DNA of 64,000 bases from Macrostomum lignano (lineage: Eukaryota): positions 671,335 through 735,334 of the forward strand of contig NIVC01000033.1 of assembly GCA_002269645.1 (NCBI GenBank). Direction: 5' to 3'. Both the position numbers and the translations under genes were made by a program. Below are positions 1-64,000 of the stretch, piece by piece. The notes under the pieces are model-generated. The model ran no database searches, was not told where the DNA came from, and saw only the letters and a list, made by a program, of their open reading frames with translations. Numbering within the stretch: position 1 is the stretch's first letter; each line of letters begins with the position of its first letter.

Positions 1-384
1 CTTGTAGGGCCTCATGGCAGAGCTCATCCCAGCTTAACAAATACATGGAATGAAGCTAAAAGTCAATCATGTTATTCTAGATTTAATCAAAGGCAATTAC
101 AAATAACTGAACAAGTTTATTATTTGTCTTCCAAATTCATTTTTTTCAATGAATTTGTTTTAAAAAACAAATCAAGGATTGATTCAAAAAACACGTATAA
201 TGATCACAAAGAAGGACGATTTAAGTTGAATAATATATTGTCTACTTATCAATATTGTAACAAATATATCGTAATGATAAAATTAAGTCATAAAATTCCT
301 AAAAGAACTGCTAAAATCATTGCTGATTGAATGAAATTGTCATATTGGTTAATATCCCACAAAGTGACTGCAGATAGCTAAAAG

Positions 385-1425
385 TTAAGTAGGTGTGATT
401 AACTTGTCGTCTAGCTGACCCCAAGCGTTGTGAATATTAGCTTGGCATATCCAGTAGGCTACACGCTGCCTGCAGCGCAATGCACCTTGTGAGACAAGCT
501 GCGCTTGCAGGGATATTGAGGTAGCCTCATCGAAAAGCAAGCGCAACAGTACATAAAATTGCAGCTTGCCACGTCCAGCTTTGCCGTTCAAGCGCCTGTT
601 GTAGCTTTCCATATCATTTTTTGTTCGGATTGACTGATCGAAGACACTGATATTCTCCGGAGTCCACATGGCGTTTGAAAGCCAAGTGCTTCGCACATAG
701 GCGCATAGCTCGATGAGGCGATTGTCACCTTGATCAACCTGAAAGGAATTATATATGTACATGTACATATAATAGGGTACATGTCCCTTTTATAATTTAT
801 GCTTACATTGCTGGTCTCTAAATTGTTGAAGACTGAAATAATATTCACAGTCGGTAAGTAGTATAAGGCCATTAGCCTCTGGCAAAAGCTGTATGTCATT
901 TCGTCACGGTTGTAAGACTCTTGGAGACCAAGGGCCTGGATTTTTCTAAATACAGCCTGTGTCCAATGAAAGCTGCAACCAATGACCCGACTTTGGGGGA
1001 AAACTTGATGTGCTGCTTTCCATGCTGTGGCTTCGTAATCCATAACAAAAACTGATGGGTTCACCTCAGGCAGGATGTCTCAAAGGGCTTGAAGATAGGA
1101 CTTATTGTCCTTTGAAGTTCAATCGGACATAAGGACAAACGCCAATGGCACCTGTAGTATGAGCTTCATCAGCTGTTTTAGCAGCACCTTCATCGGCAGC
1201 TTCATCGGCATCGGCAGCTTCATTGGCATCAGCAGCTTCATCGATAGCTGCATTGCATGCATTGCATGACCACTCAAAATGGTCAAGCAATTTCAGCTGC
1301 CTGTAGTGCACGCAACTTATATCAGTCTTACAAATTCTATTCTGCCACAGTTGACACTTGTTGCACTGCAAACCCTCTTGTCAAGGACAAACTTGTCTGT
1401 GGCACTCAACGCAGTTGTTATTCAT
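385..1425 (-). pseudogene. Internally deleted Mutator (MULE) transposase with N-terminal PHD-like finger
   Basis: From ATG 1425: NCVECHRQVCP*QEGLQCNKCQLWQNRICKTDIS...WSCNAC (PHD-like). Then VPLAFVLMS, VMDYEATAWKAAHQVFPQSRVIGCSFHWTQA and WTPENISVF..RTKNDMESYNRRLN, typical of MULE transposases. Stops and frameshifts are present and the central region is missing. Confidence 0.8.
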
Positions 1426-2448
1426 TATTACATATAGCTAGTATCCATATAATTAAACTTAGTATAACTAATCAGGAATCACAGGAATCATACAAGCCTA
1501 TATTAGAACAGACAGGCCTATTATAATGTAGATGCCTAGGACTCTCTCTCCTCTCTGTACATCCAGCTAATTAAGTGAATTAGTGCAGATGTACTCCTTT
1601 GCATCCAATAACAAAGTAATTTAAGTGCCATCTACCAATTTTATCATAAGTAACCCTGACGAGTAAGTACTAAGTACTAGACCAAGGCAGTGGGTAGTCA
1701 TCACAATGGAATAATGAGCATTGCCATAAGAGATATCCACTTGGTCAGCAATCTTGCCTATAGTTACATTGATTTTGTTTAATCATCCACTGTATAGCTT
1801 CTGTTTTCCTCTTTTCCTTTCCTTCAAATATATATTACACTTGAATGGAAAAATGAAAATCAGTCCACATTTATTTAAACACTTTGATAGCAATTTATCC
1901 ATAATGAAATCATTTAACTATGAATTAGCATTACTGACAAGTGACTAAAAAGTAGCAAGATGGGCATTTTATTGTATTAGGTATTTTTTAGTATTTAAAT
2001 TAAATTGAATTAGTTCAAAAATCATTTCATCCCATCTTTATAGCCAACCTAGCCAATTGGGTTGTGACAAGACAGCCAAGGCAGGTACACAATCAATATA
2101 AAAGAAATTAAAATAGAAGGAGCATTACATTCTTCAAGTAAAAAATGAAATATTTAAATTGCACGCAGAGCAAAGCTATGCTGCAAAGTCTCTTAAAGAT
2201 ATAAGTATGTTGCATTTTAACAGAAGACTATCATACCAGCTGGGTAAAATTCAATAGTTTTCACATTTATGAAAAGTATAATATACATGGCAGTCTTTCT
2301 CAAGCCGTCTGTAGCTCTTGGTGTAGGCAAAAGTATGTTTGATGCAGTAGCCATAATAAATCCACAAAGTGCCTAACAACTTGTTTCAGTAAGAGACCTT
2401 CAGCAAGAAGTTCAAGTAAAATAAACAAAAACTACTCAGTGCTCAGCG

Positions 2449-5400
2449 ATGGCGATTGTTTTTGACGGCTATTCAAGGGTTTACCCAGCCAGCTACTATG
2501 AGGATCCGAGCCTCACCGAGTTTTTCCACCGGATCGGCCTGTCGCTGGGAGAATTCGCCTTCAACTCAACCAAGTATCCGCATGACTACGCCTTCACGCT
2601 GCGGATGCTCCGCTCCTGGCGCCTTGTTGATGTGGGCGGAGCCGTCCTGCTTGCCGTGCTGTTCACTGCGCTGCGGTATGTCATCTCCGTTTGCTTTTCG
2701 TTGGTGAGTGGCCGACCGTCTAGCTGACTTCAGTGTCTGCATTGTGAAGCTTCACATTCTGCTGTAACATCGCGTCTAACTTTCCCAATCTCTAAACTTC
2801 TCAGAATCTCCAAACTTCAAAATCCCCATGCTTCACAATCCCCACTATCACTTCACGATCTCCATGCTTCACAACCCCATGGCCCCATTCTTCACAAACC
2901 CCATTATCACTTCACGATCTCCATGCTTCACAATCCCCATGCTTCACAATCCCCATGCTTCACAATCCCCATGCTTCACAATCCCCATGCTTCACGATCC
3001 CCATGCTTCACAATCCCCATGCTTCACAACCCCCATGCTTCATAATCCCCATGCTTCACAATCCCCATTATTACTTTACGATCCTCATGCTTCACAATCT
3101 CCATTGTCACTTCACAATCCCCATGCTTCACAATCCCCATGCTTCACAATCCCCATGCTTCACAATCCCCATGCTTCACAATCCCCATTATCACTTTACG
3201 ATCCCCATGCTTCACAATCACCATTATCACTTTACGATCCCCATGCTTCACAATCCCCATGCTTCACAATCCCCATGCTTCACGATCCCCATGCTTCACA
3301 ATCACCATTATCACTTTACGATCCCCATGCTTCACAATCACCATTATCACTTCACGATCCCCATGCTTCACAATCCCCATGCTTCACGATCCCCATGCTT
3401 CACAATCACCATTATCACTTTACGATCCCCATGCTTCACAATCTCCATTGTCACTTCACGATCCCTATGCTTCACAGTGCCCAAAAGTTCCACAACCTAA
3501 CAATATTTGCAATTTTTTATCACAAACTCTTAATTTTTATGCAGTCTCTTGTATAGCCCAGCTGTCTCATCTCTTCCCGGCCCCCCCCCTGTCTCATCTC
3601 CCATCCTCTCATGTCTCATCTCCTCCCGTCCCCCCTGTCTCATTTCCTCCCGTCCCCCTGTCTCATTTCCTCCCGTCCCCCTGTCTCATTTCCTCCCGTC
3701 CCCCTGTCTCATTTCCTCCCGTCCCCCCTGTCTCATTTCCTCCCGTCCCCCTGTCTCATTTCCTCCCGTCCCCCTGTCTCATTTCCTCCCGTCCCCCTGT
3801 CTCATTTCCTCCCGTCCCCTGTCTCATTTCCTCCCGTCCCCCCTGTCTCATTTCCTCTCGTCCCCCTGTCTCATTTCCTCCCGTCCCCCCTGTCTCATCT
3901 CCTCCCGTCCCCCTCTGTCTCATCTCCTTTCCCCTCCCGTTTCATCTCCCTCCCGTTCTTTCTTGTAAATCCAGCCACTGAAAAGGCAAGGCTCTGCTGA
4001 TCCATAACCCGTTGCTTTCAGCCCGTAGCAAACTGGCTGCAGATCCAGCCAGCCAGCAAGTTAAAGTGGCCGGAGTCAATCTGGAAATTCATCGCCTACA
4101 GCGGCTTGTGGCTCTACTCGCTCTACGTTGTGCTGCTCAGCGGTCGGTACGACTTTTTTCACAATCCTGTGGACATTCTGCGCGGAATCATCTTTGATGG
4201 TGAGCTTCTGATCTCATTGATTCTCACTCTGTCTTTGCCAGTCTCACCCTCTCCCAGTCTCACCCTCTCCCAGTCTCACCCTCTCCCAGTCTCACCCTCT
4301 CCCAGTCTCACCCTCCCAGTCTCACCCTCCCAGTCTCACCCTCCCAGTCTCACCCTCTCCCAGTCTCACCCTCTCCCAGTCTCACCCCTCCCAGTCTAAC
4401 CCCTCTTGGTTAACCATCACCCAGTCTCACCTCTCTAAGTCTCCCTCTCCCAGTCTCACCCCTCCCAGTCTCAACCTATCATTCTCACCCCTCCCAGTCT
4501 CACGCTCTCCAAGTCTCATCCCTCCCAGTCTCACCCCCTCCCAGTCTCACCCTCTCCCAGTCTCACCCCCTCCCAGTCTCACCCCCTCCCAGTCTCACCC
4601 CCTCCCAGTCTCACCCCCTCCCAGTCTCACCCCTCCCAGTCTCACCCTCTCCCAGTCTCACTCTCTCCCAGTCTCACTCCTCCCAGTGTAACCCCTCCCA
4701 GTCTCACCCTCATCCAGTGTCACCCTAACTCCTTTCTCAATCTATAAGTTAATGCAAACCTATAATTTTTACACCAAACCCAATATACAGGTAAGTATGT
4801 GCCTCACGTGTTTTCTCGCACACCATAGACCTCCGTCTTCGTACTTTAAACTCCCCAGGGCCACCTTCGCCCCTGTGCCCTATGCTCTGTCCCTATCACA
4901 CCACTGCACACAACCAGCAGGGGGGGGGGCGGGACTGTGCCTTCCGGCTTCCCCTTCCAGCCAGGTCCACCCTCTTTCAGCTTTCTACTCAATGTCTCTG
5001 GAGAGCTGCTCAGCCGTCTTATCTTAGAGAGCAGGAAATGCTCTGTAGAAGCCGCTGCTTGGCGCCAGGCCGCGCGCTCCAGTTGGCCCAGGGCGGTGAC
5101 CCCCCCCCTTTGTGGGTCAGAAATATTTGAAAGTTTTTTGAAATCTTGAATTTGAAATTTTTGAAATATTTGAAATTGAAATATTTGAAATCTTGAAACT
5201 TTTCATTGTACAACAATGGGGCTTTTCCATTACAGGAAAACACTAAGTTACAGGTCATCATATTGCAGGAGCATTTTCCCAAAAAATTGTGTGCTTCAGA
5301 AATAACGAAAAACCAAAAATTTGTAAAATAGCTAATTTGATTGCAAGCTTATTCAAAATGTGGTACAAATCCTCAAAATTGCTTATGGAATGCCACAAAT

Positions 5401-8400
5401 CGATACAATGTCCAACCATGATTAATTTAGTTTGAAAATATGTAGTTGCGCTTTGTCATATATATACACTATTTATACTGTCCTGCTCCTATAAGTTATG
5501 TTTAAGTTTAAGTAGCGATTTTTAACTGTGAACAAAACTACAACAGCTTAGAGGTGTATTTTTATTTTAACTTTTAAAAGATAGCATGTATACAAAGTCC
5601 AAAATAATAAATAGTGATAAAGAAGTGATAAAAGTTAATTAAAAGTCTTTTTATTTTCAACAACCAACTCGGAAAAAAAATTTGAAGGGTTCAAACCGTT
5701 GAAAATTAGAACAGCTAGACTATTGGCAAACTTTGAAATGGAGAAAAATGGAGAAGTTCAAAATAGATTCAAAGAAAAATTTAACTTGCTGCAACTGCGT
5801 AAATACTAACTAATGCAATTTTAATGGCTGAGCTGTAAAATGAAGAACTTACTATAAATACTACCCCTTGCGATTTGAATGCTGTAAAATGAAGGACTTC
5901 ACCTATCAATCTGATGAATATGTAATATTTATATACGATAAAATGCTGACAGAAAAGAGATATTTGGCAAAAATGAACCAAACTAAAGCTTTAACCAGCT
6001 TTAAAATTTAGAACACAAGTCAATTTGGCTTCAAAGTGGTGTAGCAGCTAAGATAAAGAGAAAACATAGAACAGTTTCAATTGACCAGCATATAAAAGTA
6101 CTTTGCTGAAAAATGCAGAAATTCTGCAACAGACAGGGGTCGTAGAACGAATCGCACAATGTTAAACAATTGGTGGTAAATAAGTAGCTTAAGAAAAAGC
6201 AAACAGTTTCAAGGTATCGTATTCAAAGCCATTAAAGCATAGTAGCATGCCAAACAAAGTGCTAATAAAATGACCATAGAAAATCAGCACAATAGTCTTA
6301 AAGCACACTGAATGCCCTAAATGTCATCCCAGCAATTTGAATGTCTGAGCTGTAAAATGAAGGACTTGCTATAAATGCCAATACCAACCCTGCTATTTAG
6401 AATGCCTGCTGTAAAATGAAGAACAGAACCAACAATATCAAGGGCAATTTGTAGGCTTTCACTTTGACTGCCGACTGCCGCCGGCTGTTTCGGCCTGGCG
6501 TTTCTTCGCTGCAGCCGACTGTCGACTCTTCGCTGGATTCGCTTGATCGGCGGCTGTTTCAGCGGGACGTTCCTTCGCTGCAGCCGCCTGTCGACTCTTC
6601 GCTGGGTTTGCTTTCGCTTGATCGACGGCTGTTTCAGCCTTGCGTTTCTTTGCTGCAGCCGCCTGTCGAGTCTTCGCTGGGTTCGCTTTCGCTTGATCGA
6701 CGGCTGTTTCAGCCTTGCGTTTCTTTGCTGCAGCCGCCTGTCGACTCTTCGCTGGGTTCGCTTTCGCTTGATCGACGGCTGTTTCAGCCTTGCGTTTCTT
6801 TGCTGCAGCCGCCTGTCGACTCTTCGCTGGATTCACCGTGTTTGACTTGTGAGATGCTGCCGCTGGACCTCGGACAAAAGCAAGGAATGCCTCCGGTCCA
6901 ACGATGTCCGGTTGCTGCATGTTGGCCAGACCAGAAATGATGCCACCAATCGCAAATCGTGCAGCCATGCTCATTGACTTCATTGTAGCTTGGTACGACT
7001 GGCGTGCAACATTGGGTTTGTGGCACAGTCGGATCGATACTGCCTTTTGTTGATTTTCGTCTAGGTACATTGCGGAGTACGTTTCAATGAATTTCCGATA
7101 GGCTGTATTAGTCACATGCTCGATTTTCGAATTCTTTGCTCGCTCCCTTGTCCATACCCTCGCAAAGCCACCCGTGCCAAGTGGGAAGAGCCTGTCAGTT
7201 GGTGAGGCCGTCTTTGCTCTCTCTTGAATGTAATTCGCGAGAATTTCGGCAACGCTGTCGACCGCAACTCTACAGGCGCCATACATGTTGGACGTCTTGT
7301 GCTCTTTAACGAAAAATTCGCTCTTCTGATCAGTCAGCCACTCAAGGCCTTCCTCAATGGTTGCATTAGTCGGAATGTCCGGCCTACTGGCGTTGCCATT
7401 CGAGAAGCACATTGAAGTGGTGATGCCAACAATGACGTCGTTGGACAAAATGTTTGATTCTGCAGCTGATTCTGCTCTAGTAATTAAGGAATGCACATGC
7501 GAGTGCAAACTTTCGACTTCTTCTGGCTTCAGTAATTCCTTATCGAGAACGTTCCGCAATCTGGCATCATTTGGCCGACGAACCTTAAGTCCATACGCCT
7601 TGGTTAGGCGCTTTAGACGCTCTTCGAACTCCAGAAGGTAGCATTTCAGGCCTAGATTCCGTAGTTCGACAAAACGGCGTGCTCGGAAAAACGAAACTAA
7701 ATGCGTTAACGCGTTGATGCATGATCGATCGGCTGATTTATTTCGCTTCGAGTCCTCCTCAACGAACGCGCTAACTTTATCACGAAACTCTTCAGTCAAA
7801 ATCGAAAGAAGGTCCGTCAGCCCACAAGCTTTAGCTAATCGAGACAGAGCATCAGTGTTCTTCCGAATCGACGACGCCTTAAGTCCGCCTCCTTCCCACT
7901 TTGGTAGCCACTTGGCCAAGTCTGAGAGCTCGACCTCCAGCAAAGTCGCCTCCTTTTTGGCATCAATGGACTTTTTAAGCGCATCAAATTTTTCCTGGGC
8001 TTTCTTGGCAGCAGCTTTTGCAGGCTTGTAGTAATGAAACCGCACACGATGGGCAGTCATTGAGCGCTTCTCAAACAGAACATCACAATCTGGGCACTTC
8101 ACCTTTCTGGAAGAGTCATCTTCAACCTCTTGCTGATTAAATACTTTGATCTCTGCAACCAGATCGTCTATATTCTTCGAGCCAAGAATATCTTTGTGGC
8201 TTTCGCGTAGATGTTGACGGATCCGGGAATGGAAAATTCCATGTTGTTGTCCCTCGGATTCCGATGGCTTCTTGAACGGGCAAATATAATTCACACCTCG
8301 CTGCTTCGATGAATTTTCCTTACCGGAAAAGGCTGCATTAGAAGAACCAGCATCAGCGGCATCGGCATCAAGATCAACAGCGGCATCGGCATCAAGATCG

Positions 8401-10733
8401 ACAACGGCAACATGACAACCAGCGGCGAGAATGGCATTTAAGTCTTCCTCGGAAATAGGGACCAGATGGTAATTGCCGTCCTGAAGAGTTCCATTTAGAT
8501 GTTCAGGCACAACGAACTCTTGCTGCTGCTGCTGCTCAGGTGGCAACGATGGTAGAGTTGGCGGGTTGCCAGAAACTGGGTCACTTGTCCTGCTGTCCGA
8601 GCCAACACTGGCAGGAGTTGCATTGTCCTTGGACATTTTCTTATGGCCTGCATCGAGGTTAGGATGAAGGTAAGATAAAATGTAATGAACATGATAGTCA
8701 GTGACTGCTAGCTATGAAAATATTTTCTTAAATAATAAATTTACATTACAGGGTATGCTTATGAAGCAATAGGATAATATATAGGTAAAGTAACCTTCCA
8801 TCAGCCATTTCTGCAATTTAACAGCCAACTGTGATTTGAAGTATCAGATCTGCAATTTAATGTCCCCTCCCTGCTGTGATTTGAGTCCTACTTAATCAGT
8901 CAACCTGCAAATATACTTTGAATTACAAAAAATGTATTTACCTAGAGAAGCAGTCAATTGCTGCTGTGGCTGCTGCTGCTCAGGTGGCAACGATGGTAGA
9001 GTTGGCGGGTTGCCAGAAACTGGGTCACTTGTCCTGCTGTCCGAGCCAACACTGGCAGGAGTTGCATTGTCCTTGGACATTTTCTTATGGCCTGCATCGA
9101 GGTTAGGATGAAGGTAAGATAAAATGTAATGAACATGATAGTCAGTGACTGCTAGCTATGAAAATATTTTCTTAAATAATAAATTTACATTACAGGGTAT
9201 GCTTATGAAGCAATAGGATAATATATAGGTAAAGTAACCTTCCATCAGCCATTTCTGCAATTTAACAGCCAACTGTGATTTGAAGTATCAGATCTGCAAT
9301 TTAATGTCCCCTCCCTGCTGTGATTTGAGTCCTACTTAATCAGTCAACCTGCAAATATACTTTGAATTACAAAAAATGTATTTACCTAGAGAAGCAGTCA
9401 ATTGCTGCTGTGGCTGCTGCTGCTCAGGTGGCAACGATGGTAGAGTTGGCGGGTTGCCAGAAACTGGGTCACTTGTCCTGCTGTCCGAGCCAACACTGGC
9501 AGGAGTTGCATTGTCCTTGGACATTTTCTTATGGCCTGCATCGAGGTTAGGATGAAGGTAAGATAAAATGTAATGAACATGATAGTCAGTGACTGCTAGC
9601 TATGAAAATATTTTCTTAAATAATAAATTTACATTACAGGGTATGCTTATGAAGCAATAGGATAATATATAGGTAAAGTAACCTTCCATCAGCCATTTCT
9701 GCAATTTAACAGCCAACTGTGATTTGAAGTATCAGATCTGCAATTTAATGTCCCCTCCCTGCTGTGATTTGAGTCCTACTTAATCAGTCAACCTGCAAAT
9801 ATACTTTGAATTACAAAAAATGTATTTACCCGGAGAAGCAGTCAATTGCTGCTGTGGCTGCTGCTGCTCAGGTGGCAACGATGGTAGAGTTGGCGGGTTG
9901 CCAGAAACTGGGTCACTTGTCCTGCTGTCCGAGCCAACACTGGCAGGAGTTGCATTGTCCTTGGACATTTTCTTATGGCCTGCATCGAGGTTAGGATGAA
10001 GGTAAGATAAAATGTAATGAACATGATAGTCAGTGACTGCTAGCTATGAAAATATTTTCTTAAATAATAAATTTACATTACAGGGTATGCTTATGAAGCA
10101 ATAGGATAATATATAGGTAAAGTAACCTTCCATCAGCCATTTCTGCAATTTAACAGCCAACTGTGATTTGAAGTATCAGATCTGCAATTTAATGTCCCCT
10201 CCCTGCTGTGATTTGAGTCCTACTTAATCAGTCAACCTGCAAATATACTTTGAATTACAAAAAATGTATTTACCTGGAGAAGCAGTCAATTGCTGCTGTG
10301 GCTGCTGCTGCTCAGGTGGCAACGATGGTAGAGTTGGCGGGTTGCCAGAAACTGGGTCACTTGTCCTGCTGTCCGAGCCAACACTGGCAGGAGTTGCATT
10401 GTCCTTGGACATTTTCTTATGGCCTGCATCGAGGTTAGGATGAAGGTAAGATAAAATGTAATGAACATGATAGTCAGTGACTGCTAGCTATGAAAATATT
10501 TTCTTAAATAATAAATTTACATTACAGGGTATGCTTATGAAGCAATAGGATAATATATAGGTAAAGTAACCTTCCATCAGCCATTTCTGCAATTTAACAG
10601 CCAACTGTGATTTGAAGTATCAGATCTGCAATTTAATGTCCCCTCCCTGCTGTGATTTGAGTCCTACTTAATCAGTCAACCTGCAAATATACTTTGAATT
10701 ACAAAAAATGTATTTACCTGGAGAAGCAGTCAA

Positions 10734-10766
<33 letters not shown>

Positions 10767-13700
10767 AGATGGCAGCAATGTTGGGGTCAGTCGTCTAGAA
10801 GTAGGTGCCAAGATAGTAGAAGTAGTAGACAAGACCTTTCTAAAATGTTGAAGTTATATATAGGACATTTAAAATCTATTGACTTGCATTGCATAGCCAT
10901 AGATATAGTGGTGCTTATCTATCTTAGTCACCTTATACAAGTTGCATTTAGTAGAGATCAGTTTATGCATCATAAAGTCCAAAATGGCATTATACATTAG
11001 GTGCAATGATGCCATGTGACATAATTTGCAGTGAAAATCTCAAGCCTTAACTCATGCCTATGCCCAATTGAATGCTAAATTTCAGAATAATAAAATAGAA
11101 AGAGAATACTTACTTGCCAACACAACCAATCCATGACTTGCCATTTTCGTCATTGTACATGACAAATGCACCTTTCTTGATTTTCCTACTTTCATTTTCT
11201 GACCCTGGAATGATTTGCAAATCCTCTTTAAACACATAATGGCATTCACCTTCAGTTTGGTCCTACCAGTAAACTAAAACTCGTGTTTTATGGCGATGAG
11301 CCATTGTTTTATCCTATTAGGATCGAATTGCTTCACAATTAGGTACTAGCCTGTAGGCCTAGTGTTCATGTTCTAGATAAAATCTGCAAGTGAAAACTTG
11401 TCTACCAAATGGCAGCAAATAAGAATAAACGAAAGAAATTTTAATTTAAAAAATTTTAGGTCAGTCTTTTCTAGCTAATCTGATAGTTCTCATTAGAACA
11501 AATGTTGGATAAAGATTTTTAATTTAACTGATTGGTCTTCATCCAGAGAAAATGAACTTTTTCTTTAATATATAATATTCTTTTTTTCCAAAAGCTTATT
11601 CGGTCACACTGTTTGTATTTGTCGCTACCACTATTTAATTTTCTTAATATCTAATTATCTACTTATTGTAGATAAGATTAATATATAATTGTAATTGATG
11701 TCATCGCTTTGCTTTATCTGGTTCTAACTGATTTGAAAAAAAAATTAAACGGTAATGAATTTATAAGGTTGTGGTTAAGATTAAAGAAAAGATTAAATGA
11801 GCAACCTGTCAGAACCATTTTAGTGCCTAAATATTAAGGCTTAATGCAGTTCGAAATCGAAATGAAACTTTTTTCTTTTTATGAAGAACTAGTACACACA
11901 GTTACGCACATAGGGTCAGTGGGCAGTGGGGCATACATTCTTGTAATTTATATTAGTCTAGTCGAATATGCAGCTATATCTAAATTCACTGAATCCACTA
12001 TAAATTCTAGTTGTCACTCTGTGGTATTAACTAAATTTGTATTGTGATAGCTTATTTAATTCTATAGTTTTAGACTAAAATAATAAAACTATATTAAACT
12101 TTGAATATTACTTGAATATTAAATTTCAAGAACTATATTTAAAACTAATATTAAACTTAAATTTTATATTACTTTGAATATTAAACTTTGAAACTATATT
12201 AAACTTTATACTTTGAATAATTTGGAAAGAATGTCTATAGTTTTAGACTAAAACTATAGAATTAAATAAGCTATCACAATACAAATTTTGTTTGGATTTT
12301 ATTGTTTTGATTAAGCAAACATGGAAGAAACCATTCTGCCAATTTGGTATATATATAACTGCAATTACTACTGCATATATTGCATTTCATTTTGTAAATT
12401 AAACTGATATAAAATCAAGTACAAGTTTCAGTTACCGGAATTTACCCAATTCCGGTAAATTAATGCCTTTCTGTACTTTGATGCCTGTAATCTGGTGCTC
12501 ATCTTTAATTTGAAGACAGAAGCTAAAAATTCCTATATCTTTTGAATAAAATGCAACTATGATCTTAAATTACAGTAGGTGATAGATCTATAGCAGTAGG
12601 CACGATCAAAGGGGTTTTCAAAAATCTGTAATTTAAAGCCTTTCTGTGATCTAATGTGCACCTGTAATTTTATGCTAAACTCCTGTAACCCTGCGCCAAT
12701 CTGTAACGATTTGGAAAGGATGGGGCCTACATTGGAATCTCGGCTTGGCTCTGCTCGTGCAATTAACACCATTAAAGGCCAACCTCCAAGGCACGGTGAA
12801 GTGTACATGCATAAACAGAAATAAACTCAGAGCCGCTGTACACTCCCGTGTGAGTGTGTGCCTGCTCAAGGAAGTCGATGAAATAGGCAGCAATGCCTCT
12901 CGCCGGTTGTGTGGCAATATTGTTTGAAGTGCGCCAGGGTGCGCACAGCCGCTGCCTCTAAAAGTAGTATTAGGAGAGCTCAACACTCTGAATTTATGCC
13001 CACTTTCCTAAGATTTTCTTTCTATTCAAAAAAATGGGGAAACCATCTTCGAAAAACTTGATCAGTTGTTAGAACTTACTGTATTTTGCACTGCTTGCGG
13101 CTAATTTCCTTTCTCGTCCCCCTTTCATTCCCGTCACTCCCTTCTCTTTCCCTCCACTCTCTTCACTTTTCCGTCACTCCCTTGTCTTTCCCTCCACTCT
13201 CTTCCCTTTTCCGTCACTCCCTTGTCTTTCCCTCTACTCTCTTCCCTTTTCCGTCACTCCCTTGTCTTTCCCTCTACTCTCTTCCCTTTTCCGTCACTCC
13301 CTCCCTTTCCCTCCACTCTCTTCACTTTTCCGTCACTCCCTTGTCTTTCCCTCCACTCTCTTCCCTTTTCCGTCACTCCCTTGTCTTTCCCTCTACTCTC
13401 TTCCCTTTTCCGTCACTCCCTTGTCTTTCCCTCCACTCTCTTCCCTTTTCCGTCACTCCCTCCCTTTCCCTCCACTCTCTTCACTTTTCCGTCACTCCCT
13501 TGTCTTTCCCTCCACTCTCTTCCCTTTTCCGTCACTCCCTTGTCTTTCCCTCTACTCTCTTCCCTTTTCCGTCACTCCCTTGTCTTTCCCTCTACTCTCT
13601 TCCCTTTTCCGTCACTCCCTCCCTTTCCCTCCACTCTCTTCACTTTTCCGTCACTCCCTTGTCTTTCCCTCTACTCTCTTCCCTTTTCCGTCACTCCCTT

Positions 13701-16700
13701 GTCTTTCCCTCTACTCTCTTCACTTTTCCGTCACTCCCTCCCTTTCCCTCCACTCTCTTCACTTTTCCGTCACTCCCTTGTCTTTCCCTCTACTCTCTTT
13801 CCTTTTCCGTCACTCCCTCCCTTTCCCTCCACTCTCTTCACTTTTCCGTCACTCCTTTCGTTTTCCCTCCACTCTCTTCACTTTTCCGTCACTCCCTACC
13901 TTTCCCTCCACTCTCTTCCCTTTTCCGTCACTCCCTTGTCTTTCCCTCTACTCTCTTCCCTTTTCCGTCACTCCCTCCCTTTCCCTCCACTCTCTTTCCC
14001 TTTCCCGTCACTCTTTCCTGTCCCATCATTCAATTTTAGCAGTTCTCAAACCTTACTCTGTGCACCTGAACTCTATCATTGCGCAGAAAACTACCTGGAG
14101 AAGCCGCTGCCATCGGACATTTACTGGATGTACGCCCTGCAGCTGGGATTTTATCTGCACTCCGTCTACGCAACACTGTTCATGGACGCCTGGCGCAAGG
14201 ACTCCATCATGATGCTGTTCCATCACGGCCTGACCATCTTTCTACTTGAGTTCTCTCTGCTAATGAAGTGAGCAATGAGACAGTTGGGAGTTTGGTCTGC
14301 TGCATTTAAACCAATGCCACTCAATTTACTCAACTTACGAATTTTCAGGTACTACAAAACCGGGGCGCTGGTGCTGTTCCTGCACGATCTGAGCGATATA
14401 ATTCTGGAGTTCACCAAGATCAACGTGTACCTGAAGGACAGGGGCAAAAAGTTTTTCCTATTGAATGAGTGGCTCGCCAACATTGGATTCGTTATCTTCG
14501 CCTTTAGCTGGTTAGTTTTATCAGCTAGCGTGTGCGCTAGCCTATGGAGTTGCTCTACACTGTTCTTAGAGTTCCAGAGAGCCTGACTCAGATTGGAGAG
14601 TTCTAGGTGTGCCTGACTCAACATGGAGAGTTCCAGGTGTGCCTGACTCAATATCGAGAGTTCCAGGTGTGCCTGACTCAATATGGAGAGTTCCAGGTGT
14701 GCCTGACTCAACATGGAGAGTTCCAGGTGTGCCTGACTCAATATCGAGAGTTCCAGGTGTGCCAGACTTAACCTGGAGAGTTCCAGATGTGTCTGACTCA
14801 ATATGGAGAGTTCCAGGTGTGCCTGACTCAACATGGAGAGTTCCAGGTGTGTCTGACTCAATCTGGAGAGTTCCAGGTGTGCCTGACTCAACATGGAGAG
14901 TTCCAGGTGTGTCTGACTCAATATTGAGAGTTCCAGGTGTGTCTGACTCAACATGGAGAGTTCCAGGTGTGTCTGACTCAATATCGAGAGTTCCAGGTGT
15001 GTCTGACTCAACATCGAGAGTTCCAGGTGTGTCTGACTCAACATCGAGAGTTCCAGGTGTGTCTGACTTAACCTGGAGAGTTCCAGATGTGTCTGACTCA
15101 ATATGGAGAGTTCCAGGTGTGCCTGACTCAATATGGAGAGTTCCAGGTGTGCCTGACTCAACATGGAGAGTTCCAGGTGTGCCTGACTCAATATCGAGAG
15201 TTCCAGGTGTGCCTGACTCAATATGGAGAGTTCCAGGTGTGCCTGACTCAACATGGAGAGTTCCAGGTGTGCCTGACTCAATATCGAGAGTTCCAGGTGT
15301 GCCAGACTTAACCTGGAGAGTTCCAGATGTGTCTGACTCAATATGGAGAGTTCCAGGTGTGCCTGACTCAACATGGAGAGTTCCAGGTGTGTCTGACTCA
15401 ATCTGGAGAGTTCCAGGTGTGCCTGACTCAACATGGAGAGTTCCAGGTGTGTCTGACTCAATATTGAGAGTTCCAGGTGTGTCTGACTCAACATGGAGAG
15501 TTCCAGGTGTGTCTGACTCAATATCGAGAGTTCCAGGTGTGTCTGACTCAACATCGAGAGTTCCAGGTGTGTCTGACTCAACATCGAGAGTTCCAGGTGT
15601 GTCTGACTTAACCTGGAGAGTTCCAGATGTGTCTGACTCAATATGGAGAGTTCCAGGTGTGCCTGACTTAACCTGGAGAGTTCCAGGTGTGCCTGACTCG
15701 ATATGGAGAGTTCCAGGTGTGTCTGACTCAATCTGGAGAGTTCCAGGTGTGCTTGGCTCAATCTGGAGAGTTCCAGGTGTGCTTGACTCAATCTGGAGAG
15801 TTCCAGGTGTGCTTGACTCAATCTGGAGAGTTCCAGGTGTGCCTGACTCAATCTGGAGAGTTCCAGGTGTGCTTGACTTAATCTGGAGAGTTCCAGGTGT
15901 GCCTGACTCAATCTAGAGAGTTCCAGGTGTGTCTGACTCAATCTGGAGAGTTCCAGGTGTGCTTGACTCAACATGGAGAGTTCCAGGTGTGCTTGACTCA
16001 ATCTGGAGAGTTCCAGGTGTGTCTGACTCAATCTGGAGAGTTCCAGGTGTGCTTGACTCAATATCGAGAGTTCCAGGTGTGTCTGACTCAATCTGGAGAG
16101 TTCCAGGTGTGCCTGACTCAACATGGAGAGTTCCAGGTGTGCTTGACTCAATCTGGAGAGTTCCAGGTGTGCTTGACTCAATCTGGGGAGTTCCAGGTGT
16201 GCTTGGCTCAATCTGGGGAGTTCCAGGTGTGCGTGACTCAACATGGAGAGTTCCAGGTGTGTCTGACTCAATATTGAGAGTTCCAGGTGTGTCTGACTCA
16301 ACATGGAGAGTTCCAGGTGTGTCTGACTCAATATCGAGAGTTCCAGGTGTGTCTGACTCAACATCGAGAGTTCCAGGTGTGTCTGACTCAACATCGAGAG
16401 TTCCAGGTGTGTCTGACTTAACCTGGAGAGTTCCAGATGTGTCTGACTCAATATGGAGAGTTCCAGGTGTGCCTGACTCAATATGGAGAGTTCCAGGTGT
16501 GCCTGACTCAACATGGAGAGTTCCAGGTGTGCCTGACTCAATATCGAGAGTTCCAGGTGTGCCAGACTTAACCTGGAGAGTTCCAGATGTGTCTGACTCA
16601 ATATGGAGAGTTCCAGGTGTGCCTGACTCAACATGGAGAGTTCCAGGTGTGTCTGACTCAATCTGGAGAGTTCCAGGTGTGCCTGACTCAACATGGAGAG

Positions 16701-19169
16701 TTCCAGGTGTGTCTGACTCAATATTGAGAGTTCCAGGTGTGTCTGACTCAACATGGAGAGTTCCAGGTGTGTCTGACTCAATATCGAGAGTTCCAGGTGT
16801 GTCTGACTCAACATCGAGAGTTCCAGGTGTGTCTGACTCAACATCGAGAGTTCCAGGTGTGTCTGACTTAACCTGGAGAGTTCCAGATGTGTCTGACTCA
16901 ATATGGAGAGTTCCAGGTGTGCCTGACTTAACCTGGAGAGTTCCAGGTGTGCCTGACTCGATATGGAGAGTTCCAGGTGTGTCTGACTCAATCTGGAGAG
17001 TTCCAGGTGTGCTTGGCTCAATCTGGAGAGTTCCAGGTGTGCTTGACTCAATCTGGAGAGTTCCAGGTGTGCTTGACTCAATCTGGAGAGTTCCAGGTGT
17101 GCCTGACTCAATCTGGAGAGTTCCAGGTGTGCTTGACTTAATCTGGAGAGTTCCAGGTGTGCTTGACTCAATCTAGAGAGTTCCAGGTGTGTCTGACTCA
17201 ATCTGGAGAGTTCCAGGTGTGCTTGACTCAACATGGAGAGTTCCAGGTGTGCTTGACTCAATCTGGAGAGTTCCAGGTGTGTCTGACTCAATCTGGAGAG
17301 TTCCAGGTGTGCTTGACTCAATATCGAGAGTTCCAGGTGTGTCTGACTCAATCTGGAGAGTTCCAGGTGTGCCTGACTCAACATGGAGAGTTCCAGGTGT
17401 GCTTGACTCAATCTGGAGAGTTCCAGGTGTGTCTGACTTAATCTGGAGAGTTCCAGGTGTGCCTGACTCAACATGGAGAGTTCCAGGTGTGTCTGACTCA
17501 ATATCGAGAGTTCCAGGTGTGTCTGACTCAACATGGAGAGTTCCAGGTGTGCTTGACTCAATCTGGAGAGTTCCAGGTGTGTCTGACTCAATCTGGAGAG
17601 TTCCAGGTGTGCTTGACTCAATCTGGAGAGTTCCAGGTGTGTCTGACTCGATTCCGAGAGTTCCAGGTGTGCCTGACTCAGTTTGGAGTATTCCATGTTC
17701 GCTAGGCTGAACCGGTATTAAGAGTGTAGTTGCCTACTTGATAATATATATAAAAGGCGAAAATATCGGATACTACTGCTGACAGTAGGCTCGTTAACGC
17801 ACATGGTTACTGCTATTCATACACGGCTTTTTATTTTCTTTTAACAGGGCCTGGTTCCGTCTGTATTGGTTTCCGCTGAAGGTGCTGTACCCCTCCCATT
17901 GGAGCGTGTACCTGTACCATCAGGGCCGGGACCCTAAGATGTTCGTCTTCTTCAATTCGATGCTGTTCGCTTTGCAGATTCTCCACATCTACTGGTTTTA
18001 CGTGAGTCTCTGTTTACTACTTATGTGACGATTAGTGGCATATTTACATCCCTTTGTAGGCGTTTGATATGTACCCAATCAAATCACCTCCCTCCCTACT
18101 TTCTTCATCACCTCCCTCCCTACTTTCTTCATCACCTCCCTCCCTACTTTCTTCATCACCTCCCTCCCTACTACCTTGATCACCTCTCTCTACTCCCTTT
18201 ATCACCTCCCTCCCTACACCCTTCATCACCTTCCTACTCCCTTCATCACCCCTACTACCTTCATCACCTCCCTACTCCCTTCATCACCTTCCTACTCCCT
18301 TCATCACCCCTACTACCTTCATCACCTTCCTACTCCCTTCATCACCCCCTACTACCTTCATCACCCCTACTACCTTCATCACCTCCCTACTCCCTTCATC
18401 ACCTTCCTACTCCCTTCATCACCCCTACTACCTTCATCACCTTCCTACTCCCTTCATCACCTTCCTACTCCCTTCATCACCTTCCTACTCCCTTCATCAC
18501 CCCCTACTACCTTCATCACCTCCCTACTCCCTTTATCACTTTCCTACTCCCTTCATCACCCCTACTACCTTCATCACCTTCCTACTCCCTTCATCATCCC
18601 CTACTCCCTTCATCACCTCCCTACCTACACCCTTTGTCACCTTCCTACTCCCTTCATCATCCCCTACTCCATCACCTCCCTCCCTACACCCTTCATCACC
18701 TTCCTACTCCCTTCATCATCCCCTACTCCATCACCTCCCTCCCTACTCCCTTCATCACCCCCTACTACCTTCATCACCTCCCTACTACCTTCATCACCTC
18801 CCTACTCCCTTCATCATCCCCTACTCCCTTATTGCATACTCGTTTCATTATCTCTTGCTCTCTTCATCACTTACACACTTCATCACCTTTGTACTTGCCT
18901 CGCCATCTCCCAGCCCTATCACTCATCCGCTTCCCCCATCCCAATTTGCCTCCTATCGCCAGCTCCTCTCTCCCCGCCGCCCGCAGTTTATCGTCCTGCT
19001 GCTGGTTCGCGTTGCCACCGGCACGCAGCGCGAGATCGAAGACACTCGCGAATACGAGGAGGCCGAGCGCCACCGCCGGCTGAACGGCCACCAGGAGTCT
19101 CCGAGCGGCGATGACGCCAGCCAAGATGGCGCCGCAACGTCTATTCGGCACCGGACGAACAAAGACTAG
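2449..19169 (+). CDS. CERS1: Ceramide synthase, CerS1/Lag1-type (TLC domain, no Hox domain), 370 aa from 6 exons
   Basis: Exons 2449-2703, 4022-4199, 14087-14267, 14349-14510, 17848-18001 and 18987-19169. All are GT-AG with consistent phases (1113 nt). Lag1p motif RKDSIMMLFHHGLT...GALVLFLHDLSDIILEFTK; also KWPESIWKFIAY and WFRLYWFPLKVLY. Confidence 0.93.
2822..3480. repeat. Tandem repeat, ~16-bp unit ATCCCCATGCTTCACA (CerS1 intron 1)
   Basis: Directly visible periodicity. Confidence 0.9.
3560..3950. repeat. Pyrimidine-rich tandem repeat, ~24-bp unit CCCCCTGTCTCATTTCCTCCCGT
   Basis: Directly visible periodicity. Confidence 0.9.
4238..4735. repeat. Tandem repeat, 16-17-bp unit CCAGTCTCACCCTCTC (CerS1 intron 2, 5' end)
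   Basis: Directly visible periodicity. Confidence 0.9.
6459..8647 (-). CDS. Large terminal exon encoding two zinc fingers plus a tyrosine recombinase (Crypton-like) domain and a basic C-terminal repeat (725-aa ORF from ATG 8636)
   Basis: Zn fingers ICPF...QHLRESH and KCPDC...AHRVRFH. YR motifs in catalytic order: NASRP (R, 7383-7385), EHKT (K, 7296-7298), TAYRK (R, 7095-7097) and LCHKPNVARQSY (H 7020-7022, Y 6993-6995). Splice acceptor AG just upstream of 8647. Confidence 0.8.
6490..6830 (-). repeat. 75-bp coding tandem repeat (25-aa NPAKSRQAAAAKKRKAETAVDQAKA)
   Basis: GCTGGGTT recurs at 6601, 6676 and 6751. Confidence 0.9.
8520..10740. repeat. 444-bp tandem array (~5 units), each unit = 150-nt exon + 294-nt intron of the YR gene
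   Basis: Identical ATG context at 8636, 9080, 9524, 9968 and 10412. Confidence 0.95.
12033..12288. repeat. Perfect 41-bp inverted repeat (small foldback/MITE-like element)
   Basis: 12033-12073 AAATTTGTATTGTGATAGCTTATTTAATTCTATAGTTTTAG is the exact reverse complement of 12248-12288. Confidence 0.8.
13120..14020. repeat. Pyrimidine-rich tandem repeat, ~40-bp unit (CerS1 intron 2, 3' end)
   Basis: CCGTCACTCC recurs every 36-40 bp. Confidence 0.9.
14575..17695. repeat. 30-bp satellite (~100 units, GAGAGTTCCAGGTGTGCCTGACTCAATATG) in CerS1 intron 4, with higher-order structure
   Basis: Exact 30-bp period; the diagnostic variant GCCAGACTTA occurs at 14761, 15301 and 16561. Confidence 0.95.
18085..18830. 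repeat. CT-rich degenerate tandem repeat (~20 bp, CCTTCATCACCTTCCTACTC), CerS1 intron 5
   Basis: Directly visible periodicity. Confidence 0.85.
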
Positions 19170-19499
19170 TGCAATTGGTGCATGCTCGGGCTTGTGCTTT
19201 GTGCTATATTCTTGTTCTCTTAGGCACTGTCCGCTAGTTCACTGTTGGCGCTGTGCTGAATCACCGAGTTTCATCAACAAGAGAGAAACTTCCTTCTGGT
19301 TCGAATTGCTCCACTCCGCTTCCCGCTTCCAAATTAAAGCCTGCTTCCCTTGATTTATCGCTTATTTTTTGCTCTTATCTTTTGACTTGCTGCTTGCGTT
19401 TGTCCTAGCGAGCTTTGTTATTCTATTAACCAACTGTTGAATTGGCGGCCTGGGTCTTGGGGTTAATTGATTTTCTTGTTGTTATTTGCTTTTCTGCAG

Positions 19500-20275
19500 A
19501 GATTGCCCCTGAACTGAACCCCCGATCGCCCCTGAACTGAACCCCCGATCGCCCCTGAACTGAACCCCAGATCGCCCCTGAACTGAACCCCCGATCGCCC
19601 CTGAACTGAACCCCAGATCGCCCCTGAACTGAACCCCAGATCGCCCCTGAACTGAACCCCAGATCGCCCCTGAGCTGAACCCCGATCGCCCCTGAACTGA
19701 ACCCCAGATCGCCCCTGAACTGAACCCCAGATCGCCCCTGAGCTGAACCCCGATCGCCCCTGAACTGAACCCCCGATCGCCCCTGAACTGAACCCCAGAT
19801 CTCCCCTGAACTGAACCCCAGATCGCCCCTGAGCTGAACCCCGATCGCCCCTGAACTGAACCCCAGATCGCCCCTGAACTGAACCCCAGATCGCCCCTGA
19901 ACTGAACCCCAGATCGCCCCTGAGCTGAACCCCGATCGCCCCTGAACTGAACCCCAGATCGCCCCTGAACTGAACCCCGATCGCCCCTGAACTGAACCCC
20001 CGATCGCCCCTGAACTGAACCCCCGATCGCCCCTGAACTGAACCCCAGATCGCCCCTGAGCTGAACCCCAGATCGCCCCTGAACTGAACCCCAGATCGCC
20101 CCTGAGCTGAACCCCGATCGCCCCTGAACTGAACCCCAGATCGCCCCTGAACTGAACCCCAGATCGCCCCTGAACTGAACCCCGATCGCCCCTGAACTGA
20201 ACCCCCGATCGCCCCTGAACTGAACCCCCGATCGCCCCTGAACTGAACCCCAGATCGCCCCTGAGCTGAACCCGA
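19500..20275. repeat. Tandem repeat, 22-23-bp unit GATCGCCCCTGAACTGAACCCCA
   Basis: Directly visible periodicity. Confidence 0.9.
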
Positions 20276-21386
20276 GCTTGTCGGTGACTCACCACCGTTG
20301 ATAACCTGGCTTTGATCCTATCGGAAATCCAATCTGCAATTTTAGACGTTTTTAACGCAGCCCGATATTTTCCTACGCAGTATTTTGATATTTTAAATCT
20401 GCTTTCTGGCGCTTAGTTATTGAAATCGTAATTTTTCTTTCTTTTCTCTGTCTCGTTCAAATCGGTTATCGTAAGACTGTCCGAATTTCAATATACAGGT
20501 GTTTTTAAAACTGGAGTAATAATTCAGTTGGCTACTTATTGACGCGCTTTTCTCTATTCTATTCCTTGTTTACCCGGCGCAGGTTTAATGACGCCCATAC
20601 GCAGATGTGCATGGAGCAGGATGCAAAATGATTATGATCCTGTCTAATTGGGCTGAGAATCCTTGTATCTACGCTCGTATTAACAAGGATATTAATTATC
20701 GTTTCTATGCCGCGCTGGACTGTGCTCTGTTTAAGTTTTTAGGTATCGATTCGCACGCATCCTGTGCCAATTGGCAGTAAATTATTAACTATTTATTAAG
20801 TCTATTATTTTCGTATTAAGGTATAGCTTATTATTAATTGTATTTGTACACCGAAATTGTTAACTTGCTTAATGGTGCCAAAGCGATGGACAATTTTTGT
20901 TAGTTCTGACTAATAGCGGAAAAATTGCAACGTCTTTACGTCTTTTCGTCGTATTTTGCTTCGTTTCAAGTTTTGACGTTCTTCATTTTATAGCTAATTG
21001 CTAAATCACAAATCTTCACATTGGGATTGCAGCAATAAAACGTGTCTTAAATTATGCAATTTTTTTAAATATGGTGAAGATCAATTGTTGATTAAAAACA
21101 TACTGTGCAAATAAGAACAGACTCAATTCCATATACTAAACAGAGTTCTAAAACTTAACTTTAAACCACCATAAAGTAACAGGAATTTAGGAGTTGTTAA
21201 TCAAGCAAGTAGCAGAACGTTAACTACTTGTAATACCATACAAAGGCGTGACCCTAACTTGAACTGAATCATATGCATTATTCGAATGAAGGACTACTAG
21301 AAGCTACACAGTTGTACGAGCCTATAACACCGTTGCTCTAGAGGTTAGTGGTTGGAATTTCAAAGCCTTAGGCTCCATGAAGTAAT

Positions 21387-22659
21387 CAAGGACGACTTAA
21401 GTAGGACGGGAAAGCTCGTATCTCAGAAAATTTTTATAGGCAGGTTTTCCCGAAAAAATACGTCACTACGGAGATCGAAGGTTCTGACCGCACGAGCGAT
21501 TAGGTCTTCAGTGACAATGCCCGCCGCTAGGGTGGCTCCATCCATCGAATGGTTGGGCTCCGGTCTAGCAGTAGGTACCCTCGGGAAGAATGTGCTAAGC
21601 ATATGCTGAAGCACTTCTTCAGGGTCTTTAGTAAGAGAGCCATCATCTTTTTTGATCATGGCTAATTTGGACATTTTGTCCATTGTAAGGGCCTTGACAA
21701 GCCTAGAAGTAGGTCTGTCTTGATCCAATTCATTGCAGAATTGGCGCCACTTACATTCCTTGGCCTTGCGCACTTCAGATTTGAAATTGCGGGAGGCTAG
21801 CTTGCCGGAAAAGCTCCATGTCCTCCGGGTTTCCGGTCTTCATGGCACGGCGATGAAGGCTTTTGGCCTTCCGCCTGAGTTTCCCCAGCTCCGGGTTCCA
21901 CCACGGCGCCGAGGTCTTGCCTTTGTAGGCGCGAGCAGGACAAGCCGCTTCGTAGGCTTCAATAATGCAACCTGTCAGCGTCTCAGCCATATGATCCACA
22001 TCCTCGCAGGTCTCAATCGGACGTAAGTCCGTGAGTTCCTGCAGGTGCAGATCAAGAGCAGCCTAGTAAGTCACGGAGATCGAAGGTTTTCATTTTTTCA
22101 GCACAAAAATTGTTATTGCTTTTGATAGGAGGCAGACCCAGTGTTCATCTTTTGATATATTGCGCATTTTTTATTGCTCTATCAATATTTATAAAGCTTT
22201 TCGTTCAGAAAATCAGGATTCTATGTTAATTTTTTATTCTACGTATATTTCCTGTATCTAAAAATCAAAAAAATGCATGACAGCTCCAATATTTGGTTTT
22301 ATGAATCTATTTTGTCATCTCTGTTACAAATATTTGTTAGACAGTCAGCTAAGAATGATAAAATAGACTCATAAAAACAAAGAGCCGAGCCGTGGAATTT
22401 TAATGTATTTCAGGCACAAGACCGTGAAAATGTACGTAGAATCCTAATTTTCTGAACGAAAAGCTTCATAAATATCGATAGAGCAATAAAAAGGCACAAT
22501 ATATCAAAAGATGAACACTAGATATGCCTCTTATCAAAAGCCATTACAATTTTTGTGCTGAAAAAATGCAAACTTCCTATCTCCGTTGTATTTTTTCGGG
22601 AAAACCTGCCTTCAAAAGTTTTCTAAGAAACGAGGTTTCCTGTCCTTAAGTCGTCCTTG
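21387..22659. mobile_element. Palindromic non-autonomous DNA transposon (MITE, P/hAT-type) carrying a LINE fragment
   Basis: Perfect 15-bp TIR CAAGGACGACTTAAG, long imperfect inverted arms, and 8-bp TSD GAAGTAAT (21379-21386 / 22660-22667). Confidence 0.85.
21484..22072 (-). mobile_element. Internal fragment of a non-LTR retrotransposon ORF2 (endonuclease-RT linker; R1/LOA-like)
   Basis: APWWNPELGKLRRKAKSLHRRA, KWRQFCNELD and LTKDPEEVLQHMLSTFFP; flanked by direct repeat ACGGAGATCGAAGGTT (21468-21483 / 22073-22088). Confidence 0.8.
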
Positions 22660-23748
22660 GAAGTAATTTAATTGGTTAATGGATATCTGCGTACTAACGT
22701 TAGTTACACGCTACACCTGAAAAATGTTTATATAATTAAAACAAAGCTAGAGTCAAACAGGCCACAAGCAACTTATAGCAGATCAAACGTTTAATAAATA
22801 GTGGCTTTAATAGGTAACTCTTAATGAATAATGCAAAAGATCCTCTCACAAAATACATTAAAATGCGCTTCGTAGTTTTTCGTTTTATATTTTCGGTTTA
22901 TGCGATTTATAATAGAATTTGAAAGTTGGTTGATTAATACTCGAGCTCTCTTCTTACTCTTATATCATTGTTGTCTCTAGAGTTAAATTATGATCTTGCA
23001 GCTTTAGATTTGTTGCAGTTTTTTATTAGCATTTGACATTAAACTTTTTGCGAAATGCCTACCTTTTATTTGGAATTAAAGGGCGATGCAGGAGAATTCC
23101 ATAGGGTAAGTTTCAGTGCAGTACTACACTTTGAATAATTTAATGAAAAAATTTAATGATAAATATGCATGATGTTTGACTTGTGAATTTGTGAATGAAA
23201 TATTCTTGCTGTGTCGATGAATTTGTCTAATATGTCTGTTATAAAACATTCAATTTAAGGTCTAATACTAATGATGCCAATGGTGCAGCAATGGTAGGCC
23301 TAGTCAGTGATGGGCACCACTAAATTCATTTTTAGTGCCGCTAATTAGTGCTGTTGCTAAGTGATAAAAGAAAAAAATTAGTGATTGGTAATAGCAGGTG
23401 CTATTTCTACTTTGAACTTAACACAATTAGCACTGCTAATTTTGAAATGCACTAATTAATAAATATATTTAATATAAACCACAGATACTATATAATTAGA
23501 TAGGTCACTCCCTATCTTGCTGTGGGGACCAAAAATGATACTACTGTTAGGATGGTAGTGTAAATGCAAATTATAAGAAACATTCTTATCAGTGACTAAA
23601 ATGAAATTGATCAGAAATTAAGTTTTCAACCATATGCACAATCTGCTACTGTGTACATTCTTGACTTTAGGCTAGGCTTTTGCTAGCCTAAGTTTCCAGT
23701 AAACGCTTTCCTTTTCAACCTTATTGCAGCCTATAGCAGTGTGGAGGG

Positions 23749-25016
23749 CAGTGTTGGGCATTTCCGTTACCAAGTAACTTGTAAATGGTCACGCAAGTTA
23801 CTTTTTCTTAAAGCGTTCCTTACGCAAGTTACATTCCTATTTTGGTAACGGAGTAACGGTAAGTTACTTAAATTTCGGAAGTCCGTTACAGTTACTTTGC
23901 AACAATCGCAATATTTAAATTTAAAACTGATATGCTTAGGCCCTAGCTATTACGCCAGTTGTCACATTTTTAGCATTTTTCATTCCTAAATTCAAAACTA
24001 AGTGAATAATATCATACGGTATTACGCTGTAATTAATAAAGAAATACTTGAAACATGTTTTTACTTTGTTATTTTTGGTAAAATATTTTTGCTTTTCGTT
24101 TTTAAGTTAATAAAAATATTTTGTTTAGTTCTTAGAAACAAACAACCAAAGAAAGAAATTCATCTGTAGTCTCCACAAATCCACTCAGTGATCGACGTAG
24201 CCAGGAATTTTAATTGGGGGGGGGGGTTGGCCTAGCTGGCCATGCCTCATGCCATTGCCACTTTTAGCGCCGCAGGCACTCATTTTAGTGCCGCAAGCAC
24301 TCATTTAAGCGCCGCAGGCACTCATTTAAGCGCCGCAGGCACTCAATCGCCTCATGGTTTTTGGTACCCGCCACGCCCAACCCCACCCCTTCCCAGGAGG
24401 GGTGTCTTGCAGGTGGGGTGAAGTTGCCGCCCCAACGATTGTTAAGGCGGCCTCCCTGGCTACACCACTAAAGTCCACTGGCACTGCACTGCACTGCACA
24501 ATAATTTAATATTAATGATAATAATTGAAAATAAATAAAAAGACTAGTAAAGCAGACTGTAGAGTGGAGTAAAGCCAGGTACTTATTACGAGCGATGTAT
24601 TACTCGTATCAAAGACAACTGAAGTTACGTTAAGTTGTCCTTGTGTATTATAACTTATAATGTTATTAAAAATTATATTGCGTTTTGCCTTTAACGTTTC
24701 TGACCTTCAGCTTCTCTTCTTTTTACGGAAAGGGCCTAAAGTGATAAAAATTTAATACAGTTACTGAAATTAATGTTGTTGTATTCTTCCTCCTGGCTTT
24801 CGCGATCATTTGAGCTGTTCCAGCACATTTGCAATGTTAAAAAAAGCAGAAAATTTTGTTAATAACATAGGTAACGGAAGTAAGTAACGGAAGTAACTTA
24901 AAAGTTACCGGGTTTTTGTTCAAAGTTACTAGGCTAACGTAAGTTACTTTTTAAAAAGTGGTAACTTAAGTTACAGTAACGTAAGTTACTTTTTTTGAGT
25001 AACTTGCCCAACACTG
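23749..25016. mobile_element. hAT-type MITE
   Basis: TIR CAGTGTTGGGCA, subterminal GTAAC repeats, perfect 8-bp TSD GTGGAGGG (23741-23748 / 25017-25024). Confidence 0.85.
24186..24470. mobile_element. Small MITE (CAGTG..GTAGCCAGG / CCTGGCTACACCACT) inside the previous MITE
   Basis: Imperfect TIRs; approximate flanking repeat AA(A/G)TCCACT. Confidence 0.55.
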
Positions 25017-25229
25017 GTGGAGGGGGAGGTAGAGCTCGAACGGGAGCAGAATTTTCGGGATCAGGCGGGATTGGGATTGACAATAATTTTGGGATCGGGA
25101 TTCGGGATTAGTATTTGGGAATCCAGGATCTAGGAATATATTACTTACTAATGAATCAAGGATTCAAAGATAGTTTTATCTGACTATCTATGCTATTCAG
25201 CCTTGATGGTTGATCTAATAGCTCTAGCC

Positions 25230-28200
25230 CACAGACCAATAAGTATAACTAGACTGCGCGTGTGGGGCAAGAAATGTGTGCCTCTTTCCAAGTAGGAAAA
25301 ATGGCACCCCAGCTCCCACCCCCTCACGATCGATATTTTTGGCTTCCTTTCCCTTCCAACCCTTCTGTCATTGGGCCCGCTGTATTAATTGTTGCCTTTT
25401 GCCATGGAACACGGATTGCTAACCATTTAACCAACTTTATGTGCAACTAGCAATTTAACAGTTTAAATCTAGTATTATTTTTCGATTTATTAAAAACTAA
25501 AAAACCGTACAAAAACGCTTGCAGACAAAATGAGACCTTTTTGTTGTTGCTGATAGCATAGAAGCAGTAATAAAAGTATATAAATAGCTCACCTGGTTTC
25601 GAATATACTATAGATTAAGAAATATCGCTGCTCGAAGTAGTCTCTGCCTCCTTCCTGGTCTTCTTCCTGAGCGAGAAAGTTCTTTAGCTAGTTTTTTCAT
25701 TCTGATCTTTATGAAGAGCCCAGCCATGACTGGAATTAAATGGAGCTTGTGCGACTCAATGCCGCTGCTTGCGGATGCCGAATGCGAGTCAAGCTCAGGG
25801 AATAGATTGCTCGACATGCGCAAAGTCTCGTGAACTGCTACGTCACTAGAGAATTGGCTGTTATAGCTGGCACGTCAAATAACAGACTCAGCACTGAGCA
25901 GCACACGGAAGACATCGCTGCTGGGAAAAATCAAGCCGCCAGTTCCTTCCTTGTTCAAAACATTCTTCAAGGCAACAAGTGAGCAAGGGGCACGAAAAGC
26001 TGGTGGCGTCTCGGAGCTGGCAGTCAGAGCTGACCTGCACGTAGCACATTCGACAACTTTCAACATGCTTCGCACAACTGCTCCGGCAATATAGTACACA
26101 ATAGACTGGCAAATCTCACAATTAGATGCATTCATGCAGTGCTGGATGGATTCAAGACTCAGTCCCATATCATTCTGAACTTTCATCTTCCACTGCTTCT
26201 GTGCTGATTCAGCTGATGATGGTAGGCATGACAAGGACAGTTGAATGGTGGCATCCTGCTGCTTCACATTCGGGCTGACAGACTGGAGAATCCCACCTCC
26301 GGCATGCACCAGCAGCTGCCTAAATGCCGAGTGAAACTGCTTTGGTGTCGGGTTGTGGTTCTAGCCATTTCGAAGCCTGACTGCATTAAAGAATAGTTCT
26401 AGAAAGTCCTGAGACAGCTTGTAAGTGCAAAGAAAGAAGAATTTGCCAGTTGAAAATAAATACTTGGCAAGCACAATAACGGCATGGCAATTGGTGATGA
26501 AGCCTAAAAATCCTGTCTTCTTTGCAGTGTCAACGATTTTGCATCTAGCTGGAGTTTCTAAGCTCTTGAGAAGCTGGATCGAGTCAGTGAAGAAGTCAAT
26601 CCAGTCAGACTGGTTGTCAGCTCTTAGAGCCATTTTAGCCCCATAATTTACCAGTCGCTTCGAGTTGAACGCATCGAACAGATCATTGATGTGCTCAATA
26701 AAATCTGCTGTCACTAATACATCGGAATGATCAAATCCGGCCAAGCCTTGCTTGTGCACCCATCGTAATGAGTCAGCCACCGACTTACTAAAAAGTTGTG
26801 AGGCCAAATAAACTTTCATCTTTAAATTAGCAAAGTTAATGTGATGCCTGCTCAGCTTATTGCCCAGTCTGAGTCCATGGCTCTCCTGTACTTGCTGCAA
26901 CATGCACACATATTTCCAATCAATATTTCCTCTGTCCGGCCAAACAAATGTTCCCAGGGACTGCCACTGGTTTCGAATCAGCTTCAACATGTGCGGCACA
27001 TCCAAGAAGGCTGAAACCTGAATGCCGGGATCGCAGGGGTGTGGGAAAGAGGCAACTATCTTATTGGGAGAGCTTATTCTGGCACCAAGAAGCTCGATCG
27101 CTCAAATATTGTGCTGAGTCCCATCGCATGTAAATGATGAGGCAATAACGCCAACCTGGTAGAGCCGCTGGATTGATTCCTCTACGACACTTGAAAGAAA
27201 TTCGCCATCAACTCCGCTCACTAGAAAATATCCTAAAGGTAGCTTCCAATAGCTCTTGAGACCCACTGCCATCACTACCAATGCTGAAGTTGCCTCCTGA
27301 TCAGTTGACTTGCCATCGCCTTTGTCAACATAGCCAAAGAAACTGCCTTCATTTGAATTCCACTCAACCATCGCTTCCAGTGACATTTCATCAGCTACAA
27401 CGTTGCAGTAGTCGAAGGATCGGTCATCATTGGAGCTGCGTCGCCGAGAAAGTTCCTGAAAGGCTTGGTCACAAAATCCTGGAAGGCATTTCGCATTCGA
27501 GAGCCATCTTCTAAGCGAAGCTGGATGCGGAAGCTGAAAGTACTGTCTCACATACGCATAGGCCTTCGGGCTGTAAAAGTGCAATGTGGAGGCGAATTTC
27601 CGCACTTCGTGGGAGAATATTCTTGTCCTCTTGGTAATCTTGCTTGGCAAAATGCTGCTAAGCAGTGAATCGGAGGTCAAGAAATTCAGCCGAGATGCAG
27701 CAGCTTCATTCAAAATACATTTGGCCCTTAACTCTCGAATCACATCTTTCAGGGTCTTGGCTCTTTGTTTAATTTGCCTATGCTTTGAGCGCAGTGATCG
27801 AATTTTGCGGTACTTGCTCTGGAGCGACCGCCTTAAGATTTCAACAGCCTTTGCACTTTTCTTGAACCGGCTATGAGTAGATAGAAGCCTTCTGTATCTG
27901 CGCCGAAGATTTTTAAGTGCTCTCACCTTCTTGTCGAATTCTTCTCTGGGCACGCAGTTAACATGGATGTCCGGTCCAGGATCTTCATCTTCCTTGGCAG
28001 CCACTGGAGCTTCCGGCTCGCTGCTCTCTGTTGATTTACAAAATGCAGCGAAATCAACTTCGCGAGCTGCGGCCGCGGTGGCAGTCTTCCGTTTCTTCTC
28101 AGCTTTCGGCTGCAGATGGTCAGGGAACGCCGGGAAGATGGAAGGAACGGCATTTGGATATAGCCGTCTTTTGACGCTAGGCAGAAAGCCTGCAAATTGC

Positions 28201-28723
28201 TCTTTGAAGCAAGATTCCTCAAAATGCATTGAGCAGACTTGCGTGGATGGCGATGGCTCAAAATCTTTTCTTCTCAGCGCTATCAGCCACTTTTTCCTTA
28301 TTTCCTTGTCCTTTGGAAAAGTATGAAAGGACACTCCCGCCAAAGACATTGCTGAGTTGTTCGAGCAGCCAGCAGCGCAGCAAAAGCTGCCGTAATTTCC
28401 TTTTCTTTTCCTCGGCAATTTAGAAGATTCAGGTTGTTCTTCCATTTCGTTTTGAGAAATTATTAATTTTTTAATAACTTTGCTTAGCTGTTTAAGGTTA
28501 GTATAGCATTGCTATTGTGGTCCCCAAGCCGCATTAATATACATGTTTATTTAAAAAAGGCCAGTGCAGACAGCTGAAGAAGGGCCAGTCTTCCCCAAGC
28601 CAAAAATATCGATCATTTTGGGCTGGGGTAGAGAGGACCATTTTTTGCTTTGTCATTTTGTCAAAAAACGAGCCCACGCAAGCAATGCTGGATGCGCAGT
28701 CTAGTTATACTTATTGGTCTGTG
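25230..28723 (-). mobile_element. Full-length P element (3494 bp)
   Basis: Perfect 30-bp TIR CACAGACCAATAAGTATAACTAGACTGCGC, perfect 8-bp TSD CTCTAGCC, and THAP transposase inside. Confidence 0.95.
25608..28445 (-). pseudogene. THAP9/P-element transposase: one intronless 946-codon frame interrupted by three in-frame stops
   Basis: THAP C2CH (CCAAGC...W...VCSMHF...AVPSIF); catalytic motifs VADEM, TCDG, DVPHMLK and SQDFLELFF. Four track ORFs share one frame, separated by TGA 27102, TAG 26361 and TGA 25875. Confidence 0.92.
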
Positions 28724-29642
28724 CTCTAGCCTAATGCCCTAATAGTCAATACTAATAGCTATATAAGAAAAAAACACAAAAAAATTCATAAGAAACTATA
28801 AATATATATTAGTTAGTTAACATTTGTATTTCAAGTATTTGTATACAAATATACAATATTACTTATTTTGTATAATATTTGTATTATATTCAGGAGCATA
28901 GTGACATTGTCATATAGATTAATAGATAATAACCTTATTAAATATGTATAAATTTCTATATAGTTCATAAATCATATGAGCATATAAATTATAAAATTAC
29001 TTTACTAACTTCATTTGACAATGACAATCATTTGATTTGATTACAAATTTACAAAAAAAATCACCAAATTATTCAATTATATAATATAGCTATAGCTCAA
29101 AAAGATTCCAGTGCCAACAATTTTTTCAAAGACCAATTTACCAATTATATCCCATATAAAATTTAATACTGCATTAAACTAAAGTAAATTTTATCCTTTG
29201 CAGTATTAAACTAATTATTACTACAAAATGCAAACTTATTACTAAATTAAGCTATAATAATATAATATATCATTATGAATACATGAGTGGGAAATTGAGA
29301 ATAAGAAATAGTCTATGCTTAATGCTAATTGATAGAGAGAAAGACTGATTGAAGACTATATTGGCAGAATCCTTTTCTGATATACACCATGTCCCAAAAA
29401 CACTCCACAGAAAAAAGGTCTGTTAAACTTAATGATTATTTAACTTAACTTATAATTAACTTAATTAACTATTATTTAACTTAACTTGACTTGAAAGTTT
29501 CAGCTGAATTGCATTGACAGAACTAAAGCAATTAATCATTTACCTACGTACGAAACCTATGAAATTAGCAATACAATTTTTGAAGAGCATCGAGGGTGCC
29601 TAAGAACTTTTTGGACGCACAAAGGTACATATATGTTTTGAC

Positions 29643-30035
29643 GTATGAAATATTCGCCGACACTTATTCAGACACTTCTATAGACACTTTAGTTTCTGTC
29701 GTACGAATCATAGGAACAAGCATTAAATTTTTTATTCCTTACAAACTACTAGTAAACTGCTTTATTTTAAGCTTTTTTGCTTTATTTTATTAAATATGAA
29801 TTAGGAAGTATTGTGGGATAAATTTAACATTCTTCTTCACGTGAAGAGAATCTATGCAGAATAACAAATTTCATGATTCATATTTAATAAAATAAAGCAA
29901 AAAAGCTTAAAATAAAGCAGTTTACTGGTAGTTTGTAAGGAATAAACAAATTTAATGCTTGCTCCTACGATTTGTACAACAGAAACTAAAGTGTCTGTAG
30001 AAGTGTCTGAATAAGTCTCGGCGAATGTTTCATAC
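29643..30035. mobile_element. Foldback MITE with ~160-bp inverted arms (Mutator-like)
   Basis: 29643-29800 is inverted relative to 29877-30035; flanking direct repeat ATATGTTTTG(A/T)C. Confidence 0.7.
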
Positions 30036-31889
30036 ATATGTTTTGTCTATCCAATGATTGTAATCAATGTAATGCAATATTCAACGAAATCATAATGCTG
30101 GTACTCTAATCTCCGACTCCTAGTATTGTATAACGCCACTCCGAAAAGAATCCTTTGTTTTGCCATTGAGAAATAATAATCCCAGTTTTTAGTTTTATAC
30201 TGTGCTTTTCGTTTTTAGCGAAGAAATAAATAAGACTAGAAGAATCAACTTAACAGCAATAATTATATTCGTTTTCTTGGCTATAAGCAATAGGCATTGA
30301 ATGTTAATGCTACGGCTTCATTTCTTTTTATAGTATAATACAACATTTATATTCAAGTATTCAACAAATAGGGATCAGTTCAGTCTATAAAAAACAAATT
30401 GACAATGCCACTGCTACAAAATAAAAAATCATGCCACTGACATGCTTATTAGCCAAACATGTGCAATCCAGAATGTTGAAAGCATTGCATGATAGATACT
30501 AATGCAATGTCGCCAAGTTAGTAGAGTCAACTCACAGTGCAGTCAACTTAGGACAATTAGTCTGAAATTATTAATGTGATATGCTTATTGATAAAATGAA
30601 AGAAACAAGTCCACAACTACAAACGTAAAAAATTCTCAGTTGTTATAATGTGCCTTCAGCCAAATATCTAAAATTACCTTCAATTGGGTGACAATTAGAG
30701 GCGCGTAAAGCAAAAAACCCATGAGGGGCTTTTCATATTGTCAATTCTTGTTCCAGACCCTTTTTGCAAAAGTATAGCTAACTTTTGAGCGCCTAAATAA
30801 AAAGGAATCAAGAGCCATTGTAGACTTTTTCTGAAAGTAAGATTTACAAGGTGGCTAAAAATCGCATGAAAGGCAACTGTTCTGCGTTAATGTAATATTG
30901 AATTGCATTAGTTATACTGCTTTTTTCTTGTAAAATTCTGGTTCTAAAATTGCTTTGTGAAAAGCCTCAAACTCGAATCGCTTCGTGAAAAGCCTCCTAC
31001 TCGTTAGTTCGTTATTTACGAGTACAACTCTTTAAAAATCTGTTACTAAGTAAAAATCTGCTGCTTTATTTGGTGAATTCAAGGTCAGACTTTCAACATA
31101 TTTATAGTTGCTGTTACAAAAATTAGCTTAGTATTGATTACTGCTCTTGATTGTTAAAAGCATCATCTTCATTATCAATCTATTGGGCTCCCGAATCCCA
31201 AGTTCTCTAAGCCTTCGGGATCCCGATCCCGAATTCCCGAAAAATCTTCGGGATCCCAAGAATTTGAGATCGGGATCGGGATCCCGTTCGAGCTCTAGGG
31301 AGAGGGGGTGAAGGGGTAGAGGCCAAGGGCTGTACAAGCCATCTAGCTAAGTAGAGCTTTTTGTGCTTGCTTATCTTTGCAAAAGCCTACCAAAGCCACA
31401 TTGAGGGGAGGATGGGAGGGTTGAAAGGGTTAAAAGTTGTGCAAGCCATAATGTACGCACTATGTAGTCTTTGAACCAAATCTCAATATAAGCCTAATGC
31501 TTGCTTTTGTTTTAAAAGCATATGATAAAGGCAAGTTTCTTGTCCTTCCTCACACAGATCAAGCATCTAGTGTTTCCAGTGTGATTTGCAATCACGCATA
31601 TATCAATAAAAAAGTTGTCCTGCACAAAATTCTACATTCTGCTCAAAAGGTGTGCAGCCATTTGCACGCATGCACTGGCAATACCAGAACTCCAGTGCAA
31701 ATGCACTGATTTCTAGCAGCAGCAGATGACGCGATGGCTACTCAATGGCAAGGATTTCTGGAGCTAGATGTATAGCTTATAGCAATTTGAAAGTCTGGAG
31801 TACATATTTCAACAATTCAGCTTACAGCTGCCCTGCATTTTGGCATGAGGCATCTACTCGACCTGATGCAAGGGGCTGCAGTGTGTAGG

Positions 31890-32440
31890 CAAGGATTGCT
31901 GAAGATCCATGATCAATGGTGCAATAGTTATCCAATGCTGTCGGCACTTCATTGGGAAGTATTTTGAGCATTCTGCACTAAAATCTCGGGCTGAGCAAGG
32001 TGTCTGCCCGCTGTGTGCCTCTTACCTGACTGAGGCGCAAAAACAAGCTTAGGCCGATTAGTGCCAAGCCCAGCTGGACAGATTTGATGAAGGCAGGTCA
32101 ACAAGCACCTCAGAGGTCATCAGTGGAGAATAGAGACGAGGTATGGGTGTATAGCTTCGACCCTGAAAGTAAGCTGCAGTTGTCGCAATGGGTCCTTGTA
32201 AGAAGCAGCCGCCTTCAAAATAGGTCCAGTCACGAAGTGTTGCCAAGCAGATAGTGGCCATTTTTGTGGCTCGTAGCAGTCCAGTGGCAGTTACTCCGCT
32301 GGAAACATAGCAAACAGTGACTGCCAACTGGTATGTGACAGTGTGTCTTCCTCAGGTGCTGCAAGCTGTTGCTGAAAGATGCCCTAAGATGTGACATCAG
32401 GGCTGCTACTTCACCAGGACAATGCCCGGGCCCACACAGT
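31890..32440 (+). pseudogene. Mariner transposase remnant
   Basis: IAEDP..ILH*NLGLSKVSARCVP..LTEAQK (WVPHEL region), DEVWVYSFDPESK, TVTANWYVTVCL and LLLHQDNARAH; several stops. Confidence 0.85.
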
Positions 32441-33492
32441 GTGAATGCGTGAAAGCATAATAATTTAATACAATATTGCTAAAATTGCTAAATGAAAAAT
32501 AAATAGATTTAGAAATAAAACTATACATATCAAGTTTCTTGCTATCAAAAAACAATTTTATGGAAGTTTGCAAAATTGATTTCTTATTTTGGCTATTTTT
32601 CACTACTGATGGCTAGTCCTAAGAGTAGTGTAAGAGTAAATTAACTGAGTGACCTATCTAGTTATATAGTATCTGTGATATAAACTGCCATTTCACATGT
32701 ATTTATGCATTTTTACACATTTTTACCTTGTATGTTTTAAATGAATAAGCTAATAATGCTGTTGCTAATAATATGTTTTTATTATTAATCCTAATAAAAA
32801 ATCCTCAAGCCACTGAACTGTCAAAGCAACAGTTGTTGAAAGAGTTCCTAAATACAATGCTTTTTTCCTTGAAAAAACGTTAAGGGCCCTTGCTACTGGG
32901 GCCATGGCCTTCTTATACTCAAGAAGGAAGGCAAGATCATCAGCTTGAAATGGTGGTACAGGATTTCTTAACCCTACCATCACCCTGTTGATAGCCTGTC
33001 ACTGCATCATTGCTTAGAATATCAACTGAGTTGAACATTGAATTTTTTCATTAAATTATTAAATTAAATTATATTAATCAACAACTTTTTGCCAACAAAT
33101 TAAAAGTAGTAAGAAAACTTTTGAAAGTCAATGACAAAAACAAGATTAATTGTTGATAATGAAAGCAAAAAAAGATTTCACATTTCTAAGAAAATTAGAA
33201 ACATATTAGAGATTTAATATAGGTAGATTTACATAATATTTAACTTATTACTCAAATAAAGTTTCATTTTAAGGATTAAACAATCATTAACCATCTAGTT
33301 TTATAGGAAAAAAATTAAATTTAGCGCAGTTAGCAATTTTCATAAAATATTAGCAGCGCTTTGATAGCGTTCACTAATTGGAATTTTAATTTAGTGCAAT
33401 TAGCGGCGCTTTAGTGGAATTCAAATTTAGTGGCATTAGTACCTATCACTGGGCCTAGTATTATAATTTATATTTGGCCTAGGAAGTAACTA

Positions 33493-33801
33493 CAGGGGCA
33501 GATTTAGGAGGTGGGGTGGTTGCCCCCCCCCTTAAAAGCTTGACAAAACATATTCCACCCCCAAAAACCTAGGTTTGCACCCCCTAACCTTGATTTTTTG
33601 CCTCAAACACCATTTTTGCGCCTCTAAACTTGACTTTTTGCCCCTATATGCATTTTTTGCTCCCTTAAGCTTGATTTTTCGCCCTCTTAAATGCATTTTT
33701 ATGCCCTTAGCTTAAAACTTGGTGCCCCTTGCACTCGTGTTAATGTCCCAAACTTTGACCCCCTCCCAAAATGAAACTCTAGTCACCTAGATCCACCATG
33801 G
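33493..33801. mobile_element. Degenerate hAT-type MITE
   Basis: CAGGGGCAGATTTAGG ... CCTAGATCCACCATGG; flanks AGTAACTA / AGTAGCTA. Confidence 0.55.
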
Positions 33802-34339
33802 AGTAGCTATTATTTATTTTTAGTCATAGCCCTTGGCCTTAGCTAGGTTTTTTGTGTCATAGACATGCCATGACATGTCAAAATTGAAAATGGCATAACA
33901 ATTTTAACAAAAAACCTAGGCCCCTAAGGGCTATATTTTAGTATAATGAACTATAATATAGCAATACTAATATTTATAATCCTAAAGCAAAAACCTTTTT
34001 CATTATTTGCATAATAAATAATTTTTAAAATAGGTGTTGATCTTTTTGCTATTGTTAGAAATGCCACAGTCCAAATCATGGTAGGCATATGCCTTATAGT
34101 CTAGATCATTCCAGGTGTATACTAAAATGGAAATTCATGTTTTTCAATTTTACGCTAGGGTCTAATATAAAATTTAAATAAATTAATGCTAAACCCAAAG
34201 TTGTTTATGCATCTATTTTTAGAGAATATATTTTTTCGAAATATACTAGCAATCTAGCCTGTTCAGGAAGTGCAAAAAGAAAAATGATAAAAATACTACT
34301 AAAATATTAAAGAAAAGAGCTATGCTTCCAATAAAATAA

Positions 34340-35240
34340 GCCTTGATATCTCAGAAATTTCCCCACCAAGCCTTGACATCTCAGCAATTCCCTTAGCTGC
34401 AAGCCTTGACATCTCAGCAATTCCCCCAGCTGTAAGCCTTGACATCTTAGCAATTCCCTCAGCTGTAAGCCTTGACATCTCAGCGATTCCCCTAGCTAGC
34501 TGTAAGCCTTGACGTCCCAGCAATTCCTCAATAAGCCTTGACATCTCAGCAATTCCCCCAGCTGTACGCCTTGACATCTCAGCAATTCCCCTAGCTGTAA
34601 GCCTTGACATCTTAGCAGTTCCCCCAGTTATAAGCCTTGACATCCCAGCAATTCCCCCCAGTTGTTAGCCTTGACATCCCAGCAATTCTCCCAGCTATAA
34701 GCCTTGACATCTCAGCAATTCCCCCAGCTGTAAGCCTTGACATCTTAGCAGTTCCCCCAGTTGTAAGCCTTGACATCCCAGCAATTCCCCCCAGTTGTTA
34801 GCCTTGATATCCCAGCAATTCTCCCAGCTATAAGCCTTGACATCTCAGCAATTCCCCCAGCTGTAAGCCTTGACATCTTAGCAGTTCCCCCAGTTGTAAG
34901 CCTTGACATCCCAGCAATTCCCCCCAGTTGTTAGCCTTGACATCTCAGCAATTCCCCCCAGTTGTTAGCCTTGACATCCCAGCAATTCTCCTAGCTATAA
35001 GCCTTGACATCTCAACAATCCCTTCATAAGACATCCTAGCAATTCCCCATAAGCTTTAACATTCCAGCAATTCCCCCAGCTGTAAGCCTGGACATGCCAG
35101 CAATTCCCCATAAGCCTTGATATCCCAGAAATTCCCTTAGCTATAAGTCCTGATGAAGACAGCTTAGCAATGCTCCAAGTAAGCCTTGGCATCTCAACAA
35201 TCCCCCATAAGCCTTGATGTCTCAGCAGTTCTCCTAGTAA
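34340..35240. repeat. Tandem repeat, ~31-bp unit AAGCCTTGACATCTCAGCAATTCCCCAGCTGT
   Basis: Directly visible periodicity. Confidence 0.9.
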
Positions 35241-37892
35241 GTCTTGACATTTTCATAATTTCCCAATGAGTTTTTTGTTTTACAAGTTGCTTTGTTTATG
35301 CTTGAAATTATGCTTTTTTATGTTTAGCATGATGCTTTTTCACATCACATGGTAGTCTTTTTTGTAAGCTTTAATCATGAAGCTTCAAAACTACTAACAA
35401 ATTATTCTAATGAACTTCAAACCCAGTTGCTGCTTTAGCAGCTCTGTCTGTTTGCATATATATGGTAGCTTTCATTGATATATGCCCATACATGAGTTGT
35501 AGCACTTACAATTAAACACTCACAGCATGTCAGTCAGTTTCAGACTGTCAGTTACCATCAAAGTTAGCAATTCAATTACACAATATCAATATCAATAGTC
35601 TTGTGCTATATGCTTCCACAATGTGTACTTCAGACTAGTGCAATTCAACTCAGTCTGAACATTCAGCCATGTAAAAAACAATATTAAGTAAAAAGTTTTT
35701 TGTGATGTAATCTTTATCAGAATCAAAATTTGGTCAATCAGTTTTTTCTCTAGCATTCTTACAATGCATTTCAAGTCTTAAAAGTTTACTTGACCTTTGC
35801 AAAAAACATGTTTTTCGAATATTTACCCATTTAGCATTGAGCAATTTCTTAGCCACAACCCATGTACCATCATAGAGAAATTTCTGATTGAATAGTGCAA
35901 GTTTGGTGGAAATTGGTTGAGCTGTTTTTTTCTATTTCTATTATCTATCACATAGACAGAGATGGCTTAAATTTAGATATATAGAAGAGTTTTAATAAAC
36001 TTTTAAATGGCTGTTTTTTGCTAAAAACTGATATTCTTAGTTTTAATTTTGTTTTTCTCATAAATTGCATTAATAATTTCAATTTTTATTTTTAATTATT
36101 TTTAAAAAGCTTTTGTTGGTTGATATTTAACTACACAGTTAATTTAGCCCTGAACTTGGCTATTTTTGTATGCTACTGTGTACACTTCATGTTGAATTTT
36201 AAAATTCTATATGCCAAGTGTATGCCAAGATTGTCAGCAAGAGCAAAAATATGTTAGAATTTTCTGGTGTAAAGGCCACCTTCTAGACTATGGCATATGC
36301 CAAAATGAAAATTCTAGATTTTAATATTCTAATCCAATATAAATAAAATAATTATGCCAAGTATGAAGTTGCTTATTTGCCAACTTAATTGTAGAGTATC
36401 TTTTTTTAGAAATAAAAGAGTTTTACTAAACTAAAAAGCATTTGTTCTTTGTTAGAATTAGGTATTCCTTGTTTTAATTTTTTCCTTGGAAGTTGCATTA
36501 TTATTTTTTTTTTTTCCTTTCTTTAAAAAAAACTCTCTTTGATTAATATTTAGCTACACCATATATACTAAGCCTAATTTTGGCTATTTTTGTACACCAA
36601 CTGTGTAAACTAATGTTAAACATAAAAATTCTATACACCAAGTGTATGCCAAGATTGTTAATGAGGGAAAAATATGTATGCCATAAAGTAGACAAATTGG
36701 TTTGTAACCTTTTCAGCTTGTCTACTTTGGCAACTAATGAAATTAGACTTGCTCCTACTTACTTCTTTATTATATTTATTAGATAAGTCTTTATTTCTAA
36801 TAGTATATTAAATATTGTTACTTTTATATTATTTATTATTGTTGTATGGTTTTCTTAATTTTAAATCTTGGCCAATATTATGCCTACTAAATTTTTTGTA
36901 GTATGTTTTATCAAATCCCCTTTTTAACTTATTTTACTGTTAAGGCACCAAGTTTATCAGGCTTATCTAATAAAAAAGGAATAAATGTTATAGTTTTTAC
37001 ACTTAGTAGTAGGCCTTTATGAAAGTAGAATAAAATGCTTTAATTGTATTAAGCTTATATAGGCCATAAAAGCATAGGCTAGTCAATAGTCTCATTTATC
37101 TAAATGCCTGAGTTGGTCCAGTTAAATATATATTTGTATTAATATGTATTAAATGAATAAACCAAGTTGTGCCATTTTTATGATTATTAGATATAGGACA
37201 TAAATAGGAAAACCCTATTTTTTATATTAAAAGCTCTATGAATATTAATGGAGCTATAAAAAGGCAATATGAACATTGGGTCTGCCTCCTATCAAAAGCA
37301 ATTAGAAATTTTGTGCTAGAAATGGAAAACTATAATATTTTCCATAGTGTATTTTTAGTAGAACCTGCTTGCTAAAAACTCCAAGGAATGTAGTTCCCAA
37401 TTCTTATTTAAGTAGTTTTTTAGAGTTTCAAGTAAATTTTAAGTTGATTTAAGCTAATTTTAAACAAAAAAGCTATAAAAGTTGTTTTACAATCTGAAAT
37501 TAAGAGAGTTATAAATGAGATTTTGTGTATAGGTATTTTTTATAAAACAACAATTTTTAAAATTATTTTAACCTAAAGATATCTTTTTTGTAAGTGTACA
37601 ATGTACATTTCTTATGGAATGACTTTATATAGTCAGTTTGTATTCTTAACTTTTGAATTTACTAGACCACTAGGCAATGGCCCCACCTCCGCCAAATTTC
37701 ACAACTGCATAATCAGCTGTTGCAAAAATCTACAAAAGCTTCTTTAAAAAGTTTACAAGTTGAGAATCTCTAGTTGTGACTCAAGCTTACTCTAGATTAT
37801 CTTATTGGAAATATATCTAAAAAAATAGATCATGACCCAGCCAACCCTCCCACTGCACTCAGCTGAGACCAATCAGCCTGTCGGACTCCCAG

Positions 37893-40800
37893 GTGGTGCA
37901 CGCTGCCGCCGATTGGTCCGAGCTGCCACCGGTGGCCGCTCACCGCTGCTACCTGTGGCCAGACACCAGCCATCAGCTGAGCAGGCACCTGGCACCTGGC
38001 GACTCTGTTGAAGTGCTTCAGAAGTCGGGGCCGAAGGAAGGACCGGACCTGGCTTACGGCGCCTCTGGCAGCGTCTGGCAGCCAGCCAGGGTGCTCGGCG
38101 TGAAAGGCGAATTCGTTATCTGCGTTTTGGATGGCGATGCGCAACAGTTGGTAGGCGAATGCGCACTGCAGGGATTTCTGCTAAGGGATTATTTAACTCC
38201 CCGATCTTAGCTGTTTACGTGAGGGCTTAACGTCATAGGCTTATGTGGTCGAAATCTAGTCGTAATCTTAAGGGTGGGATTAATGAAGTCGTACATGTAA
38301 TCTCAAGGGTGAGATTAATAGAGTCGCAATCTCAAAGGTGAGATTAATGGAGTCACAATCTCAAGGGTGAGATTAATGAAGTCATAATCTTAAATATGAG
38401 ATTAAATGGAGTCATAATCTCAAGGGTGAGATTAATGAAGTCATAATCTTAAATATGAGATTAAATTGAGTCGCAATCTCAAGGGTGAGATTAATTAGGT
38501 CGTAATCTCAAGGGTGAGATTAAATGGAGTCGCTGTCGCAATCTCAAATATGATATTAAATGGAGTCAGAATCTCAAGGGTGAGATTAATGGAGTCGCAA
38601 TCTTAACTCTCAAGGGTGAGATTTATGGAGTCGTAATCTTTGGTGAGATATTTGTGTGACATTCATTTCAGGGAGACAATTTATTTCATGTTAACTGTAA
38701 CAACAGTCTCATGAGTGAGATTTAGGAGTCATAAATAACCTCCATGAAGATCAAATCTTGCACTCTCAGATTGTCGACCGCTCGGAGGTCCGCCCTGCCG
38801 GCGACCACCGGCCTGTGGCATCGCTGCACCTTCACCAGTGCGCGCTGGCGCTGCCCCGGCTCGACCCGCCCGCCCCGGAGGCGGCAAATCGACGCCCGAC
38901 GGTGGCGGAGGTCCTCGACGCCCTGCACGGCTGCCGGCTGTCCGACGAGCCCTGCCTGGTGCTGTGGCCAGGCGGCGATGACGCCGTTGCCTTGGCAACG
39001 CCTAGCGAATCGGACGCGGCCAAGCTGGCTTTGCTGAGCGGCTTCATCGCTCGGCGACTGCGTTGGAAAGCGGCGGTGCAGTGCGTGAGTGCGCGGCGGC
39101 TTTCTGGTGGTGGGTGCGGCCCCATTCCGAATCTTAGATGGCCTTGTTTGCCTAACAGCTTTGATACATCATTGATACAATGATACTTCATTCTCCTCTA
39201 CATCTCAAATCCCCAACAACGGATGCTAAATCTCCAACGCTGATCCCGAATCCCATTCACAGATCCTGAATCGCATTCACACATCCTGAATCACATTCAC
39301 AGATCCTGAATCCAATTCACAGCTACTGAATCACATTCACAGATCATGAATCCAATTCACAGATCCTGAATTACATTCACAGATCCTGAATCACATTCAC
39401 AGATCCTGAATTAAATTCACAGATCCTGAATCACATTCACAGATCCCGAATCCAATTCACGGATCCTGAATTAAATTCACAGATCCTGAATCCAATTCAC
39501 AGATCCTGAATCCAATTCACAGATCCTGAATCACATTCACAGATCCTGAATCACATTCACTGATCCTGAATCCCCGAAGATTCCAGATCCAGATCTTTCC
39601 AGTTTTTTCCAGATTCCTAATCCCCATCGCAGATCCTGAATCTCTTAGCTTATATCCCAATTCCATTTCACAAGTCCTGAGTTACAGAATCAACCTTTAG
39701 GTATCCCCTACAGAGGTCCCCAAATCACAACCCAGCTCTCAAATATTTGAAAGGATTTGGACGAAAAGGCCCGTCTTTTGTCCGAGCTGGAGTCGGCCAG
39801 GGCGGCCTCGGAGGCGGCCGCGGCAGCCCGCCGCCCCCGCCTGCTGCTGGAATTTCCGGTGCCGGCGCACCTGGTCGGCAAGGCCCTTGGCTCCGGCGGA
39901 AAAACCGTAGCTGCTGCGCGCAGCCTCCCCGGCCTGACCTTCATCCGTTACGACAACGAGGCCGGCGTCTTCCGCGTGTTCGGCACGTCGCCGGAGTCGG
40001 CGCTGGAGGCCCGGCGCATGCTGGAGCTGACGGATGAGCTCGTGCGGATTCCCACCCGCCTGGTGGGCCGCGTTCTGGGCAAGGGCAGTCTGGTGGCGCA
40101 GTCGGTGGTGGACAAGGCCGGCCTGCACAACCTGATTCTTGGTGAAGAGCGCCAGCCGGTGACCGCCGCAGCTTCGCAAAATGGCGAAGACTCGGCTGGC
40201 CTAAACGGCGACCATCCGGCTGACGAAGACGGCAGCGAGGCTGGCAAAGCCAGTGAATCTGCTGAGCAGCAGGTGAGCGATTCTCTCTGCTATGAGCGGT
40301 TCTCTCTGCTATGAGCGGTTCTCTCTGCTATGAGTGGTTCTCTCTGCTATGAGCGGTTCTCTTAGCTATGAGCGGTTCTCTTAGCTATGAGCGGTTCTCT
40401 TAGCTATGAGCGGTTCTCTTAGCTATGAGTGGTTCTCTTAGCTATGAGCGGTTGTAGTGTACGCTTAATCTATGCCTTTACTCTTCTGTGATGACTAACT
40501 ATGGCCCTCTCGACCAACGTGCACTGCCACTTGTCCCTCAACTATTGCGTAACATTGTAGCCGCACGTCGGCAGTGATACTATATAGTAGCTCAAATATA
40601 CGGTCCATGAGACCATGATTTTCTCAGCACACAAGCGCACTACAGCGGTTCTCTTAGCTATGAGTGGTTCTCTCTGCTATGAGCGATTCTCTCTGCTATG
40701 AGCGGTTCTCTTAGTTATGAGCGATTCTCTCTGCTATGAGCGGTTCTCTTAGCTATGAGCGGTTCTCTTAGCTATGAGCGATTCTCTCTGCTATGAGCGG

Positions 40801-42907
40801 TTCTCTTAGCTATGAGCGGTTCTCTTAGCTATGAGCGATTCTCTCTGCTATGAGCGGTTCTCTTAGCTATGAGCGGTTCTCTTAGCCATGAGCGATTCTC
40901 TTAGCCATGAGCGATTCTCTTAGCTATGAGCGATTCTCTTAGCCATGAGCGATTCTCTTAGCTATGAGCGATTCTCAGCTATGAGCGATTCTCTCAGCTA
41001 TGAGCGTTTCTATCAGCTATGAGCGATTCTCTCAGCTATGAGCGATTCTCTCAGCTATGAGCGTTTCTATCAGCTATGAGCGATTCTCTCAGCTATGAGC
41101 GGTTCTCTTAGCTATGAGCGATTCTCTCAGCTATGAGCGATTCTCTCAGCTATGAGCGATTCTCAGCTATGAGCGATTCTCTCAGCTATGAGCGTTTCTA
41201 TCAGCTATGAGCGATTCTCTCAGCTATGAGCGGTTCTCTTAGCTATGAGCGATTCTCAGCTATGAGCGATTCTCTCAGCTATGAGCGTTTCTATCAGCTA
41301 TGAGCGATTCTCTCAGCTATGAGCGGTTCTCTCAGCTATGAGCGATTGTCTCAGCTATGAGCGATTGTCTCAGCTATGAGCGCTTCTCTTAGTGTATCTG
41401 CTCCGACCCTCCAGGCCGGCTGCCCCAGCACATCAATCCGACTGATCGGCACCCGCGAGGCGGTGGACAGCGCCAAGTACATGCTGGACTACCAGCTGGC
41501 CATCGCCCGGGAGCTGGACCAGCTGGAGCGCGAGAAGCTGCAAGTGCAGGCCTCGCTCCTCACCCCGGACTGCAGCGGCAAGGCGCCCTCGCCAAAGAGG
41601 AAAGTCGAGGAGAAGCCGGTTGAACAGCCGGCTGCCTCGCAGGCAGCGGCCGCCGATGCCCTCGCAGGGAAAGGCAGCGACAGCGGCTCCGCTCCGGTCT
41701 CGAAGACTTCGTCGGTCAACGGCGGTGGCGGAGGTCGCGGTGCTGGCGGCAGCCCCAGAGGCGGTCGAGGCCGCGGTGGCCAGGCTGGTGGCCGGGCCTA
41801 TGCTAATTATTCTGATTATGCTAATTATGATCATTATAATGGCGATCGGGGAGGTGACTACAACTTTGTGTTCGACTACCGCTACCACTATCAGCAGTAC
41901 TGCCACTTTAGCAACAGCTACGGCAGCCAAAATAATAATAATAATAACTATTATAATCCTAATTATTATTCTGGTAACCACCCAGCCGGTCAGCGGTTCA
42001 GAGACCAGCGCCACTTCAAATCTGCCGCCGGCGCTGGCGGACAGGCGAATGTCTGGCACCGCAAGGCCGACCGTGAGTGCTTGGGAGACTAGACTGCCAG
42101 GTTGGGGAGTAGATTTGGGAGACTAGACTGCCAGGTTGGGGAGTAGATTTGGGAGACTAGACTGCCAGGTTGGGGAGTAGATTTGAGAGACTAGACTGCC
42201 AGGTTGGGAGTAGATTTGGGAGACTAGACTGCCAGGTTGGGGAGTAGATTTGGGAGACTAGACTGCCAGGTTGGGGAGTAGATTTGAGAGACTAGACTGC
42301 CAGGTTGGGGAGTAGATTTGAGAGACTAGACTGCCAGGTTGGGAGTAGATTTGGGAGACTAGACTGCAAGGTTGGGGAGTAGATTTGAGAGACTAGACTG
42401 CCAGGTTGGGAGTAGATTTGGGAGACTAGACTGCCAGGTTGGGGAGTAGATTTGGGAGACTAGACTGCCAGGTTGGGGAGTAGATTTGAGAGACTAGACT
42501 GCCAGGTTGGGAGTAGATTTGGGAGACTAGACTGCCAGGTTGGGGAGTAGATTTGGGAGACTAGACTGCCAGGTTGGGGAGTAGATTTGAGAGACTAGAC
42601 TGCCAGGTTGGGAGTAGATTTGGGAGACTAGACTGCCAGGTTGGGGAGTAGATTTGAGAGACTAGACTGCCAGGTTGGGAGTAGATTTGGGAGACTAGAC
42701 TGCCAGGTTGGGGAGTAGATTTGGGAGACTAGACTGCCAGGTTGGGAGTAGATTTGGGAGACTAGACTGCCAGGTTGGGGAGAGTGGATAGCAAAGTAAT
42801 GCACAATGGTTCACCTGCCTCTCATTTCAGACAACCCGAACGACTTCAGTAACGGTGGCGACTCCCGCAGAAGTCAATTTGACAATCAGCAGCAGCAGCA
42901 GAGCTAA
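37893..42907 (+). CDS. FMR1: Divergent fragile-X family (FMR1/FXR-like) RNA-binding protein; 5' end unresolved
   Basis: Exons 37893-38150, 38770-39084, 39754-40272, 41415-42072 and 42831-42907, all phase-consistent. Agenet (GDSVEV..WQPARVLGVKGEFVI), KH1 (VGKALGSGG..ARSLPG), KH2 (VGRVLGKG..VVDKAG), LIGTREAVDSAKYMLDYQL..LDQLEREKLQ and an RGG box. Confidence 0.82.
38250..38640. repeat. ~28-bp tandem repeat with internal hairpin TAATCTCA-AGGG-TGAGATTA
   Basis: Directly visible; FMR1-like intron 1. Confidence 0.8.
39240..39650. repeat. 20-bp tandem repeat GATCCTGAATCACATTCACA
   Basis: Directly visible; FMR1-like intron 2. Confidence 0.9.
40273..41385. repeat. 19-bp tandem repeat GCTATGAGCGGTTCTCTTA
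   Basis: Directly visible; FMR1-like intron 3. Confidence 0.9.
40453..40644. mobile_element. Solo LTR (192 bp)
   Basis: TGTAGTG...CACTACA termini and 5-bp TSD GCGGT (40448-40452 / 40645-40649); unique sequence inside the satellite. Confidence 0.75.
42080..42782. repeat. 32-33-bp tandem repeat CTAGACTGCCAGGTTGGGGAGTAGATTTGGGAGA
   Basis: Directly visible; FMR1-like intron 4. Confidence 0.9.
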
Positions 42908-43189
42908 GGGCTGGAGTAGAGAAACAGATTTTCTATGGCTATAGCTGCTGCTGCTACTGCTGCTGCCGCTACTGCTGCTGCGCCCCCTGTCTTCCCTCGT
43001 AGAGCGAGTGCTTTGACCTTTTAATTTATAGATTTATATCGCTGACTTGACTATCGAACCAGTTTTATCCTGAGTTTTATGTTGTCTGGTAACCCGCTGT
43101 TCTTTATAGAAGTCTTAGTTAAATAAATTTTAATCACCGATTTTAACTGACAAAGTGTGGGCGGCTGGTGCATTTTTGATTCCCGCTTT

Positions 43190-43313
43190 CACTCTGTCTC
43201 TCTGTCTGTCTGTCTGTCTGGCTGTCTGTGTGTCTGGTCTTTGTTTCTCTGTCTGTCTGCCTGTCTGTCTGTCTGCCTGTCTGTCTGTCTGTCTGTCTGC
43301 CTGTCTGTCTGTG

Positions 43314-43378
<65 letters not shown>

Positions 43379-43498
43379 GGCTGTCTGTGTGTCTGGTCTT
43401 TGTTTCTCTGTCTGTCTGCCTGTCTGTCTGTCTGCCTGTCTGTCTGTCTGTCTGTCTGTCTGCCTGTCTGTCTGTGTGTCTGTCTGTCTGTCTGTTTC

Positions 43499-43531
<33 letters not shown>

Positions 43532-43534
43532 TTC

Positions 43535-43573
<39 letters not shown>

Positions 43574-43714
43574 GCCTGCCTGTCTGTCTGTGTGTCTGTC
43601 TGCCTGCCTGCCTGTCTGTCTGTCTTTCTGTCTGTCTGTGTGTCTGTCTTTCTGTCTGGCTGTCTGTCTGTCTGCCTGCCTGTCTGTGTGTCTGACTGTC
43701 TGTCTGTCTGTTTC

Positions 43715-43753
<39 letters not shown>

Positions 43754-43774
43754 GCCTGCCTGCCTGTCTGTGTG

Positions 43775-43807
<33 letters not shown>

Positions 43808-43864
43808 CTGTCTGTCTGCCTGTCTGTGTGTCTTTCTGTCTGTTTCTCTGTCTGGCTGTCTGTA

Positions 43865-43907
<43 letters not shown>

Positions 43908-43910
43908 TTT
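43190..43910. repeat. (TGTC)n microsatellite
   Basis: Directly visible. Confidence 0.95.
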
Positions 43911-44629
43911 CCTCTTCATCCCAGACCAGCAGCTCACCCAGTCAGCTCATCATCGCTGTCCCCTTGCCCCCTCATCATCGGTATTCGCTTTAAAGGTGAA
44001 AAGCTGGTCTCCCTCTTGTCGCTTGCTTGACGAAGCTGGCCAGAGAGAGTCTCCCGTCCCCAGCTGCCCCATCAGCCTTTGGCATGCTGCCAGCAGCGGC
44101 GCCCATGTCGTTAATTTTTGTTTGTTGCGAATTTTTACTTTCGCTCGTCGCCAAGTTTGCCAGCAGCCCCCGACTCGCGCCCGACAGCCAGGCGGAAAAT
44201 TGATTTTATACTTGACCTTCTCTGACACTTTCTACCGGCTCGCCCTTCGTTCTTTCCGCGATTTGTGAAACTTTAATAAATTATAAATTCACTGGCCGGT
44301 TCCGGTTTATTGGCAACTCGGAGTTTTAGCGACCAAGCGCCTGAGACTCTGTGCCCCGAAGATTCTCACCGAACTTTCAGTGAACTGGCCTGAACTGCTC
44401 ATCATTTAATATAAAAATAGATTGCTTCAAAAGCCAAATGTGACCTGCCATTGTGCCGCTACCGTTTCTTTGTCAAACGGTGTTGCCTAAATTTGCCATT
44501 GGTGTGAAGTTCTCAGCCTTTGCGTTGCATATTTTCTATAATGGGTCGTCTTTTCTTGTCGTTCTTACTAGTTTTTTGTCTGACCGCTTCTTTGTCGATG
44601 CCATTCTTTCCTACCGCATCTTGTCTCTT

Positions 44630-45864
44630 GAAACCGCTCTTTATCCGCCCCTCGTCTCTGCCAAACCGCCCTTTGTCCGCCCATCATCTCTCTCGAAACC
44701 GCCCTTTGTCCGCCCCTCATCTCTCTCAAATCGCCTTTTGTCCGCCCCTCGTCTCTGTCAAATCGCCTTTTGTCCGCCCCTCGTCTCTGTCAAATCGCCT
44801 TTTGTCCGCCCCTCATCTCTCTCAAATCGCCTTTTGTCCGCCCCTCGTCTCTCTCGAAACCGCCCTTATCCGCCCCTCGTCTCTCTCGAAACCGCCCTTA
44901 TCCGCCCCTCGTCTCTCTCGAAACCGCCCTTGTCCGCCCCTCGTCTCTCTCAAATCGCCTTTTGTCCGCCCCTCGTCTCTGTCAAATCGCCTTTTGTCCG
45001 CCCCTCATCTCTCTCAAATCGCCTTTTGTCCGCCCCTCGTCTCTCTCGAAACCGCCCTTGTCCGCCCCTCGTCTCTCTCGAAACCGCTCTTGTCCGCCCC
45101 TCGTCTCTCTCGAAACCGCCCTTGTCCGCCCCTCGTCTCTCTCGAAACCGCCCTTGTCCGCCCCTCGTCTCTCTCGAATCGCCTTTTGTCCGCCCCTCGT
45201 CTCTCTCGAAACCGCCCTTATCCGCCCCTCGTCTCTCTCGAAACCGCCCTTATCCGCCCCTCGTCTCTCTCGAAACCGCCCTTGTCCGCCCCTCGTCTCT
45301 CTCGAATCGCCTTTTGTCCGCCCCTCGTCTCTCTCGAAACCGCCGTTTGTCCGCCCATTGTCTCTCTCGAAACCGCCCTTTGTCCGCCCCTCGTCTCTCT
45401 CGAAACCGCCCTTTGTCCGCCCCTCGTCTCTCTCGAAACCGCCCTTGTCCGCCCCTCGTCTCTCTCGAATCGCCTTTTGTCCGCCCCTCATCTCTCTCAA
45501 ATCGCCTTTTGTCCGCCCCTCGTCTCTCTCAAATCGCCTTTTGTCCGCCCCTCGTCTCTCTCGAAACCGCCCTTATCCGCCCCTCGTCTCTCTCGAAACC
45601 GCCCTTATCCGCCCCTCGTCTCTCTCGAAACCGCCCTTGTCCGCCCCTCGTCTCTCTCGAATCGCCTTTTGTCCGCCCCTCGTCTCTCTCGAAACCGCCG
45701 TTTGTCCGCCCATTGTCTCTCTCGAAACCGCCCTTTATCCGCCCCTCGTCTCTCTCGAAACCGCCCTTTATCCGCCCCTCGTCTCGCTCGAAACCGCCCT
45801 TATCCGCCCCTCATCTCTCTCTCAAATCGCCTTTTGTCCGCCCCTCGTCTCTCTCGAAACCGCC
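44630..45864. repeat. 31-32-bp satellite TCCGCCCCTCGTCTCTCTCGAAACCGCCCTT, continued at 52693-52950 after the BEL insertion
   Basis: The same unit lies on both sides of the retrotransposon. Confidence 0.9.
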
Positions 45865-46511
45865 TGTTGTAAAAATAACAATTAAGAAAGAGCAAGGTGC
45901 TCGGGCCAGTGGCCTCCTGACTGATTTATATTTGCTGTCTAGCTGGGCAGTCTACAAGTACGTAGCCGCCCTCACAAGTGCGTACATAGGAAAAGACTGA
46001 CGGAGAGGGTGGTTATAGGCTAATAATAAAAATCGATAATAGAGTTAACCACTCCACTAGCATGCATGCACCAAAGAACGCGACACTCCCCCAAAAATGG
46101 GAAGCATTTTTCTCAGAAATTAACCTTCGAATATTAACACCAATTTTGAAAATACTCGTATATTTGGTGTAACTATGGTGAAATCAATTGAAATGAGATA
46201 TTTGAGTGAAATTAATTAAATTTAACAATAACCGAAACGAACGATTCTCAAGGAAAAAGCGGATAAACTAATTTGGACTTTACTATAATATGTCAATTCG
46301 AAACGGGATGGAAAATGAAACCCAATTACCGCAAAAAATGACGAGAATTGCAAAAACTCAAAAAACGCCAAACGCAACGCAGAAAAAAACAACGCAATTT
46401 AACATAATCAACCAAATCAACCAAACAGACTATCGATATAACGACGAAAGTTGAAAATTCAGTAGCGAAGCCAAACGCGAAAAACGAGCTGAACAGCGAA
46501 CAAAAAATGAC

Positions 46512-49500
46512 TTAAGACTGAATCTCTAGCGGCACCAAAGCTTGAACTGGTCTCCTCACCCGCTCCCAGCGCCGGGAATTCCCAGCACCCGACACTCGGA
46601 CGACCGCCGAACGGACTGCCCCGTCACGGCCAACGCGAATCTCTTCAACCAAACCAAGCCTCCACCTCAGCCTCGGCTGGTGGACTTCTCCAACGAGCAG
46701 AACCATTTCACCGACACGTGGCACACGACCTTCAGGATGGTCCTTCAAAGCTTTTTCACGAAGCGCCTGAAGATAGGCTGTTTTCCACTGGTGCCAAAAC
46801 CAATCTAGTGCAGCTCTGAGCATCTTTAATCTTCTTGGAAGTGGCAGCAACGACTCACCATCATTCTCAACCCCGCCAGATTCTTGAGTGAGTCGTCCGG
46901 CTGCAATAAAGTGCGACGGTGTGATAACCTCGGTGCTGTCATCAGATGACACATACAGCAGCGGCCGACAGTTCACCACTGCTTCGGTCTCAAGCACCAG
47001 AGTCACTAACTGATCAAAGTCTAGGAGTTGACGTTTTGCTGCTTTCTTAAGTGACATCTTCACTAATCCAATGAGCCTCTCCCAGAAACCTCCCCACCAC
47101 GGGGCTCGCTCAGGAATGAAATGCCAGCTGATCTTCCTGGATGAACAAAACGCCTGCAAGTCTTCGGAAATTTGCGCACCAATTAATTTAGCTCCGGCTC
47201 GAAAGGTGCGTGCGTTGTCACTGACTACAGATGGTATCCCTCTTCGAGCAACAAAACGCCTAAGGGCGTGTAGCATTTGATCACAATCCATGCTTCTCAC
47301 GACCTCTAAATGAACTGCCCTAGTTGCAGAGCATGTGAAAAGAAGAACATAGGACTTCTTGTTCTCTCCCGCACCCTCCCCCGTCCGATATATGATCGGA
47401 CCAGCATAATCAAGGCCAACTGTCTGAAACGCCCGAATGCTGGACAACCGAAACCGGGGAAGTTGCGGAACTGACCGCACCGAAAATGGACATCCTTGAA
47501 GCATCTTACATGTCACACAACCTGCTAAAACCTGCCTGACGCGCTGTCTGGCCTTTAAAATCCAGAACCGCTCTCTGATTTTGCACAACGTCGCAGGAAC
47601 ACCACCATGGAAAACTGCGCTGTGGCAGTGGCGGATAAGCAGCTGCTCAATCGGATGTTTCGGTGGGATTAAGACTGGGTTGTTCGTTTCGAATGGCACC
47701 GCATCCTGAAGACGACCACCCGATCGAACAAGACCGTCCTCACCGAGAACCAAGTTCAAGTCACGGATCAAGGCCGTGCGATGCCCAGCACCCTGAAGAT
47801 GCTGAATTTCAGGATCTAACGCGGAAGCTTGCACTGCTCGCAACAAGGAATTCTCCGCTTCCTGAACTTCGATGGCTGACAAATCAGACGGATCATTTAA
47901 CCTTCGTTCCGCCGCAGATCTGCGCGCATTGCGAACAAAGCGATGAACCCAACCGAGCACGCGCGTCATCCTGATCCACGAAGAGAAACGCTGGATATCA
48001 AAAACCTTGAGCAGCGTGCCTGCTCTTGCGCGCTCGCGCACCTGTGAGCCAACTGAGGGCATAGCTAGAGCCTCCCCACGTGACTTCTGAGTCTCCACCC
48101 GAGATTCATAATCGGCTTGCAGCATTTCACAGTCGTTTTGTGACTCTGCCGTGGACGATGGCTTGCCTGGAAAATCGAAGGTGTCACTGAAACTGCTTCC
48201 CACTTGACGAAGAAACTCTGGCCCGTTCAGCCACAACGCGTTCTCCATCAGCCTGTTCGGCAAGCACCCCCGCGATGGAAGATCCGCGGGATTGACAGCT
48301 CCGGGAATGTGCCGCCACTCGCTGACGTCGGTTAATCGCCGTATTTCTGTAACCCGGTTCTGAACGAATACTTGGCGCAGCTTTGACTCGCACTTTATCC
48401 ACTGCAAAGTATTCGAACTGTCGGTCCACAGGAACCGCTGAACCCCGGGAAGCTGTATAGATACGAAGCTTATCAACCGAGATAATATCAAGGCTCCAAG
48501 AAGTTCGAGTCTGGAGATACTAACGGGTACCAGCGGAGCTACCCTAGATTTTGCGATCAGCAGGTGAGTTGAAACACTGTGGTGCTTTGTATCCACAACC
48601 CGCAGATAAACAACCGCTGCATATGCCCGTTCACTGGCATCGGAAAACCCGTGAAGCTGCAGTTTACAAAGGTGCGTGTCCGCTTCCCGAGGAATGACAC
48701 ACCGTGGAATTTCCAGACAAGTGACTCTCAGCGAGCTCAGCCACCCCACCCACTGTGTAGCGATACCCAGGGGAAGGCGGTCGTCCCACTGAACTTTCTC
48801 CTTGCAGAGCTGCTGAAACCAAGCCTTAACCATTACAATGGCGGGAGTCATGAACCCAAGGGGATCAAAAACCCTGGCTAAAACCGCAAGCATGAGTCTC
48901 TTCGACGGAATTTCGTCGCCGACGGAGTTTAGCATTTTCGAAAATTCTAGGCGAAAAATGTCCCCTCCAGCCTCCCATGGAATGCCAAGAACCTTCTGGG
49001 CGCTCCCTACGTCCGCAGCAGGTAGAACCTCCATAAACTCTTTCGAGTTGGACTGCCACTGCCGCATGTTCATGCCAGCCATGGCGAAAATCTGTTTCGT
49101 CTGAGTGTAAAACTCTACCGCCTCACTAGGCGAGTCGCAGCAAGTGACTAAATTGTCAACGTACAAGCTGTGCTTGAGAGTTCCCACAACTTCCGGAAAA
49201 CGTTTTTGAAGCAGCTCAAGATGCTGCGAAATCGTGGCCTGCAGAATGCCAGGCGAGCATGAAAGACCGAACGGAACTCTACAGAATCTGTATTGCACGA
49301 CTTGCCGCGGTTCCCCAATGCGACCTTGAGTCCAAAGAAATCGAAGTGCGTCGCGGTCGATTGGATCGATGCCGATTTGCAGAAATGCCTTCTCAATGTC
49401 CGCCAGCACAGCAATTGGCTTGAGGCGGAACCGGACAAGCAGCTGGGGAATCAGCGGAAATTTTGCTGGTCCCGTCAGCAGAAAATCATTAATCGAGAAG

Positions 49501-50384
49501 TCGGTACTGTTTGCCTTTGCGGATCCGTCGAAAACCATGCGAAGCTTTGTATGCTCGCTATCTGACTTTGAGACGCAACTGTGCGGTAGGTAATGAATGA
49601 TTGCAGCTGGCTGGGCGCTTTCAGTGGTTGGGACCTTCTCTATAATACCCAGATTTTCCTGCTCGGCGAGGATTCCATCACACTGAGCCAACTTAGCTGG
49701 ATTGCGCTCTAAATGGCGCATACTGGACCTTAACCGATGTGCTGCCAGATCAAAGTGATCCCGTAATTCAATCGCCTCTTTGGCATAGGCCCACGGCAAC
49801 TGCACCGAATAGCGACCCTCGCGAAGCTGCGCATTGCATGGAAAATCTTCCGCCGCAGCAGGTCGCGGATCGTCAAGAATTCCTATCGAATCCAGCCTCC
49901 ACAGTGCCGTGAAATCCTGGCTGTCGGCAACCACCAAATCCGAGCCGCCACTGGCAAAGCAGCACACCACCGGCGTGCTGGTGCAGGCTCCTTCGCTGAC
50001 CGACTGACCCTCATCCAAGCCATCGACGCGACTCCGAGTATTTACTGTCAGCGGCCCACACAGAAGATATCCTAGCTTCGAAGAGATGGCGACCGGGCCG
50101 TGAAGTCCACGAATAATCTCATCACCAACTATCTGATAGTAAAAGTCCGAGCCAATCAAGATTGAAATCGGAGTGCTCCCATCGCGCGGATCAAACGGAT
50201 CTGCAAGATCAAGAGAGCGCAGGTGCTCAAACTCATTCACCCTGACTGAACGCTGAGGTTGGCAAATGGTTTTCACCACATTAGCTTTCAGATCAATGAC
50301 CTCAAATGAATCAACTTTCCGAATTGAGAACCCAACACTCCCAGACTGTAGTGTGTGTTCAATCCCGCGAAAGTGGACACGCAT
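46512..50384 (-). CDS. BEL/Pao Pol (protease C-terminal part, RT, RNase H, integrase)
   Basis: ADIEKAFLQI, RVPFG and LYVDN (RT); GFSDASERAYAAV (RNase H); HHCC plus LDYAGP, SDNA and FWERLIG (integrase). Confidence 0.95.
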   Translation of the reverse strand: MRVHFRGIEHTLQSGSVGFSIRKVDSFEVIDLKANVVKTICQPQRSVRVNEFEHLRSLDLADPFDPRDGSTPISILIGSDFYYQIVGDEIIRGLHGPVAISSKLGYLLCGPLTVNTRSRVDGLDEGQSVSEGACTSTPVVCCFASGGSDLVVADSQDFTALWRLDSIGILDDPRPAAAEDFPCNAQLREGRYSVQLPWAYAKEAIELRDHFDLAAHRLRSSMRHLERNPAKLAQCDGILAEQENLGIIEKVPTTESAQPAAIIHYLPHSCVSKSDSEHTKLRMVFDGSAKANSTDFSINDFLLTGPAKFPLIPQLLVRFRLKPIAVLADIEKAFLQIGIDPIDRDALRFLWTQGRIGEPRQVVQYRFCRVPFGLSCSPGILQATISQHLELLQKRFPEVVGTLKHSLYVDNLVTCCDSPSEAVEFYTQTKQIFAMAGMNMRQWQSNSKEFMEVLPAADVGSAQKVLGIPWEAGGDIFRLEFSKMLNSVGDEIPSKRLMLAVLARVFDPLGFMTPAIVMVKAWFQQLCKEKVQWDDRLPLGIATQWVGWLSSLRVTCLEIPRCVIPREADTHLCKLQLHGFSDASERAYAAVVYLRVVDTKHHSVSTHLLIAKSRVAPLVPVSISRLELLGALILSRLISFVSIQLPGVQRFLWTDSSNTLQWIKCESKLRQVFVQNRVTEIRRLTDVSEWRHIPGAVNPADLPSRGCLPNRLMENALWLNGPEFLRQVGSSFSDTFDFPGKPSSTAESQNDCEMLQADYESRVETQKSRGEALAMPSVGSQVRERARAGTLLKVFDIQRFSSWIRMTRVLGWVHRFVRNARRSAAERRLNDPSDLSAIEVQEAENSLLRAVQASALDPEIQHLQGAGHRTALIRDLNLVLGEDGLVRSGGRLQDAVPFETNNPVLIPPKHPIEQLLIRHCHSAVFHGGVPATLCKIRERFWILKARQRVRQVLAGCVTCKMLQGCPFSVRSVPQLPRFRLSSIRAFQTVGLDYAGPIIYRTGEGAGENKKSYVLLFTCSATRAVHLEVVRSMDCDQMLHALRRFVARRGIPSVVSDNARTFRAGAKLIGAQISEDLQAFCSSRKISWHFIPERAPWWGGFWERLIGLVKMSLKKAAKRQLLDFDQLVTLVLETEAVVNCRPLLYVSSDDSTEVITPSHFIAAGRLTQESGGVENDGESLLPLPRRLKMLRAALDWFWHQWKTAYLQALREKALKDHPEGRVPRVGEMVLLVGEVHQPRLRWRLGLVEEIRVGRDGAVRSAVVRVSGAGNSRRWERVRRPVQALVPLEIQS

Positions 50385-52027
50385 AACGTCTCTGTGGAAG
50401 CAGCTCCGAGACCCATAGCCTCACACACATCCTGCCGGATGTAGCTTCGGTTACTGGCAGTGTCGAGGAGAAGGCGCACCATCATTTCTTTGCGGCCATC
50501 TGAACTGATAAGGATAGCCTTGGCCACTGGCAGCGCCACTGATGGATTTCCCGATATAAGCATGGACATGACAACCGAACCGTCGCTGTCCATTCTGGCC
50601 AACTCTTGCGGTGAGTTTGCCTCCGCGATCCTCGATTCCGTGCCGTCCTGAAGCTGCGGAACATCAGGAGCCGCTGCGGTAAGACATTGATTGCGTGGAA
50701 TCGTGACTTGTTTCTGGCGTGGCTGTGTAGGCTCTGCCTTGGCCTTGTTAGCTTTGCCTGTTGGCTGGCTGTGCGAGTTACTCTGAAAGCAGAGACTGAC
50801 GTGATGCCTACCTGAGCAGATGTGGCACCTTAAGGGATCGCGACACTTCGGGACCCTATGCCCTTGCCGCAAGCATCGAAAACAACGCTGCTCGCTGGCT
50901 AAGCATTCACGTCTTTCCTTGACTGTCGAAACCCGATTGCAGCTCTCTGGCGAGTGCGACTCTTTGCAATAGGGGCAAGAGTGTTTCGAATCGGACTCGG
51001 CAGCCTTCGGTGGCACCACCACCAGGGTGGATGCCATCGACATTGGAGTCTTTGGCGTCGACTTTGAGTCAGTGTTCGAACCGTGTTGAGAACTTGATTT
51101 TGCACTCCAATGATTTCCAGCACTCTCACGCACTTCTATTTCGCTTTTCAGCTGCTGCAAAAAACTACCGAGCGTGGAAATGCTTCCACCCTGAAGCTGA
51201 GCCGCTCGAAGCAGATCGAGGCGAAAACTCGCCGGGCATCTCCCCAGTAATGTTGGAACTAGAAGAGATTGATAGGAGCTAGCATAGACCCCCTGGGATT
51301 CTAGACTCCGCATGTTAGCCGAGATATCATCGTGAAACTGCTGCAGGCACCTCAATGAGGTGTCCTGCAAGCGCAGCTCAGAGATCCGGTGCATTAAATC
51401 TCTGACAATAACTTCAGACTTGCCATAACGCTCTGTTAGAATTTCAACAGCTATACCATAATTTAAAGACGTAACAGAAAGCCCCCTAATGCATGATTTG
51501 ACAGAGTCTGATAGAGCACTTAGGAGATAATTGAACTTGTCGATATCTGCAAGCGTGGAGCTCTTATGGACCGATGACTCAAACTGATCCCAGAAAGACT
51601 GCCACGTTGCAATCTCCCCCGTGAAAATCGGGAGCTGTCTCTTTGGAAGCTTTACGTGCGTAGAGACAAGGCCAGGTGTACCTGTAGCCGAATTCGCCGC
51701 AGCGGCAAAGTTTTCATGCCGTTGAACGGCTTCAGTCAACTTCTTGATGCAACTAATGCATCTCAATGAGTAAGTCTGATTCTCTTCCTGTTCCCTGTCC
51801 AGCTGGTCTTCCTCAACAGACTCCTCAATAACCTCATCCAATTGATGCAAAGCTTCCAGCTTAGGACTAAGGATGTCGATATACGTAGCAGCTTCTATCC
51901 GGTTGAACACTCTTCCTGGACCACCTAGCAGAGTTTCCTCAGCCTTAGCTATAGCTTTTGTAATCGCCGAACGGATTCCTGCCCGTTTCCGAACAGCTGC
52001 AGCCAGCTCATCTCCACTGAGAACCAT
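50288..52027 (-). CDS. BEL/Pao Gag (DUF1759-like, zinc knuckles) plus N-terminal part of the aspartic protease
   Basis: LPKRQLPIFTGEIATWQSFWDQF, CPYCKESHSPESC, CFRCLRQGHRVPKC, CHICSGRHHVSLC and LLDTASNRSYI; first ATG at 52027. Confidence 0.9.
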   Translation of the reverse strand: MVLSGDELAAAVRKRAGIRSAITKAIAKAEETLLGGPGRVFNRIEAATYIDILSPKLEALHQLDEVIEESVEEDQLDREQEENQTYSLRCISCIKKLTEAVQRHENFAAAANSATGTPGLVSTHVKLPKRQLPIFTGEIATWQSFWDQFESSVHKSSTLADIDKFNYLLSALSDSVKSCIRGLSVTSLNYGIAVEILTERYGKSEVIVRDLMHRISELRLQDTSLRCLQQFHDDISANMRSLESQGVYASSYQSLLVPTLLGRCPASFRLDLLRAAQLQGGSISTLGSFLQQLKSEIEVRESAGNHWSAKSSSQHGSNTDSKSTPKTPMSMASTLVVVPPKAAESDSKHSCPYCKESHSPESCNRVSTVKERRECLASEQRCFRCLRQGHRVPKCRDPLRCHICSGRHHVSLCFQSNSHSQPTGKANKAKAEPTQPRQKQVTIPRNQCLTAAAPDVPQLQDGTESRIAEANSPQELARMDSDGSVVMSMLISGNPSVALPVAKAILISSDGRKEMMVRLLLDTASNRSYIRQDVCEAMGLGAASTETLCVSTFAGLNTHYSLGVLGSQFGKLIHLRSLI

Positions 52028-53459
52028 GACGGACGACCGGAAGGAGCAAAGAATGCAAGAAAACCCCGGCGCCAATGAGCAGAGCGAGTCGACCAGCTCA
52101 AACCAGAAACAAAGAAGAAACACGAACTATTACAACTAATTAAAGGCAGGAAGCATGAAAAACAGAGGCAATCAACACGGAATCAGAGAAACCGAAAAAT
52201 AAGCAACCGTAATAACAGAACAAACAGAAATTAACTTTAATTGAACTTAGCGAAATTCTCAATAGTGAGTGAAGGAAGCACGCTGATCTAGTAATATCCA
52301 GCCGCGGCCGCTGCTCATCGTCAGGACAGGCAGATGCTACTGCTCCAGAATGCGAACCAGCCGTGGCTTGCAGCGTTAGAGTAAAGCGATTCTTGCAGTC
52401 GTAGCCTTAACTGAAGTCGCTTGTTAGAAAGCCGCTAAGGTAAAATAAAATATTTTTTCATTCGGGCGCCATGTTGTAAAAATAACAATTAAGAAAGAGC
52501 AAGGTGCTCGGGCCAGTGGCCTCCTGACTGATTTATATTTGCTGTCTAGCTGGGCAGTCTACAAGTACGTAGCCGCCCTCACAAGTGCGTACATAGGAAA
52601 AGACTGACGGAGAGGGTGGTTATAGGCTAATAATAAAAATCGATAATAGAGTTAACCACTCCACTAGCATGCATGCACCAAAGAACGCGACACCGCCCTT
52701 TGTCCGCCCCTCGTCTCTCTCGAAACCTTCCGTTTATCCGCCCCTCGTCTCTCTCGAAACCGCCCTTTATCCGCCCCTCGTCTCTCTCGAAACCGCCCTT
52801 TATCCGCCCCTCGTCTCGCTCGAAACCGCCCTTATCCGCCCCTCATCTCTCTCTCAAATCGCCTTTTGTCCGCCCCTCGTCTCTCTCGAAACCGCCCTTT
52901 ATCCGCCCCTCGTCTCTCTCGAAACCGCCCTTTGTCCGCCCCTCGTCTCTCAGGCTGCCCAATTTTTATGCTCGCTTAAAATTTTTCCTCGCTTTTCAAA
53001 ATCTGTCGCCTCATTCGCCTCTCGTTTCTTGAAACCGCATTTTATCCGTATTTCCTCTTAAAAAAGCGCCTCTCAGCGGACTGGCCAAAAGAAGACTTTC
53101 TAAGATTGTTGACGCCAAGACCGCTTGTGATGATCTTGTCAGATTTACGTACTCGCGGCCTCGCTAACGAGACAGATGCGTGTCGCGGAGGGGGGCTGGG
53201 GCTGCAGCCGCCGCTCGCAGATTTTTTCGCAGCAGATTGCAAATCAAGCCTGCCTGCCTGCCAGAGAGCCTGGGGGGGTTCCGCATAGCAACAGGCGATA
53301 GGCGGTGTCTGCCATTGCATCAGAGCAGCGACTCCCGCCCAGTTGAAATTCCGAGCGATCGAGCCGGTCCGTTTCTTTATAAAGAAAGCAGATTTGGCTG
53401 CGACAGCCCGCCCATGTCAAAGCTGGAGCATTTAACGAGGCAGCACTGAAGAATCAGCC

Positions 53460-56400
53460 ATGCACGTCAGCGATTACACCGTGGTGATATTCGGTGCCAC
53501 TGGCGTTGGCAAGACCTGCCTGGTGCAGCGCTTCGTCACCGGTGGCTTCCGGGAGCGGCACCTGGCCACCGTGGAGGACCTGTACTGCCGCCTGAGCACC
53601 AGCCACGGGCAGCTGTGCACCCTGCATGTTGTCGACACTGCCGGCGGGCTGCAGTACCCCGCCATGTGCCGACTGGCTATGGAGAAGGCCAACGCCTTCA
53701 TGCTGGTGTACTCGGTGGACAATGAGTGAGTTTTGCACCGACTGCTCTTGTGTGTCTGGAACTGGGGTCTAGACTGTCTGGAACTGGGGTCTAGACTGTG
53801 GAACTGGGATCTAGAGTGTCTGGAACTGGGGTCTCGACTGTCTGGAACTGGGGTCTAGAGTGTCTGGAACTGGGGTCTCGAATGTCTGGAACTGGGGTTT
53901 AGAGTGTCTGGAACTGTGGTCTAGACTGTCTGGAACTGGGGTCTAGAGTGTCTGGAACTGGGGTCTAGACTGTGGAACTGGGATCTAGAGTGTCTGGAAC
54001 TGGGGTCTCGACTGTCTGGAACTGGGGTCTAGAGTGTCTGGAACTGGGGTCTCGAATGTCTGGAACTGGGGTTTAGAGTGTCTGGAACTGTGGTCTAGAC
54101 TGTCTGGAACTGGGGTCTAGACTGTGGAACTGGGATCTAGAGTGTCTGGAACTGGGGTCTCGACTGTCTGGAACTGGGGTCTAGAGTGTCTGGAACTGGG
54201 GTCTCGACTGTCTGGAACTGGGGTCTAGAGTGTCTGGAACTGTGGTCTAGACTGTCTGGAACTGGGGTCTCGACTGTCTGGAACTGGGGTCTCGACTGTC
54301 TGGAACTGGGGTCTAGAGTGTCTGGAACTGGGGTCTAGACTGTGGAACTGGGATCTAGAGTGTCTGGAACTGGGGTCTCGACTGTCTGGAACTGGGGTCT
54401 AGAGTGTCTGGAACTGGGGTCTCGACTGTCTGGAACTGGGGTTTAGAGTGTCTGGAACTGGGGACTAGAGTGTCTGTAACTGGGGTTTAGAGTGTCTGGA
54501 ACTGTGGTCTAGACTGTCTGGAACTGGGGTCTAGACTGTGGAACTGGGATCTAGAGTGTCTGGAACTGGGGTCTCGACTGTCTGGAACTGGGGTCTAGAC
54601 TGTGGAACTGGGATCTAGAGTGTCTGGAACTGGGGTCTCGACTGTCTGGAACTGGGGTCTAGAGTGTCTGGAACTGGGGTCTCGAATGTCTGGAACTGGG
54701 GTCTAGAGTGTCTGGAACTGTGGTCTAGACTGTCTGGAACTGGGGTCTAGAGTGTCTGGAACTGTGGTCTAGACTGTCTGGAACTGGGGTCTAGACTGTG
54801 GAACTGGGATCTAGAGTGTCTGGAACTGGGGTCTAGAGTGTCTGGAACTGGGGTCTCGAATGTCTGGAACTGGGGTTTAGAGTGTCTGGAACTGTGGTCT
54901 AGACTGTCTGGAACTGGGGTCTAGACTGTGGAACTGGGATCTAGAGTGTCTGGAACTGGGGTCTCGACTGTCTGGAACTGGGGTCTAGAGTGTCTGGAAC
55001 TGGGGTCTCGACTGTCTGGAACTGGGGTCTAGAGTGTCTGGAACTGTGGTCTAGACTGTCTGGAACTGGGGTCTCGACTGTCTGGAACTGGGGTCTCGAC
55101 TGTCTGGAACTGGGGTCTAGAGTGTCTGGAACTGGGGTCTAGACTGTGGAACTGGGATCTAGAGTGTCTGGAACTGGGGTCTCGACTGTCTGGAACTGGG
55201 GTCTAGAGTGTCTGGAACTGGGGTCTCGACTGTCTGGAACTGGGGTTTAGAGTGTCTGGAACTGGGGACTAGAGTGTCTGTAACTGGGGTTTAGAGTGTC
55301 TGGAACTGTGGTCTAGACTGTCTGGAACTGGGGTCTAGACTGTGGAACTGGGATCTAGAGTGTCTGGAACTGGGGTCTCGACTGTCTGGAACTGGGGTCT
55401 AGAGTGTCTGGAACTGGGGTCTCGACTGTCTGGAACTGGGGTCTAGAGTGTCTGGAACTGTGGTCTAGACTGTCTTGAACTGGGGACTAGAGTATCTGGA
55501 ACTTGGTTCTAGAGTGTCTGGAACTGTGGTCTAGAGTGTCTGGAACTGTGGTCTAGAGTGTCTGGAACTGGGGTCTAGAGTGTCTGGAACTGGGGTCTAG
55601 AGTGTCTGGAACTGGGGACTAGAGTGTCTGTAACTGGGGACTAGAGTGTCTGGAACTGGGGTCTAGAGTGTCTGGAACTGGGGTCTAGAGTGTCTGGAAC
55701 TGGGGTTTAGAGTGTCTGGAACTGTGGTCTAGACTGTCTGGAACTGGGGTCTAGACTGTGGAACTGGGATCTAGAGTGTCTGGAACTGGGGTCTCGACTG
55801 TCTGGAACTGGGGTCTAGAGTGTCTGGAACTGGGGTCTCGACTGTCTGGAACTGGGGTCTAGAGTGTCTGGAACTGGGGTCTCGACTGTCTGGAACTGGG
55901 GTTTAGAGTGTCTGGAACTGTGGTCTAGACTGTCTTGAACTGGGGACTAGAGTATCTGGAACTTGGTTCTAGAGTGTCTGGAACTGTGGTCTAGAGTGTC
56001 TGGAACTGGGGTCTAGAGTGTCTGGAACTGGGGTCTAGAGTGTCTGGAACTGGGGACTAGAGTGTCTGTAACTGGGGACTAGAGTGTCTGGAACTGGGGT
56101 CTAGAGTGTCTGGAACTGGGGTCTAGAGTGTCTGGAACTGGGATCTAGAGTGTCTGTAACTGGGGACTTGGACTGCTGTCGCGAAGGGAGGGAGGGACAT
56201 TCTTAGCGTCAGACATGTACACTGAGGTTTGACCCTCTGAGCTGCCATGTGTACCAGATCCCGGATCCCGGATCTGCCGCAGGTCCAGCCTGGCTGACCT
56301 CGCCCGAGTTGTCGCCGAGATTCGCCGGGTCCGCGGCCGCCACCAGCCGCCGAAGCCGCCGGCCCCGATGCTGCTGGTGGGCAACAAGGCGGACGTCGGC

Positions 56401-56757
56401 GCCGCAGCCCGCCGGGTCTCCTTCCGGGCCGGCTCCGCGGCCGCCGCCAACTGGGGCTGCGGTGGCTTCCGCGAGGTGTCGGCCCGCTCGAACCCCTACG
56501 CGGTGGCGTCGGCCTTCGCCCAGCTGCTGGGTCTGGACTGGCGCCGCCAGCTGCTCCCGCTGGAGGCTCAGCGGCCGTGGACGGCGCCCGAGCGGACGGC
56601 CTCCTCTTCCGGGTCCTTCCATGGACGACGAACCGGCGACGGCCGCCGCCTGCGGCTGTGGCTGGACGGCTCGGGCCCGGGCCTGCAGAACCGCAGCGGC
56701 AGCGGCAGCAGCCGGGGGGGCCCAGTGACCCTTCTGCCGAGATGCTGCCTGCTGTGA
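53460..56757 (+). CDS. DIRAS: DIRAS-like small GTPase, 246 aa, 2 exons, CaaX (CCLL)
   Basis: Exons 53460-53725 and 56283-56757 (phase 2). G1 GATGVGKT, G2 ATVED, G3 DTAGG, QYPAMCRLA, G4 NKAD and G5 EVSAR. Confidence 0.85.
53745..56165. repeat. 22-bp satellite TCTGGAACTGGGGTCTAGAGTG filling the DIRAS intron
   Basis: Directly visible periodicity. Confidence 0.95.
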
Positions 56758-56979
56758 GCCGCCGCCTGGTGGAGCTGCGATTGAAGTTCCAAACTTGGCA
56801 GTCTGCTGTTTCACCAGGGACTCAGTACCAGGGGTGGAAAACTACAAAAGTTCAGGCCGATTCATTAATAACTGAGTCCTCCATCCGAAATCATTGTTTG
56901 CATATGTTTTACCTTGAAGTCAGTAGGTTTGCGATGCCACCAACTTTTGTAGTTTCCCATTGAGTAGTCCCTGCGTTCC

Positions 56980-57850
56980 ATTTGTCTGCTGTTCATCTTT
57001 CTGTCTGCTGTCCATCTGTCTGTCTGCTGTTCATCTTTCTGTCTGCTGTCCATCTGTCTGTCTGCTGTTCATCTTTCTGTCTGCTGTCCATCTGTCTGTC
57101 TGCTGTCCATCTTTCTGTCTGCTTTTCATCTGTCTGTCTGCTGTTCATCTGTCTGTCTGCTGTTCATCTGTCTGTCTGCTGTCCATCTGTCTGTCTGCTG
57201 TCCATCTTTCTGTCTGCTGTTCATCTAGATCTGTCTGCTGTTCATCTGTCTGTCTGCTGTTCATCTTTCTGTCTGCTGATCATCTTTCTGTCTGCTGTTC
57301 ATCTGTCTGTCTGCTTCCATCTTTCTGTCTGCTGTTCATCTGTCTGTCTGCTGTTCATCTGTCTGTCTGCTGTTTATCTGTCTGTCTGCTGTCCATCTGT
57401 CTGTCTGCTGTTCATCTTTCTGTCTGCTGTTCATCTGTCTGTCTGCTGTTCATCTGTCTGTCTGCTGTTCATCTGTCTGTCTGCTGTTCATCTTTCTGTC
57501 TGCTGTTCATCTTTCTGTCTGCTGTTTATCTGTCTGTCTGCTGTCCATCTTTCTGTCTGCTGTTCATCTTTCTGTCTGCTGTTCATCTTTCTGTCTGCTG
57601 TTCATCTGTCTGCCTGCTGTTCATCTGTCTGTCTGCTGTTCATCTTTCTGTCTGCTGTTCATCTGTCTGTCTGCTGTTCATCTGTCTGTTTGCTGTTCAT
57701 CTGTCTGCCTGCTGTTCATCTGTCTGTCTGCTGTTCATCTTTCTGTCTGCTGTTCATCTAGATCTGTCTGCTGTTCATCTTTCTGTCTGCTGTTCATCTG
57801 TTTGTCTGCTGTCCATCTTTCTGTCTGCTGTACATCTCTCTATCTGCTGT
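56980..57850. repeat. ~16-bp repeat CTGTTCATCTGTCTGT
   Basis: Directly visible. Confidence 0.9.
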
Positions 57851-58729
57851 TCCATTGTGTATATTTGCGGATTATTTAGTATTATAATATACTATAGTAC
57901 CGTAGTACTATAATATTATACATATTATTATATTCTACCAGTGTCGCATGCAGGAAGGCAAACCTCTCCATCGCGTCTCAATGAATAAAACCAGGGCCTA
58001 ACAAGCTTGAAGAATGATATAAACTCCATTTTAGCCAACTAAGTGGCACCCACCAAGAGACATGTGCACCCACCAAGAGACATGTGCAACCACCAAGAGA
58101 CATGTGCAAAATGTCCACCAGAACACCTCATCGTAGCAGTTTAAATGTCAAATTTTAATGTTCTTTACTAAAACTGATGCATGCGTGCTGCTCGCATTCG
58201 CGTCAGTTGAATTTTGTCGAATAAATTTATGTGAAAAGCCGGACTTCAGATGGACTGCTTGAATACTTTATATGTCATTCTGAATTCTTTATTGTTAGAA
58301 TTGCCAGAGTATATTTAGCAAGCTCAGATTTGGTTGACTAAACTCGCGAATTCAGCCAATGCTTAAGCACTGCAACCATTGTGTTGTTCTCTGCCCAGCT
58401 GCGCTCTCGAAGAGACAATTGCTCACTACGATATTGTGCTTGAGCTGGGGCATCGTGAGTTTAACTTCACTGCCCCCCCCGCAAGGCGTGCTTTGCACAA
58501 TGCCTGAGCAGTGAGCTGCTCCTGTAGCCTTGCCATGCATTAATTTGAGGTATCCGAGGGTCACCTGACCCCCGCACCCCAGCTCGCCGGGTCCTTCGCC
58601 AAAGGCAATCCAGAAAGATGAATCAACGGAGAAAGCCTTCGACTCCTGCCGGCGTCGAGCAGGTGAGACTGGCCGACCGAGGAGCGGAGCACATCGACGC
58701 TTCGCTTTTGAGCACTTTCGAGCAGGGAG

Positions 58730-59825
58730 ACAGAAGAGAGGGAGAGAGATAAGGGAAGGGATAGAGATGAGGGTAGAGAGAAGAGGGGAGAGAGAAGAGG
58801 GTAGAAGGAAGAGAGGGAGAGAAAAGAGGGGGAGAGAGATGAGGAGAGAGAGAAAAGGGGAGAGAGATGAGGGTAGAGAGAAGAGGGGAGAGAGAAGAGG
58901 GTAGAAGGAAGAGAGGGAGAGAAAAGAGGGGGAGAGAGATGAGGAGAGAGAGATGAGGGTAGAGAGAAGAGGGTAGAGAGAAGAGGGGAGAGAGAAGAGG
59001 GTAGAAGGAAGAGAGGGAGAGAAAAGAGGGGGAGAGAGATGAGGAGAGAGAGAAGAGGGGAGAGAGATGAGGGGAGAGAGATGAGGGGAGAGAGATGAGG
59101 AGAGAAAGAAGAGGGGAGAGAAATGGGGGAGAGAGAAGAGGGGAGAGAGAAGAGGGGAGAGAGAAGAGGGGAGAGAGAAGAGGGGAGAGAGATGAGGGGA
59201 GAGAGATGAGAGGAGAGAAAAGAGGGGAGAGAGAAGAGGGGAGAGAGATGAGGGGAGAGAGATGAGGGGAGAGAGAAGAGGGCAGAGAGAAGAGGGGAGA
59301 GAGAAGAGGGGAGAGAGAAGAGGGGAGAGAGAAGAGGGGAGAGAGAAGAGGGCAGAGAGATGAGGGGAGAGAGATGAGGAGAGAAAGAAGAGGGGAGAGA
59401 AATGGGGGAGAGAGAAGAGGGGAGAGAGAAGAGAAGAGAGAGAAGAGGGGAGAGAGAAGAGGGGAGAGAGATGAGGGGAGAGAGAAGAGAGGAGAGAAAA
59501 GAGGGGAGAGAGAAGAGGGGAGAGAGATGAGGGGAGAGAAATGAGGGGAGAGAGAAGAGGGCAGAGAGAAGAGGGGAGAGAGAAGAGGGGAGAGAGAAGA
59601 TGGGAGAGAGAAGAGGGGAGAGAGATGAGGGGAGAGAGAAGAGGGGAGAAAGATGAGGGGAGAAAGATGAGGGGAGAGAGAAGAGGGGAGAGAGAAGAGG
59701 GGAGAGAGAAGAGGGGAGAGAGAAGAGGGGAGAGAGATGAGGGGAGAGAGCAGAGGGGGAGAGAGATAAGGAGATGAAGAAGAGAGAAAAAGAGAGAAGA
59801 GGGGAGAGAGAAGAGGGGAGAGACA
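58730..59825. repeat. Purine-rich GA repeat (ankyrin gene intron 1)
   Basis: Directly visible. Confidence 0.9.
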
Positions 59826-60898
59826 CAAGCCTTGAGCGGGTTGGATTGCTACTGTGAAGTTTCAAAGCACAATGGAGAGGTTTAGCGGGCCGCATGTTGC
59901 CGTGGGCCGTTTGCTTACCAGTGGACTGAGTATAAACTTTAGACGATCGCACAGAGGTCGTATACCCAATTTGCTTCTCGGCGTCATTTTGCCAGCTGGT
60001 CCACGTGGTGAAGCAGGGCAACGCCAAACTGCTAGGCGCTTTGCTGCAACGCGGGCACAAGTTCGACCTGGGCAAGCTGGACAAAGACCTGCAGACCTGC
60101 CTGCATCATGCGGCCAGGTACGACCGGGCGGAGGTGCTACAGGTGCTGCTAATCAGTAGCCTGTCGATAGATATCAACGTCCGTGGAGCCGACGGTTGGA
60201 CCCCGATGCACACGGCGGCGAGGTACTACAGTCTGGTTTGCGCCTGAATCCTCGCCAAGAGGCCCGACCTGAAGCTGGACTGACGCTTGACTTGGGACTG
60301 ACGCCTCTGCACCTGGCCGTCAAGTTCTGCAACCCAGCAGTTGCGGAGGTGAGAAAAAAATCTGTCACTGAGTCTCTTAGAGAGTCGCTGGAGTCATTGC
60401 AAACAGCTCACTAGCGACGGCGAGGCGACTGTTGAGTCACGAGCGCATCCCCCGTGAGTTTGCAGAATCTCTCATGCATCGCGAAAGAAAACCGTCCAAG
60501 AGTCGCTGTGTAAGCGCCAAACATTCCACAATCTCAAGTAGACTAAAAGAGTTGCTATAAATGCGAAATATGATTCTGATTCATAATGTAACGCACGAGC
60601 GTAGATGCGCTTTAGACGCAACTCAGTGATTCTACGGCGACTCTGGCTCGCCTCAGATAAGACTATACGGCTCCAGAGTCATAGAAGCGTTCCATAGTCG
60701 TTTTCAGAGTCGCAGACAATAAAGGGTCTCAAATTGACTCTTTGACGACTTTTTGGCGTCGTGTACCGAGAAAACTCGTCGTTTTTATAGTAGAGTCGGT
60801 AGAGTCAGTTGGAATCACTTCTTTTGTTTTTACCTGTGTTACCTGCAACTACTCCGGGGAGACGCAAGTGACTCTGGGATGCTGCTTAGCCCAGGTAC

Positions 60899-60900
<2 letters not shown>

Positions 60901-60990
<90 letters not shown>
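60901..60990. repeat. (GT)n microsatellite
   Basis: Directly visible. Confidence 0.95.
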
Positions 60991-60991
<1 letters not shown>

Positions 60992-61809
60992 GTTTTACTC
61001 ACTCACTGCAGCATGCAGCCAGCCGTGTATTCACAAGTGTCATCAAACTCTACCAGTCTGCTCACCAGTTATCTACCTGCCCTGCAGCTGCTACTGGACT
61101 CCGGAGCCAGCATCACCGCTCGTGACAACGAAGGTCGCCTGCCGATCGTGCACGCTGTGAAGAGCGGCAGCACGGAGCTCTGCGCACTGCTGGTAAGCGA
61201 ATCAGTAGTTAAACATTGTTTAAACAAATCTGAATCAGAGCACAGCAGCCATCCCGCTGCCCGCAGCGCTCAAGGCAGTCGCCAGTGCAGCCCAGAGACA
61301 ACAGCGGCAAGACGCCGTTCATGGCTTCTTGCCGTCTTGGCGATGTCCGAATGATGCGCTTCCTGATGGGACTCGGTGCGATGGCGCTTTGTTTTTTACT
61401 GGCTTGTAGAAGAATGTCAGTAGTATGGTGTGAGTATTTCAGAGTTTCACCCTCACTCCAGTGTTCCACTCCGCGGTGGAGAGCTGCCGAATGCTGTGCG
61501 AGCCCGACCTCAAAGGCATGACGCCGCTGCACTACGCCGTCATGTCTGGCAATACCGAAGCCGTCCAGCTGCTGCTGTCCGTCAATGCGCCGCTGGATGC
61601 CGCCTGCGTGAGTCTCTTTGATGCGCTTTCTGCTGTGTACAGCCATGCCGCATTAGCACACTTACTTTTGTGTACTTTACAGGCAGGTGGGCGAACACCG
61701 ATCTTTCTTGCCTGTCTGACTGGCAACTGCGGCGTTGCGAGTGCTCTGGCCAGAGCAGGGGCCAACGTAAACCTGACTGACAGTCAGGGACTGAGCCCGC
61801 TGCACCTGT

Positions 61810-62183
<374 letters not shown>

Positions 62184-64000
62184 TATTTCAGTGCAGTCGA
62201 GAAGCAAAATGTTGAGCTGGTGGAAATTTTACTGGATTGTGTAAGCTAACTTTTCTACTTGCAGTAGTAAGCCTTGTTCACTTTTGCGTTAAACTTTAGT
62301 TCAGACAATTGATTTCAGCACGCAGACGCGGCCCTGCAGGACGTCGAGTTTCGCACCGCCCTCCACGTGGCCTGCCAGGCCGGGCATGTCGCGGCGATTC
62401 GAGCGCTGCTGCAGCGAAGCGCCGGTAGCCTCGCCTGCCGCGACTCGGAAATGCGCACCTGCCTGCACCTGCTGGCCGGCCGGCCTCACGCTGTTGAGGC
62501 CTTCACCGAGCTGGCCAGCTGCTGCCCGGAGGCCGAGCTGCGAGCGGCGCTGGCGCTCGAGGACTCCCGTAACGAGAGCGTCTTGCACGCGGCTGTCAGG
62601 GCCTGCAACGCTGAGGTTGGTGCCTGCACGGAGTCAGTTGAATGCTCACTTTATTGTGTACTCGAACGGTAGGGTTAGGTTGACATTAGACTCAGCAGAT
62701 AGGTGGAATACGAACGTGAGTCTTGGCTGAGGTAAACTGTAGGTAACTTGAGTAGATTAGGGGTAGAGTTGGAAGCAACCTGAGAAGCCTTGAGTAAAGC
62801 TGGTAGTAGCTTGGGTAGCTTGAAGTTAGTTAAAGTAGAGTTTCAGGTAGCCTGAGTAGCGTAAGGTAGCCGAATTGAAGTCTCCAGACTGATAACACTG
62901 CATCATTTGGTTCCAACTCCCAGCATCACTGCGTCAATTCAGCGACTCTGCTGGCGGCCCGCAGCGGCCACTTTGAGTTTTTGAATTATCTGCTCAGCGA
63001 GCACAGCGTGGATGTCAACTGGACGTGAGTTTAGCAGCTCATTAATTGCTGCATGCTGTGCGGCAGCATAATAAATCTTTTAGAGGCACTAATAATACGA
63101 AGCCAGATCCCCGTACTCCATAGCCTACGACCTCAAAACTCCTTAATCTTACTCGTAAAATCCCTAACATCCGGGATACCGAGATGCCAGCATCCAGTCA
63201 ATGAATCAAGGTAGCAAAGGATCAAGATCCCAACAGATCAAGGTCCCTACAGATCACGATCACAGCACATCAAAAAACCTGACAGATTAGATCCCTGAGG
63301 GGAAATCCTAGCAGACCGTGATACCCCAACTGGCCAAGTTTCCCATCTCCAGTCTGATTTCTAACACCTAGGGACGAGTTCGGCTGCTCAGCACTGATGC
63401 TGGCTGTGTCCGGCGGCCACTTGGACATGGCGGCTCGACTGCTCGAGGCTGAGTAGAAGGCATGAGGGGGCTTTTGGGACAAAATTTTTCACATCCTCCA
63501 TAATCCCATTAAATCCATCTATATTATCCCTGACAGAATCAGAAAAAAGGGGGGTTGCACTCGCTCACAAAACGTCCTCCATAATCCCATTAAATCCATC
63601 CATATTATCCCTGACAGAATCAGAGCAAAACAGGTGTCCTACTGTAATGCTCTGAGGGTTTATGCTCTGAGCATAACAGCTCCAAATCCACCCATAGCAT
63701 CTTCGAAACAATCAGAAAATAATCTGCATTCTTCTCCCCACATTCAATCCGCAACGTGCTACCAGATCCCAAGGACTTTAAATCATCAGCGCAGGGTCCT
63801 TACCCTTTGAAAAAATCTAAATTTTCTCTAAAAATGTTTCCAGTTGTCTCTCCAGGTTCTTATTACAAAGCGCATGAGCCTAATTTCAAGAGCAAGTACC
63901 GATGCAAACTTGAATGCAGCGAGTACATGAGAAAATATTGGCCCGGCGTTGATATCAATGCCTCTAATATTAATCAAGCTCTCCAAAGACACTGGTTTCT

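Follow-up and report, generated by a model that had tools for sequence, protein, structure and literature searches.

Does the zinc-finger gene that lies inside a ceramide synthase gene of Macrostomum lignano, and that carries residues in tyrosine-recombinase order, belong to the host or to an element that moves? The window, a 64,000-nucleotide stretch of contig NIVC01000033.1, had been read from sequence alone as holding a Crypton-like element or a domesticated recombinase at this position. Crypton DNA transposons are treated in Goodwin et al. 2003 and in Kojima and Jurka 2011 (PMC3212892).

Gene structure and host locus

The gene lies antisense within an intron of the ceramide synthase (TRAM_LAG1_CLN8) gene, as had been claimed, with host exon 1 starting at 2449 and the TLC exons at about 14100, both on the plus strand.

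2449..2700, plus strand: exon 1 of the host ceramide synthase (MAIVFDGYSRVY...), located upstream of the element; approximate end
14100..14583, plus strand: TLC-domain exons of the host gene, located downstream of the element; approximate coordinates
11114..11304, minus strand: exon 1, 191 nt, ATG at 11304; GT-AG, in phase
10718..10839, minus strand: exon 2, 122 nt, with a poly-Q run at its end; GT-AG, in phase, joined to exon 1 in model P0001
8525..10756, minus strand: 444-bp tandem array of 5.0 units, 99–100% identical (repeat analysis)
10423-10274, 9979-9830, 9535-9386 and 9091-8942, minus strand: four 150-nt in-phase repeat exons, each with intron sequence in a 444-bp unit
6459..8647, minus strand: last exon, with the 725-aa ORF (ATG 8636, stop 6459-6461)

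The 725-aa ORF (6459..8636) is present and free of stops. The six exons that had been placed upstream of it are bounded by GT-AG and in phase, but four of them are copies of a single 444-bp tandem unit and exon 1 of the window copy carries an in-frame TAG at codon 14 (11265..11263). This codon is CAG in the other two genomic copies, at loci L007 and L001, which are open from the first ATG. Each 444-bp unit duplicates the ATG and the first ~40 codons of the 725-aa ORF itself, and the array comprises 5, 6 and 7 units across the three copies. Transcription is supported by the GenBank models P0001 and P0023, which were built from RNA-seq; P0023 splices two of the repeat exons and P0001 skips them. 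The finger-recombinase part of the window copy could still be expressed from internal ATGs.

Extent of the mobile unit and empty sites

The feature is larger than the span of 6459-11304 first assigned to it, since the mobile unit occupies 5216..12724.

5216..12724, minus strand: whole mobile unit of family 1, copy g2 (Mlig028483g2 locus, NIVC01000033.1), 7,509 bp; from copy comparison and the empty homeologous locus
12720..12724, minus strand: 5' terminal core repeat CCCAT (plus strand ATGGG); a single TTCAT at the same position in the empty L017
5216..5220, minus strand: 3' terminal core repeat CCCAT (plus strand ATGGG), preceded by the arm ...CTGTAATGGAAAAGC; from copy and empty-site comparison
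12029..12292, no strand assigned: inverted repeat in the element's 5' non-coding part, 57-nt arms, 93% complementary, 150-nt loop (repeat search)

In the part of the M. lignano genome that was covered, three copies of this family (n=3; 7,509, 7,954 and 8,428 bp) and two of a sister family were seen. The window unit is 99.2–99.8% identical to the units at L007 (7691..15644) and L001 (~8481..16907); outside the 444-bp array the three share 99.5–99.9% identity and their termini are identical. They occupy a TRAM_LAG1 intron, a UEV/UQ_con intron and a site near Miff (one each), with unrelated flanks and breakpoints that match to the base. Two of the three copies start with CCCATA, and the inverted arms of this family, 6 bp ungapped, are not significant on their own. 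The inverted repeat at 12029..12292 is also found in the other family 1 copies. Within 5216..12724 the ORF list holds no RT, Gag, Rep or DDE gene, in agreement with the sequence-only reading, and no second gene was found beside the recombinase ORF; RNase H and methyltransferase ORFs, split direct repeats and long inverted terminal repeats were likewise not found in the element.

For two of the three copies, homeologous loci show a precise empty site that holds one core. At the ceramide synthase locus, the homeolog L017 reads GGC-TTCAT-TGTTGT where the window reads GGC-[CCCAT...CCCAT]-TGTTGT, and the [CCCAT...CCCAT] of L007 corresponds to GTGG-CCCAT-CTAG in the empty homeologous L019 and GTGG-TCCAT-CTAG in L020. 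The TTCAT of the empty ceramide synthase site differs from the element core CCCAT, and a target-site duplication would formally look like the 4–5 bp flanking repeat; both observations are counted against the main reading.

Because the homeologous flanks are only 91–98% identical, the duplicated loci diverged before the family 1 insertions arose. The introns are retained in all family 1 copies, which, together with the lack of RT or any other ORF, indicates DNA-mediated movement. Near-identical copies at unrelated loci, sharp ends and precise empty sites therefore identify the family 1 unit as a DNA transposon of the Crypton type, with a YR as its sole protein, that moved recently and is not a domesticated gene. 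A check of copy number and empty sites had been proposed with the sequence-only reading, and its outcome upholds the Crypton-like half of that interpretation and rejects the domesticated half.

The sister family (P0010/P0025) consists of distant paralogues of 9.4–10.5 kb whose protein is ~24% identical to that of family 1 and ends in a basic C-terminal repeat unrelated to the family 1 tail. Its two insertions have CCCC on both sides, where the empty sites show one CCCC or CCC. When joined, the ends form GTCATAAACGTGCC-CCTATA-GGCACGTTTATGAC, a perfect 14-6-14 lox-like site; a 14-bp inverted repeat was reached in 0 of 5,000 random joins. The perfect inverted arms measure 12–14 bp, and since the left arm lies 6 bp off the terminus and the right arm is terminal, they represent a spacer layout rather than symmetric TIRs. 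In both families the 5' end begins with CCC and has ACAGATT at positions 21–27.

Domain organization, fold and active site

The domain order is a variable N-terminus, a CHHC-like zinc finger, a C2H2 finger, a SAM-like core-binding domain, the tyrosine-recombinase catalytic domain and a basic repeat tail.

8196..8282, minus strand: zinc finger 1, CHHC-like (C119, H132, H142, H147), a beta-beta-alpha unit in the model
8034..8096, minus strand: zinc finger 2, classical C2H2 (C181, C184, H196, H201), ligands conserved in 11/11
7530..7958, minus strand: all-helical N-domain, residues ~227-369, equivalent to a SAM-like core-binding domain (hhalign, Foldseek)
6924..7529, minus strand: catalytic domain, residues ~370-571 (model, Foldseek, alignments)
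7385-7383 and 7298-7296, minus strand: R418 (NASRPD) and K447 (EHKT)
7106-7104 and 7097-7095, minus strand: T511 and R514 (TAYRK)
7022-7020 and 6995-6993, minus strand: H539 (LCH) and Y548 (QSY)
6479..6838, minus strand: C-terminal basic tail, 25-aa repeat NPAKSRQAAAAKKRKAETAVDQAKA x4-5 with a 75-bp period (repeat analysis)

Both fingers had been recognized earlier, and their ligands are kept by all family members whose sequences extend over them. Pfam zf-U11-48K matches finger 1 in three family members (best E 8.6e-5), and the profile of finger 2 weakly matches the fingers of BCL11A and CTCF among PDB sequences. The best local hhalign alignments of the N-domain are to the core-binding domains of Cre, lambda Int and XerD, with a faint match to Phage_int_SAM_1 (E 0.3), and Foldseek alignments of 350–380 columns cover both this domain and the catalytic domain. 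The basic tail, also noted previously, may serve in nuclear localisation or DNA contact.

An AlphaFold model built from the 20-sequence alignment A1 (pLDDT 84.9) matches, among PDB structures searched with Foldseek, XerA (5hxy, E 1.7e-3, prob 1.0), IntI (2a3v) and the vaccinia and variola topoisomerase IB, and all non-recombinase matches have prob <=0.06. In BFVD, most of the top ~23 matches are named integrases, tyrosine recombinases or VLF-1, mostly with prob ~1.0, and the others are unnamed; nudivirus and baculovirus VLF-1 and a hytrosavirus tyrosine recombinase are among them. The fold predicted by the model is of the Cre/integrase (tyrosine recombinase) type. The phage-integrase fold anticipated earlier is thus matched in structure, but no recombinase profile match was found in Pfam (including PF00589, DUF3504 and DUF3435), NCBIfam, PHROGs or PDB sequences.

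The residues NASRP, EHKT, TAYRK, LCH and QSY follow one another in the order described. R418, K447, R514, H539 and Y548 are conserved with canonical spacing across 22 relatives, the family counts being 13/15, 14/14, 15/15, 10/11 and 10/10, respectively. R and K are 29 residues apart (28 in Cre), R and H 25 (23 in Cre, 22 in lambda Int) and H and Y 9 (9 in both). The claim of a complete catalytic set did not hold, as the first His of HxxR is replaced by Thr511, with Thr or Ser in 13 of 15 members. K447 falls on XerD K172 in an independent profile-profile alignment, and in a permissive profile alignment H539 and Y548 fall on XerD H270 and Y279 (RLxH...QSY against LLGH270...Y279). Against a small YR profile, profile-profile alignment gives a weak match (E 0.0078, prob 5%) in which neither R418 nor the T511-x-x-R514 box is in register, and the Tyr-bearing helix of the model has low confidence (pLDDT ~54–58). 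Overall, the earlier observation is partly confirmed and its interpretation supported.

Proposed mechanism

Very probably, 5216..12724 of the window represents a single copy of an autonomous M. lignano DNA transposon of low copy number whose sole gene encodes a finger and tyrosine-recombinase protein, following the Crypton model. We hypothesize that the recombinase binds both element ends, with DNA recognition supplied by the fingers and the core-binding domain, and that Y548, helped by R418, K447, R514 and H539, forms a 3'-phosphotyrosyl link. The element would leave as a circle whose ends are joined via the short core (CCCAT in family 1, CCCC in the sister family) with the inverted arms around it. 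Subsequently, the circle would recombine with an identical 4–5 bp core in the genome, so that the integrated element would be bordered by the core at each end, with no conventional target-site duplication.

Alternative explanations

It is unlikely that the unit is moved by staggered cleavage through a transposase supplied in trans, of the DDE type or another. CCCAT and CCCC would then be genuine target-site duplications and the inverted ends would be TIRs, and the protein with the recombinase fold would be cargo or would serve another function. The 4–5 bp sequence does occur once in empty and twice in filled sites, and the termini or their vicinity carry inverted repeats, which in the sister family are perfect arms of 12–14 bp. 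However, all 3 + 2 independent insertions share the element's non-palindromic core rather than locus-specific duplications, the flanking repeats at the ceramide synthase locus are CCCAT against TTCAT in the single-copy homeolog, and the arm offset in the sister family fits a spacer better than symmetric TIRs. The element also has no other ORF, and a YR gene is the sole gene in both families despite a ~75% protein difference. Matches to VLF-1 of nudiviruses and baculoviruses and to a hytrosavirus recombinase would suit an origin as the integrated piece of some larger element, virus-like or plasmid-like, with a VLF-1/integrase-type recombinase, yet they score no better than phage integrases, and empty sites bound the unit precisely at 7.5 kb with no other gene inside, making this origin very improbable.

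The chance that the gene is a domesticated Crypton derivative, a DNA-binding regulator or site-specific recombinase fixed at one locus, is slight. It is spliced, transcribed and annotated as an ordinary gene, survived an annotation pipeline that discarded repeat-overlapping transcripts, has a low copy number and, like many domesticated Crypton genes, carries extra zinc fingers (PMC3212892). Against this stand three copies of 99.5–99.9% identity with sharp shared ends at unrelated loci, the precise homeologous empty sites and the nonsense codon of the window copy; this protein keeps its nucleophile Tyr and both Arg, whereas the catalytic Tyr and second Arg are lost from all domesticated human DUF3504 genes (PMC3212892). 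DIRS, Ngaro and PAT retrotransposons also encode a YR and are present in animals (PMC4157794), but a derivative of such an element after RT loss is similarly hard to credit: RT, RNase H, methyltransferase and Gag ORFs are lacking, as are split direct repeats and long inverted terminal repeats, the same introns in all three copies argue against an RNA intermediate, and DIRS/Ngaro recombinases are assigned in the literature to PF00589, which this protein does not match. The assembly Mlig_3_7 of the neopolyploid genome holds duplicated blocks with an identity of 95% or more that add up to 180 Mb (PMC5730564), but segmental duplication or assembly redundancy of an immobile unit would have copied the flanks too; these are unrelated with base-identical breakpoints, and true homeologous flank copies exist without the unit, a contradiction that leaves this reading with almost no probability.

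Comparison with known systems

The element seems to represent a lineage of "Crypton"-type transposons that had not been recognised before. As in Cryptons, it encodes a tyrosine recombinase and no other protein, RT and long terminal repeats are absent, introns are possible and the copy number is very low. CryptonF and CryptonS have 4–6 bp terminal direct repeats (Crypton definition in Kojima and Jurka 2011, PMC3212892), and the M. lignano elements share with them short direct repeats, here of 4–5 bp, at both termini that match a single copy in the target. Most CryptonS elements have TATGG termini (PMC3212892), and the CCCATA start of two of the three family 1 copies contains CCATA, the reverse complement of TATGG. 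In contrast, the M. lignano protein matches neither DUF3504 (CryptonA) nor GCR1_C (CryptonF) nor other Pfam recombinase families, carries two zinc fingers in its N-terminal part and ends in a basic repeat tail, and has Thr/Ser for the histidine of R-H-R-Y. Platyhelminthes lie outside the reported Crypton hosts, and animal CryptonA and CryptonI are reported without terminal repeats (PMC3212892), which the M. lignano elements have.

With Cre/loxP, Flp/FRT and XerCD/dif the protein shares a helical core-binding and a catalytic domain and the R...K...R...H...Y series with Cre-like spacing, and the joined ends of the sister family, with 14-bp arms and a 6-bp spacer, have the classical core-site layout. 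Unlike those systems, it is eukaryotic, intron-containing and transposon-borne, has extra zinc fingers and a replaced first His and shows no detectable sequence-level similarity to them, and integration apparently takes place at 4–5 bp genomic cores rather than at a full partner site.

The integrases of Tn916 and CTnDOT-type conjugative transposons use a circular intermediate and insert at many sites with short or imperfect core homology. The process proposed here is alike in its tyrosine recombinase, its putative circular intermediate and its short-core targets, and a similar tolerance of imperfect core homology would explain how TTCAT and TCCAT targets recombine with a CCCAT core. Those elements differ in being bacterial, with Xis and conjugation genes and integrases that match PF00589. 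Domesticated Crypton genes (DUF3504: ZMYM2-4, QRICH1, KCTD1, KIAA1958, WOC) are likewise animal genes whose proteins join zinc fingers to a YR-derived domain. However, they sit at fixed orthologous loci and no longer have the catalytic Tyr and Arg, whereas the M. lignano element is multi-locus, polymorphic in presence and has kept both residues.

The encoded gene

The stop-free 725-aa ORF that the sequence-only reading had described is confirmed at 6459..8636 on the minus strand, and its near-identical copies stand in GenBank as hypothetical protein BOX15_Mlig028483 g1, g2 and g3. Six upstream exons had been joined to it; their GT-AG bounds and phase hold, but four of them are copies inside a single 444-bp tandem array. 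The two zinc fingers proposed ahead of the recombinase region are upheld by conservation of their ligands and by predicted beta-beta-alpha units.

Features of the gene in the window (zinc-finger positions are those of the 725-aa ORF)
11304..11114, minus strand: exon 1, upstream of the ORF, GT-AG, in phase
10839..10718, minus strand: exon 2, upstream of the ORF, GT-AG, in phase
Between exon 2 and the last exon, minus strand: four 150-nt exons, GT-AG, in phase
8647, minus strand: acceptor of the last exon, GT-AG, in phase
8525..10756, minus strand: 444-bp tandem array, 5.0 units, 99-100% identical
C119, H132, H142, H147: zinc finger 1, CHHC-like
C181, C184, H196, H201: zinc finger 2, C2H2

Each 444-bp unit consists of intron sequence and a 150-nt in-phase exon that repeats the ATG and the first ~40 codons of the ORF. 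The number of units is 5, 6 or 7 depending on which of the three genomic copies is considered, and it may reflect long-read assembly error. Two repeat exons are spliced in frame in one RNA-seq-derived protein model (P0023) and the repeat exons are skipped in another (P0001). Exon 1 of the window copy turned out not to be open, its codon 14 being TAG (11265..11263) where the other two copies have CAG. A reading of this TAG as a splice acceptor was dropped because of the CAG and the open frame in those copies. The ATG at 11304 is probably the true start in this family; the window copy is truncated if translation begins there, and the full finger-recombinase ORF can still be read from the internal ATG at 8636. 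The N-terminal region encoded by exons 1 and 2 had no match in Pfam scans. In the 5' non-coding region of the element, an inverted repeat at 12029..12292 (57-nt arms, 93% complementary, 150-nt loop) may represent either a nested MITE or a component with a regulatory or structural role.

Recombinase fold and probable active site

Profile searches did not place the protein in any recombinase family. None of 20 family members matches Pfam PF00589, PF12012 (DUF3504) or PF11917 (DUF3435) at E<=1, six isolated catalytic domains have no Pfam match at E<=10, and the whole protein matched no recombinase family in Pfam, PDB sequences, NCBIfam or PHROGs. When 1.84 billion representative proteins were scanned exhaustively with HMMER, only 22 relatives were recovered; every named one belongs to M. 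lignano, and the others derive from short metagenome or SRA contigs. A word-indexed homologue search returned only the query protein itself and, with the family alignment, two proteins amid low-complexity words. One relative, P0014, recurs on at least nine contigs from several environmental samples (including L003-L006, ENA/JGI metagenome contigs of 3.8-5.1 kb), and the family is therefore also carried by an environmental eukaryote; P0014 has the same order of finger, SAM-like domain and tyrosine recombinase (YR) as the M. lignano protein and is split by introns.

The structural match to the phage-integrase fold for which the sequence-only reading had called was found with Foldseek on an AlphaFold model. 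Prediction from the single sequence was unusable (pLDDT 39.7), and the model employed rests on the family alignment (mean pLDDT 84.9, 260 residues >=90). Against the PDB, Foldseek retrieved XerA (E 1.7e-3, prob 1.00), the integron integrase IntI and the catalytic domains of vaccinia and variola topoisomerase IB, all remaining matches lying at prob <=0.06. Against the viral library BFVD it retrieved about 20 integrases, VLF-1 proteins and one hytrosavirus Tyr recombinase, mostly at prob ~1.0, in alignments of 350-380 columns that therefore span the helical N-domain as well as the catalytic domain. The predicted structure thus establishes a two-domain integrase fold, with a helical core-binding domain and a catalytic domain.

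Residues R418, K447, R514, H539 and Y548 are present in YR order, as originally proposed, and their spacing is canonical: 29 residues separate R418 from K447 (Cre 28), 25 separate R514 from H539 (Cre 23, lambda Int 22) and nine separate H539 from Y548 (nine in both Cre and lambda Int). H539 is conserved in 10 of 11 members and Y548 in 10 of 10. The motifs GNAxR(P)D, HKT, (T/S)xxYRK, RLxH and QSY are strongly conserved among relatives, and in the AlphaFold model K447 lies between two predicted strands and the conserved R418 and R514 at helix starts. Profile-profile comparison with XerD, XerC, Cre, lambda Int, FimB and FimE gave a weak alignment (E 0.0078, prob 5%), co-linear over 193 columns, that sets K447 on XerD K172. 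Permissive local hhalign places RLxH...QSY on XerD LLGH270...Y279, that is, H539 and Y548 on H270 and Y279, and the family profile gave nothing significant by hhalign against the single Cre and lambda Int sequences. The catalytic set is not complete in the sense first claimed, since the His of the HxxR box is replaced: T511 stands three residues before R514, and the family has Thr in 11 cases, Ser in two, Arg in one and Lys in one at this position. The active-site assignment is well supported; it falls short of proof because of this replacement, because R418 and R514 are out of register in the weak profile alignments, and because the Tyr-bearing helix of the model is of low confidence.

The mobile unit and its empty sites

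The window is locus L008 of contig NIVC01000033.1 (100% identity over 17 kb), and the sequence that it has in common with two further M. lignano loci is 5216..12724 only, with breakpoints that agree to the base. With the tandem array excluded, the three copies of this family (family 1) are 99.5-99.9% identical, and their flanks and neighbouring genes are unrelated.

Genomic positions of the family-1 copies
Window copy (g2), 5216..12724, minus strand: intron of a ceramide synthase gene (TRAM_LAG1_CLN8), antisense
g1 copy: 17-kb intron of a UEV-type UQ_con gene, antisense
g3 copy: near a Miff gene

No RT, DDE or Rep gene lies beside the YR gene in the 7.5-kb unit, as the sequence-only reading had noted, and the unit holds no other stop-free stretch >=90 aa save frames overlapping the YR gene; the same applies to the relatives' contigs. 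The absence of RT and the presence of the same introns in all copies argue for a DNA intermediate.

M. lignano is a neopolyploid with a redundant assembly (PMC5730564), and homeologous unoccupied loci were therefore looked for. A search with a ceramide-synthase exon yielded only an unrelated 56-aa fragment; the homeologs were reached by rebuilding exactly the proteins of two genes, a neighbour (180 aa) and the UEV gene (142 aa), and looking them up by identity. This empty-site search, suggested from the sequence alone, succeeded at both loci sought.

Occupied and empty sites of family 1
Ceramide-synthase locus, empty (L017, core ~3031..3035): ...CCAATGTAGGC-TTCAT-TGTTGTGCAATG...
Ceramide-synthase locus, occupied (window): ...CCAATGTAGGC-[CCCAT CCTTTCC ... 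GGAAAAGC CCCAT]-TGTTGTACAATG...
UEV locus, empty (L019, core ~14007..14011): ...GAGTGG-CCCAT-CTAGTTC...
UEV locus, empty (L020, core ~13590): ...GAGTGG-TCCAT-CTAGTTC...
UEV locus, occupied: ...GAATGG-[CCCAT ACTTTCC ... GGAAAAGC CCCAT]-CTAGTTC...

The element is bounded by a terminal direct repeat of 4-6 bp depending on the copy, and one related sequence stands in the target. This core repeat changes in step at both ends of each copy (CCCCAT, CCCAT, CCAT). The homeolog flanks are 91-98% identical and thus much less alike than the copies of the element, so that the insertions are recent, and the 0.1-0.5% divergence among copies suggests ongoing activity. The single-copy core varies among homeologs exactly at the insertion point (CCCAT or TCCAT at the UEV locus, TTCAT at the ceramide-synthase locus) within near-identical immediate flanks; the TTCAT and TCCAT differences could be SNPs or excision footprints.

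A second family and the joined ends

A sister family (family 2) of zinc-finger/YR elements comprises the genes Mlig000354g1 and Mlig002461g1, whose protein (P0010/P0025) has ~24% identity to that of family 1, is encoded without introns, is 1090-1109 aa long and ends in a basic C-terminal repeat.

Family-2 copies
L009, 7207..16582, NIVC01000359.1: 9.4 kb
L012, 7191..17687, NIVC01001526.1: 10.5 kb

The two copies have different neighbours, and their difference in length is due to an internal tandem array, of which L012 has extra. Both insertions are bordered by CCCC, and the empty homeologous sites read ...TTTTTACGA-CCCC-GAAGG... (L021) and ...ACGA-CCC-GAAGG... (L023). A boundary at 15984, taken from the comparison of L009 with L012, was wrong; the empty sites place it at 16582.

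When the family-2 ends are joined via one CCCC, they form GTCATAAACGTGCC-CCTATA-GGCACGTTTATGAC, in which a 6-bp spacer separates two inverted arms that match perfectly over 14 bp, and none of 5,000 random joins gave a 14-bp inverted repeat. This site fits the description of tyrosine-recombinase recognition sites (PMC3212892) and shares the arm-spacer-arm architecture of loxP, FRT and dif. For family 1, the predicted circle junction is ...TGGAAAAGC-CCCAT-ACTTTCCA..., in which the arms are short (TGGAAA/TTTCCA with a gapped CTGTAA extension) and not significant alone. The two families share a CCC start and ACAGATT at positions 21-27 of the 5' end.

Mechanism and alternative explanations

Several explanations would dispense with a mobile element. 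A domesticated recombinase, the other branch of the sequence-only reading, would be a fixed orthologous locus with a decayed catalytic site; it is contradicted by presence/absence between homeologs and by the conserved catalytic Tyr and Arg. Copies spread by segmental duplication, or arising as an assembly artefact, are likewise at odds with the evidence. Because the shared ends are sharp and base-exact, the flanks unrelated and the homeologous sites empty, domestication, duplication and artefact are all excluded.

The most economical reading of how the element moves is the Crypton model. The recombinase would excise the element as a circle that carries one core with inverted arms on either side; the circle site would then recombine with a core-like genomic sequence of 4-5 bp, leaving the core at both junctions. 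If, instead, the flanking repeats were target-site duplications made by a staggered cut, the same direct repeats would be seen, and the few insertions known leave that explanation standing. It is very unlikely, however, because the same non-palindromic core occurs at all three family-1 and both family-2 independent insertions, and because the asymmetric position of the arms gives a spacer, not symmetric TIRs. The constancy of the core and the asymmetry of the arms hence favour excision and reintegration of a circle by the YR. If TTCAT and TCCAT are tolerated as targets, the recombinase would in this respect be like the Tn916 and CTnDOT integrases.

Other features of the window

Further mobile and repetitive sequences were observed in the window.

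25875..28445, minus strand: P-element-like transposase (THAP, Tnp_P_element HTH, TNP-like RNase H N, GTP-binding insertion, RNase H C)
46512..52123, minus strand: BEL/Pao LTR retrotransposon, apparently intact
38758..42092, plus strand: KH-domain protein exons amid several satellite arrays (19-20-bp and 34-bp periods)
588..1064, minus strand: 158-aa ORF (…FHWTQAVFRKIQALGL…), transposase-fragment-like by eye, no Pfam match
2824..4726, 13131..14013, 14568..17695, 18083..20273, 43193..45864 and 53752..59823: satellite-dense stretches

The P-element-like transposase is split over at least three ORFs and is therefore broken by introns or stops. Both BEL/Pao frames are open, namely gag (DUF1759, 611 aa) and pol (Peptidase_A17, RVT_1, integrase; 1290 aa). 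Micro- and minisatellites are exceptionally dense in host introns and intergenic DNA, with strong strand-compositional skew (for instance, a 30-bp unit x104 in the ceramide-synthase gene), and the arrays yield long spurious ORFs.

Implications

Among the classes of eukaryotic DNA transposons, Cryptons are understood least; their boundaries are hard to define and their copies few. To our knowledge, their circle-and-recombine mechanism is still mostly argued from analogy with bacterial elements. The window and its sister loci supply data that are seldom available: ends defined to the base, occupied as well as empty sites in two divergent families, young copies and a predicted recombination site with arm-spacer-arm architecture. 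There is a nearly even chance that the two M. lignano families and ~20 environmental relatives form an undescribed, still active deep lineage of eukaryotic YR DNA transposons, characterized by a zinc-finger, SAM-like and YR order and a T/S-x-x-R box, missed by every current recombinase profile and equipped with lox-like sites (of the 14-6-14 type in family 2, with a CCCAT core in family 1). In that case they would provide the first experimentally tractable animal Crypton-type system, in a species in which microinjection and transgenesis are possible (PMC5730564), together with a candidate for a new pair of site-specific recombinase and target. A whole recombinase lineage can evade HMM-based annotation, being left as hypothetical protein and recognised only via its predicted structure, and the gene models Mlig028483 and Mlig000354/Mlig002461 are due for re-annotation as transposon genes. 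The antisense intron insertions in the ceramide synthase and UEV genes are natural presence/absence alleles for effects on host expression.

Relation to Cryptons and other YR elements

An annotation pipeline that discards repeat-overlapping transcripts retained the Mlig028483 gene (PMC5730564), and a literature search on Cryptons and YR DNA transposons yielded no relevant paper for Macrostomum. The element has no RT/RNase H, methyltransferase or Gag ORFs of the DIRS, Ngaro, PAT and VIPER kinds and none of the split direct or inverted terminal repeats of YR retrotransposons, and its introns are kept in all copies.

The Crypton-like branch of the sequence-only reading is supported by a YR as sole gene, a discrete mobile unit and empty sites. 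Cryptons are defined operationally by a YR only, no long terminal repeats, terminal direct repeats of 4-6 bp, low copy number and a tolerance of introns (PMC3212892), and the M. lignano element agrees on all five points: it is a mobile unit with three copies and two empty loci (family 1) or two copies and two empty sites (family 2), and it has no long TIRs or LTRs, ending in CCCAT at both ends (family 1) or CCCC (family 2). It is probably a new lineage of the Crypton kind, set apart by proxy domains and published descriptions. DUF3504, the CryptonA domain (PMC13465315), and GCR1_C, the proxies for CryptonA and CryptonF, are absent from its protein, and Platyhelminthes are not among the reported Crypton hosts. 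Finally, whereas animal CryptonA and CryptonI have been reported without terminal repeats, the M. lignano element has them.
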